From Takakia lepidozioides (Eukaryota > Plantae > Bryophyta): DNA of 64,000 nucleotides. Numbering within the stretch: the stretch's first letter is position 1; each line of letters begins with the position of its first letter. The stretch covers positions 1,612,001-1,676,000 of the forward strand of contig CM060732.1 of assembly GCA_030704615.1 (NCBI GenBank), read 5' to 3'. The notes below the pieces were generated by a model, which was not told the DNA's origin, searched no databases, and saw only the letters and a list, made by a program, of their open reading frames with translations. The position numbers and the translations under genes are program-made. Below, in pieces: positions 1-64,000 of this stretch.

Positions 1-2069
1 ACTTGGTGACAAACTACAATTATATACCCCGTATCAGACTGTAAATTCTCATCTCCATCGTTGGTAAAAAGTTGCGCTTCTCGCCATTCGTCGTATTTTC
101 GCTACACACATATTTTGTGGTATATTTGGAAATCAATCCCTGGTGATGGCTCTGGGTCTTTGACCCTGCCACTGAGTCATAGGTTGTCCGGAGTCCCCTC
201 CAGTTGTCCCGCACCACTAACAAGTCCACACTTTGCCGTTGAAGTCGCCCTGACCTGCTGTCATTCCGATGCGGCCAATTGCTTTGTTGCGATATTTCAT
301 CGCTATACATGTCGTTTCCACCAATTGCCAAGCTCCTCACCGTGTGTTCCTACTGGACTTGAAAGGCGGGAAAAAAGAGAGATCGCAATCTGGGACTTGA
401 ACAGTCGTCCTGTATTGTTTGAACAGGATTAACTCGTCGTTTCTAGTACCGAATTGGCAGCCTAATATGCTGTCGATGCAGCTTCCTACGGTCATCTTAA
501 CGCCAGAGTTCCACTCCATGGTCGTCGCAAAACACTGTCTAATTTCCTACGTGCTTTACCAACGATTTCCAGACAACTAACAAACTAACCTGTTTTGGCA
601 GTACAATGCCGAAACCGCTTGTCTTATGATAAAAAACGAGCTGAAAAGAAAAGTGTACCAATATATGCATCTACATATATGGCGACCAATGGGGAACACT
701 CGTCCCGAGTGTAAGAGAATCCATGATCTCTGGTTCGTAAAAATCCCCCTACTAAAGTATCCCTGATATCCCTTGGAGTCAACGACTCCCTTGAGTAAAG
801 ATAAGACTAATTCCCCTCAGGTTCTTCCTCCTCGGAGAGAGTTCGAGTCTTCCGGGAGAGAGGAGGAAATAAAAAACAAAGCCAAAAAAATGTTTCAAAA
901 CCACCCAGCTCGCCCTCTCCGGAGAGAGTTGGAGTTCCCAGCTAAAAAATACTCTAAAACCGCCATCCTCCCCCACCGGACTGGGTTCGAATCCCCTAGA
1001 TGATGTAAGAGAGATATGCGCGGTGCAAATTGATAATTCTACTCTAAAATAGCCTTGGAATGACTTTGGTTCTACCCTACTTGACATGGCTTGCAGGGAC
1101 CTCTCATGGATGTGCACAGCCCGTGATAAATCGATCACTGTGAACTACGACCTCGACTCGAATCCGGAAGGGTCTAGAAGCTCCTAAACAAGATGCTTCT
1201 GGGAGTCTCAATTCTTGGCTCCCACAACAACAGAAAAGATTGGATACCCGAGGACCCTACCCATGAAATAAACGCACCATTCCTAACTACAATCTAACTT
1301 GATTCATGACTCGCAGGGACCTCTCATGGATTTCGCAGAGCTCATGATGAAATTCTTGACCTAAGAAACGATTGGATCCATTCTGCACCTCAGAGGACCA
1401 TACTCTGGAACAATGTAACATTCTATCTAAAAAGGTCACAGACCCTTATGGGTTTTCCTATGCCTGACGCCCTTCACTCATGTGAGGGGAGCAGCAACCA
1501 CTGCTCTACAAGTCACCTTTTACCCCCTCACCGCTTTTGACTTTTCTCTCTCTACGAGGAATGTTGCAGCGGGGTAAGGTGAAAATAACAAAAGGTTTAA
1601 GGTTAAGAATCCCCGTGCGGGAAGTCGTTGTGCTCCATGCAGGAAGCATCAGTATACTGCAGAATGCTTGATACATCAAGCATTGACTTTTTCTCGAGAT
1701 ATGCTTTGAGCAGACACAGATAGACTTTGTGATAAAAAAAACAAATGATGATCGACAGTGTGCATTGAACAAGAGTGCATATATTAGCCAACCCATTGTT
1801 CTCATTCCTGCACCTGTGGTTCTCCACAGAAGAAAAGAAACTCACAACACGTGATTAGTAACGAAGATGTATGAAGTCTTCTACTTGGCAATTGGATGGT
1901 CATAGCTTTCATAGCTTATGCCATATCAGACGGATTCTAATTCTACAAGGTGGATTAGATTACTGCACGCTATGTGCCCCGCATCCCAAGGCCTGTCCTT
2001 GTGGATTCCAATAACTACCCGAAAATTCACTCTGGAGAACAAACCACCTCTGTAATGCAACTGCATTGT
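1..2069 (-). mobile_element. 3' internal region of a gypsy family A element (sister of family B), interrupted at 2069/2070 by LTR-B
   Basis: Homologous to the post-integrase region of family B (4940-6277, 33840-35400); reverse complement of 24276-26300. Confidence 0.7.
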
Positions 2070-4135
2070 TGACGAGCCCTGGTCGCGCACGGCCAGGGTG
2101 ACGGCATACTAGCCTAGGGGATCGTGGCAAGTTGCGGTGTAGGTTGGGCTCAACGAACCGCCTACCCGGTTGCGGTAAGTGCAGGGGTCCGTGGCAGCTA
2201 TGGACGGATCTAGATAGTCCAACTTCCTACCGGCAAAGCAAAGCTTAACAACTCTACTTCACAGGGCGATTTACATTTCCTAGTCCTACGTTTTGTTTAT
2301 GGGTTTTCTACGTCTTTAATCGTAATTGCGTTCCAAGTCTTTGTTTATTACTACTTCCTACATGTCTGGACTCCCAACACGCTTATAGTCGGGACGAACC
2401 TTCAAATCCCTTCACAAAACGAATCCCGAGCCCAGGGAGACGGGGATCATCTATCTCCTGCCCACTGCCCCCCCCCCTAAATCCTGAGGTGGATGAGTGT
2501 CCTACCTCCTAGAAAGGGACCGGATCCGCTTTCCCAAGTCAATCTTTCCTGCTTAGAGCGATCCCAAAATGCAACCTCAATGGTCAGTCCATCGGGTGAA
2601 TGATAACAATTCAAACCTCTAGGTAATTCTCGAGATCTAATAACAATGGCCGTTCCTTGGCCCAAGCCCCCCCCCAGCGGCCGGGTACTTGACTTCAAAT
2701 ATCCTCGGTGGCAGGGGACGATACCGCCCTTAAAACTTACGTTTCGAAATTAAGGGGGTCCGGATAAAATCCCTTAATAAAGACGAATTACCCTGCTAAA
2801 CAATAAAGACAAATCATTAAAATATTCCTACAAATACATGAAATTCGTAGAAATAGTCGTAGGATGCTCGAGCTAACTAAATTACCCTCAAGGTACCAGG
2901 GGAACGCCCTGGGAATGCCCCTTTATGCCGAGAGCGTTAGGGAACCGCTCTCCACTTGGGAGCGCCCCTAAATTCCTACACCAAACCACTCAAGAACTCA
3001 TTAGCAACTTAAACCATCACCGGGCCAGGATGAATGAAATCTGTCGCCCGTCAGTTTCTCATCTGCTCGCCACCCTGATGTGTAAATAATGATTAAACAT
3101 TCAGTGGGTCCCAGGGTCCATTCCCTGCGCCTCTTCCACCTACTTCCAATATAATCTGATTAATTTATGCAGGCAACCAACCTAGAACGAAGTTGAAACA
3201 TGTCATCTTCTACCTTGTGAAACCCCACCAAGGATTCTCTCATCCTTGTCTCTGGGCTCACTCTCTCTTCCTGTGGCATCTACCCGTGAGCCGTGCTTTC
3301 ACAAACCCCGGAATACATATCAAACTGATGGCCTCGCTGGGTGGTTCCAACCATTTCTTATCCTTCGCTAAAACACGCCCTTATTCTCATGCAAGAAGAA
3401 TACCATGAATAATGCACAAAAAATCAAGGGCATAAGGAGAAAACCCCCCTTAAAATACCCGATCCAGGGACCAACAGTCCCTGGCGGGGTCCGTCGAATT
3501 ACCCAGCGGTTAAGATTGATACCCCGCGGCCAACGCTACATGGTGCGACGTGGCTGGCCGCCGCCGGCGCGGGTCCAGCCGTTAATAGGCGGGCTCCGTC
3601 GTCTCTGCCGCTCGTGTCGTACCTGCGCGGGCCCAACTATGGTGCCTGGTGCTGCCACGCAGGGCACCAGCGAGCGTACTTTGCTCCAGGGGTCAACTCC
3701 CCCCACGGGGGCAGGCTGCGCCATCCGTGGTAGATGCGCCACTCCATGGCGATTTTAGGCAACCTCCTTGGTTGACCTCCAACCCAAAGGCGCCTAAGGC
3801 GCCGGCACTTAAGTGCTGGGCTCTGCCCTTTTTGGCAACCCTTTACAAAATAGCTTAACCACTTATAAGTTAGTTAGCAACGTCTCCCATGGTCCTCTAT
3901 GGCCAGGGGGCTTATGAATCATAGATATGATCTTAATAATATGGAAATTTTGGCGATAGCTTCGCCGTCTCATGCAATATGGCCGTCGCCACTAAGCTAG
4001 AAAGGGAAATTTGACAAGAGCTTCGCCACTTCATGCAAGCTCGCCCTCTCCTTAAACATAATAATAGACATCTACCCTCACTTCCATGACGTAATTGGGT
4101 TAGATTCCTAAGGCCCTGTCTCCTGGGGCTTCACA
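2070..4135 (-). repeat. Complete LTR of gypsy family B (~2.07 kb), 3' LTR of a rearranged copy
   Basis: Minus strand reads TGTGAAGCCCC...GGCTCGTCA (TG...CA); 2070-3070 matches 53260-54262, which abuts a PBS; 3985-4135 matches 32877-33027. Confidence 0.85.
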
Positions 4136-6277
4136 CCTGTGCTCTTCACACATGTACATAGCGATGCACACACATCCTCTTTGAAAGAGGTTTAGTTTTT
4201 ATAGATTTTTAGCAAACAATGCTTATAAGGTCCTTTCCTTGGACAAAGCTTGAACAGCAAATGAAATGAATGAATTCAAAGGTCAAGAATGTATAGTAAG
4301 TCACCCTCTGAAACAAGTGGTGCTTGGGATGCACTAAATCGCTCGGTAGAATGGTACTCAAGTTTGGTCCTCCTCCGGCACTCCTACTCGTCCTCAAGTC
4401 TCCCACTCCATGGAGCGCTTCCTCTACTTCTTGCCGTCAAATGGCCACAAGGCCTTGAGCTAGGACTATCATTCTCTCAATATGCTTGCTTCTAATACTA
4501 GAGAGCCACAAGCTCAACTCTCTAGGAACTAGCTCCCTCAAGCTCAAAACTAACTACACAAACAAGAGGCCAAAACAAGGAAATGAGACTAGATTGAAGA
4601 ACAAGAAGAGCCTGCTCTTCTTTTATTGTGTTTTTGGGGCCTCTTAAACTAGTGAAGGATAGTCTTAAACTATGATTTCCTACATGCATCTATAATTTTA
4701 AAACGATAGAACACCATAAAATAATAACCACGGATGGAAAACCTTGGTGTTAATAATAAATCTGGTTTTTCATCCATCCAATGGATGACCAGTTGGCACT
4801 AGGTTGTCTTTTCATCCCTCCAGCTTGCAGGTCGAATTTCTAGATTGCATCCATTGGATGAACTAGAATTCCATTTAATCGCCTTTCGCAACTGCCTCCG
4901 GTGTGATAATTCGATGTTATCTCTCATCACCTCCAAAAATCCTCAAACTTAGTGACAAATTATAATTACACACCTTGTAGCTGCCCACAAAATCTCAAGG
5001 GAATCGGGGAAGAAAAGCCACACCTTTGGTTGGTTTCCATGGTTTCACCATACAGGCAGTCTGTCGCGTCCTGGCAGTAAAAATACTGGTGGTGCCCCCA
5101 GGGGGTCTTTGGCCCTGCCACTGGGTCACAGATCATCTGGAGTTTCCTCCTACACACTTTGCATCGCTGAGGAGTTCAAAACTTCGTCCGGAAGCTCCTT
5201 CACCCATCGTTTGCTCCGATGCAGCACTTGTTTTGTCGCGATATTTCATCGCTGTACAGATTGTTTCCTCCAATTGCCAAGACTCCTCGCCACGTGCTCC
5301 TACTGGACTTGAAAGGCGGGAGAATACAAAGATCGCAATCCGGGACTGAAACAGTCGTCATGAATTGTTTCGAACAAGTGCATGTTGTCGTTACTGGTAC
5401 CGAATTGGCAGCCTAACTCGCTGTCGATGCAGCTCCCTACGGTCATTTTGACGCCAGAGCTCCTCCATGGTCGTCTCAGACATAATCTAAATCCCTACGT
5501 GCTTTACCAGCAATTCCCAGATAACTCACAAACTGCCCTGCTTTGGCAATACAATGCCTAAACTGTCTGCCTTAAGATAAAAAACGATCTGAAAAGAAAT
5601 ATGTACCAATATATGCATCTACATATATGACGACCAATGGGGAACACTTGCCCCGAGTGTAAAAGAACTCAAAATCTCTGGTTCGCACAATCCCCCTACT
5701 AGGGTATCACTGATATCCCTTGGAGTCAACGACTCTCTTAAGTGACATGAAAAAGATGAAGAGTAATTTCCCTTCGGCTCTCCCTCTTCGGAGAGAGTTC
5801 AAGTCTTCCGGGAGAGAGGAGGGAAAAATAAAATAAAATGCCAAAAAATACTTCAAAACCACCCGACTCACCCTCTTCGGAGAGAGTTGGAGTTCCCAGA
5901 TAAAAAATACTTCAAAACCGCCATTCTCCCCCACCGGACTGGGTTCGAATCCCCTAGATGATGCAAGAAAGATATGCGCGGTGCAATTTGATAATCCTAT
6001 TCTAACACAGCCTTGGAAAGACTTTGGTTCTAAATGTTAGGGCCTCGACTCGAGCTCGGACGGGCCTAAATGCCCCTAAACAGGAAGCATCTGGGAGGGC
6101 TAAAGAGCAGCTCCCGCGTCAACGGAAAAGATTGGATACATTCTGAACCTCAGAGGACCACACTCTGGTAACTATCTTCATGACTCGCAGGATCGCAGAG
6201 TTCATGGTGAGACATCTGAAAGATTGGATACTTTCTGAACCTCAGAGGACTACACTCTGGTAATAGACGGACCAACA
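4136..6277 (-). mobile_element. 3' region between integrase and 3' LTR of family B, duplicate copy
   Basis: Near-identical to 33028-35005, which follows the integrase stop on the minus strand. Confidence 0.8.
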
Positions 6278-6423
6278 CATGTCATTACAAAGGGTAGAAA
6301 TAAATCGTAAAAGTCAAATATAAAAAAAAATTACTTGGGTAAACGTCCAGATTCGACGTGACGTGACGGCCGAGGTGACGTCTGACGTGTCCGGGCCATG
6401 TCACGTCAGGAATGATAACTAGG
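6278..6423 (-). mobile_element. hAT-like L terminus, locally inverted
   Basis: ...AATGATAACTAGG followed by TTCTCCAT is the reverse complement of the junction at 36316-36470. Confidence 0.9.
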
Positions 6424-6743
6424 TTCTCCATCAATTATCGCAAGGCTACCCCTTATCACCCTCAGACAAGTGGTCAAGTAGAGCGCGCCAATCAAACCTT
6501 GTGCAACATCCTCTCCAAAACAATTAGGGAGCACAAGCGGGACTGGGACACCAAGTTGATCTCAGCTTTGTGGGCGTTTAGCACTACACATAAGGTAACC
6601 ATTCGACACACCCCATTTTCATTGGTTTACGGGGTGAAGTCCATTATGCCATTGAAACAGAGATTCCCTCATTGCGACTGGCTATCACTGAGAGATTGGC
6701 AACATCCGAGTCCCTGAAAGAACGACTCGAGATGCTGGAGGGA
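6424..6743 (+). pseudogene. Gypsy integrase C-terminal fragment inside a 0.9-kb inversion
   Basis: ATPYHPQTSGQVERANQ and TPFSLVYG motifs; frameshifted copy of 36003-36323. Confidence 0.9.
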
Positions 6744-7186
6744 TGAAAATCACGTGTTGTGAGTTTCTCTATTTTTCTTCACCAAGTGAAGAACCACAGG
6801 TGCAGGAATGGGAACAATGGGATGGCTAATATATGCACTCTTGTTCAATGCACACTGTCGATCATTTTTTGTCTTCTATCACAGAATATATCTGTGTTTG
6901 CTCAAAGCATATCTCGAGAAAAAGTAAGTGCTCCCTGCATCAAGCACTCCGCAGTAAACTGATGTTCCCTGCATGGGCACAGCGACTTTCTGCACGGGGA
7001 TTCTAACCTTAAACCTTTTGTCATTTTCACCTTGCCCCGCTGCAGCACTCCTCGAAGAGAGAGAAAAGTCAGAAGCAGTGAGGGGGTAAAATGTGAGTTG
7101 TAGAGCAGTGGTTGCTGCTCCCCTCACATGAGTGAAGGATGTTCAGCATAGGAAAACCCAGAAGGGCCTGTGACCTTTTTAGCATA

Positions 7187-8770
7187 GGTGTAAAACAGAC
7201 GTGACCAATTATTAAAATTTATTAATTTATTTTAAAAGAATACGTCCGCCCATATTAGCGGACGCTTAAAAGTTATTATTTTTTAAATCAAGCGACCACC
7301 CATATTGGGGGTCGCTTGTAATTTAATATTTTGTTAAATTAAGCGACCGCCTATATTGGCGGTTGCCGGCAATTTATGAAGTTTTAAATGGAGCGACCGC
7401 CCATATTGGCCGTTGCTTGCAATTTATTATATTTTAAATTAAGCGACAGCCTATATTGGCGGTCGCTTGAAAATTACTAGTTTTAAAATTACGACCCCGC
7501 CCAGATTGGCAGTCGCTCGTAGTTTAAAAAATACAGCGACCGCCATTCGCCGGCCGTCACATATTTTTATTTTTATTCTAAATTGAAGCGACTGCCAAAC
7601 CGTCGCTTCTTAAATTTTTTTTTTAAATGCAGCGATCGCCAAATGACGATCGCTCGTTTTGTTTTTTGAAATTTAGCGGCCGCCATTTAGCGGCAGTGGC
7701 TCTTTTTTTTAAGAAATTTAAATGAAGCGACTGCAACTATGGCAGTCGTTTTTTTTAAAAAAAATATAGGAAGCAACCGCCAATACGGCGATCGCTCTTT
7801 TTTGTTTTTTTTAAATAATAAAGCAAACGCCAGTGCGGCGGTCGTTTTTTTAAAAAAAATGAAGCACCGCCACTACGGTGGTCGCTCATTTTCGTTTACT
7901 TATTTTAAAAATGAAGCGACCGCCATATGGGGGTCGCTCTTTTTCGCTTTTTAAAAAACTGAAGCGACCACCAATACGGCGGTCGCTCCTTTAAATTTTA
8001 TTTTATTTAATAATAATTAAATAGTTAAATTTTAAAATAAGATTTTTTAATTAAAAAAGATGAAGCGACCGCCATACGGCGGTCGCTCTTCTTCGCTTTT
8101 TAAGAAAGTGAAGCGACCGCCAATAAAGCGGTCGTTCCTTTAATTTATTTTTGATTAAAATTTAAAAAAAATTAAAAAATTAAGTTTTTTATTTCTTAAA
8201 AAAATGAAGCGACCGCCCGATGGCGGTCGCTCTTTTTCGCTTTTTAAAAAACTAAAGCGACCGCCAATACAGCGGTCGCTCCTACAAGATTTTTTCTTAA
8301 AAACAAAACATTAATATTTTAAAAAATGAAGTTTTTCTAAAGAAAAAAATGAAGCAACCGACCTACGGCGGTCGCTCTTCTTCACTTCTTAAGAAACTGA
8401 AGCGACCGCCAATTCGGCGGCCGCTCGTTTACGTTTTGTTGTTCAATTTTCTTTAAAAAATAATAATAATAAATGAAGCGACCGCCCTATGGCTGTCTCT
8501 CTTTTTCATTTAAAAAAAAAATGAAGCGACCGCCACTACGGCGGTCGCTCTGTTAAGTTTTTCTAAAATGTGAAGCGACCATCCTATGGCGGTCGTTTTT
8601 TTTTTTTTTTTTAAATGAAGCGACCGCCAATACGGCATTCGCTCTTTTAGGTATTTGTTTTAAATGAAACGACCACCATATGGTGGTCGCTCTTTTTGGT
8701 ATTTATAAACCGCCCAATAGCAATCGCTCTTTTTTGTTTTTAAAAAAAAATGAAGCGACCGCCTATACGA
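7187..8770 (+). repeat. L-end subterminal array of GCGACCGCC-N4-GGCGGTCGC palindromes in AT-rich spacers
   Basis: More than 25 visible copies; duplicate of 36478-38250. Confidence 0.9.
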
Positions 8771-9146
8771 CAACGACACGTTAGTTCCGAAAATTTTGCT
8801 ACTTATGAACATGAAGCGGCTTCCGCTACGTGATGCTCCAGCCTCCTGGAGCAGCTCACACGTGTAGTCGTCTACCTTGCAAAGTCTTGGCGACCACTGC
8901 CTCCACCAAGCAGTTGATAGAGTCTTCGGAAAGCTCCATGGTCGTCGTTGTCATGTTCAACTGTCGGGGTTTCGGGCACTTTTTGGCCATGTGCAATTAA
9001 AGCACACCCCATCAAAGGTCGCCTTCTGCCCGCTATGTGCCATCGCACCTATTTTTCCTTTCGGAGCACCGGGTGCCGCCCTGGCATGCGAAGGCCCTCC
9101 CTTTGATCTCCAATTGTCATTGCCGTCGTATGGCTTATCCCAACAG

Positions 9147-11604
9147 GTCTAGGAGTCATACAAGATGAAACGAAATTCATCCGATTGGACAACGGATGGT
9201 TGGCCATCTGAATGATTTTTGTTTCCTTTCAAACTTTGCCAGTATGTTCGGTACGCCGTCTCACAGGTCTCGTACGAGTATGACATCAATCGAAATTTGT
9301 TAAATGGCCCAACGGACGGTTGCCCATCCAGATGAGTTTGGTTTGCTTTCAGACTTTGCCAGTATATTCAACATACCATAAGACGGGTTCCAGTGTAATA
9401 TGAGATGAAACGAAATTTGTTTGATGGGCCGACGGATGGATGCCCATCCAAATGATTTTGGTTCGCTTCGAAACTTCCGCAACGTCTTCAGTATACTGTC
9501 TCACAGATCCCTGAGTAATATAAGATGAAATGACATTCGTTCAATGGGCCAATGGCGCGTTCACCTATCATGAAATTTCGCTCATTGCGAAAAAGAATGG
9601 CGGTCGAATGGTTGACCATCCAAATGATTTTTGTTTGCTTTCAAACTTTGTTACTATGTTCAACATACCATGTATCAGGTCCCGGACTAATATGAGATGA
9701 AACAAAATTCATTTGATGGCTGAACAGATGGTTGCCCATCCAAATGATTTTGTTTCGCTTTTAGACTTTGCCAGTGTGTTCAATGTACCATCTAAGAGGT
9801 CCCAGAGTAATATGAGATGAAACGAAATTCGTCCAATGGGCCAACGGAGGGTTGCCCATCCAAATGATTTTCGTTCGTTTCGAAACTTGGCCAGTATGTC
9901 CAATGTACCATCTGACAGGTCCCAGAGTAATATGAGATCAATCGAAATTTGTTCAATGGGCCAATGAGGCGTTCACGTGTCATTCAATTTTGTTCATTGC
10001 GATAAAGAAATCCCCTCGTGGGTGAACGGGTAATGCACCCATTGAACGGATGAAGTTGAAGCCCATCTTTTGCCCGCGTGTGCTTGAATATGTGTGCAAC
10101 ACATGTGCGGAAAAACAAGAGAAGCAACAAACATTTGCCTCCCCAACCACGCCATCGTCTTTCCACCAATTTGTAATTAAATTGAGTTTAAATAAATTTC
10201 AAGCAAATAAATAGGTTTACATTGTCTTTGATTAGGGTTTTCTGCTACGTAACAAATTTTTTTTTGGCTCAATCTTGTTCTCAGGCTTCAACCCTCCCAC
10301 CGCCACATCCCTGCAAAACTTTGGACTAAACAAAAATGATTTTTTTTTTAAATTGTTCTCTTCGCTCACTATTGCTGAACTCTCTATGAAGAGTGCATGA
10401 AGTAGAAGACGAATCAAGTTTGGAATGCAAATTAGGGAAGAAACAATGGTTTTAGGTCATAATGACTTTTGTTCGCTATGAAATTTGGCACGCACGTTGC
10501 ATATGTCGTCATTAGACATATGGTTAAAAAATGGAATGAAAAAAAAATCATGTGCACCCGGCGCCGTCCAACAGGTCCCAAAGTAATAGCACATCAAACG
10601 GAATTCATCCAACAGTTGAACGGATGGTTGCCCATCCAAATCATTTTTGTTTGTTTTCAAACTTTGTCAGTACACCTTTTCACAGGTCCCGGACTAATAT
10701 GAGATGAAACGAAATTCATTTGATGGCTGAACAGATGGTTGCCCATCCAAATGATTTTGGTTCGTTTTCAGACTTTGTCAGTGTGCTCAATGTACCATGT
10801 AAGAAGTCCCAGAGTAATATGAGATGAAACGAAATTCGTCCAATGGGCCAACAGATCGTTGCACATCCAAATGATTTTCGTTCGCTTCGAGACTTGGCCA
10901 GTATGTCCAATGTACCATCTGACAGGTCCCAGAGTAATATGAAATCAATCGAAAGTCATTCAATGGGCCAATGAGGCATTCATGTGTCATCCAATTTTGT
11001 TCATTGCGAAAATAAAATCCTGTCATGGATGAACGGCCAATGCACCCATTGAACGGATGAGGTTGAGGCCCATTTATTGCCCACATGTGCTTGAATATGT
11101 ATGCAACACATGTGCGGAGAACCAATAGAAGAAACAAACATTTGTCTTCCCAACCACGCCCTCGTCCTTCCACCAATTTACAATTAAATTGAGTTTAAAT
11201 GAATTTCAAAGCAAATAAATAGGTTTACATTGTCTTTGATTGGGGTTTTCTACTGCGTAACGATTTTATTTTGCTCAATCTTATTCTCTGGCTTCTACCT
11301 TCCCACTGCTACATCCCTACAAAATTTTGGACCAAACAAAAATGATTTTTTTTTAAAGTATTCACTTGGCTCAGTATTGCAGAACTCTTTATGAAGAGTG
11401 CATGAAGTAAAAGACAAATCAAGTTCGAAGTGCAAATTAGGGAATAAACTATGGTTTTGGGTCCTAATAACTTTTGTTCGCTATGAAATTTGGCACGCAC
11501 GTTGCATATGTCGTCATTAGACACATGGTTCAAAAACGGAATGATAAAAAAATCATGTGCACACAAAAACCCGTCCAACAGGACCAGAGTAATAGCACAT
11601 CAAA
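9147..11604 (+). repeat. 120-bp satellite with ~1-kb higher-order unit
   Basis: GTCCC(A/G)GA(G/C)TAATATGAGAT recurs at 9679, 9799 and 9919; ~600-bp spacer repeated at ~9965 and ~10975. Confidence 0.9.
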
Positions 11605-12570
11605 CCCGGTTATCAGTGTCACGTCCGTCCGTCAGCGTCAGGTCACTTCAAACCTGACGCTGACGGGACCTCCGTCACTTCAGGTTCGGGGAATATTCAG
11701 GTAAAAATAGTACCAGGTAAAATATTGCCACTTAAGCAGCCACGTCGCCGACACGGTTGCGGTGGGAAATACATTTTGAAAATTAACAAAATGAACACGA
11801 CCGCCAATTCGCTTTGTTTTTCGAAATGAAAAAAGAAATAGGGACCTCCGTATTGGCGGTCATTCATTTTTTTTTTAAAAAGCAAGATTGGCGGACGCAC
11901 TAGAGGTCGCTTTTTTTTTCGAAATAGAAAAAGAAATAGCGACCGCCATATTGGCGGTCGCTTCAATTTTATTTTTTTAAAGCAAGATTGGCGGTCGTAG
12001 TGGCGGTCGCTTTATTTTTTGAATTAAAAAAAGAAATAGCGACCGCTATCTTGGCGGTCGCTTCAATTTATTATTATTTTTAAACAAGATCGGCGGTCGC
12101 ATTGGCGGTCCCCTAATTTAAAAAAGAAAACCAGTGACTGCCGTATTGGCGGTCGCACAATTTTGTAAATATGTACAGAACAAGCGACCGCCATTGGGCG
12201 GTCGCTTAATTTAAGGAATATATAGAAAAACAAACGACCGCCATCAAATATAAAGATTAAAAGCGACCGCCTTACTAGCAGTCGCGTTTTTCTTAAAATA
12301 TTAAAAATAAAAGCGACCACCATATTGGCGGTCGCTTTATTTTAAATATATTAACAAATGAAGCGACCGCCATACCGGCAGTCGCATTATATTTTGAAAT
12401 AAAAAACAATAGCGACCGCCATACGGGCAGTCGCTTAAATTTAAAAATATACAAAATAGAAGTGACAGCAATATTGCACAAAATGAAAGGAAATAAAAGC
12501 GACCGTAGTAGTGGCGGTCGCTTGTTTTTCATATTAAAAAAAAATAGCGACCGTAGTATAGCGGTCGCTT
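11605..12570 (+). mobile_element. hAT-like R terminus and subterminal arrays of the nested transposase-bearing copy
   Basis: CCCGGTTATCAG preceded by ACATCAAA (11597-11604), then a TGACG/CGTCA cluster and a palindrome array. Confidence 0.9.
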
Positions 12571-13003
12571 AATTTCAAATTTACAACAAATATGGTTGTA
12601 CAGCTTTTTTCGGGTGGGCGCTATTGGTTCGTCATTTATTCATTTCACTTTCATTTCACTTTCATCCCTCTTGGATCATATATAAGGGAGGAGGGTCACC
12701 AAGTTCCTCACTTCTTTTGGCGCAAACACTTGAGGTTGCTTTGGATGTTCTTTTCCATTGAATGAGAGTGTAGCCCAAGAGGAGGGTGCGCACCTTTTGC
12801 CGTTGTGGCTTCCATCAAAGCCACTTCAGCAAATTGTGTATAAGCTCAACACTACAACCCACATCGACCCACTTGGGTTGCTGACAGGTGTAGAAGTGTT
12901 GGGCTATCGCATTGCACTCTACATTCACAACACGTTCATTTATAGGTGACTGTTTTTTGTTGCTTGCATCGCTAGGTCCCAGGGGAGTGGATATTGGGTG
13001 AAG

Positions 13004-15282
13004 ATGAGGGAGGAATGGAGCCCTTGGTATACGACAATCCCGAACACTGTCAGTGCCACTGGTAGTGTTGAGTGCAACCTATGTGGATTAAAAAATTTTA
13101 TCGTAAGGATCGGTTGCTCGCTCACCTCGGCTATAAAGGTGTAAAGAGCGCTGGGGTGGGTTTATGCCCCAAAGCATCTATGCGGGTAAAAAGCCACTTT
13201 ACCCAGTGTGGAGGCAATATTCCAATGTCTTTGGATCTGGACATGACCTCTGAGCATAACACTTCATCTTCCCGTCAGGATGCCCCGATTAGTATCCAGG
13301 GCGACTCTTGTGAGGCTTCGGGTGTCCTTGGACAAGTGGGTTGTGCCAGAGCAACACCTGCTACAACACCTCTTTGTACCCCTACACTTCAACGGAGTAG
13401 AGGATTACAGCAGCAATCCATGCAAGAAGGTCTTAACTTGTGTGTGAAAAGACAGTTGGATAAAAAATGGGCGCAGTTTTTCTTCGAGGGCAACATCCAT
13501 TTAATGTGGCAAGGCTTCCGGCATTTGTTTTTGCCGTTAGAGCAACCTCGGAGTCCAGATCCACGTACGTGCCTCCGACTTATCACAATCTCCGCACATG
13601 ATTGCTAGAAGACGTCATGACCGAGCTTACCCAAAAGGTCAACGATAGGACGAGCGAGTGCATCAGAAAATATAGAAGCACTATATGTGCCGATGGTTGG
13701 AGTTCTGTCACAAACAGACCGTTGTTCAATGTCATGCTCGTATGTCCAGCTGGGGAACAATTCTTGGGATCGATCGACACTAGCGGCGAGAAGAAAGATG
13801 GATATTATCAATGCCAACTATTGACGGACTTCATCGAACAGGTCGGAAGTGATAGAATCGTGCAAATATGCACAGACAATGCCGCTAACATGAGAAACAC
13901 TGCAGACATGTTGTTGGCACGTTATCCTCAATGTACTATCAAGTTGTGCTGTCATATCCTTGACCTTCTTTTGGAGATGGGGGAAAGACAGAGGTGAAAA
14001 CTGATGAAACAACTTGTCAAGCGAGCGAAGACTGTTGTGTCGTTCATCCATACACACCACATTCATTTGGCAATATATAGGAGGCACGAACCCAAATGCA
14101 GCCTCCGCAAATCCTCGAATAGACTTGCATTATGCGCGGGCTTTGCTCAATCTATTCTTGCTCGACAATACCATGCTCCGAGACGACGCTGATGCCAAGG
14201 CCGGCCTCGTGCGAGTGCTCATGCGACTGGCTCCGCCGAACCATGCAGAGAGAGCTATATCCGAGTACCAATGCTTTTCAGATCGCCGCGACCCTTTTGA
14301 GGACATGCCGGATCCAAAAGAGCTCAATATGCTGCCACATGAATGGTGGGATCTGATTGGAGCTGGAGCAAGAATATTGGCTCTCATTTCTCTCTCTCCA
14401 ATATTTATTTCTCTTTGAAATGGATGAATTTCGGCGCCGAAATTCGTCTGAACCCGACACTTGAGAGAATCATCTGCCTCCGATAGTGAAGATGGATCCG
14501 ATGATGCTCCCGAAAATGCGTATGACCCGTTTACATTCACAGAGGAGGATGCTTATATCCAGCCGATCTTTGATAACCTTCTTGAAGAAGTGCGTATCGC
14601 AGATGAAGGTGAAGCTGCAATTGTGTCATCCCTAGAACATGGTCCTCAAAATGAAGTTGGGATCGACCCTCGGCCCCCACTACACGCTGAAGCCACCGGT
14701 AGTGCCTCAATGGAGCTTAGGGGTGATGTACTGCCAGGACCGATCGACGTACGCAACCCTGTTCATACAAACGATGGTGTCGAATCCATTATACAGTCGA
14801 CGGGACGGGATCATGCCTCACCGATATGACCAGCTCCACCACAATGCCAAAACCAATCCAGCTCCCCATCAACACAGCGGGCATTAAGGAGCAACAGGGT
14901 TGATCTGTTTTCCACACGCATGTATCATTCTGCTGCATTTGACCGGGCGGAAGTTGAAGCATCGGATGATGACAACCTGCCACTACAATTCCACCTTAAC
15001 CGACGTGTTGCACATCAGACCCGTGGTTCCTCACATGCCGGACTATGTAATGCCGATCCATCTCGGGCAGTCCCCCCTCCGGTACCTCCTTCGAGACCAC
15101 CTTCGATTGCGTCCCAAGTCCATAAACGACAGAGAACAGTCCAACCTTTTGTAGGCGATCGGCCCACAAACAGGCCAGATACCGTGGATGGTATTCAAGA
15201 CCGGAGCAGGAGTCGACCTCAGAGAGAACTAGGTTCGAGGTCGCTTGCAGATTCAAAGGCCTGGACATATGAGGTCGGATAG
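13004..15282 (+). pseudogene. hAT (DUF659-type) transposase, disrupted
   Basis: BED-like ECNLC...RLLAHLG...C; WAQFFFE; TICADGWS; VQICTDNAANM; CHILDLLLE; EWWDLIG; frameshifts and an internal deletion at ~14114. Confidence 0.9.
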
Positions 15283-15669
15283 GGAGGACGATTCCAGCAC
15301 TAATCATGGCAACGGTGGTGAAGTCGAGGGTGACCCGGATTTTCAACCCATCGGAGCATTAGGATTAGGATCTTCTTCGTCCCGCCGTCGAAGCAGTAGA
15401 AGGAATTGAAGCAAAATAGTTGTAGGCATGCATCAGCACTTTTTAGTGGACATGTTTATATTTCTGTACTGAAGTAATACCAATGTGATCATTGTCACTA
15501 TGAGTATTTGTATTATTGTTGTGTATGTGTTGGAAAATAAAAGATGTTGCCCATGTGTATACCAGCCAAAATGTCGGCCAAAGGCCCCGTCACTTGCTCA
15601 TGTTTGTGTTCGGTGATTTGCTTGTGGAATGGAGAAAAATTGTGCCATGCTTCCAACTGTGCATTCATT

Positions 15670-17007
15670 TTTATTTAAATGGAGCAACCGCCAAGGTGGC
15701 GGTCGCTTCTACGAGGTCTGCCCTCCGCGTGGGAGCGAGGAATGAGGAGGGGGGGGGGCATATAAGCTCCCAGTCATTATTTTGGAAATGAAGCGACCGC
15801 CAGTACTGGCGGTCGTTTTTTTGTTTTTTTTTGTTGGAAATGGAGCGACCGCCATTTATGGCGGTCGCTTATATTTTAATTGTTTTGAAAATGAAAATGG
15901 AGAGACCGCCAAGGTGGCGGTTGCTTCTACGAAGTGTGCCCCGCGCATGGAGCGAGGAGTGAGGCGGGGGGAAGGGGGGCATATAAGCTCCGGGACAATC
16001 TCCCCTCACTTCGCTTGAAGTTCTTTTTTGTTTTTATAAATGCAGCGGCCGCCATTACTGGCGGTCGTTTTTTTTTTTTTTTTGGCGATTTGGAGCGACC
16101 GCCATTTGTGGCGGTCGTTTTTTTTTTTTTAAAAAATAGAGCGACCGCCATGGTGGCGGTTGCTTCTACGAGGTCTGCTCTGCGTGAGCGAGGAATGAGG
16201 GGGGGCGGGGGCATATAAGCCCTCAATCATTCTCCCCTCACTTCCATTACTGGCAGTTTTTGTTTTTACAAAATGCAGTGACCGCCATTTCTGGCGGTTG
16301 CTGTAATGGTTATTTTTTAAGATGCAGCGACCGCCATTACAGGCGGTCGCTTTTATTTTAATTATTTTTGAAATGAAGCGACCGCCTATGTTTGCGGTCG
16401 CTTATTTATTTTAAATGTTTCTTAAATGAAGCGACCACCTATGTTGGCGGTCGCTTATTTATTTTAAATGTTTTGAAAATGAAGCGACCGCCTTTGCTGG
16501 CGGTCGCTTATTTTTTTTAAAGTTTTTTTAAATGAAGCGACCGCCTATGTTGGCGGTCGCATTTTTTGTTTTAAAGTTTTTGAAAATGAAGCAACCGCCT
16601 ATGTTGGCGGTCGCTTATTTATTTTAAAGTTTTTGAAAATGAAGCAACCACCTATGTTGGCGGTCGCTTATTTATTTTAAATGTTTCGAAAATGAACCGA
16701 CCGCCAATGCTGGCGGTCACTTATTTTTTTAATTTTTTTAAAAATGAAGCGATCGCCTATGTTGGCGGTCGCTTATTTATTTTAAATTTTTTGAAAATGA
16801 ACCGACCGCCTATGTTGGCGGTCGCTTACTTATTTTAAATGTTTTGAAAATGAAGCGACCGCCTATGCTGGCGGTCGCTTATTTGTTTTAAATGTTTTTT
16901 TAATGAAGCGACCGCATATGTTGGCGGTCGCTTATTTATTTTAAAGTTTTTGAAAATTAAGCGTTTTAATTTTTTTTTAAATGAAGCGACCGCCTATGTT
17001 GTTGGTC

Positions 17008-17042
<35 letters not shown>

Positions 17043-17215
17043 CCCGAAAAATGGAGCGACCGCCAGTTTTGCCAGTCGCTTATTTTTTTACTATCCGGAA
17101 AATCGAGCGACCGCCAAGTTGGCGGTCGCTTCTAGAAGATTCGCCCTGCACGTGGCCCGAGAAATGAAGGCGGGAGGGGATATAAGCCAAGGGAGGCTTA
17201 TTCTCCTCACTTCCT
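15670..17215 (+). repeat. Internal palindrome array (~53-bp units) with four repeated G-rich/TATAAG modules
   Basis: ATGAAGCGACCGCCTATGTTGGCGGTCGC tandem units at 16370-16930; modules at ~15680, 15900, 16140 and 17105. Confidence 0.85.
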
Positions 17216-17570
17216 CTCCACACAACTTCTGTGTGCGTGACATTTCATTATTCCACGACACGTAGTCACGTGGAGAAGGAGGCCATTGGTTGGGTGGGGG
17301 GTATTTTTTGCCGCGATTTCTGTGAGGTCGTTGCAGAATGCTCCCATAGGCCCTCATCTGGCTTCCAGGATCATTTTATTCTACAAAATTAGCTTTTAGG
17401 AACTATTTTCACACCTACTCAAACCTACTTAACGGGGGAAGGGTTTAGAGTTACGTCTTTTTAGAAAACCTCGTTTAGTGTTGCTCCGATTGTTGTAGAA
17501 TGGCAGAGGGCCAGGACGATGACCGTCATGGAAGAGATGACCCCAATGAACATGGACCGCCCCCTAAGAT

Positions 17571-18260
17571 TTGGAGTACATCCCGGACACGTTCGGAATA
17601 CAACCGGCTGCAACGTTAGAGGAACAACTAGCGGAAAGAGACCAGCGAATCAGGACCCTGCAGGACCGACTAGACTGGCAAACACTGCGCATAGCCGAAT
17701 TGGAAGCTAGATTGCAAGACATGCCTCCAAACAATGAAGGCACTGTTGTCCATAATGAGGTTCGAACAAACGTTGTGGACATAGACGCGGAGTTTGCGAT
17801 GCCCGATTGCAGTATTGACCTCATCATTCAGGAAGTTACGGACGTCCTTGACCCTGTGGCCGATAAAACCATGGTTGAGGAACAACAAATTGCGTATGAG
17901 AGAAGGAGGAAAAGAAAAGAACCAGTACTGGAAACCGGGGAATGCTCGAGGGTCGCCATTCAATCGGAGATGAACCCGATATTAGATGTCGACCGCGTTA
18001 CAAATGAGCGGGACATTGCCATGACAACTACATGGCGCTTGTCCAAAACGCTGGAGATTCAGGCATGGGTCCCATTGAATAGCGATTGGGAGAATTGGGT
18101 ACAATGGGCGACCCATTTGGCCTCCAGAGAAGCACGGGTAGAGCGGGCACTGTCAGGCTTGCAACGTGTCGCACGCATATCGAACCGTAGCGTTGATAGC
18201 ATTTATGCCAACATGCAAAGGTATAACGATCTCCGCATCGCATCAAGCATGTTCCACTAG
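17571..18260 (+). CDS. Unknown coiled-coil protein (ORF X), truncated by a CACTA insertion; likely original ATG at 17500 in another frame
   Basis: 229-aa ORF with a heptad segment and RRRKRK; diverged homolog at 45640-45970; the stop codon lies inside the CACTAG terminus. Confidence 0.6.
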   Translation: MEYIPDTFGIQPAATLEEQLAERDQRIRTLQDRLDWQTLRIAELEARLQDMPPNNEGTVVHNEVRTNVVDIDAEFAMPDCSIDLIIQEVTDVLDPVADKTMVEEQQIAYERRRKRKEPVLETGECSRVAIQSEMNPILDVDRVTNERDIAMTTTWRLSKTLEIQAWVPLNSDWENWVQWATHLASREARVERALSGLQRVARISNRSVDSIYANMQRYNDLRIASSMFH

Positions 18261-19350
18261 AAGCATTCGTGTCATTAACCACTGGGGTAACGACTCATTT
18301 TGAGTCGTAAAAGTCAAAAAATGGGATCGACTGGAAGTTACAAACGACTAGTTACAACAGACGTGGTAGTTGGGTTGGACATCCAATGATTGGAGTGGTA
18401 AAGGACACAGACGCGCGAACAACTGCTCAGCGATTAATGCGATTAATGCTGAAGAACCACGTGGCGTAACCAGGCCGGCCGCCCGTGTGTCTTTCTTTTT
18501 GGGCTGACTTTGACTTCTCCCTCCGGATGAGTGGACTGACTCACCCGGGGCGCGGTGACACATGGACACGGACGTGGATGCGGACGTGGACGCCGATGTG
18601 GCGGCACCGCGACGAGCGGCAATGCTGCCGCGTGGCCACGGGCCCAAGACGCCACATCGCAGTCGGCCACAAACTTGGAGTGCTGCATGTCACGTGGCAA
18701 CAGCGACTGACAAAGTCGACCACACAACTGCCGGCAGACGAATCCACGGGGACCACGTGGAGAGTGTGTGGGTCAACGCGTGGCGTCTTCCCCATGCAAT
18801 GGCAGTGAGGGGTACGACTGCTAGTGGAAAGACACAGAGTGCTTGTGCCCTCTCGGGACTGCTTTGGCCACTACAGTAGGAAAGCACTGCAATCGAGCAC
18901 TTGTAGTGGTTTGTGTGAGTTGTCCAAATGACCTGCATTCTAAGCTGAAAGTATGGCTCTGATGCATTCTAGTGGTTTTAGTGGTTCACCCATATGCAGG
19001 GGGAATTGAGAAGCAATGATACTGGGCGAGACTCAGAACACAGACCACAATGCATGCACAACATCACGCTAATGAACCAAATAGACGTAGTCCAGGGAGA
19101 CCAAAGACCATCACACATACACATAGAAGGTGGACGGACACGATGACAAGTCAGGGTTATGAGATATTACATTCAAATAAGAGACCGTCACGGCACACCT
19201 GCGTATGAGCAAGACAAAATGCCAACATACATGGTTGCCGGACATCACATAAACTGTCATGGCCCAAATGTTCAAAACTGGTAACGTGAGTATCATACAC
19301 ACTTCTATGAGTATCATTACACACCCAACAGGGACTACAAACATGAAATC

Positions 19351-19620
19351 TCACTTGATACTTTCACCTTTCCTCATACTCTTCTCCTGCCACAGAGTCA
19401 CCGTGCCTTTTACGTGCGCTAGTGTGGTCTGGGGGGGGGCATCGTCCACATTTGGGCAAGGCAATGTAACACTTGGAAGCATGATCTCGTGGACTTTCAC
19501 CTTGTACCACCCGGAACGAATGTCCTTGCAATGGAACTTGTCAACCCCGGCTATTCCCACCACTTCCGCCTTTGCGGCGGCTGTCTTTGACCGCTTGTCA
19601 TTGGGGTTCAGGAGAAACAC
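19351..19620 (-). CDS. CACTA TnpA C-terminal-like segment (Transposase_23/DUF8039-like)
   Basis: FHCKDIRSGWYKVKV...LPCP...TLAHVKGTVTLW pattern recognised by eye. Confidence 0.6.
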   Translation of the reverse strand: MFLLNPNDKRSKTAAAKAEVVGIAGVDKFHCKDIRSGWYKVKVHEIMLPSVTLPCPNVDDAPPQTTLAHVKGTVTLWQEKSMRKGESIK

Positions 19621-19983
19621 AGGATCTGATATCTGCAGACACCAACATCAGGGTCCACTCAGCAACAAACATAGCAATGACAGGGTGAAAGTCAAGCACA
19701 GCTGGGCATTGAAACGATCTTGGTTGCCACGATACTGAATCAACAGCAAATTTATGGTGTACCAACGTACCTTGAAGCGAGGCTCGTCGTTGAGGGTGGC
19801 AACTGAGGAAAGCTGCCCACGTGTCTTCAACTGCAGCAGCAAAAAGAGGTTTAGTCAGACGGATAAGAATAACATGAACTCTGGTGGCTGCAATGGTATA
19901 AACACACCTCCACGGAGCAAGAAACCAACCAAGTAAGTTTGCGGAGAGGGGCTGGGAACAACCATACCTTGGGCGCTGCCTCC

Positions 19984-20958
19984 TCATGCCGGGGGGCAGA
20001 TCCGGAATGTTGGCGCCGTAGCACTATGGTCCTTGGCGCAGGACCCACCTTCTTCACATTCGACCCCAGTGCCACTCCTTGTGGTCCCTACAAAACATAT
20101 AGTGCCAGCCTTGCGTGAGAGGGCATCCGGGGGGAACAAAACAAACATCTCTTTTGGCTTCGATGTCATGTTGCAAACAGTAAGGTTAGTTTCACCTGCA
20201 TGGGCGCAGAAGCACTTCCCCCAACGACCCCATCCTCTCCCACATTCAAGCTGCCAGTCGGGGTCAACTTCCGCGTGCTTGTGAAGACACACACATCCTT
20301 GGAGCAAAACAAATCTTGGCAGTAGGGCCAGACTGTTTCTAAAAGGTAGTTGAATCGGGCCCCTCACTGACATTGCTCGTGACATCAAACGACAATGGAT
20401 GGACCCATGTTCAAAAGGGGAGTTCCCCCTCCCCTTGTGTGGTGAATCATCCACTAAGAGGGTGTTGGATTCGTTAAATCCAGAAAATTGTGACCACACC
20501 CTCGACAGTCTCTTCTGTAAGTTCTGTACGGCAGGCCCTTTTGTGGGGTGTGGCTCTGTCAAGGGGTCACACTCCTCTTGTGACCACACAAAGAGGGGAG
20601 AACCCTTGACCCCCTGCATCACCACTTTCAAGATGTCTGCAACATTCCCCTTGGAAGCACAGGACCATATCCCAACGTAGAAATACCGGAAGAGAAGGTT
20701 TAAAAACTCGCAGACCTGGGGCCTTGGGAAAACATACTTGTTGGTGGTCAACACCCTTGGCCAATGACGCCTCGGGTTGGGCTGAAAGTTAGGAATAGAG
20801 TGGCACAGGATCCCGTTCAGGTCTAGAACAATTAGTTTCGACTTTTCAATGCAAGGAGCTTTTGAAGGGGTGTCACGGGGTCTCACCTCAGTGGGTTGGG
20901 AGACAACAGTCACCCCGGAGGGCAAAGTTTCGGTCCCCCTGCAGCCTGGACCGGGCAA
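19984..20958 (-). CDS. FCP1/NIF-like HAD phosphatase domain (core ~20400-20850)
   Basis: LIVLDLNGIL, RPQVCEFL, VGIWS, LFVWSQEEC, KRLSRVW, NTLLVDDSPHK. Confidence 0.85.
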   Translation of the reverse strand: MPGPGCRGTETLPSGVTVVSQPTEVRPRDTPSKAPCIEKSKLIVLDLNGILCHSIPNFQPNPRRHWPRVLTTNKYVFPRPQVCEFLNLLFRYFYVGIWSCASKGNVADILKVVMQGVKGSPLFVWSQEECDPLTEPHPTKGPAVQNLQKRLSRVWSQFSGFNESNTLLVDDSPHKGRGNSPFEHGSIHCRLMSRAMSVRGPIQLPFRNSLALLPRFVLLQGCVCLHKHAEVDPDWQLECGRGWGRWGKCFCAHAGETNLTVCNMTSKPKEMFVLFPPDALSRKAGTICFVGTTRSGTGVECEEGGSCAKDHSATAPTFRICPPA

Positions 20959-21746
20959 ACTACCACCCTCTCCCCCTACAGCTTCCCCTTTTCCCCCATC
21001 ATCAGCAATGACCCCCCATCGTCCATGTCATCCCCACCAACTTGCTGGACCTCTCCCTCTTCAACGAGTGGACCCTGCCCCCCACTGTGAATATCATCAA
21101 CAACAGGCTGGACCTCGGTCACATCCCTACCCACTACAATTACTTCCTCTTTGTCAGGTACAAGGCAGCAGGGGGGTCTTCTATAATGCCACCCGTCACA
21201 CCCCCTTTTTGCCCCATCATAAGTTCCACTATCTTCTTTAGTTGTGCTTCCATTCCCCTCTCCCGCTCCGTAGAGAGAGCCGCAAGCCTCTCCAGGGCCC
21301 CGATGCGGGCTGGCATTGAGTTCCCCGCTCCCTACGCATACAAACACCCACCCGTACTGTTAAAAACCAGAAGAAGAGGCCGAATGTGCAGGATTTCAGG
21401 CATTCGGAGATGGCTGGGTTTGGCATAACACCCCTCGTGTACCATGCATGGGGGCCCCACATACCCACCAAATCTTAGTACAACAACAGATTCATGAATG
21501 GAAACCGGACTTCAAAACAAACCTGGCTCAAAACAGACTCTGATGGGGTGCTAGTCGCAACGTTCTTTTGCTCCGCCCCGAGCTCGGACAGTGACGGGCT
21601 CCGCGCTTTGCGTCTTTTCTGTATTTGCCCATCCACACACTTTCAGTACAAAATGCCAGGAGCATATGGACAAAGCACTGCCCTGCATATCACATAACAA
21701 CTAATTCTGCACAAGGAATAAAACCCACTCGTGGGTGTCTCTTCCA

Positions 21747-22202
21747 TCACAACATGCCACAACGTAAGAGCAATGAGAAGGGGGTGTGGGAGATTACCAA
21801 ACGGGCTGCTTGGCCTGCAACTCCTGCCCGGCCCCAACGCGAGGGGTTCGTGACACAAGCACGCGCTTGCTTCATCCCTTCGGCCTTTGCAAGTCCACGA
21901 GGGGACTCCCAGTAGGCAACAAGCTTATCCCAATAGGCGGGTTCAGTGTTCATTGGCCTCACACCAGTCTTCGCCCATTTATCTTTCAGTTTTGCTCTTT
22001 CTCCTTTCATTATCTTCCCACATTGCTTGACTATAAAATCACGATTGGCAGGGATAGGTGTGTACTCGTACATTCCATTTATGCCCTCTATTACTGTTGA
22101 CATGGTACTTCGTAGCCAACATTGATGACTCCATTTCCATGCACCTCCACCTTGTGGCGCTTTAGCCCTGCAGCCACCCTTCCCTCTCCATCTCCTTCCC
22201 AT
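21747..22202 (-). CDS. Ptta/En/Spm TnpA-like exon (Transposase_24-like)
   Basis: RPMNTEPAYWDKLVAYWESP...KQAR...SRWGRAG motif; GT/AG intron-like flanks. Confidence 0.7.
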   Translation of the reverse strand: MGRRWRGKGGCRAKAPQGGGAWKWSHQCWLRSTMSTVIEGINGMYEYTPIPANRDFIVKQCGKIMKGERAKLKDKWAKTGVRPMNTEPAYWDKLVAYWESPRGLAKAEGMKQARACVTNPSRWGRAGVAGQAARLVISHTPFSLLLRCGML

Positions 22203-23099
22203 TGTTTCATGGCATGGCGTTGTTCCTTCCTCAGCTCTGATGACCGTTTCCTGCCCCCATGCTCTGGAGCAACGCCGTCATACGTTGTGGGGGGTGACTG
22301 ATGTGTGCCGGAGGGGGGAGGGCCATATGGAGATGTGGGAGGCCTCCATTGTGACGTGCCAGCATCAGGAAGCCTGCGCCACGACCCCGAAGCAGGGGGG
22401 GCTCCCCATGGTGCACTCTGTTGTGGAGACCATCCAGTAGGGGGTGGGTGCCAAGGTTGGTGTTGGTTGGCATTGTATGGTGGCTGTGAGTGCTTTGCTG
22501 CAGCTTCACTCCCCTTCCGCTGCCAAAAACATCCCACACACAAGGTGCATCAGCTGTAGTCCTACTGAATACAACGTCACCAGAGCACAAACCATCCCAC
22601 AACCACAACCATAAACAGCAGACCTCAAACCCACTCTCCTGCAGCGTAAGTGCCAAAAAATGAAAAGGAGAGGGACAAAATGTCCTCATAATATGTAAGG
22701 CCATTCATTGGTGAAGAAGCAAAATGTGGGCGGGTTCACATCAGTACCACATGAAACTTACCAGGAAACAGAACATCCATCCGGGTTTCCCACATATCTA
22801 GTGGACATCTATTCACACAATCATGTGCTGGCTGTATGTGCTTGCCCAGCAACGGAGCCCCAAAAGGCCTAAAACTCTCAATGTTGGTAAACACAGGTGC
22901 AGACACAATTCAATTGATAGCTTGGATATCCGGTGGTCTGTCTGGTGATAGCACCCCGGGCAGTGAATCAGACAATGAATATTGTGTTTGTGGAGCCCAC
23001 AGAACGGGCAATAGCACTCTCTCATCCCTCTCAGCTTCTGTTTGCTGTCCAAAGGTAGGCTTCCTCACCAAATCCACAATTTCAGTCTGGTGCACACAG

Positions 23100-24107
23100 T
23101 GGGTAGACCCTTCAGGTCATCCAGGATGTCCTCCCCCATGTCACAATCTAGAAACAGGTTCATGGATGTTTAATGCCTAACTTCTTTGTCATTACACAAT
23201 TTTGTGGCAGCACACATGGCTTTGGACACTACAGTCTCTAAGTCACATGGTTCCAGCAAGGTCAAGACTTGACGGCCCACATTCAGATCCTTGAGAGTCT
23301 CGTCTAGTCTCTTCTGGCAGGACTTGGCCTGTTTGGCTGGGCGGTCCTATTTCCAAGATATAGAGTCGATTAACTTACGATATCTGGTGTAAAGACATGT
23401 GTTGCAATAGACTCCACCATCTCACCAGCTATTCCCACCACTTCCGGTTAAGGAAGGGATGCCAAACTCACCATGAACAGCCACATTGGTTATTTTGGAG
23501 CATGCGGACATCCACTCCTTAAGCACCCCCACTTGGAAGGATACTGCAGACCTAGCCTTGTTGGAGTTATCAACGCATATAGCAAATGCGTACTCCAACG
23601 CAGGTGCAATGACGTGACAAAGCAACATTTCCTTGACCTTAGAATTAGTCCCTCTGCACACAGTGGTAGACCCTTCGGTTTTTCCACGATGTCCTCCCCC
23701 ATGTCACAGATTGAAAACATGTTCAGGGATGTTTTCTGCCTAACTTCATTTTCATTACACATTTTCTCTGGTAGCACTCACTTCCGTGGACACTACAGTC
23801 TCTAAGTTGCATTTATCCAACAGGATGAAGATGTGCGGGTCCACATTCAGATCCTTGAGAGTCAATTGTACTGTCTTCTGCTAAGACTTGGCCTGTTTGG
23901 CTCGACGGTTCTGTTTCCAAGATATAGAGTCGATTAACCTACGATCTCTGGTGTGAAGACATGTGTTGCAACAGACTCCACCATCTCACCTTCAATTAAT
24001 CTCCGCAAGAGCTTAAGGAAGGGATGCCACACCCACCCCAAACAGCCACATTGGCTGTTTTGGAGCATGCGGACATCCATTCCTTAAGCACCCCCACTTG
24101 GAAGGAT
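23100..24107. repeat. Diverged ~560-bp tandem duplication inside the CACTA element
   Basis: GGTAGACCCTTC at ~23102 and ~23664; CCAAGATATAGAGTCGATTAAC at ~23353 and ~23917. Confidence 0.8.
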
Positions 24108-24275
24108 TCTTAAGGGCGGTATCGCCCCCTGCCGCCGAGGATATTTGAAGTCAAGTACCCGGCCGCTGGGGGGGGCTTGGGCCAAGGAACGGCCATTGTT
24201 ATTAGATCTCGAGAATTACCTAGAGGTTTGAATTGTTATCATTCACCCGATGGACTGACCATTGAGGTTGCATTT
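24108..24275 (+). repeat. LTR-B fragment in opposite orientation
   Basis: Reverse complement of ~2566-2732. Confidence 0.9.
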
Positions 24276-27200
24276 TGTTATTGGAATCCACAAGGACAGG
24301 CCTTGGGATGCGGGGCACATAACGTGCAGTAATCTAACCCACCTTGTAGAATTAGAATCCGTCTGATATGGCATAAGCTATGAAAGCTATTACCATCCAA
24401 TTGCCAAGTAGAAGACTTCATACATCTTTGTTACTAATCACGTGGTGTGAGTTTCTTTTCTTCTTCACCAAGTGGAGAACCACAGGTGCAGGAATGAGAA
24501 CAATGGGTTGGCTAATATATGCACTCTTGTTCAATGCACACTGTCGATCATCATTTGTTTTTTTTATCACAGAGTCTATCTGTGTCTGCTCAAAGCATAT
24601 CTCGAGAAAAAATCAATGCTTGCTGTATCAAGCATTCTGCAGTATACTGATGCTTCCTGCATGGAGCACAACGACTTCCCGCACGGGGATTCTTAACCTT
24701 AAACCTTTTGTTATTTTCACCTTACCCCGCTGCAGCATTCCTCGTAGAAAGAGAAAAGTCAGAAGCGGTGAGGGGGTAAAAGGTGACTTGTAGAGCAGTG
24801 GTTGCTGCTCCCCTCACATGAGTGAAGGGCGTCAGGCATAGGAAAACCCAGAAGGGCCTGTGACCTTTTCAGATAGAATGTTACATTGTTCCAGAGTATG
24901 GTCATCTGAGGTGCAGAATGGATCCAATCGTTTCTTAGGTCAAGAATTTCATCACGAGCTCTGCGAAATCCATGAGAGGTCCCTGCGAGTCATAAATCAA
25001 GTTAGATTGTAGTTAGGAATGGTGCGTTTATTTCATGGGTAGGGTCCTCGGGTATCCAATCTTTTCTGTTGTTGTGGGAGCCAAGAATTGGGACTCCCAT
25101 AAGCATCTTGTTTAGGAGCTTCTAGACCCTTCCGGATTCGAGTCGAGGTCGTAGTTCGCAGTGATCAATTTATCACGGGCTGTGCACATCCATGAGAGGT
25201 CCCTGCAAGCCATGTCAAGTAGGGTAGAACCAAAGTCATTCCAAGGCTATTTTAGAGTAGAATTATCAATTTGCACCGCGCATATCTCTCTTACATCATC
25301 TAGGGGATTCGAACCCAGTCCGGTGGGGGAGAATGGCGGTTTTAGAGTATTTTTTGGCTGGGAACTCCAACTCTCTCCGGAGATGGCGAGCTGGGTGGTT
25401 TTGAAACATTTTTTTGGCTTTTGCTTTTTATTTCCTCCTCTCTCCCGGAAGACTCGAACTCTCTCCGAGGAGGAAGAGCCTGAGGGGAATTAGTCTTATC
25501 TTTACTCAAGGGAGTCGTTGACTCCAAGGGATATCAGGGATACCCTAGTAGGGGGATTTTTACGAACCAGAGATCCTGGATTCTCTTACACTCAGGACGA
25601 GTGTTCCCCATTGGTCGCCATATATGTAGATGCATATATTGGTACACTTTTCTTTTCAGATCATTTTTTATCATAAGACAAGCGGTTTCGGCATTGTACT
25701 GCCAAAACAGGTTAGTTTGTTAGTTGTCTGGAAATCGTTGGTAAAGCACGTAGGAAATTAGACAGTGTTTGCGACGACCATGGAGTGGAACTCTGGCGTT
25801 AAGATGACCGTAGGAAGCTGCATCGACAACATATTAGACTGCCAATTCGGTACCAGAAACGGCGAGTTAATCCTGTTCAAACAATACAGGACGACTGTTC
25901 AAGTCCCAGATTGCGATCTCTCTTTTTTCCCACCTTTCAAGTCCAGTAGGAACACACGGCGAGGAGCTTGGCAATTGGTGGAAGCGACATGTATAGCGAT
26001 GAAATATCGCAACAAAGCAATTGGCCGCATCGGAATGACAGCAGGTCAGGGCGACTTCAACGGCAAAGCGTGGACTTGTTAGTGGTGCGGGACAACTGGA
26101 GGGGACTCCAGACAACCTATGACTCAGTGGCAGGGTCAAAGACCCCAGAGCCATCACCAGGGATTTGATTTCCAAATATACCACAAAATATGTGTGTAGC
26201 GAAAATACGACGAATGGCGAGAAGCGCAACTTTTTACCAACGATGGAGATGAGAATTTACAGGCTGATACGGGGTATACAATTGTAGTTTGTCACCCAGT
26301 TTGGTTATTTATGGAGCTGATTAGCAGCGGGGCCAAATTATTGAGTCGACGGCACTCACAAGGCCTATTATTTGCATTTCTACTTCTTGGATAGATGAAA
26401 AATCCTGGAATTCGCCTTGAGGAGCTGGATGGATGAAATGACAACTCGTGCCAACTGGTCATCCAATTGGATGGATGAAAAGACAACTTTCATTTGCCTC
26501 TAAGACTTTTCATCCATATGGAATAGTATATTATAGATCCTTCTAGGAAATAATAGTTTAATAAATATTTTCCCTTAAACTATTAGGCACAACAACAGTA
26601 TAAAAGAGGGGGCAAGGCTTCTATTATTCTCATCTAGCTCATTTGCTTAGTTTCCTCTTGCTTGTTGTTGTAGTGCTTGCTAGCTTTTGGCTTGAGGAGG
26701 GGCTAGATCCTAGGGAGTGGAGCTTGAAGCTCCCTAGTTAGGTAGGATTCTTGTAAGCTAAGGCAAGTGGCCTAGCTTGTGGGCCTTTGAGCCATTTTCA
26801 TTTGTGAAGGAAGAGGGCAATTTCATGTGGAGGAAAGTGACTCGAGGACGAGTAGAAGGGGCTGGTATGGACTTATGGACGAGAGCCCAAGTGAAGGCCG
26901 CATAGAGTACCATTACTTGAGTTGATAGAGCATCCCAAGCACTCTCGCATAGAAAGGTTGATCCCATCTTACCATTTCACCATTTGTGTATGTGATTCAT
27001 TTATTTTCCAAGCAAAGCTTGAAGTTGAAAATCTGATTTAGACTCTTCAAAAGAAGAGAGTGCATTGTGGAGTCCCATTATTTCATGTCTAGAAGTGACA
27101 AGGGGGGAGACCCCCATAGTCTATTGGTAAGGGCACCAATAGAGGCTTGTATTTGAATTGTTGGAAGAATGAATCTTTGTATTTGATTACTAATTTGAAA

Positions 27201-27466
27201 TATAGCCAGCTCTGGCAAAGCAGGCCAGTAGGTTGGATCTATGATATAAGGCCACTATAAGGCCTCTATGTGCTAATCCCCCCCCCCCCCCACTAGCAAG
27301 CCATGGAGGCCTAGGGGAGGGTGGATTGTATTCTTTTTGTCTTGGGGTTTGGGCGGGCTAATTTCGCTTGACAGCAGCTACCCCAAAGTCGCGAGCCGCC
27401 CGAGAGAAGCCCGGGTGCTGCGCCTAGAGAGTAAGGACTCGATTACTAAAAGCGTGGAGGCAGCCG
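24276..27466 (+). mobile_element. Family A gypsy 3' region; possible PPT and LTR start at 27066
   Basis: Reverse complement of 1-2015; AAAAGAAGAGAG then TGTGGAGTCCC, resembling the LTR-B start TGTGAAGCCCC. Confidence 0.65.
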
Positions 27467-27816
27467 TGGGACCTGTCAGATGGTACATTCGACATACTGG
27501 CCAAGTCTCGAAGCGAACGAAAATCATTTGGATGGGCCATCATCCGTTGGCCCATTGGACGAATTTCGTTTCATCTCATATTACTCTGGGACCTCTTAGA
27601 TGGTACATTGAGCACACTGGCAAAGTCTGAAAGCGGACCAAAATCGTTTGGATGGGCAACCATCCGTTTGGCCATTGAATGAATTTCGATTGATCTCATA
27701 TTAGTCAAAGACCTGTGAGAGGGTGTACCGGACGTACTGGCAAAGTTTGAAAACAAACAAAAATGATTTGGATGGGCAACCATCCGTTCAACCGTTGGAT
27801 GAATTTCGTTTGATGT
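27467..27816 (-). repeat. 120-bp satellite, inverted
   Basis: Reverse complement of the unit that begins at 44076. Confidence 0.9.
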
Positions 27817-28540
27817 CCTAGTTATCATTCCTGACGTGACGTGGCGCTGACACGTCGGCCGTCACATCACGTCGAATCCGGACGTTTATCCATGTAATTT
27901 TTTTTACATTTGACTTTTACGATTTACTTCTACCCTTTGTAATGACATGGCAGCCACGTTGTAAAACAGACGTGGCCAATTATTAATATTTATTAATTCT
28001 TCTAAAAAAATGAGTCCGCCTATATTGCCGGTCGCATATAATTTATTATTTTTAATAAAAGCGACCGCCCATATTGGCGGTCGCTTGTAATTTAATATTT
28101 TGTTAAATTAAGCGACCGCCAGTATTGGCGGTCACCCGTAATTTATTTATTTTAAAATGAAGCAACCGCCCCATATTGGCGGTCGTCCGTAATTTATTTA
28201 TTTATAAATGAAGCGACCGCCCATATTGGCGGTCGCCCGTAATTTATTTATTTATAAATGAAGCGACCTCCAATATTGGCGGTCGCCCGTAATTTATTTA
28301 TTTTTAAATGAAGCGACCGCCCAAATTGGCGGTTGCCCGTAATTTATTTATTTTTAAATGAAGCGACCGCCCATATTGGCGGTCGCCCGTAATTTATTTA
28401 TTTATAAATGAAGCGACCCCCCATAGTGGCGGTCGCCCGTAATTTTTTTATTTTTAAATGAAGCGACCGCCCAAATTGACGGTCGCCCGTGATTTTTTTA
28501 TTTTTAAATGAAACGACCGCCCATATTGGCCAGTCGCACG
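27817..28540 (+). mobile_element. hAT-like L terminus with 50-bp palindrome tandem array
   Basis: CCTAGTTATCATTCC preceded by TTTGATGT (reverse complement of ACATCAAA); ATGAA every 50 bp from 28208 to 28508. Confidence 0.9.
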
Positions 28541-28976
28541 TAGCGAGGTGCGACTGGCCAGTCGCGCCGCGCTGACACGTGGCGAGGCTCCACTGGCCTG
28601 TCGCGTCTTTTCAAGCATAATGTCATTTTGGGGGGGGCGGCTGGTGGGCACCTATATAAACCATTCCCCCCTCCTTTTCTGATCACTTTTGTCCCTCTTG
28701 TGGTGCGGTTCTTTGGCATCTTGTAGTCCTTTCGGACTTCGTTGCTTGGCACTGCCAACAGGAGGTGCAAAGGTGATTATTTGGGGGGGGAGGTTTTGTT
28801 GGTTTTCTATTGGTCAGTCCCACACACTTGTTCACGGTACAATCATCATATCACCATTTTTTTTCCGCATCTCCGGCAGCCTGTTTTTTTGCAGAAAACT
28901 ACGAAGACACCATCCACACGCGTTCATTGCCATTTTTCTGAGGTTTTGGACCCTGTAGTGGGCAAATGTTTATACA

Positions 28977-30373
28977 ATGTCGGGGGTTGTGAATTCAAGT
29001 TCTGGGGCGGGATCGTCTGGGGGGCAGAGGAAGAGAAAATGTGCCCACGAGCGGGATAGCCAGGTCAACAAGCCAGACTACCCGGGACCGGATGCCTCGG
29101 ATAGGGTGAAAGAAGTGGTAACGGATTATTTCAAGGGTAGGGACATGATGAGGCTGGAAAGTGCTTATGTTAGGTATGGATAGGAAGGGTTTCAGATTTT
29201 TCAGCAAAATATGGAGAGGAAAATGACAAACGCTTTGGCGGGGGCTAAGTGGACGACGGACAGGGACAAGCCGAAGTTCAATCGGTGGATCCAAAGCAGG
29301 GCGAAAGACGCCACGTGGAATTTGGGGCAGCTAATGAAGACATGGAAGGGTAGAACAACCGAGGGTCGAGTGCCCTCCGCCGAAGCTGAGTTAATGCGGC
29401 GTGTTGAGTATTGGGCTTGTCCGGCAAGTCAGAATTCACATCGCCGGACTAGGGTTGTCCCTTGGAAGGCGGGGTCATCGGGCGGGGGAGGCACAACTGG
29501 TCTTTATTACCTGAACTCTACTGCGAAGGTGGTAGAGATTGGCCCTTACAAAGAAAGAGGGTATGCTAAGGTCCGTCACTGTAGGATTGTTGGCGATTCT
29601 AGAATATCGGAGCGTTGGGAGCTAGCGGGAAAAAAACCCAAGTCCAAAAATCCAGAAAAGGCTTTGAGACAATATAACGACGAGTGTTTGGCAGTGAAGT
29701 TCCAGCATCCGGGTGTTATCTCATATTTTGCTGTGAATGCATGTGAGGTAGATGGTTACACTCGCTGGTGGAATGGGGGGACAATACGCGACATGATGAA
29801 CCTTGACAGAAAATGGGGCAACGATTCGGACAACAGGGTGATTTTGGAACAAAGAGGAACGGAAGCAGAGTTCCAGGAATGCGATCGCGTCCTCAAGAAC
29901 GGTGTCCTGCACAACGACTTGTCCCCCGACAACATCTTGTTGCATTTTCCAGATGACACCGAGGAGATCAAGATTGGGGTGTGTGATTGGGGCTTAGCCA
30001 CCCCATTGGGCATATGCAAAGCCTCGCCGTACCAGTTTGAAAACCAAGACAAGCTGGACCGGGAACTCGCGAAAAGATGGTGGGTGGGAAAAAGATATTG
30101 CATCGGTTTTCAATGCGAATGTCACGCCCCCCCTAGGACATGACGTCGGAGGCCTTTGCCGTTGGGAAGATAGCGGTACGAATAAATGGCGGCGCTCATT
30201 ATGATCAAAGTATGTTCCAGGACCAATTTACGGGAGGTTGTTGGCATTCAATGCTACAAAGGTTGTACGACAACAACAAGAATGAGAGAGTCACATTAGC
30301 CCATGTAGTACTTCGGTTCATGGGCAAGCCATTCAATTGGCCTGAGCCGAAAGACGTATATAGGACGGAGTAG
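28977..30373 (+). pseudogene. Atypical protein kinase gene with N-terminal extension, disrupted
   Basis: Subdomains in order: RGYAKV, LAGKK, NDE, HPGVI, NGGTI, VLHNDLSPDNILL, CDWGLA, SEAFAVG, ERVT; split over three ORFs; TATATAAA at ~28653. Confidence 0.8.
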
Positions 30374-32024
30374 ACCATAGTCTCGTAGATATGAGATTTC
30401 TGGCGGTACAATGGTTCTTTTATGAAGACATAACTCAATTTTGATCGAGCATGTAATAAATAAAGTCTCATTGTATATACTACATTGCATATGCTCGACC
30501 CTGGCACCTGTCATCGCAACATAAATGGTTTGTGTACTGGCTCACTGTTTATATCTGTAATGTTCCAAGGTTTTGGATAGGGTTATGAGAAAACGATGTA
30601 TTAGTTCCGTAGGAGTTAGACAACAGACGTATCCTCTCATTCAACTGTGCGACACTACCATGAGAGGCATGGATCGGAAAGTAATAGGTGCACATGCGAC
30701 CTCCGAACGTTTGATACTAGGTTTCTACTTAAACGTGCGGAGGTCGCATGTACACCTATTACTTTTTTATCCATGCCACTCATGGTAATATCGCACACTT
30801 GAATGAGATATGGAACGTTTGTTGTCTAACTCATATGGATCCAATATATCATTTTCTCAGTACCCTGTCAGAAACATTGAAACATTCGCAGTTAAAACCA
30901 GTGCCACAATACACGGCCGATTTTGTTGAAATGACATTTGTGAGGTTCAAGCGTATGCAATTTTTTATTTACAACGGAATTTTATTTATCGAGGGACCGG
31001 TACTGCTGTTGGAGCGCAACTGATGGTGCGAGTTCTCTATTGATTGGAGCTGTCACAACCAATGTCAACAATCATATTTACGGTAAGGTGTTTCATGCTA
31101 TTGTTGTTCTTCTAGCTGAATTCTGTAATACTCTTTTTGCTATTCCCATGCCAACGTCCTCTGAGACTGTCATGTTCAAACAGACGTATCAGCCACCCCG
31201 GCCAGCTTGCAGGCTGCAACCATGGCCCACCATAAATTGAATGAATTGGAGATTTTGTGCGAAGTTCCTGGTTTCATGTCCGTGGTGGCTGATACGGAAT
31301 TCGGAATATGGCAATCGCAGTGGACCTGATGTTGTTGGCATGGGAGTAGCAAAACGATTCCTAAATAATTCTGCTACATGAACATCGGCAGTATGAAACA
31401 CCTTGCAGTACATATGATTCTTGAGATTGTTTGCACGGATTATTTGTGTTTGTGCTTTCAAGTGACGAACATTTCCGCCATGGTGCGGAAGACGTGTATT
31501 GGCCACATTAAACGGTTGATGTGGTACCATTTCACAAATGTATCACATCGCATTTGTGAAAATGTATCACATGAACCGTTCCATGTGGCCTACGGGAGTC
31601 TTTGATGGGTACGAGATCTGCTTCCACCAACAAACATGTGATCATTTCAGAAGCGCTAGAACTTTGAAGCGACGATGGGCAAGGTTCTTCATCCAGATGT
31701 TCAACATGTTGAGGTCTTATATAACCTCTTGCTTCGTAATGACGTGCTTCTCCAACTATTATTTTTCCAATGCTAATATTTTCCATCTGGAACATATCCA
31801 CACATGCGTATATAAGTTAAAAAAAGAAATGACCATCAAAACTGGAAGTTGGGGATGAGGCTTATAAAAGTTGAGATGGTCATTTGTTTTTTTAAGGATT
31901 TATGCACACATATGTGGATCTGTTCCAGGTGGAGAATATTAACATATTGGATAAAGTGGACATGGAGAAGCACCGCATTACGAGGCAGGAGACACTACAA
32001 AAAAAGCTTCAAAGGGCATACCTG

Positions 32025-32876
32025 TAACAGATCCCAGTATAATCGAAGACGAAACCCCATTCATTCAATGGGCGATTGAATGGTTGCCCAACCAAATGAT
32101 TTTCGTTTGCTTTCAATCTTTGTCTCTATATTCAACATACCATGTATCAGGTCCAAAACTAATATCAGATCAATCGAAATTCATTCGATGGCTCAACGGA
32201 TGGTTGGCCATTGAAATGATTTTGGTTCGCTTTGAGACTTGGCCACTATGTTCAATGTGCCATGTAAGAGGCCCCAGAGTAATATGAGATCAATCGAAAT
32301 TTGTTCAATGGGCCAACGGATGGTTGCCCATCCAAATGATTTTCGTTCACTTTGAAACTTGGCCAGTATGTTCAAGGTACCCTCTGATACGTCCCAGTGT
32401 AATACGAGATCAATCGAAAATCGTTCGATTGTCCAATGAGGCGTTCACTTGTCATCTGGTTTTTGTTCAATGCAAAAAAGAAATCCTACAATGCGTGCAC
32501 GGCTATTGCACCCATTGAACGGATGTGGTTGAAGCCCCTCTTTTGCCCGCATGTGCTTGAACATGTGTGCGACACATATGCGGAGACACAACAGACGAAT
32601 AAATAATTTGCCTCCCCATCAACGCGCTCCCCCCTCAAGCAATTCCACAATTTAATTGAATTTATTTTATTTTCAGCCAATAAATATGTTTGCACTGCCT
32701 TTCAGTGGGGGTTTCTGGCACGTATCGATTTTGTTTTTGGCTCAATTAAATTTGGACCAATCAAAAATGCCCTAAAAAAAAAAATGTTCTCTTTGCTCAC
32801 TATTGCAGAACTCTCTATGAAGAGTGCATGAAGTAGAACACAAATCAAGTTGGAGTGCAAGAAATTGTGGTTTTGG
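32025..32876 (+). repeat. 120-bp satellite plus spacer, diverged copy
   Basis: Same unit and spacer as 9147-11604. Confidence 0.85.
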
Positions 32877-33027
32877 GTCGCCACTAAGCTAGAAAGGGAA
32901 ATTTGACAAGAGCTTCGCCACTTCATGCAAGCTCGCCCTCTCTTTAAACATAATAATGGACATCTACCCTCACTTCCATGACGTAATTGGGTTAGATTCC
33001 TAAGGCCCTGTCTCCTGGGGCTTCACA
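32877..33027 (-). repeat. Truncated 3' LTR-B
   Basis: Matches 3985-4135; starts TGTGAAGCCCC on the minus strand. Confidence 0.85.
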
Positions 33028-35714
33028 CCTGTGCTCTTCACATATGTACATAGAGATGCACACATATCCTCTTTGAAAGAGGGTTAGTTTTTATAGATTT
33101 TTAGCAAACAATGCTTATAAGGTCCTTTCCTTGGACAGCGCTTGAACAGCAAATGAAATGAATGAATTCAAAGGTCAAGAATGTATAGTAAGTCACCCTC
33201 TGAAACAAGTGGTGCTTGGGATGCACTAAATCGCTCGGTAGAATGGTACTCAAGCTTGGTCCTCCTCCGGCACTCCTACTCGTCCTCAAGTCTCCCACTT
33301 CATGGAGCGCTTCCTCTACTTCTTGCCTCAAATGGCCACAAGGCCTTGAGCTAGGACTATCCTGCTCTCAATATGCTTGCTTCTAATACTAGAGAGCCAC
33401 AAGCTCAACTCTCTAGGAACTAGCTCCCTCAAGCTCAAAACTAACTACACAAGCAAGAGGTCAAAACAAGGAAATGAGACTAGATTGAAGAACAAGAGGA
33501 CCTGCTCTTCTTTTATTATGTTTTTGGAGCCTCTTAAACTAGTGAAGGATAGTCTTAAACTATGATTTCCTACATGCATCTATAATTTAAAAACGATAGA
33601 ACACCATAAAATAATAACCACGGATGGAAAACCTTGGTGTTAATAATAAATCTGGTTTTTCATCTATCCAATGGATGACCAGTTGGCACTAGGTTGTCTT
33701 TTCATCCCTCCAGCTTGCAGGTCGAATTTCCAGATTGCATCCATTGGATGAACTAGAATTCCATTTAATCGCCTTTCGCAACTGCCTCCGGTGTGATAAT
33801 TCGATGTTGTCTCTTATCACCTCCAAAAATCCTCAAACTTGGTGACAAATTATAATTAGATGCCTTGTAGCTGCCCACAAAATCTCAAGGGAATCAGGGA
33901 AGAAAAGCCACACCTTTGGTTGGTTTCCATGGTTTCACCATAAAGGCAGTCTGTCGCGTCCTGGCAGTAAAAATACTGGTGGTGCCCCCAGGGGGTCTTT
34001 GGCCCTGCCACTGGGTCACAAATCATCTGGAGTTTCCTCCTACACACTTTGCATCGCTGAGGAGTTCAAAACTTCGTCCGGAAGCTCATTCACCCATTGT
34101 TTGCTCCGATGGAGCACTTGTTTTGTCGCGATATTTCATCGCTGTACAGATTGTTTCCTCCAATTGCCAAGACTCCTCGCCACGTGCTCCTACTGGACTT
34201 GAAAGGCGGGAGAATAGAGAGATCGCAATCCGGGACTGGAACAGTCACCATGTATTGTTTTGAACAAGTGCATGTTGTCGTTACTGGTACCAAATTGGCA
34301 GCCTAACTCGCTGTCGATGCAGCTCCCTACGGTCATTTTGACGCCAGAGCTCCTCCATGGTCGTCTCAAACATAATCTAAATCCCTACGTGCTTTACCAG
34401 CGATTCCCAGATAACTCACAAACTGCCCTGCTTTGGCAGTACAATGCCTAAACTGTCTGCCTTAAGATCAAAAACGATCTGAAAAGAAATATGTACCAAT
34501 ATATGCATCTACATATATGACCACCAATGGGGAACACTTGCCCCGAGTGTAAAAGAACTCAAAAACTCTGGTTCGCACAATCCCCCTACTAGGGTATCAC
34601 TGATATCCCTTGGAGTCAACGACTCTCTTAAGTGACATGAAAAAGATGAAGAGTAATTTCCCTTTGGCTCTCCCTCTTCGGAGAGAGTTCACCGGGAGAG
34701 AGGAGGGAAAAATAAAATAAAATGCCAAAAAATACTTCAAAACCACCCGACTCGCCCTCTTCGGAGAGAGTTGGAGTTCCCACATAAAAAAATACTTCAA
34801 AACCGCCATTCTCCCCCACCGGACTGGGTTCGAATCCCCTAGATGATGCAAGAAAGATATGCGCGGTGCAATTTGATAATCCTATTCTAACACAGCCTTG
34901 GAAAGACTTTGGTTCTAAATGTTAGGGCCTCGACTCGAGCTTGGACGGGCCTAAATGCCCCTAAACAGGAAGCATCTGGGAGGGCTAAAGAGCAGCTCCC
35001 GCGTCGATGCAGCAAGCACTTACTTTTTCTCGAGATATGCTTTGAGCAAACACAGATATATTCTGTGATAGAAGACAAATAATGATCGACAGTGTGCATT
35101 GAACAAGAGTGCATATATTAGCCATCCCATTGTTCCCATTCCTGCACCTGTGGTTCTTCACTTGGTGAAGAAAAATAGAGAAACTCACAACACGTGATTG
35201 GTAACGAAGATGTATGGAGTCTTCTACATTGGCAATTGGATGGTCATAGCTTTCATAGCTTATGCCATATCAACAAATTTCTAATTCTACAACGTGGGTT
35301 AGATTACTGCACTCTATGTGCCCCACATCCCAAGGTCTTTCCTTGTGAATTCCAATAACTACCCAAAACATAAGTGGAGAACAAATCACCTCTTTACTGC
35401 AACGACGTTGCCCCGCATCCCAAGGTCTACCTTTGGAACCCCAATAAAAGATGTACAACAACCTAACGGGTAAGAGTCCTATTGACCTCTTCCCAGTGGA
35501 GAAGTTTCATTGGATGATTGCAACTTAGTTGCCCCGCACTCCACCTGTTATGGAGCTCCAATATCCAATGAATCATGGATAGGAAATACCAACATTTCCT
35601 TCCGAAAAACCGGGTAGAAATCCTAAAGATCTCTCTCGACAGGGCAAAGGCCACTAAGATCTCCCTTAGCACCTTTCCCTTAATGGGGGGAAATATTTCA
35701 TTGGTTAAAGGAAC

Positions 35715-36323
35715 TCACATGTAGTAGTGCTTGCACCGGACACCGTTCACCAGATTGGGGAACTCCACTCCCCTCAGTGTCTCCAATTGTAATGAGCCGT
35801 TGTCAAAGACTGTCTTGACAAGATAGGGCCCCATCCAGTATGAGTCGAACTTGGCCTTGAATTCCTCGTTCCGACTGTCGAACAATAATACCAAATCTCC
35901 TGGATCAAAAATCCTCTTTTTGCGCTTCAGGTCAAACCGAGCCTTCCTCCTTCGCTGGACGGCCTCAATGTTTTGAGCTGCTGCCTGCCGAAGCTCGTCT
36001 AACCCCTCCAGCATCTCGAGTCGTTCTTTCAGGGACCCGGATGTTGCCAATCTCTCGGTGATGACAAGTCGCAATAAGGGAATCTCTGTTTCAATGGGCA
36101 TAATGGACTCCACCCCGTAAACCAATGAAAAGGGGGTGTGTCGAGTGGTTACCTTATGTGTAGTGCGAAACGCCCACAAAACTGAGATCAACTTGGTGTC
36201 CCAGTCCCGCTTGTGCTCCCTAATTGTTTTGGAGAGGATGTTGCACAAGGTTTGATTGGCGCGCTCTACTTGACCACTTGTCTGAGGGTGATAAGGGGTA
36301 GCCTTGCGATGCTTGATGGAGAA
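35715..36323 (-). pseudogene. pol: Integrase C-terminal half (catalytic E, GPY/F region)
   Basis: HPQTSGQVERAN, TPFSLVYG, WMGPYLV. Confidence 0.92.
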
Positions 36324-36477
36324 CCTAGTTATCATTCCTGACGTGACGTGGCCCGGACACGTCAGACGTCACCTCGGCCGTCACGTCACGTCGAATCCGG
36401 ACGTTTACCCAAGTAATTTTTTTTATATTTGACTTTTACGATTTACTTCTACCCTTTGTAATGACATGGCAACCACG

Positions 36478-38250
36478 GTGTAAAACAGACGTGACCAATT
36501 ATTAAATTTTATTAATTTATTTTAAAAGAATACGTCCGCCCATATTAGCGGACGCTTAAAAGTTATTATTTTTTAAATCAAGCGACCACCCACATTGGGG
36601 GTCGCTTGTAATTTAATATTTTGTTAAATTAAGCGACCGCCTATATTGGCGGTTGCCGGCAATTTATGAAGTTTTAAATGGAGCGACTGCCCATATTGGC
36701 CGTCGCTTGTAATTTATTATATTTTAAATTAAGCGACAGCCTATATTGGTGGTCGCTTGAAAATTACTAGTTTAAAAAATTAAGCGACCGCCCAAATTGG
36801 CAGTCGCTCGTAGTTTAAAAAATATTTAAAAAAATACAGCGACCGCCATTCGCCGGCCGTCACATATTTTTATTTTTATTCTAAAATGAAGCGACTGCCA
36901 AACCGTCGCTTCTTTAAATTTTTTTTAAAAATGCAGCGATCGCCAAATGACGGTCGCTCGTTTTGTTTTTTAAAATTTAGCGGCCGCCATTTAGCGGCAA
37001 TGGCTCTTTTTTTTAAGAAATTTAAATGAAGCGACTGCAACTATGGCAGTCGATTTTTTATAAAAAAATATAGGAAGCAACCGCCAATACGGCGGTCGCT
37101 CTTTTTTATTTTTTTAAATAATAAAGCGACCGCCAGTGCGGCAGTCGTTTTTTTATATTTAAAAATGAAGCGACCGCCACTACGGTGGTCGCTCATTTTC
37201 GTTTACTTATTTTAAAAATGAAGCGACCGCCATATGGGGGTCGCTCTTTTTCGCTTTTTAAAAAACTGAAGCGACCGCCAATACGGCGGTCGCTCCTTTA
37301 TATTTTATTTTATTTTATAATAATTAAATAGTTAAATTTTAAAATAAGTTTTTTTTATTAAAGAAAATGAAGCGACCGCCATACGGCGGTCACTCTTCTT
37401 CGCTTTTTAAGAAAGGGAAGCGACCGCCAATAAAGCGGCCGTTCCTTTATTTTATTTTTTGATTAAAAAATTAAAAAAAAAATTTATTTCTTAAAAAAAT
37501 GAAGCGACAGCCCGATGGCGGTCGCTCTTTTTTGCTTTCTTAAAAAACTGAAGCGACCGCCAATACAGCGGTCGCTCCTACAAGTTTTTAAAAAAATAAC
37601 ATAACGTTAATATTTTTTTAAATGAAGTTTTTTTAAAGAAAAAAATGAAGCGACCGCCCTATTGCAGTCGCTCTTTTTTTATTTTTAAAAAACTGAAGCG
37701 ACCGCCATTACGGCGGTCGCTCCTTAAATTTTTTTCTAAAAATAAATTTAAATTTAAACTATTTATTATTTAAATTTGAATTTTTAAATAAAATTTTATT
37801 TTATTTTATTGTTTTTATTTATAAAAAAACTCTGAAGCGACTGTCCTACGGCGGTTGCTCTTCTTCACTTTTTAAGAAACTGAAGTGACCGCCAATTCGG
37901 CGGCCGCTCGTTTACATTTTGTTTTCCGATTTCTTTAAAAAAAAATTAAATTAAATGAAGCGACCGCCCTTTGGCTGTCTCTCTTTTTTATTTAAAAAAA
38001 AAATGAAGCGACCGCCACTTCGGCGGTCGCTCTGTCAAGTTTTTGTAAAAAGTGAAGCGACCATCCTATGGCGGTCGTTCTTTTTTATTTGTTTTAAATG
38101 AAGCAACCGCCAATACGGCGGTCGCTGTTTTAGGTATTTGTTTTAATGAAACGACCACCATATGGTGGTCGCTCTTTTTGGTATTTATAAACTGCCCAAT
38201 AGCAATCGTTCTTTTTTGTTTTAAAAAAAAATGAAGCGACCGCCTATACG
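36478..38250 (+). repeat. L-end subterminal palindrome array
   Basis: About 30 GCGACCGCC...GGCGGTCGC units. Confidence 0.9.
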
Positions 38251-38349
38251 ACAACGACACGTTAGTTCCGAAAATTTTGCTACTTATGAACATGAAGCGG
38301 CTTCCGCTACGTAATGCTTCAGCCTCTTGGAGCAGCTCACATGTGTAGT

Positions 38350-38626
38350 CGTCTACCTTGCAAAGTCTTGGCGACCACTGCCTCCACCAAGCGGTTGATA
38401 GAGTCTTCGGAAAGCTCCATGGTCGCCGTTGGGTTTCGGGCACTTTTTGGCCATGTGCCTAGTCTCCCCGCAATTCAAGCACACCCCATCAAAGGTCGCC
38501 TTCTGCCCGCCATGTGCCGTCGCACCTATTTTTCCTTTTGGAGCACCGGGTGCCGCCCGGGCATGCGAAGGCCCTCCCTTTGATCTCCAATTGTCATTGC
38601 CGCCGTATGGCTTATCCCAACAGTTC
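38350..38626 (-). pseudogene. Gag-like CCHC zinc-knuckle fragment (partly deleted copy at ~8870-9146)
   Basis: Minus strand translates ...FDGVCLNCGETRHMAKKCPKP (38440-38481). Confidence 0.7.
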
Positions 38627-40973
38627 TAGGAGTCATACGAGATGAAACGAAATTCATCCGATTGGACAACGGATGGTTGGTCATCTAAATGATTTTTGTT
38701 TCCTTTCAAACTTTGCCAGTATGTTCGGTACGCCGTCTCACAGGTCCCGTACGAGTATGACATCAATCGAAATTTGTTAAATGGCCCAACGGACGGTTGC
38801 CCATCCAGATGAATTTGGTTTGCTTTCAGACTTTGCCAGTATGTTCAACATACCATAAGACGGGTCCCAGTGTAATATGAGATGAAACGAAATTTGTTTG
38901 ATGGGCCGACGGATGGATGCCCATCCAAATGATTTTGGTTCGCTTCGAAACTTCCGCAACGTCTTCAGTATACCGTCTCACAGATCCCTGAGTAATATAA
39001 GATGAAATGAAATTCGTTCAATGGGCCAATGGCGCGTTCACCTATAATGAAATTTCGCTCATTGCGAAAAAGAATGGCGGTCGAATGGTTGACCATCCAA
39101 ATGATTTTTGTTTGCTTTCAAACTTTGTTACTATGTTCAACATACCATGTATCAGGTCCCGGACTAATATGAGATGAAACGAAATTCATTTGATGGCTGA
39201 ACAGATGGTTGCCCATCCAAATGATTTTGGTTCGCTTTCAGACTTTGCCAGTGTGTTCAATGTACCATCTAAGAGGTCCCAGAGTAATATGAGATGAAAC
39301 GAAATTCGTCCAATGGGCCAACGGAGGGTTGCCCATCCAAATGATTTTCGTTCGTTTCGAAACTTGGCCAGTATGTCCAATGTACCATCTGACAGGTCCC
39401 AGAGTAATATGAGATCAATTGAAATTCGTTCAATGGGCCAATGAGGCGTTCACGTGTCATTCAATTTTGTTCATTGCGATAAAGAAATCCCCTCGTGGGT
39501 GAACGGGTAATGCACCCATTGAACGGATGAAGTTGAAGCCCATCTTTTGCCCGCGTGTGCTTGAATATGTGTGCAACACATGTGCGGAAAAACAAGAGAA
39601 GCAACAAACATTTGCCTCCCCAACCACGCCATCGCCTTTCCACCAATTTGTAATTAAATTGAGTTTAAATAAATTTCAAGCAAATAAATAGGTCTACACT
39701 GTCTTTGGTTGGGGTTTTCTGCTACGTAACAAATTGTTTTTTGGCTCAATCTTGTTCTCAGGCTTCAACCCTCCTACCGCCACACCCCTGCAAAACTTTG
39801 AACCAAACAAAAATATTTTTTTAAAAAAATTGTTCTCTTCGCTCACTATTGCTGAACTCTCTATAAAGAGTGCATGAAGTAGAAGACAAATCAAGTTTGG
39901 AATACAAATTAGGGAAGAAACAATGGTTTTAGGTCATAATGACTTTTGTTCGCTATGAAATTTGGCACGCACGTTGCATATGCCGTCATTAGACATATGG
40001 CTAAAAAATGGAATGAAAAAAAAATCATGTGCACCCGAAACGCCGTCCAACAGGTCCCAGAGTAATAGCACATCAATCGAAATTCATTCGATGGCTGAAC
40101 GGATGGTTGCCCATCCGAACAATTTTGGTTCGTTTTCAGACTTTGCCAGTGTGCTCAATGTACCATGTAAGAGGTCCCAGAGTAATATGAGATGAAACGA
40201 AATTTGTCCAATGGGCCAACAAATCGTTGCACATCCAAATGAATTTCGTTCGCTTCGAGATTTGGCCAGTATGTCCAATGTACCATCTGACAGGTCCCAG
40301 AGTAATATGAAATCAATCGAAAGTCATTCAATGGGCCAATGAGGCGTTCATGTGTCATCCAATTTTGTTCATTGCGAAAATAAAATCCTGTCATGGATGA
40401 ACGGCCAATGCACCCATTGAACGGATGAGGTTGAGGCCCATTTATTGCCCGCATGTGCTTGAATATGTGTGCAACACATGTGCGGAGAACCAATAGAAGA
40501 AACAAACATTTGTCTCCCCAACCACGCCCTCGTCCTTCCACCAATTTACAATTAAATTGAGTTTAAATGAATTTCAAGCAAATAAATAGGTTTACATTGT
40601 TTTTGATTGGGGTTTTCTACTGCGTAACGATTTTATTTTTTGCTCAATCTTGTTCTCTGACTTCTACCTTTCCACCGCTACATCCCTACAAAATTTTGGA
40701 CCAAACAAAAATGATTTTTTTTTAAAGTGTTCACTTGGCTCAGTATTGCAAAACTCTCAATGAAAAGTGCATGAAGTAGAAGACAAATCAAGTTCGAAGT
40801 GCAAATTAGGGAATAAACTATGGTTTTGGGTCCTAATGACTTTTGTTCGCTATGAAATTTGGCACGCACGTTGCATACGTCGTCATTAGACACATGGTTC
40901 AAAAACGGAATGATAAAAAAATCATGTGCACATAAAACACCGTCCAACAGGACCAGAGTAATAGCACATCAAA
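38627..40973 (+). repeat. 120-bp satellite with higher-order unit
   Basis: Duplicate of 9147-11604. Confidence 0.9.
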
Positions 40974-41980
40974 CCCGGTTATCAGTGTCACGTCCGTCGG
41001 CCAGCGTCAGGTCACGTCAAACCTGACGCTGACGGGACCTCCGTCACGTCAAGTTTGGGGAATATTCAGGTAAAAATAGTACCAGGTAAAATACTGCCAC
41101 TTAAGCAGCCACGTCGCCGACACGGTTGCGGTGGGAAATACATTTTAAAAATTAACAAAATGAACACGACCGCCAATTCGCTTTGTTTTTTGAAATGAAA
41201 AAAGAAATAGCGACCGCTGTATTGGCGGTCATTCAATTTTTTTTTAAAAACAAGATTGGCGGTCGCACTGGAGGTCGTTTTATTTTTTGAAATAGAAAAA
41301 GAAATAGCGACCGCCATATTGGCGGTCGCTTCAATTTATTTTTTTTAAAAGCAAGATTGGCGGTTGTAGTGGCGGTCGCTTTATTTTTTGAATTAAAAAA
41401 AGAAATAGCGACCGCTATCTTGGCGGTCGCTTCAATTTATTTTAAAGAAAAAACAAGATTGGCGGTCGCCTAATTTAAAAAAGAAAACCAGTGATTGCCG
41501 TATTGGCGGTCGCACAATTTTGTAAATATGTACAGAGCAAGCGACCGCCATATGGCGGTCGGATAATTTAAAAAATATATTAAAAAAAACAGCGATCGCC
41601 ATTGGGCGGTCGCTTAATTTAAAAAATATATAGAAAAACAAACGACCGCCATAAAATATAAAAGATTAAAAGCGACCGCCTTACTGGCAGTCGCGTTTTT
41701 TTAAAATATTAAAAATAAAAGCGACCACCATATTGGCGGTCGCTTTATTTTAAATATATTAACAAATAAAGCGACCGCCATACCGGTAGTCGCATTATAT
41801 TTTGAAATAAAAAACAATAGCGACCGCCATACGGGCGGTCGCTTAAATTTAAAAATATACAAAATAGAAGTGACCGCAATATTGCACAAAATGAAAGGAA
41901 ATAAAAGCGACCGCAGTAGTGGCGGTCGCTTGTTTTTCATATTAAAGAAAAATAGCGACCGTAGTATAGCGGTCGCTTAA
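40974..41980 (+). mobile_element. Nested hAT-like R terminus and subterminal array
   Basis: ACATCAAA|CCCGGTTATCAG, the same junction as 11605. Confidence 0.9.
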
Positions 41981-42406
41981 TTTCAAAATTACAACAAATA
42001 TGGTTGTACAGCTTTTTTCGGGTGAGCGCTATTGGTTCGTCATTTATTCATTTCACTTTCATTTCACTTTCATCCCTCTTGGATCATATATAAGGGAGAA
42101 GGGTCACCAAGCTCCTCACTTTTTTTTGGCGCAAACACTTGAGGTTGCCTTGGATGTTCTTTTCCATTGAATGAGAGTGTAGCCCAAGAGGAGGGTGCGC
42201 ACTTTTTGCCGTTGTGGCTTCCATCAAAGCCACTTCAGCAGATTGTGTATAAGCTCAACACTACAACCCACATCGACCCACTTGGGTTGCTGACAGGTGT
42301 AGAAGTGTTGGGCTATCGCATTGCACTCTACATTCACAACATGTTCATTTATAGATGACTGTTTTTTGTTGCTAGCATCGCTAGGTCCAAGGGGAGTGGA
42401 TATTGG

Positions 42407-43915
42407 GTGAAGATGAGGGAGGAATGGAGCCCTTGGTATACGACAATCCCAAACAATGTCAGTGCCACTGGAAGTGTTGAGTGCAACCTAGATGGATTAA
42501 AGTTTTCTTATCGTAAGGATCGGTTGCTCGCTCACCTCGGCTATAAAGGTGTGAAGAGCGCTGGGGTAGGTTTATGCCCCAAAGCATCTATGCGGGTAAA
42601 AAGCCATTTTACCCAGTGTGGAGGAAATATTCCAATGTCTTTGGATCTGGACATGACCTCTGAGCAGAACACTCCATCTTCCCGTCAGGATGCCCCGATT
42701 AGTATCCAGGGTGACTTTTGTGAGGCTTCGGGTGTCATTGGACAAGTGGGTTGTGCCGGAGCAACACCTGCTACAACACCTCTTTGTACCCCTATACAGG
42801 CTTGCACACGCATTGCAAATGTACAGAAACGTGATGTGGTCGGGCTTCACTCCTTCCCCCACGGAGTAGATGATTACGGCAACAATCCATGCAAAAAAGT
42901 CTTAACTTGTGTGCGAAAAGACAGTTGGATAAAAAATGGGCGCAATTTTTCTTCGAGGCCAACATACCATTTAATGTGGCAAGGCTTCCGGCATTTGTTT
43001 TTGCTGTTAGAGTAACCTCGGAGTTCAGATCCACGTACGTGCCTCCGACTTATCACAATCTCTGCACATGATTGCTAGAAGACGCTATGACCGAGCTTAC
43101 CCAAAATTTCAACGATAGGACGGGCGAGTGCCTTAGAAAATATGTAAGCACTATATGTGCCGATGGTTGGAGTTCTGTCACAAACAGACCGTTGTTCAAT
43201 GTCATGCTCGTATGTCCAGCTAGGGAACAATTCTTGGGATCGGTCGACACTAGCGGCAAGAAGAAAGATGGATGTTATCAATGCCAACTATTGACAGACT
43301 TCATCGAACAGGTCGGAAGTGATAGAATCGTGTAAATATGCACAGACAATGTCGCTAACATGAGAAACACTACAAACATGTTGTTGACACGTTATACCCA
43401 TATGTACTATCAAGGTTGTGCTGCTCATATCTTTGACCTCCTTTCGGAAGATTGGGGAAAAAAACAGTGAGTGAAACAACTTGTCAAGCAAGCGAAGACT
43501 GTTGTGTCGTTCATCCGCACACACCACATCCCTTTAGCAATATATAGGAGGCACGAACCCAAATACAGCCTCCGCAATCCAGGCGAAACTCATTTTGCCA
43601 CTAACTTCTTGATGGTGGATCGGTTGGTGACGGTGAAGAGTAGTCTGGAGCACACCATCATCGATCTTCAATGGGATACGTACACACGGATATTGCGGGA
43701 CTCCTGAAAAGCCAAGTCATTGGGCAAAAGTCGAAAAGTTCGAAATAGCATTCGCAGCGATGATTTCTGGAAGAAATGTGAAAACTTTGTTTATATGGTT
43801 GAGCCGGTGTTAATCGTCTTGCGGGAGTTTGATGGAAAGCAACCAGTAATGGGCAAGGCATGGTTACTAATGCAAAATCTTGAGAAGCACGTCCAATCCT
43901 TGAGGCATCATCCCT
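42407..43915 (+). pseudogene. hAT (DUF659-type) transposase, second copy, 3' truncated
   Basis: ANIPFN, TICADGWS, PGETHFATNFLM, FWKKCENFVYMVEPVLIVLREFDG. Confidence 0.9.
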
Positions 43916-45318
43916 TAGAGAATAAACTGTGGTTTTGGGTCCTAATGACTTTTGTTCACTATGAAATTTGGCACGCACGTTGCATATGTCGTCATTAGAC
44001 ACATGGTTCAAAAACAGAATGATAAAAAAATCATATGCACACAAAACACTATCCAACAGGTCCCAAAGTAATAGCACATCAAACGAAATTCATCCAACGG
44101 TTAAACGGATGGTTGCCCATCCAAAACATTTTTGTTTGTTTTCAAACTTTGTCAGTATGTTCGGTACACCCTCTCACAGGTCCCGGACTAATATGAGATC
44201 AATCGAAATTCATTCAAATGGCTGAACGGATGGTTGCCCATCCAAACGATTTTGGTCCGCTTTCAGACTTTGCCAGTGTGCTCAATGTACCATCTAAGAG
44301 GTCCCAGAATAATATGAGATGAAACGAAATTCGTCCAATGAGCCAACGGATGGTTGTCGAGTGTACCATCTGACAGGTCCTAAAGTAATATGAGATCAAT
44401 CAAAATTCATTCAATAGGCTAATGAGATGTTCATATGTAATCCAATTTTGTTCATTGCGAAAAAGAAATCATGTCATGGGTGAACGGCCAATGCACCCAT
44501 TGAACGGATGAGGTTGAGGCCCATCTTTTGCCCGCATGTGCTTGAATATGTGTGCAACACATGTGCGAGAACCAATAGAAGAAACAAACATTTGCCTCCC
44601 CAACCACGCCCTCGCCCTTCCACCAATTTACAATTAAATTGAATTTAAATGAATTTCAAGCAAATAAATAGGTTTACATTGTCTTTGATTGGGGTTTTCT
44701 ACTGTGTAACGATTTTATTTTTTGCTCAATCTTGTTCTCTGGCTTCTACCTTCCCACCGCTACATTCTTACAAAATTTTGGACCAAACAAAATTGATTTT
44801 TTCTTAAAGTGTTCACTTGGCTCAGTATTGCAGAACTCTTTATGAATAGTGCATGAAGCAGAAGACAAATCAAGTGTGGAATGTAAATTAGGGAATAAAC
44901 TGTGGTTTTGGGTCCTAATGACTTTTGTTCGCTATGAAATTTGACACGCACGTTACATATGCCGTCATTAGACATATGGCTAAAAAATGGAATGAAAAAA
45001 AAAAATCATGTGCACCCGAAATGCCGTCCAGCAAGTCCCAGAGTAATAGCACATCAAACGGAATTCATCCAACGGTTGAACGGATGGTTGCCCATCCAAA
45101 TCATTTTTGTTTGTTTTCAAACTTTGCCATTACGTTTGGTACACCCTCTCACATGTCCTTGACTAGTATGAGATCAATCCAAAATTCATTCGATGGCTGA
45201 ACGGATGGTTGCCCATCCGAACGATTTTGGTTTGCTTTCAGACTTTGCCAGTGTTATCAATGTACCATCTAAGAGTTCCCAGAGTAATATGAGATGAAAT
45301 GAAATTCGTCCAATGGGC
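43916..45318 (+). repeat. 120-bp satellite/spacer units including uninterrupted ACATCAAACG sites
   Basis: Empty-site sequence at 44076 and 45051. Confidence 0.88.
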
Positions 45319-45502
45319 GGAAGAAAACGCGTTACGCTGTTCATGCAATTGAAATTTACAGGTGTCGCACATGTGTATTAACAAAATTGGTGCATATACA
45401 AAATTGGCGGAGTGCTATCAGTGTATTCCAGAAATTCAAGGTACAACAAAAATCCACATTGTCTATGTACTACGTTGCTACTCATTTGAATCCTCGTCGT
45501 CA

Positions 45503-46010
45503 CTATCCGGGGACAAGGGATGTGATGTTGTGGCCTGATTTGCACTGCCAATACGGAGAGCCTGGGACCGTGATCTCGTAGTCAATGAGAAGCCAATGAC
45601 ATGTGATCAATTCTGACCAGCATCCGCTTACTTTGCGGCGAAAGTTGACTTTCTTGCAGAATCTCACGACGTGGCGAGGGTCAAAGACGTCCGTAATTCC
45701 GGCAATAATACGGTCAATACTGCGATCTGACATTGTAAACTCCGCGGACATGTCCACGTCGTTTGTTCGAATGTCATTGTGGACAGTGCCTTTATTGTTT
45801 CGAGACGTGTTTTAGTTCATCCTCTAACGTTCCAGATACTTGTTGCACCGGTGCCTCGGGCACGCCTAATATCATAGCATGGGGTACCGGTGCCTCGCGC
45901 ACGCCCAGTATCGTAGCCGGGGGTGTTCCAAACGTGTTTGGGATGTCGACGAAATGGTATTGCATCGTTGTGTTCCTCCTACTAGCAGTTTGCCAATTCA
46001 CTGGACGCAC
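45503..46010 (-). pseudogene. Diverged homolog of ORF X
   Basis: IPNTFG...TLEDEL...GTVHNDIRTNDVDMSAEFTMSDRSIDRIIAGITDVFDP versus IPDTFG...TLEEQL...GTVVHNEVRTNVVDIDAEFAMPDCSIDLIIQEVTDVLDP. Confidence 0.7.
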
Positions 46011-46075
46011 TCCACGTACAACATGGCTGCCAAGGTATACGGGATTTAGCCCTATAAGAGTGGTTCACCCCGCTG

Positions 46076-46106
<31 letters not shown>

Positions 46107-46129
46107 TTTTAATATATTTTTAAAATAAA

Positions 46130-46646
46130 ACGACCACCATATTATGGTGGTCGCTGGTTTTTTTAATAAATTTGTAAAATAAAGCGACTGCCAATTCTGG
46201 CGGTCGCTTGTTTTTTATATATTTTCAAAATTATGCGACCGCCAATACGGAGGTTGTTATTTTTATTAAAAAAAATTAGACCGCCAATGCGACCGCCAAT
46301 TTTTTTTTTTTTATATAAAAAAATTAAGCAAACGCCATGTTGGCGGTCGCTCTTATTTCTAAAATTCTGAAATATAAAGCGACCGCCAGAATTGGCGGTC
46401 GCTCTTATTTCTAAATTTCTGAAACATAAAGCGACCGCCAGAATTGGCGGTCGCTTTCATTTTATTATTTTTCAAAATGTATATGCCATCGTCACCGTGT
46501 TGGCGACGTGGCTGCTTAAGTGGCAATATTTTACCTGATATTTTTTTTACCAGAATATTCCCGGAACCTGACGTGACGGAGGTCCCGTCAGCGTCAGGTC
46601 TGACGTGACCTGACGCTGACTAACGGACGTGACGCTGATAACCGGG
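46130..46646 (-). mobile_element. Outer R terminus with subterminal arrays
   Basis: Palindromes, TGACG cluster, ends ...CTGATAACCGGG. Confidence 0.9.
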
Positions 46647-47524
46647 ATGGAGAATGCTGCCATCATTTCTTCGATGACGTCGTTAATAAAGTGAGAGCCC
46701 TTGTCACTCACTATCTCCTTGGGGCATCCGAATCGGGAAATAATGTTCTCGTAAATAAAAGAGGCGGTTACCTGGGCGTTGGCCCTCTTGACCGCCTTGG
46801 CCTTTGCCCACTTGGTCAGATACTCAGTGGCTACGATGATGTAGCGATTTTGTCGACTTGAAGCGGGGTGTACTTCCCCTACGTAGTCGATTCCCCACTT
46901 CTTAAACATAGCAAGGGGGAGAGTGGGAACTAACGGCATTCCAAGCTTGTTATCCCTTTTAGCGTACCTCTGGCAAGAGTTGCATTTTCGCACATGTATG
47001 TGCGCATCTTTGAACATAGAGGGCCAGTAATATCCTGCCCTCAAAATCTTTTGGACCGTGAGTCGCCCTGCAAAGTGTCCTCCACATATGCTGTCATGAG
47101 CTGACTCTAAAATATGGGGAACCTCCACTGGAGTGACGCATCGCCTCAAGAGTCCATCCAATCCCCTCCTATAAAGTTGCCCTCCCACAAGGGCAAACTT
47201 CATACTGCGTAATCGAAGTCGTCTTCGTGCGTGTCGATCCATTCTTGTAGGAAATTCCAGGGTGCTAAGATACTGAGCAATGTGCTCGTACCAAGGAGGA
47301 ACCGTCTCAATCGAGAATAAGAAGGCATCCGGAAAATCATCGTCGATAGGCTCATCCCCCATCTTCTCTGTCAACCGCGAGAGATGGTCGGCCTGGGCGT
47401 TCAGCCTTCCCGGTTTGTAGACTACCTTGTAATCGAATTCCTGAAGTAAAATGACCCATCTTGCTATTCTCCCTATCAAGTCAGGTTTGTTGATCAAAGT
47501 ATCGCAATGCCATGTGATCAACAA
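46647..47524 (-). pseudogene. pol: RNase H end and integrase N-terminal half
   Basis: RIARWVILLQEF, ADHLSR, H-H-C-C finger, WGIDYVG, VSDKGSHF. Confidence 0.93.
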
Positions 47525-48728
47525 AAAATGTAAATGGGGTCTCCAATAAATAATGTCGATATTTCTTCACGGCAAAAATCATTCCCAGAGCCTCTCGCTC
47601 CGTGGTGCTGTACCTAGTCTTAGCGAATGTCAGCTGTCGATTGGCGAAAGATATCGGATGATCATGGCCATCAGCGTCTGGCTGACAAAGGGCATATCCT
47701 ACCGCCACCGCTGAAGCATCAACATAAACATGAAAATGCGTGTTCCAATCCGGAGCCGCCAAGACTGGTGCAGACACCAACCGTTCCTTGAGCATTTCAA
47801 AAGACTCCTGACTCCCTGCATCCCAGGAGAATACCTGGTTCTTTCTCAATAGTCGAGTCAGAGGTAATGCCTCTGCTGCATACTTATCCATAAATTTCCT
47901 ATACCACCTTGTGTGGCCAAGGAATCCCTTCACTTTGGACGACATCTCTGGTGCGGGAAGTTCGACAATGGCGCTTACTTTTGTTGGGTCTGTCGCCACG
48001 CCGTCTCTGGACACTATATGTCCCAGGAGCAGTCCATGTGTGACTGCGAATACGCACTTCATTGGATTGAGAGATATCCCATTTTCTCTGCACTGGATGA
48101 AGCATTCTTGTAGTGCCACAACGTGATCCTTCGCATCCCCGTTGCAACAAAAGTCATCTAAGAAAATGACTAGATTCTTTCTCACAATGTCCGAGAAAGC
48201 ATACGTCATGACCCTCTGAAATGTCAGGGGTGCGTTGCACAAGCCAAAGGGCATCCTTGTGTAGGCAAATGTTCCCCAGGGTGAGGTGAATGTGGTCTTC
48301 AGCACATCTTTCGGGTCGATCAACACTTGATTGTAGCCCGAGAATCCATCCATAAAAGAGTAGAGTTCCTTCTCTGCTACCTCTTCCACTAATGTGTTTA
48401 TAAACGGCAAGGGAAAATGATCCTTGTGCATTACCTTGTTAAGGGGGCGGAAGTCCACGCATACCCTTAATCCTCCGTTCTTTTTTCGAATGATCACCAT
48501 GGGGGACACCCAGGCTGATGTCTCCACTGGAAAGATAAACTCAGCGGCTAGCAGTTTTTCGATTTCTGCTTTGATGAGAAGAGCTAGATTGGGATTCACC
48601 CTCCTTTCTCGTTGTCGTCGTGGTGTAGCTCCCGGAATCAGGGGAATAGAGTGCATGGCCACATAAGAGGGCACCCCTTTCAACTCGGTGTAGGACCACG
48701 CGAAGATGTCTCTAAATTCTTTGAACAA
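47481..48728 (-). pseudogene. pol: Reverse transcriptase-RNase H
   Basis: RVCVDFR, MDGFSGYNQ, MPFGLCNAP, FLDD, YVDAS, EREALG. Confidence 0.95.
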
Positions 48729-49174
48729 GCCCGTTGGTCAGCTAGTCTGATAGTTAATGGAGATTCCCCTGTCATGTTCAATCCTAATTTTGACAAGGTG
48801 GAGAGTGGCATGATGTTGACTGAGCTCCCATCATCCACTAAACAACGTCGTATCAGACGGTCTGCAATCTCCACTTCTATTTCTACTGGGCCCGGATCGA
48901 CATGGGCGTTAATGTGGTGGGTCTAAGCAAAAGTACCTACTCGCTTCCTCACCAAGGATGCCTTGAGCGCATGTCGGACTGTTGGTGCCAGTGCTATGAG
49001 TTGGGCAAATGTAATGTTTGCCTGAATGTGGCGCAAGTCTTCCATTAGATTATACGGCTCCAACTCATCGGTGAAGCGCATAGTGGAGTGTGTTCTCCTT
49101 TTGGGAAGCTTCGCTGGTGCTACTGGTCGATTGGCCAGACTCTTTGTTCTAGATGTCAAAAGTGGTCGAGACAT
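48729..49174 (-). pseudogene. Gag-protease linker and aspartic protease N-terminal part, followed by a deletion
   Basis: ANITFAQLI; CLVDDGSSVNIMP. Confidence 0.8.
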
Positions 49175-49741
49175 GGTTGGCCGGACTGCCAGAGATTTGG
49201 TCTCTGCAAATGCTACCTCCTTCTCTTTGGTATGGGTCCTCCCTGAGTACAGTTTCCGCCACCTTCCGTGCGTCTGACTTCATGACTTTAAAGTTCAGAT
49301 CTTCTTGTTCTGATGCCGATGTGGCTGACTCCGACGCCACATACCCAGGGCCTTTCCCTAGCGTATCTGTTGCTGTCGGGTCATTACTGCATAGCTACCT
49401 TCATCTGGGTTAGCCTGCGTAGTTTGAGTGGCGCCGAGCTCACTGGAAATCCAATTGACTTGGTGTTGCGTCTCCTGTTGACGGGACAACTGACCGGGAT
49501 GCATACTGGCCTGTTGCCGGGATGGCGCTGAAGTGGACGCCTGCTGCCCTCCCTGCACCCTTACATCCTGAGGGGGAGACCACATATTAGAAGAACCCTG
49601 GGCTATCTGAGCCGCAAGATTTGAATAGGCTGCTCGGGAATTTTGTCCCATAGCTGCATTGCCCCCAGAATATGATGGGCCTGCCTGATCTGTTCTAGGC
49701 CGTTGCGCTATCTGCGTTGGAGTAGCAAAATATATGTTATG

Positions 49742-51356
49742 CTATTGTGGTAGAGGGTTGGGTGGTTCAGTGGTATACTCATCCGGGAAGGGTGCTCGCT
49801 GCCCTTCCAAATTCCTCTCTACTTGTTGAATGGTGGCCAACGTAGGCTGGTCCACTTGTCTATGAGGACATTTGTCCAAGGGGTGACCTCGTTGGCCACA
49901 GTGCAAACACACAATGTCACTCCAACAATTTTCAGTTGGGTGAGTGGTTCTTCCGCACTTTTGACATCCTCTACGGGGTTGATTGAATTGCCTTTTTGGT
50001 TTATCTTGATAAGTTGGGTTCCGGCTTACCTGCCTTTCCCGAATGGGATAAGGACAGTGTTGAGACGCATGTCCCGAGTTGTTGCAATTGGAACACCATA
50101 CCTTGGCCGGGTTGGGGCCAGACTCTCCAACTGGGGCCGCATCTCGGTACCCCACATAGCTGGTAATCTGCTGACCGATTGAGCTTATGCGGTCGCCCAT
50201 TGTTTCAATGGTCTTGATGAGAGAAGTGACTTGTGCCTCTAGATGGCCCACTCGCAAATTGGATTGCCCGCTTGAATATGCCTGTGAGTTGGTAGGAACA
50301 ACATTCGTGTATTTGCGGCACCGTTGGCGCTACTACGGGTGTCGGGGACGCTGCTAGGGCGTAGGGTCTCACTCCTCCTACATAAGATGGCGTGTAATGC
50401 AACGCGGGCTGGATTACTGCTAATGGTGCCGGTTCCTGCGCGGGCTCGATTGAAATGTACGATGGTAGAGCAAAGTTGGGCATCTTAGCTCGTTGTACTT
50501 GGCGATGCATGTTGTCGAATTCCTTGCCCACTTGTATGGCATCAACCAATGTTGCAGGTCTTTGCTGCAAAACATGAAAGTGAGTGGCCTCTTGTAATCC
50601 ACTCAAAAAACAATCTTTGAGTACCCCATCATCTAAGGGGGTCAAAGGGTTTTGGAGTCGCATTAGTTCCCTAAATCGCATTTCAAAGTCTGCTACCTCC
50701 TCTGTGGGGCCTTGGCGAATCCTTGCCAGTGCCATCAAGACACTGGTGAACTGGTGGACTGCCCGAAAATGATCTAGAAATGCGTCCCGAATCTGCTGCC
50801 AAGTAATAAATATACCTGGAGCCTGTTGCCAATACCAAGTAGATGCTCTTCCCCTCTTGGTTGTGGGAAACCATATCAGCCAATAGGCATCATTTAGTGC
50901 TTGGTTAGAGTAGCAACATTGAATGAAGCTTTTCACATGATATTCTGGATTTTCATGTGCTTCCTCGGAGAACCAAGGCAGATGCCTGGGCAATGTGAGC
51001 GGGGGTAAACCTGCTGGAACCACAATGGGTACCTCAGAAGGTCCTGGAATATGTGCCGTGATTGACACTGATGACAGCGAAGGACTCCTTGACCTGGCCG
51101 GTGGGGTATAAGGGGGACTAGATATAGGGGAAACCACTCGTGAACACTCGATGTCCAAAGAACTTTCAGTGTTCTCTCCTTCCCACTCTATCTTTCCCAA
51201 ACTTCTAGTTTTTGAGTCTGACTCTGGACTCAAGTCTGGGTTTTTCCCTAGCAAATGATCACGGACGGCTTCTCTAGCCAGTCTTCTCTGTAACCTGGTA
51301 TCAAACGATATGCTATCCAGGCTTGGGAGTGTGTCTCTCGATCCTAAGCTAGACAT
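49742..51356 (-). pseudogene. gag: Gag (capsid plus three CCHC knuckles), frameshifted at ~50230
   Basis: ENPEYHV, FPTTKRGRASTWY, TWQQIRDAFLDHF; CSNCNNSGHASQHC, CQKCGRTTHPTENC, CLHCGQRGHPLDKC. Confidence 0.9.
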
Positions 51357-51360
51357 ACAC

Positions 51361-51915
51361 TCAATGTTGTACCGACGAGGATTCTCCTGTCTCAGTCTGT
51401 ACTGAAGGACCTATATTTCCTTGAACTACCATGTCAAGAGTAAACGAGGTCAAATCTGCATACCTTCCATGAAACCGTGGTGATGGAGGCACGTCAGTGT
51501 GCAATCGATGGTGCATTAAGGGATAACCAACCGGCCAAGGTCCTTCACAATGCGAGCACTCGGATCGGAGTATCAGATGCTGGCTTGCAAAGAACTGGCA
51601 AGACTCACAATGAGTAAAGAAATCAACTTGCCACCTTAAGTGGGCTAGGAGGGATGATCTCGGGTGTAGTGCTCCCAAGTAAATACCTGGGCAGGGACAA
51701 CCCGGAAACACAAATCTGTCTGGGCACCAATAAAAGTTTTGAGTGGTGCCATCTGGAAGAATTCGGGTATTCCAAACTCTCTCGTCAATCCAACGTTTCT
51801 TATGCATTTTCTTCTCTCCCAGATACCGGATATATTCTTTGATCCTCTCCCGGGTAGATAAGGGTTTGTGGAAAAACCGATGTCGAATGCGCTTCACTTT
51901 TTCGTTAAAGGACAT
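51361..51915 (-). CDS. Extra ORF immediately upstream of gag, Cys/His-rich, unknown function
   Basis: ATG-initiated 184 aa; CESC...CSHC; stop 4 nt before the gag ATG. Confidence 0.55.
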   Translation of the reverse strand: MSFNEKVKRIRHRFFHKPLSTRERIKEYIRYLGEKKMHKKRWIDERVWNTRILPDGTTQNFYWCPDRFVFPGCPCPGIYLGALHPRSSLLAHLRWQVDFFTHCESCQFFASQHLILRSECSHCEGPWPVGYPLMHHRLHTDVPPSPRFHGRYADLTSFTLDMVVQGNIGPSVQTETGESSSVQH

Positions 51916-52104
51916 GCCAGCTTTTTAATTGTGCTTAACAATTCCACACTTGTTTGCACACTGCGTTAATCAAGGAATGATGAGATGAACATAATGTAGC
52001 CTGGCTGGTTTAATACAACAGGGCATAACCGCCTCTCACTACTGCATCCCACCCAAAATGGAGACTCAGGACCTCTCACGCTAGAAGTTCCTGAAATCTC
52101 CACA

Positions 52105-53058
52105 CTAATCACTCAAATCTGGGCGACTACTGGAGGCGGGCTCATCCCCGTCCTCCTCTGAGGAAGTGTACTCAGTAGGTCCACTCGGGGCACTCTCTAC
52201 TGAAGAAGCCGCATGTACCACGCGATGTGGTAACCAAGGCAGATATGCCCGAGGAGTCCTCAGGCCAAAAGGAAAGGCTGCTGGCTGGGCTGGGTCCAAC
52301 GGAATCAACCTACGAACTGTAGCAGGTGGTGCAAAGAAAGAACTCTCTGCTGGCCGGTCTCTAACTGTGTGTAGCAATGACAATGAACCAGACGTAATCA
52401 ACTCACGGATAAGGGACGCTGGTGTGGTCCCTCGGTGATAATATCGGGGCGGCAGGAAGGGTCAACACGACCTCCTCGGATGTGGGAGACTCTCGCCCTT
52501 GATCCCGCTCTCTCCTAGTCCTACCCCAATCAGCCAATCCACAAAGGCGGGGCGATGGCCGCAAAGAGCACGTCCTACGCACTCTCTCAAAGGGGCCGAT
52601 CGTCGAATTGTCCTGTTGTGCGTATACAGCAGGGTGTCGGTGACGGTGCGGCACAGCGCACAACAGGCCAAATAAGACACCTGCCAAGCAAGATGGACCT
52701 CAAGGTCCGAGTCAAAATGAATATAAGCGAGGAAAGGTGGATGGCAACAACCCGGCCAACGGGTGTTGAATCGGAAGAATGTGGAGATGGGAGCCGTCCG
52801 GGCTCCAAGGCCTCGGGGTCCCACTCGGGCAGAGATCCAATACTCTCGATACTCCTCTGCAATGGTCAAGATGCGTCGTCGCATCAATCTGCAAATTATT
52901 GTGGCCTCTGGGCCAGGCACGTCTCCAGTCCTGGTGCCGGAGATAATGCGATAGAGTCCGATCACGCGGTACTCAAAGAAATGCTCCCGGCGGGGAGCCC
53001 CAGACGATGTAGCCATACTGCAACTCAAGGAGATCCATGAGGTTAGCTCAATGCACAC
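52105..53058 (-). CDS. First extra ORF after the PBS, probably frameshifted, unknown function
   Basis: 198-aa ORF (52462-53058) with CCALC...C...C.H, plus 52105-52401 with an acidic tail. Confidence 0.4.
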
Positions 53059-53236
53059 TTAAGTGTGATAAATCTGTTTACATGTACAGAAAATAGTCAA
53101 TCAGCCTCCTTGGGCGTGAGACACGAATAGAAGATGCACAACATCAAACAGAGTGCAATAGTAAGATCAAGGTAAAGAATAATGGTCAGTAAATCCTCAT
53201 TCATCCTGACCACGGAGAAACCTGACTTTCATTTGG

Positions 53237-53254
53237 CTACCGGCAGACGCACCA
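53237..53254 (-). promoter_or_regulatory. Primer binding site, tRNA-Gly(UCC)
   Basis: TGGTGCGTCTGCCGGTAG, 5 nt from the LTR end; 17/18 complementary to the plant tRNA-Gly(UCC) 3' end as I recall it (CUCCCGGCAGACGCACCA). Confidence 0.8.
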
Positions 53255-53259
53255 AAATA

Positions 53260-54262
53260 TGATGAGCCTTGGTCGCGCGCGGCCAGGGTGACGGCATACT
53301 AGCCTAGGGGGTCGTGGCAAGTTGCGGTGTAGGTTGGGCTCAACGAACCGCCTACCCGGTTGCGGTAAGTGCAGGGGTCCGTGGCAGCTATGGACGGATC
53401 TAGATAGTCTAACTTCCTACCGGCAAAGCAAAGCTTAACAACTCTACTTCACAGGGCGATTTGCGTTTCCTAGTCCTACGTTCTGTTTATGGGTTTTCTA
53501 CATCTTTAATCGTAATTGCCTTCCAAGTCTTTGTTTATTACTACTTCCTACATGCCTGGACTCCCAACACGCTTATAGCCGGGACGAACCTTCAAATCCC
53601 TTCACAAAACGAATCCCGAGCCCAGGGAGACGGGGATCATCTATCTCCCGCCCACTGCCCCCCCCTAAATCCTGAGGTGGATGAGTGTCCTATCTCCTAG
53701 GAAGGGACCGGATCCGCTTTCCCAAGTCAGTCTTTCCTGCTTAGAGCGATCCCAAAATGCAACCTCAATGGTCAGTCCATCGGATGAATGATAACAATCA
53801 AACCTCTAGGTAATTCTCGAGATCGAATAACAATGGCCGTTCCTTGGCCCAAGGCCCTCCCAGCGGCCGGGTACCTGACTTCAAATATCCTCGGCGGCAG
53901 GGGGCGATACCGCCCTCAAAACTTGCGTTTCGAAGTTAAGGGGGTCCGGATAAAATCCCTTAATAAAGGCGAATTACCCTGCTGAACAATAAAGACAAAT
54001 CATTAAAATATTCCTACAAATACATGAAATTCGTAGAAATAAAGAATCATCGTAGGATGCTGGAGCTAACTAAATTACCCTCAAGGTACCAGGGGAACGC
54101 CCTGGGAACGCCCCTTTATGCCGAGAGCATTGGGGAACCGCTCTCCACTTGGGAGCGCCCCTAAATTCCTACACCAAACCACTCAAGAACTCATTAGCAA
54201 CTTAAACCATCACCGGGCCAGGATGAATGAAATCTGCCACCCGTCAGTTTCTCATCTGCTCG
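53260..54262 (-). repeat. 5' LTR-B, distal half lost
   Basis: Matches 2070-3070; ends ...GGCTCATCA next to the PBS. Confidence 0.9.
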
Positions 54263-54555
54263 GCAGTTGATAATACTGAGATGAGTTGATGCAGGATAGG
54301 GGGAGGGCTTGCTGGTGTATGTTGTCCGATAGGCCCCATGCACAGAGTCAAAGCTGGAAGTCAGCCTTGCAAGGACCCAAGTGAGAGAAGTCTGGTGGGG
54401 GTAGCATCTTGGGGGATGGCAGTTAGGGCAATATATGTCATAGCAGCGGGTGATGTGCTGCCAATTTTGAGGATAGAGACAGCCTGTAAGCTGTAGATTT
54501 GTATAAGTGGTTTCTTCTGACACATATTGCTCCCAGTTTGCCACAACCAGTTGTT

Positions 54556-54667
54556 TGCGTTTGTAGTGCATATGCGAGCCTGCTGGGGAAGGGCAAAGAG
54601 GTCCATGGTTGCATCGTCAAAGCTGGAATTGTGGCAGATGTCATTCTGAACAATACCCTTGTGGACA
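54556..54667 (+). pseudogene. PLS-class PPR gene fragment
   Basis: SAYASLLGKGKEVHGCIVKAGIVADVILNNTLVD. Confidence 0.75.
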
Positions 54668-54880
54668 GGGAGTGTTCAACAATATGGTTGAGTGAAGGAT
54701 AGAGTGTAATGACTGCTAATGAAGGCACCTTCTTCAATTTCTTATCAGAATCGCCCCTAATTATTCATGTCTGAATTCTGCAAGTTAGCTGGTTGAGTGA
54801 AGCTTTGATAGTTTGGAGTGACTTTGACATGATTCTGCCAATGTGACAACAGGAAAGTATCAGAAATAGGTAACACAGAC

Positions 54881-55783
54881 GAGGAGAAGTTGTGGAATGA
54901 ATATTTTTCTGACCCCAGTCAATGGTGGGACAATCGAGGCAAGAAGGTGAATATTTGTTGGATTATAGAGAGTAGCAGATGCAATTGAGCGTAGGAACTA
55001 GTGTGATAAGTTGAGTTGGGTGCTTCCTAGAACAAGTCTAGGCTGTCATCGTCAACTGCTAGCAACAAGGCCAGGTTGTATGCATGATTCGTGTGAGGCA
55101 TGGATAGTTGAAGGAGCAAGGATAGAGTGTGGGTGCAGATTCACCCAAGAGGGCCAGACTTCAAGCTCCAGATTAACTATGAAGCTACAAGAAACCTGCA
55201 TGGGTAGATGGTCAACTGGCAACAACGGCACAATTCATAAAATCAGACATTGTTAATGAAGGCATCTTCTTCAACACATTTCACCCTGTTTTTCCCTCTT
55301 ATTAGAATCGGTCCAAAATTTCCATGTTGAATTATGCAAGTTAACTGGTTGAGTGAATCTAGTTTGGAGTGACTTTGACATGATACTGCTATGTGACAAC
55401 AGGAAAGTATCAAAAAACAAGTAACAGACATGAGGAGAAGCTGTGGAATGAATACTTTTCTGCCCCCAGTCAATGATGGGACAACCGAGGCAAAAAGGTG
55501 AATGCCTGCTACATTTCAGAGAGTAGCAGACGCAATTGAGCATAGGAACTAGTGTGATAAGCTGAGTTGGGTGTTTCCTAGAACAAATGTAGGTTGTCAT
55601 TGTCAGCTACTAGCAGCAAGGCAAGGATGAATGCATGATTTGTGCAGGGGCATGGATAGCTGAAGAAGCAGGGATAGAGTGTGGTCCAGATTCATCCTAG
55701 AGGGCCAAATTTCAAGCACAAGATTTACCTATGATTCCCTGTGGATCAATAACTACAAGAAACCTCCATGGGTAGATGGTCTA
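54881..55783 (+). pseudogene. Two tandem intron-split OSB-type PDF motifs
   Basis: EEKLWNEYFSDPSQWWDNRGKK / GT-AG intron 54947-55138 / IHPRGPDFK; second unit has intron 55498-55689 then IHPRGPNFKHK..DSLWINNYKKPPWV. Confidence 0.8.
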
Positions 55784-56229
55784 TTCCGTGGAACTCACTG
55801 AAGTCTTGCATTATGAGGATCAGAACTGCTTGACTTGCACGAGGCCTTGACCCTTAGGCAATCCCCAGAGCAGTAGTAGCTTTTGGGCTGCTTTTTTACT
55901 TTGTGTTTTTCATTTTGTCCCATAAGCTCTTTGAGCTTTCCGCAGATGTAATAAAGTACCATTTTGTTTCATTTCATTCATTTTCATTTCATTTTGTTTC
56001 ATGGCATGTCTTTCATCGTTTGTGCATTTCTAATGCATGATTAGTTCTCTTGTATGGCATTACTAGTCGACTCACTACAAATACCAAAACTCCAAAGCAT
56101 GAATCACTATGAATGATTGTTCAAGTAATTTCGAGCACTTCATGTAAAGTAGTAAAGCAGTGGTTGCGCCAACTTCCGCAGTCGCAATTGCCAGTGGGCA
56201 TGTAGCACTGCAAGTTATGTGGTCTACTA

Positions 56230-56609
56230 CCACGTGGCAGCAGTGGTGCTCGTCGTGGCGCCGCCACGTCGGCATCCACATCGTCGTCCACGTCCGCGTC
56301 CATGTGTCACCACGCTTCAGTGAGTCGGTCCACTCATCCGGAGGGAAAAGTCAAAGTCAGCCCAAAAAGTCAGACACACGGGCGGCCCGCCTGGTTACGC
56401 CACGTGGTTCTTCAGCATTAATTGCATTAATCGCTGAGCAGTTGTTCGCGCGTCTGCGTCCTTTACCACTCCAATCATTGGATGTCCAACCCAACTACCA
56501 CGACTGTTGTAACTAGTCTGTTGTAACTTCCAGTCGATCCCAGTTTTTTGACTTTACGACTCAAAATGAGTTGTTACCCCAGTGGTAAATGACACGAATG
56601 CTTCTAGTG
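56230..56609 (+). mobile_element. CACTA terminus (same end type as 18255, opposite orientation)
   Basis: Reverse complement of 18255-18640; ends GCTTCTAGTG. Confidence 0.85.
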
Positions 56610-56873
56610 CATGAGAGAAACTGTGGAATGAATGCATGACTGATTGGAACTTGGTAGATACTGAAGCAGTATGATGCTTCAGTATACACAGTAAGGTAAT
56701 TGATAACATGAAGGCAAGAAGGAATACAAATAGGAAGCACAACCATGATTCACTAGCTGTAGGTCATGACTGATTGTTCTGAGCGGGCTGAGTGCTTAGA
56801 GATATCCAACTCTTCTATCTTGGAGTTTCCACCTCGGATAGCGAAGGGATGGGTGAGTAAAAGCCGCTCGACA
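56610..56873 (+). repeat. Diverged fragment of an LTR-C-like end
   Basis: Reverse-complement homolog of 58641-58900; ends ...GCTCGACA. Confidence 0.75.
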
Positions 56874-58640
56874 GTGCGCTTGGCCCCGTTGAGAACAAGA
56901 TTCATGAACAAAACAGTCCAACACTAATGATTAAGAGCTTCACAGTATTCTACAATGTTGCTACTGATTCAATCACAGAATCTAATAAGCATATAAGCAT
57001 GGAATGCCAAACAATGAAGGTAGTGGAAAACATTGCACTGTTCGTGCCTCTTTTATCTGTCATAACTTTTGCTTGCATATGCGGTAGGCAGTTTAACCCA
57101 ATGCTTCAATTACGTCTAATTCCCCAGGTAGCCCACTTGGCAAGGCATGCCCCATCCACATCCAGGTGGTCTGGCTAATATGCCAAGATTCATGACTTCT
57201 TGTGGTTCTATAATCCTATTTTGGAGCATGACTCCATACCTAACACTCCAGTCAAGCACAAAGTATTCAGATCAACTGGAATGTATGCTTCAAACTCAAT
57301 TCAATCATGTGTTTGAGCTCAAGCCAGAACCTAGCACTACACTTAAACATGAGTCTTCACTACTAAAATCTACACTTCAAACTCAATTCGACCCTGTCTT
57401 TGAGATCAACGAAGAGCCTGACCCCAAATGTGAACATGACTTTTCTTCTCAAGCAAAATCTATGCTTCAAAATCAACTCAACCCTGTTTCCGAAATCGAA
57501 CGAATCCGCATTGATCAGGGTCAAAACTAGGGCTGGATTGAGTTTGAAGCTTTAATCCCATTGAGCTGAGGAGTTCTGTTCAAGTGCAGCTTAAGCTCCA
57601 CCTCAGTCTGCTGTCCATCAGGAGGTTCTGCTTCAACCAAACTTTGGGCTAGGATGTTTATCTCATCTCACCTCTGGATTTGGTGCCAATCTTGAGCCTG
57701 CATACAACCCTGACATTGAGCAGCCCATAGACAAATGTGATCTTGAACTTGGAGAACCTAATATAGCAGCAGAACACTTCTCTGAAGGTATAAGGGAGTC
57801 TGACCGACATTTTTTGGTGACCCTAAAAACTGATTATGCTCCTAACATTTGAACCACTGTCAGCTCAAATGTGCACATCACAGCTGGGTACTTGAACACA
57901 AATTTGATATGCTAAGCAAATGTGTTATAAGTGACAGATAAAAAAAAAACAAAGGCTTCTGACAGTGCCCAGGAACCAACAGAACCATCCTTCTATTTTC
58001 AAAACTGGTGGGTATGCATTCACATCCACGAGAAAAGAAATCTATGTGCAGGGGAAGAGCCAGAGAGAGTTGATACTCAAGCGTAGCATATACTAGGAGC
58101 ATTTGGTGAGGGCCCTTGAGCAATACCACACCAGATCTCATCCATTTTCTTTGTCTCTCTGTGAACTCTTCAAAGGCTCCAAACTATCCCTCAACAACAG
58201 AAAAAGCTAGGGCAGAGAGAGAAGCCTGTGGCTGAGTGCAAATGAGAGACAGGGCACACTACGTTTGAGTCTTTCGATCAGCTTTCCACAGGTCACATGT
58301 AAGACACAGCTCTGCTGTCCCTGGGCTCAAATGCTCGAATGGGGGAGGCATAATTGAGGCTTCAAATCCTTCTAAGCTTGAATCAAATTGGGATCCATGA
58401 AAAAAATGAAAGATTGTAGAAAGGTACAAAAAACTTACATGACTATTTATTTGTGAGTGTGCCGAGTCTTCACTCCAGAAGACCTTGTGTTCTTTGCTGC
58501 GGACACTCTTTCACCTACTGGCACAATATGCTTTCTAGGTTTTTTCTTGGGAGACTGTCCACCATGAAGTCCATTTGCAGCATGTTTGTCACCGTTTTTG
58601 AACTGAGGAGGTGGGGAGACAACATCGTCCTGAGTAGTAG

Positions 58641-59524
58641 TGTCGCGCGGCTTTTACTCACCCATCCCTTCGCTATTCGAGGCGGAAACTCCAAGATAGA
58701 AGAGTTGGAAATCTCTAAGTACTCAGCCCGCGCAGAACAATCAGTCATGACCTACAGCTAGTGTATCATGGGGGTGTTTCCTATTTGTTTCCCTTTTGGT
58801 ATTCATGTTAGCTATCTTACCATTGATAATTAAATATCAGTTTGCTTTATCAATCTATTGGATTCCATCAGCTCATCCATTCATTTCACAGCTTCACTCA
58901 GATCTCTCTACACAGTGTGATTGTATCGTAAAAGTATCCGATATCAGGTATCAGGCCGAAGCCATTGTGTCTCTAATCTGCTCTACAATATCATTACAGC
59001 CTTGCCTATATCAAGCATCTACTCATCATCTCTCTATCTTCACTTCCGTTCCTCATCTCTGCCCGATCCCCTCTCCTCTATCACCAAGAAGTCCTCCTCC
59101 GAATGGTGTCCCTTCCTTCCCCGTTTCTCCCTTTATCTTCCTATCCGCGGTTCTAACCGTTTCCCTCACTAACCGTGTCTGTGAACTAACATGTTCCCTT
59201 CGCAGGTGTTGTTTCCCACAGTCGTTCCCTGTCCTACTCTTTGTTCCCTATGATCGTGACAACTGTGTCAAGCTGTGACTGGCTGTGTGAAACTGTGACG
59301 GGCTGTGACTGGCTGTGCGACTGTGTTTGGCTGTGTCGGGCTGTGACTGGCTGTGTTGGCTGTGTTGGCTGTGACGACTGTGACGGCTGTGACGGGATGT
59401 GTAACCCCCCTCTACAGTACGCTGCTGTCACCCCTAAGGCTCCTGTTGGTCTCAGTCTGTGCAAAAATTAAGGGTACCCTACAGATCCCATATAAGTGTC
59501 TAAGTCCCCGACAGTCCTCTAACA
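58641..59524 (-). repeat. 3' LTR of family C (884 bp)
   Basis: Minus strand TGTTAGAGG...GCGCGACA, preceded by a PPT; internal GGCTGTGA repeats at 59270-59395. Confidence 0.85.
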
Positions 59525-59541
59525 TTACCCCTTCCCCCCTC
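59525..59541 (-). promoter_or_regulatory. Polypurine tract
   Basis: GAGGGGGGAAGGGGTAA immediately before the TG of LTR-C. Confidence 0.85.
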
Positions 59542-59562
59542 AAAAAGCCGTGTCCTCACGGT

Positions 59563-62500
59563 TTACTGATTTCTACTAGCAAACCTTTGTGAGTGAGCAC
59601 CTTCTTGACGTTGAGAGTTTCGTGGCGGACTGTGTGTACGAGCCCGAGGTCTGTGTCTGGTTGACGGAGATGGTTGATCACTACCTGGATAAGTGAGCCC
59701 TTCTGGAGGCTGATATCGAGGTAACCTTTCCGGCATAGGAGACCCCCGTCGCTTCTTCTCTGCCATCTGAATTGCATAGTCTTCTCCCATGTCAAAAGAA
59801 TTCGGTGAAGAAACAGTTGTATCAGAATCCTCATCGCCTCTCAGGTGTTTTAATTTTCGAACTTTTTGTGTAATCATCTGGGGCATACAATGCTGTCCTA
59901 CCATGTCTAGAAGTTTGTATTTTACAACATGGTGTAACCGTTGAACAGCAAAATTGGTGTAGACACTGAGCTCCTTGTCTGTCCAGGTGAGTGGGGTACC
60001 AATTACTGGTGCAGCGTGCAAGTACTTCCATGCCACATGTCCCTTATAGAAAATGTCATCAATGCCGAATTTCTGTGTTGACAAATGGTTCCAGGCCGCT
60101 TGAAACCATGAACGAATTTGAGAATCCTTTTGCATCATAACTTTTGGGTCATATAGGTACATATGAGGTGGCACCGAAGGTAATACCCAATGATCTCCAC
60201 TGGAATAACTTTGAAAGCGTGTTTGCATCTTTTGTTGCTCAATGTGGTAACGTACCAGAAAACAAGCAGCGTAGTATAACCCGCACCCCATGACAATACT
60301 TGCTATCTCCTTGGTCTTGGTATAAATGAGTCCATGTACAACCTGGAAAGCAATCAATTCCCTCAACATGGTACCTGCCTCGTGCCAGTATTGTGCAAAG
60401 TGATGATCTTCAATATGTCGATTGTTCGGAAGAACTTTAGTCCTAGTTGCCACTGGCAGCCAAATACGCATGATTTGGTAGTAATGTGCGAATGACTGCG
60501 GAGGACTAAATTCTTTCCAAGCCAAATCCAACATGATGGGAATTTGGTTGAAGGGCATAATCATAGCCCTACTGTACTCCCTTGCAGCTGGAGTTTTAGG
60601 TGGGTTAAAAGCGGCATTGCCCCATACCTCCGGCTGTGGTGGCTGTGGTGTGGTTGTAGTAACCACAGGTTCAGCTACTGGTACAGTGACTTGTTGTGGT
60701 GGTGGTGGTACTGGCTCTTGTATCATTGGCATCTCCTGCACCTCCTGTGAAGACTGAAAAGCCAAAGTTCTGGCTTGTAAATAAGAAGCCATTAGCTGTT
60801 CCTGAGGGATATAGACTCTTTGGTCGATGTTTGAAGTGAGTTCTTCCACTTGAGTCTGGAGTCCGTCTACATCCTCTTGTAACTCTGCTATCCTACTATA
60901 GACATTGTCTATAGTAGTTGTGGCAATGTTCTGCACCTGCAGCCTGAGCTCATTCATCTCGCTTTGGGTGAGCTTCCATGGTGCTTTGCCCTCTACTGGC
61001 CCTTGTGCTAACCAGACCTGCATAAGGCTGTTATCCACCAAGTTGCTTGTGGTTCCCCTGAGAGTTTGCTCCTCTCTTAGCTTGTACAATTCCAACTGCT
61101 GTTGTAAAGCCTCCATGCGCTTCGCCTGAGGTTCAACCAATTGCATATAAGCAGCAAGTAGATTATTGGCTTCCTTCCAAGCCTTGTTATTGACCGCGAT
61201 TTCATTTCTATTGGCCATGATGGTTTGTTGCAACTCCACGATGTGCTTCTCTTGATCAGCTTCAATCTGCCTGTATTGCTTGAAAGTATCTTCATTGCGA
61301 CAGATTGTATTCTTCATATCGACAATGAGCTTCATTTGCTCAACATTCTCTTCTTCTGCCTTCGTACATTTTTCCGCTTGACTGTTTATTTCTTTTGTAG
61401 ATTGGTCAAGCATAGTTGTAAATGTAGCACATTGTATCTCCATCCTGTTATGCACTGTCTGCAACTCCGTATGTAGTGCATTCAGTTCTTGCAACTTGCT
61501 TTCATGCTGCACCTGCATTGGTATAGCTGTTGCTTATGTGCTTCGTGCAACTGGTCTTGCGCGAGGCCTGCCTCAATCAATTGTTGCTTGGCCAATTGCA
61601 AAGCCATTTCTGTATTTCCCAAGTCCTGCTTCATCTTGAGAGTGACCTCTTCATCGACCTTGTTTGCACACTCAGTGGCAAATCGAGCCTCAAACTCCTT
61701 CCTGAGTTCCTCTTTCAAGGCTGTCAATTGGGTAATTGGAACATGGGATTTGACATAAGTCCCCAACAAATTAAGTGTCCTGCCTATGGAACTCATCAGC
61801 ATTGCCTGTTGAGGGTCATCATGGTGAGGTTGCTGCTGTTCCTCCTGATCTTCAACAGTGTGATGTCTCACTAACCATTCAGGCCATTGTCCCACCGGAT
61901 TTTCTTCCTGAACTACTTCATCTATCACCGGTGCTACAGTGTCATGACCTTCCGCCTGTGGTACCTCCGGCACAGGTGTGTGTATTATATGCACCTCAGG
62001 ATTTCCCTTGGGCAACTGTTGCACCTCTGGGATTTCTGTCTCCTTGACCAGCCAGAATATTCATAGAGAAGGTCCCCTTCTCTATTTCTGCCACTATCTG
62101 TTCTGTAGTTGGAATATCTAACCCTTCACTTTCCAAATCAATTATTTCTGGTTGAGCTGCATGGATAACTTGTGACCTTGTGACAAGTCGTTCAGGTGGC
62201 TGTGATGGTTGTGATGCAGAAGTAACTTCCTCCTCCCTCTCCGAAGGTCCTGCTTCCAGTAATAGCATTTCTCTGTGCTGCTGTGCCCCTTCCTGGCCAT
62301 GAGCTTGGGAAACATTATCATGCGGAATCCGTGAAGCCAGTGGATCCGCCATTACAGTCTTTCCCCGTCTCTGCCTCTTAGTCTCGAGTTGCCCTGCTAG
62401 TCCACCCTCACTATGTGAAGAGCCTTGCTCTTCCATTGCAGTTGTTTCTGGCTCAAACACTCCCATTTCCTTTCTTTCTTGCGCATTAAGTATGCCAGAA

Positions 62501-63756
62501 TCAAGGATTATTTGAGCAATGATTGGGCCAGACACTATTATAGGAGACTTTGCGGTAGTACCTTGTAATCTTTTCATCTCCTCTACCAGTGCGTTGTACA
62601 TTATGTCCGCCCATTGTACCTCTCGTCCCTTCAGGCCTTTGAGTATTTCCTCCGTGAAGGATCTGCTCAAATACTGTTGGTTCTGTTTCATGGCAATCAG
62701 AACGTTCAATACCTGGCCTACCTCTTTTAACCCTGGGTACACAGCCTTGGTACAAGCATAACCCTGAGTTTTAAATAAGTCCTCTATTTACAGTCTTGCC
62801 CTGTGTTGCTCCACATGCACCTGACCTGCTGGTAATCGAAACAATTGCTGGAGGTATAGGGGAGTAATCATTAATTCAACTCCCTTCACCGTTGTTGTTC
62901 CTGTCCTTGGCTCAAAGTTCTGCAAAAATTGTAACATGTACTGTCTATGGTGTAGTGTCCAATCTAGGCTTTGCAATCCTTGCAATCTCAGCTCCTCCAG
63001 TATCTGTATCGCCTGTGGGGTAGCAATTGTTTGTTTCTGCAGAATCGTGGTGCTCTTCACCCTGATTTCCTCTATGCCTCTCACTCTCTTCATTTTAGAC
63101 TCACAGAACTGTTTTGGCTGTAACAACTGCAGGAATGCCTGTAGTGCACAAAGCATAAACGTATGGTTGTCGCAGAAAGCTATGGGTAATTTCTTGTAAG
63201 CCTGCGGGGCTTGCAAGCATCGCTCAAGAGAAAAGCTCCGCTCCGTCCTTTCGTGTCTATGCCACTGCGTAAGTAATATTGCGAGCGTATAGTCTGTTAG
63301 TTCCTCCATAGTTTCCAAGGTATAGCATTGATGGTCTGTCCTGTCGAGACGCCCGTTACTCAGAACGACGCCGCCTCTTGCGCTCAATTTCCCTCCATTT
63401 TCTTGATCCTTTCTCTGGTTTTCTATTGGCTGTATCCGCTGTGACTGGATTTTAGATTTTATCTTCTTTAGTGGACTTTCCCTGTTGGATAGTCCACTAG
63501 GATCACACATGTGACAAGAATTCGGCTTTTCTGTACTTGCCGTTCGTTCCGTTTCCCTTTTTCCGTACTCATTAATGGGCCCGCCTTTCATCCCTTTTGA
63601 CGGCCGTTCTTGTCCTCTTTCTTTTTGACACCTGTCCTTGCACTTCATTCTCGGCTGTGTGTCGCGCCCTGACCTCCACGTGTCTATTTTTAAAGTAATT
63701 TCCGTTTCTTCTTCCTTCAGCCATTTTCCTGAAGTTATTATGTGTCCACTTGTCAC
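59563..63756 (-). pseudogene. Large extra ORF of LTR family C (~1250 codons from the ATG at 63309; one in-frame stop, two frameshifts)
   Basis: Four contiguous ORFs; LQFLQNF...TVKGVELMIT...LFRLP and VQWADIMYNAL resemble the plant transposon protein domain of retroelement extra ORFs; long coiled coil; ends ~20 nt before the PPT. Confidence 0.7.
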
Positions 63757-63779
63757 TGATTCTATGGATCGTGTAACTT

Positions 63780-64000
63780 TAGTAGGCTGTGTTGAGCTGT
63801 GACAGGCTGTGTCATACTGTGTTACGCTGTGATAGGCTGTGATGCACTGTGGTAAGCTGTGATAGGCTGTGACACGCTGTGGTAGGTTGTGATAGGCTGT
63901 GTTGCGCCTTGCTGGGCTGTGATAGGTTGTGTCACGTCGTGATGGGCTGTGATAGGCTGTGTTGCACCGTGATGGGCTGTGATAGGCTGTGTTGCGCCGT
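63780..64000. repeat. ~30-bp GCTGTGATAGGCTGT tandem repeat
   Basis: Units at ~63827, 63857, 63887, 63917, 63947 and 63977. Confidence 0.9.

Follow-up and report, generated by a model that had tools for sequence, protein, structure and literature searches.

We analysed a 64-kb stretch of land plant DNA, hereafter called the window. A reading made from its letters without database searches (the sequence-only reading) had proposed a hAT-like element with a transposase at one end and an atypical protein kinase at the other, linked by a target site duplication (TSD) split across an inversion. What the region holds are defunct fragments of a large cut-and-paste hAT element, nested within one another and in part inverted, and its kinase-bearing copy is dead as well. 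As judged by sequence comparison, the protein-kinase gene just inside one end is cargo of a hAT lineage that also carries it in the moss Ceratodon.

All ends, flanks and empty sites were located where the sequence-only reading had placed them. The R ends CCCGGTTATCA at 11605 and 40974 each directly follow ACATCAAA, and both lead into a DUF659-type transposase. The 8-bp target site at the left junction of the nested insertion occupies 11597-11604 (plus strand) and is followed by the R terminus (11605-11800, plus strand), with an 11-bp terminal inverted repeat (TIR), GACG-rich subterminal repeats and 91% identity to the R end at 46646. At 27817, the L end CCTAGTTATCA is preceded by TTTGATGT and by the reverse-complemented continuation of the satellite (27467-27816, minus strand), which ends in the target site at 27809-27816. 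This L terminus, with its TIR and subterminal repeats (27817-27980, plus strand), is 94.5% identical to the L end at 36324. Uninterrupted ACATCAAA sites were present at 10591, 44076 and 45051. The 11-bp TIRs match at 9/11 positions, with 6-9 GACG/CGTC motifs within the first 120-130 bp. A scan of the 64 kb for the terminal pattern plus GACG-rich subterminal DNA picked exactly six termini, at 6423 (minus), 11605, 27817, 36324, 40974 and 46646 (minus). The ends at 6413 and 36324 were considered as chance matches in integrase sequence, which was rejected because both are real termini. The 8-bp TSD of hAT type was found as ATGGAGAA flanking 36324-46646, as ACATCAAA split across the inversion and, at 7/8 positions, around a complete 14.3-kb element with TIRs on a metagenome contig (L003, 1852-16119).

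Inward of the R end at 11605, a palindrome array of the form GCGACCGCC-N4-6-GGCGGTCGC (11809-12570, with a TATA box near 12680) lies ahead of a broken, internally deleted DUF659-type hAT transposase (copy A, 13000-15400, plus strand; DUF659 match at 13602-13994, E 1e-24). The nested R end and transposase are duplicated at 40966-43914 (copy B, plus strand), which is truncated at 43914. In both copies truncation affects the part where the catalytic Glu and the C-terminal dimerisation domain would be expected; in the L003 relative this domain (PF05699) is present. The window transposase is 43% identical to that of L003 over 355 aa and has the DGW, CTDN and CAAH motifs (a hAT DDE domain with the CxxH motif). 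In a midpoint-rooted tree, from a sample biased by the query, it grouped with the L003 and Ceratodon transposases and apart from the seed-plant ones (support 100/100).

Inward of the L end at 27817 we found, in the order that had been proposed, a palindrome array (27988-28545, with a 50-bp period over 28016-28542), a TATA box near 28652 and an intronless protein-kinase pseudogene running from an ATG at 28977 to a stop at 30373 (plus strand). Three lesions disrupt it: codon 69 is a premature stop, ~20 codons are missing near 29880, and the reading frame shifts near 30100-30135. A fold model was made for the homolog P0002 (pLDDT 86.5) and compared with known structures by Foldseek and VIA. The model matched the kinase fold with a Z of 19.9 and an rmsd of 3.2 over 233 residues, and showed the bilobed fold, Gly loop, beta3 Lys, alphaC Glu, catalytic Asp/Asn and Mg-binding Asp. 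The catalytic Lys, Glu, Asp, Asn and Asp (K213, E232, D330, N335 and D353) were invariant across 50 homologs. The window gene is a broken copy of a kinase with this ordinary predicted fold, and the label 'atypical' is better replaced by that of a divergent kinase of ordinary eukaryotic fold. Compared with RLK/IRAK, IRE1, ULK and Tyr kinases, the fold is common (best Z about 19-20) and the catalytic residues are kept; identity to known eukaryotic protein kinases is 12-18% throughout and no family stands out. The family kinase has HND and DWG where those kinases have HRD and DFG and, unlike them, carries an extra N-terminal helical domain of ~165 residues, for which a structure atlas search gave no usable match.

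The link between kinase and terminus was then seen in other genomes. In the complete L003 element, RING and kinase genes are accompanied by a convergent transposase with DUF659 and dimerisation domains, which supports, independently of the split TSD, the proposed large hAT lineage with a kinase inward from the L end and convergent with the transposase. In five further loci (L001, L002, L004, L016 and L017), the gene that comes first inward of a related terminus is the kinase. In L001 the kinase was considered as part of a non-hAT DUF7869 element, which was rejected because DUF7869 and the kinase are separated by a hAT-type terminus at 9265. A RING gene, or a paralogue of its N-terminal domain, was found within 10 kb of the kinase in 8/9 independent loci. 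Ceratodon purpureus has intact, young kinase-bearing copies, with a cluster of 126 near-identical kinase sequences over many chromosomes, found on autosomes, U and V among the matches listed. Three Ceratodon copies had different insertion sites and one common hAT-type terminus 1.1-1.2 kb upstream of the kinase, an indirect hint of cut-and-paste mobility; no transposase was found within the 10 kb examined around them, which leaves the terminus as the basis for assigning them to hAT. The dN/dS of the kinase, which the sequence-only reading had called for, was 0.15-0.33 between diverged copies, indicating purifying selection, and 0.45-0.73 between recent Ceratodon copies, which have few changes. 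Linkage in other genomes and purifying selection show, at the level of sequence, that the lineage has long retained the kinase as an accessory gene and that it is no passenger.

The family architecture was pieced together from three overlapping copies with common ends, arrays, satellite and third ORF. On one side the R end, transposase and third ORF follow each other inward, and on the other the L end, kinase, hairpins and satellite; in the window copies each family gene sits behind its own palindrome array. The third ORF (17502-18254, plus strand) encodes a coiled coil, is cut at 18255, has a remnant in the copy at 36324-46646 and follows a second palindrome array with TATA-like boxes (15680-17130). 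It is possibly part of the lineage's RING-H2 accessory gene, as its coiled-coil region matched RING genes at 15.4 bits (E 3e-4) with one profile, a match that was not significant with a broader profile. No RING domain or motif was found within the 64-kb window, and a whole-library search with the third ORF returned repeat and coiled-coil artefacts only. The N-terminal domain of the RING gene had no PDB match (best Z 3.2) and weakly resembled Transposase_32-type plant transposon domains in the atlas (TM 0.42-0.46); searches of atlas features came back empty. Four long single-stem hairpins (30635-30808, 31050-31440, 31495-31595 and 31726-31991; overall 30635-31991) had folding z values of -9.5 to -18.8 and MFEI of -1.0 to -1.3, sharing the low-energy, long single stem of plant microRNA precursors; every Rfam match was far below the gathering score. 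The hairpin at 31495-31595 consists of coding sequence from the N-terminal part of the RING gene, folded back on itself, and no source or target of hairpins H1, H2 and H4 was found in the window or the fetched kinase loci. Next come a 120-bp internal satellite that belongs to the element and a spacer (32017-32876, plus strand), cut by a rearrangement breakpoint at 32877.

A complete non-autonomous relative without the kinase, overlooked in the sequence-only reading, lies at 36324-46646 in a gypsy integrase gene, has an exact TSD and hosts the nested insertion. Its order is L end, palindromes, zinc-knuckle fragment, satellite, third-ORF remnant, palindromes and R end. L ends lacking the kinase had been named as evidence against a kinase-carrying family, and the end at 36324 is formally such a case, yet this copy is also without a transposase and looks like a deletion derivative. 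Because the satellite target belongs inside the family, the kinase-bearing element had jumped into a relative. The segments 3985-14114 and 32877-43580 are duplicates with 92-97% identity, so the R ends at 11605 and 40974 are a single insertion, duplicated. About 9 kb of the span first described (18255-27466) is foreign, comprising a CACTA-type insertion (18255-24109, minus strand) that starts with CACTAGAAG, carries NIF phosphatase and Transposase_24-like ORFs and lacks its far end, and LTR-retroelement DNA (24110-27466, minus strand), of which 24110-26300 is an inverted duplicate of 1-2733. The NIF phosphatase was considered as family cargo paired with the kinase and was rejected in the window because the gene is part of the CACTA insertion. 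L003 and L004 also have NIF genes close to the kinase, but these are located beyond the detected termini or at their edge.

The best explanation, to which we give a probability of roughly 0.6, would be a multi-gene hAT family in which a kinase-bearing copy nested in a relative and was later rearranged, with the kinase as a trans-acting accessory protein. That copy would have jumped into the internal satellite of the non-autonomous relative, itself inside a gypsy element, and the two ends would have been separated later, when CACTA DNA inserted and the region underwent a ~10-kb duplication and an inversion. The kinase would work in trans with the RING protein and help the element to spread; the two may phosphorylate and ubiquitylate either a host factor involved in silencing or chromatin or the element's transposase, and the hairpins may yield small RNAs that tune RING-type genes of their own or rival families. 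More tentatively, seed-free land plants may harbour an old hAT lineage with its own signalling kit of active kinase, RING E3-like protein and hairpin RNAs derived from its accessory genes, which, if true, would serve to switch off host silencing or to keep rival elements in check.

The junctions at 11605 and 27817 probably belong to one insertion, as had been proposed. Both flanks were closest to the satellite unit at 44076 (93-94% upstream and 95.5% downstream, compared to 87-93% for other units), and this reading is favoured, though unproven, since the L-end block belongs to a complex rearrangement. Two separate insertions into like satellite units, joined by an inverted duplication from upstream of the window, are unlikely. 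The L-end block is indeed joined to the reverse duplicate of 1-2733, and satellite units are 87-97% alike, so the flanks tell them apart weakly; however, of the 22 matched monomer sites that are uninterrupted only 3 have the ACATCAAA variant, the two junctions share one breakpoint base, and the 44076 subtype is the best fit for either flank. That the inversion and duplication are assembly errors, as several abrupt junctions in a highly repetitive region might suggest, is the least credible alternative. The duplicates differ by 3-8% and carry distinct indels plus a small private inversion at 6278-6742, which fits old, real events, and such errors would leave the link between kinase and terminus unaffected.

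Other alternatives concern what the kinase does. It could be a host gene that was captured and is carried along neutrally, the situation of Pack-type elements; the complete relative has a captured zinc-knuckle fragment at the same position and the window kinase is a pseudogene. Against this, the family gene is full-length and intronless, with its own promoter array, invariant catalytic residues and a dN/dS well under 1, it keeps the same position in distant genomes, and no single-copy host parent was found among 110 matches. This explanation is largely refuted already and very improbable. A little less improbable, though still doubtful, is that kinase, RING gene and hairpins may form an addiction or drive module, in which one product harms spores or cells of siblings without the element and a second one protects carriers. 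Fungal Spok genes combine drive with a kinase-like resistance domain, and long retention under selection, haploid-dominant hosts and a hairpin aimed at the partner gene would fit antidote logic. However, many dispersed copies would saturate drive, the kinase-less derivative at 36324-46646 persists and no toxin-like domain was found.

Compared to known systems, the lineage resembles the hAT superfamily (maize Ac/Ds and the DUF659/BED-type plant hATs) in its 11-bp TIRs, short subterminal repeats, 8-bp TSD, hAT transposase and deletion derivatives. Maize Ac has such TIRs, subterminal repeats and 8-bp TSD, is 4.6 kb long and makes a single transcript, and gene capture has been called rare in hATs (PMC3260210). 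Unlike Ac, the lineage here has elements of at least ~14 kb that carry a kinase together with hairpins, an internal satellite and, as a rule, a RING gene. Where typical hATs have a single gene, the window has the kinase, third ORF and hairpins, and L003 has RING and kinase genes. As far as an incomplete literature search shows, no kinase- or RING-bearing hAT has been reported, in line with the earlier suggestion that the family may be undescribed. The window itself contributes a case of this family nested in its own internal satellite, together with a complete deletion derivative to match, and the intact young copies in Ceratodon purpureus could serve to study how transposons counter host silencing.

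Mutator elements such as MuDR are marked by a MULE transposase, long TIRs and a 9-bp TSD; here a DUF659 transposase, 11-bp TIRs and an 8-bp TSD were found instead. The proposed likeness to MuDR (mudrA/mudrB) holds for the accessory gene that reads inward from the far end, convergent with the transposase, but a two-gene layout is too simple given the RING gene in relatives, third ORF, hairpins and internal satellite. In MuDR, MURB binds MURA (PMC12973397), whereas the accessory gene here is enzyme-type, one of several, and belongs to another superfamily. Rice CACTA elements carry a microRNA against OsDRM2, according to work cited in a passage of PMC12973397. The hairpins here likewise would be transposon-borne RNA with a regulatory target, but the one traced predicted hairpin matches a transposon accessory gene and no host methyltransferase. 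VANDAL (VANC) and En/Spm (TnpA) are plant DNA transposons with several genes, and their accessory proteins act via repeated non-coding motifs (PMC10398659; bioRxiv 10.64898/2026.08.24.746577), and the palindrome arrays before each gene suggest a similar logic. These belong to the Mutator and CACTA superfamilies and use DNA-binding regulators, in contrast to the kinase and E3-like protein here. The accessory proteins known from plant DNA transposons (MURB, VANC and TnpA) belong to Mutator, CACTA and Harbinger elements and act by binding DNA or the transposase; if a kinase is indeed maintained by selection in a hAT lineage across distant plants, post-translational signalling would be added to these roles.

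All features listed in the sequence-only reading were present, among them R ends, on the transposase side, at 11605 and 40974, each directly after ACATCAAA; an L end, on the kinase side, at 27817, preceded by the reverse complement of ACATCAAA together with the satellite's continuation in inverted orientation; and uninterrupted target sites at 10591, 44076 and 45051. Six termini, and no others in the window, came out of a scan for the terminal pattern combined with GACG-rich subterminal DNA. Since 3985-14114 and 32877-43580 are 92-97% duplicates of each other, the two R ends represent one event. A small inversion at 6278-6742, private to the first of these duplicates, has turned round the host's L end along with the integrase sequence flanking it.

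A complete relative with an exact TSD, ATGGAGAA, had been overlooked at 36324-46646. It interrupts a gypsy integrase, and the separately translated flanks end and begin on the same residues. It consists of an L end, palindromes, a captured zinc-knuckle fragment, a 120-bp satellite, a third-ORF remnant, palindromes and an R end, and both the kinase and a transposase of its own are absent. Because the satellite lies inside this relative, it is internal to the family; it recurs 3′ of the kinase at 32017-32876, and the kinase-side element is inserted into the satellite of a relative. The CCHC zinc-knuckle fragment (minus strand, 38251-38620 and 8770-9135) occupies the kinase's expected place in the complete non-autonomous copy. 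Direct repeats that are 95% identical (2070-3072 and 53260-54265) flank the entire nest and are probably the LTRs of a gypsy element with gag-pol at 46647-51900 (minus strand).

The R and L ends had been read as the two ends of a single insertion, which we consider probable (roughly 0.75). The satellite unit holding the 44076 target site was the best match both to the sequence upstream of the R end (93-94%) and to that beyond the L end (95.5%); the remaining units scored 87-93%. Of the 22 uninterrupted monomer sites matched, just 3 had the target variant. These matches speak against two insertions with the L-end block copied from upstream of the window, which could nevertheless apply, since that block lies within a duplication-inversion-duplication tangle. 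A further, unlikely rival is that the inversion and duplication are misassembled.

The proposed convergent transposase and kinase did not need the split TSD. We infer one convergent multi-gene element from the overlap of three partial copies: 11605-18254 (R end, transposase, third ORF), 46646-36324 (R end, third-ORF remnant, satellite, L end) and 27817-32876 (L end, kinase, hairpins, satellite). Each gene lies behind an array built from one shared palindrome and a TATA-like box, and the transposase carries DUF659 at 13602-13994. Foreign DNA inside the span originally proposed comprises a CACTA-type insertion (18255-24109) with an FCP1/NIF-like phosphatase ORF (19987-21027) and a Transposase_24-like ORF (21750-22277), both on the minus strand, and LTR-element DNA (24110-27466), partly an inverted duplicate of 1-2733. 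The terminus of the CACTA-type insertion was found again, reversed, at 56230-56609 (92%). Nearby, MULE-like inverted repeats of ~260 bp (56612-56873 and 58641-58900, 82%) surround 1.8 kb; region 54200-55800 holds a decayed PPR-like coding piece (54197-54616, minus strand) along with a 480-bp duplicated segment that bears a WWDNRGKK motif and looks OSB/PDF-like; and retroelement-like ORFs (59566-63999, minus strand) in 59250-64000 are bordered by 10-bp GCTGTGA-type tandem arrays.

The kinase gene was found inward of the L end as described (28977-30373, spacing 1.16 kb), and three lesions disrupt it: a premature stop (codon 69), the loss of ~20 codons close to 29880, and a frameshift around 30100-30135. 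We found 110 kinase homologs, including some in Ceratodon purpureus, where one cluster has 126 members; those listed were full-length and lay on several autosomes and both sex chromosomes. The expected linkage recurred: three members at unrelated insertion sites shared sequence that started at one terminus (CAGGGTTGTTC), with the kinase following after 1.1-1.2 kb, and related termini lay upstream of the kinase at two other loci (L001 and L004). A metagenome contig (L003) contained a whole element at 1852-16119, with TIRs, a TSD matching at 7/8 positions, a RING gene, the kinase and a convergent 979-aa transposase with DUF659 and dimerisation domains; L007 had the same gene order. At 8 of 9 independent loci, either a RING gene or a paralogue of that gene's N-terminal domain was detected within 10 kb of the kinase, and no transposase was present within the 10 kb fetched around Ceratodon kinase copies. 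In a midpoint-rooted tree of a query-biased sample, omitting rows below 250 aligned residues, the window transposase joined the L003 and Ceratodon transposases in a well-supported clade, with seed-plant DUF659 proteins apart. The best named hits suggest that the host belongs to the land plants and probably lacks seeds. The kinase is real cargo of the family. A Tet-like 2OG-Fe(II) oxygenase fragment (PF20515) directly 3′ of the kinase in L004 (11436-11741) and L014 (11606-11889) is possibly further epigenetic cargo.

A kinase homolog was predicted (pLDDT 86.5) to have an N-terminal helical domain and a standard kinase domain; structural matches to the model scored Z as high as 19.9, shared 12-18% identity and favoured no one family. 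The catalytic residues were invariant in 50 homologs, and the suggested dN/dS comparison gave 0.15, 0.27 and 0.33 for pairs of diverged copies and 0.45-0.73 for recent pairs, which differ by few changes. Together, these results argue for a kinase under selection and, probably, an active enzyme.

With one profile (E 3e-4), the third ORF (17502-18254) matched the coiled coil that precedes the RING in moss RING genes; a broader profile gave no such match, and the window retains no RING motif. The N-terminal domain of the RING gene had no PDB match and a weak likeness to Transposase_32, and L002, L004, L006, L008 and L015 each carry a second gene with this domain, without the RING. Four unrelated hairpins lie 3′ of the kinase (z-scores −9.5 to −18.8). 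Both arms of the one at 31495-31595 encode a motif of that domain (11.6 bits, where none of 295 shuffles exceeded 3.2), with 17/18 bases identical to moss RING genes; this hairpin is a fold-back of accessory-gene coding sequence. A tandem fold-back array of ~100-bp units between RING and kinase in L003 (8029-8365, z −11.5) is not homologous to the window's hairpins.

Observed here are hAT termini, TSDs and a transposase, with a kinase that is linked and selected. On the favoured reading, the kinase and RING protein would work in trans to the element's benefit, through modification of the transposase or of a silencing factor of the host, and hairpin RNAs would tune RING-type genes; drive or addiction, and neutral capture, are rival accounts of the cargo.

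A literature search found no report of a kinase-bearing hAT, in keeping with the suggestion that the family may be undescribed. The lineage does not follow the one-gene plan of Ac (PMC3260210). In its accessory genes the element is like MuDR, the comparison proposed, and like VANDAL and En/Spm, but it belongs to none of these (PMC12973397, PMC10398659) and is a hAT by its TSD, TIRs and transposase.
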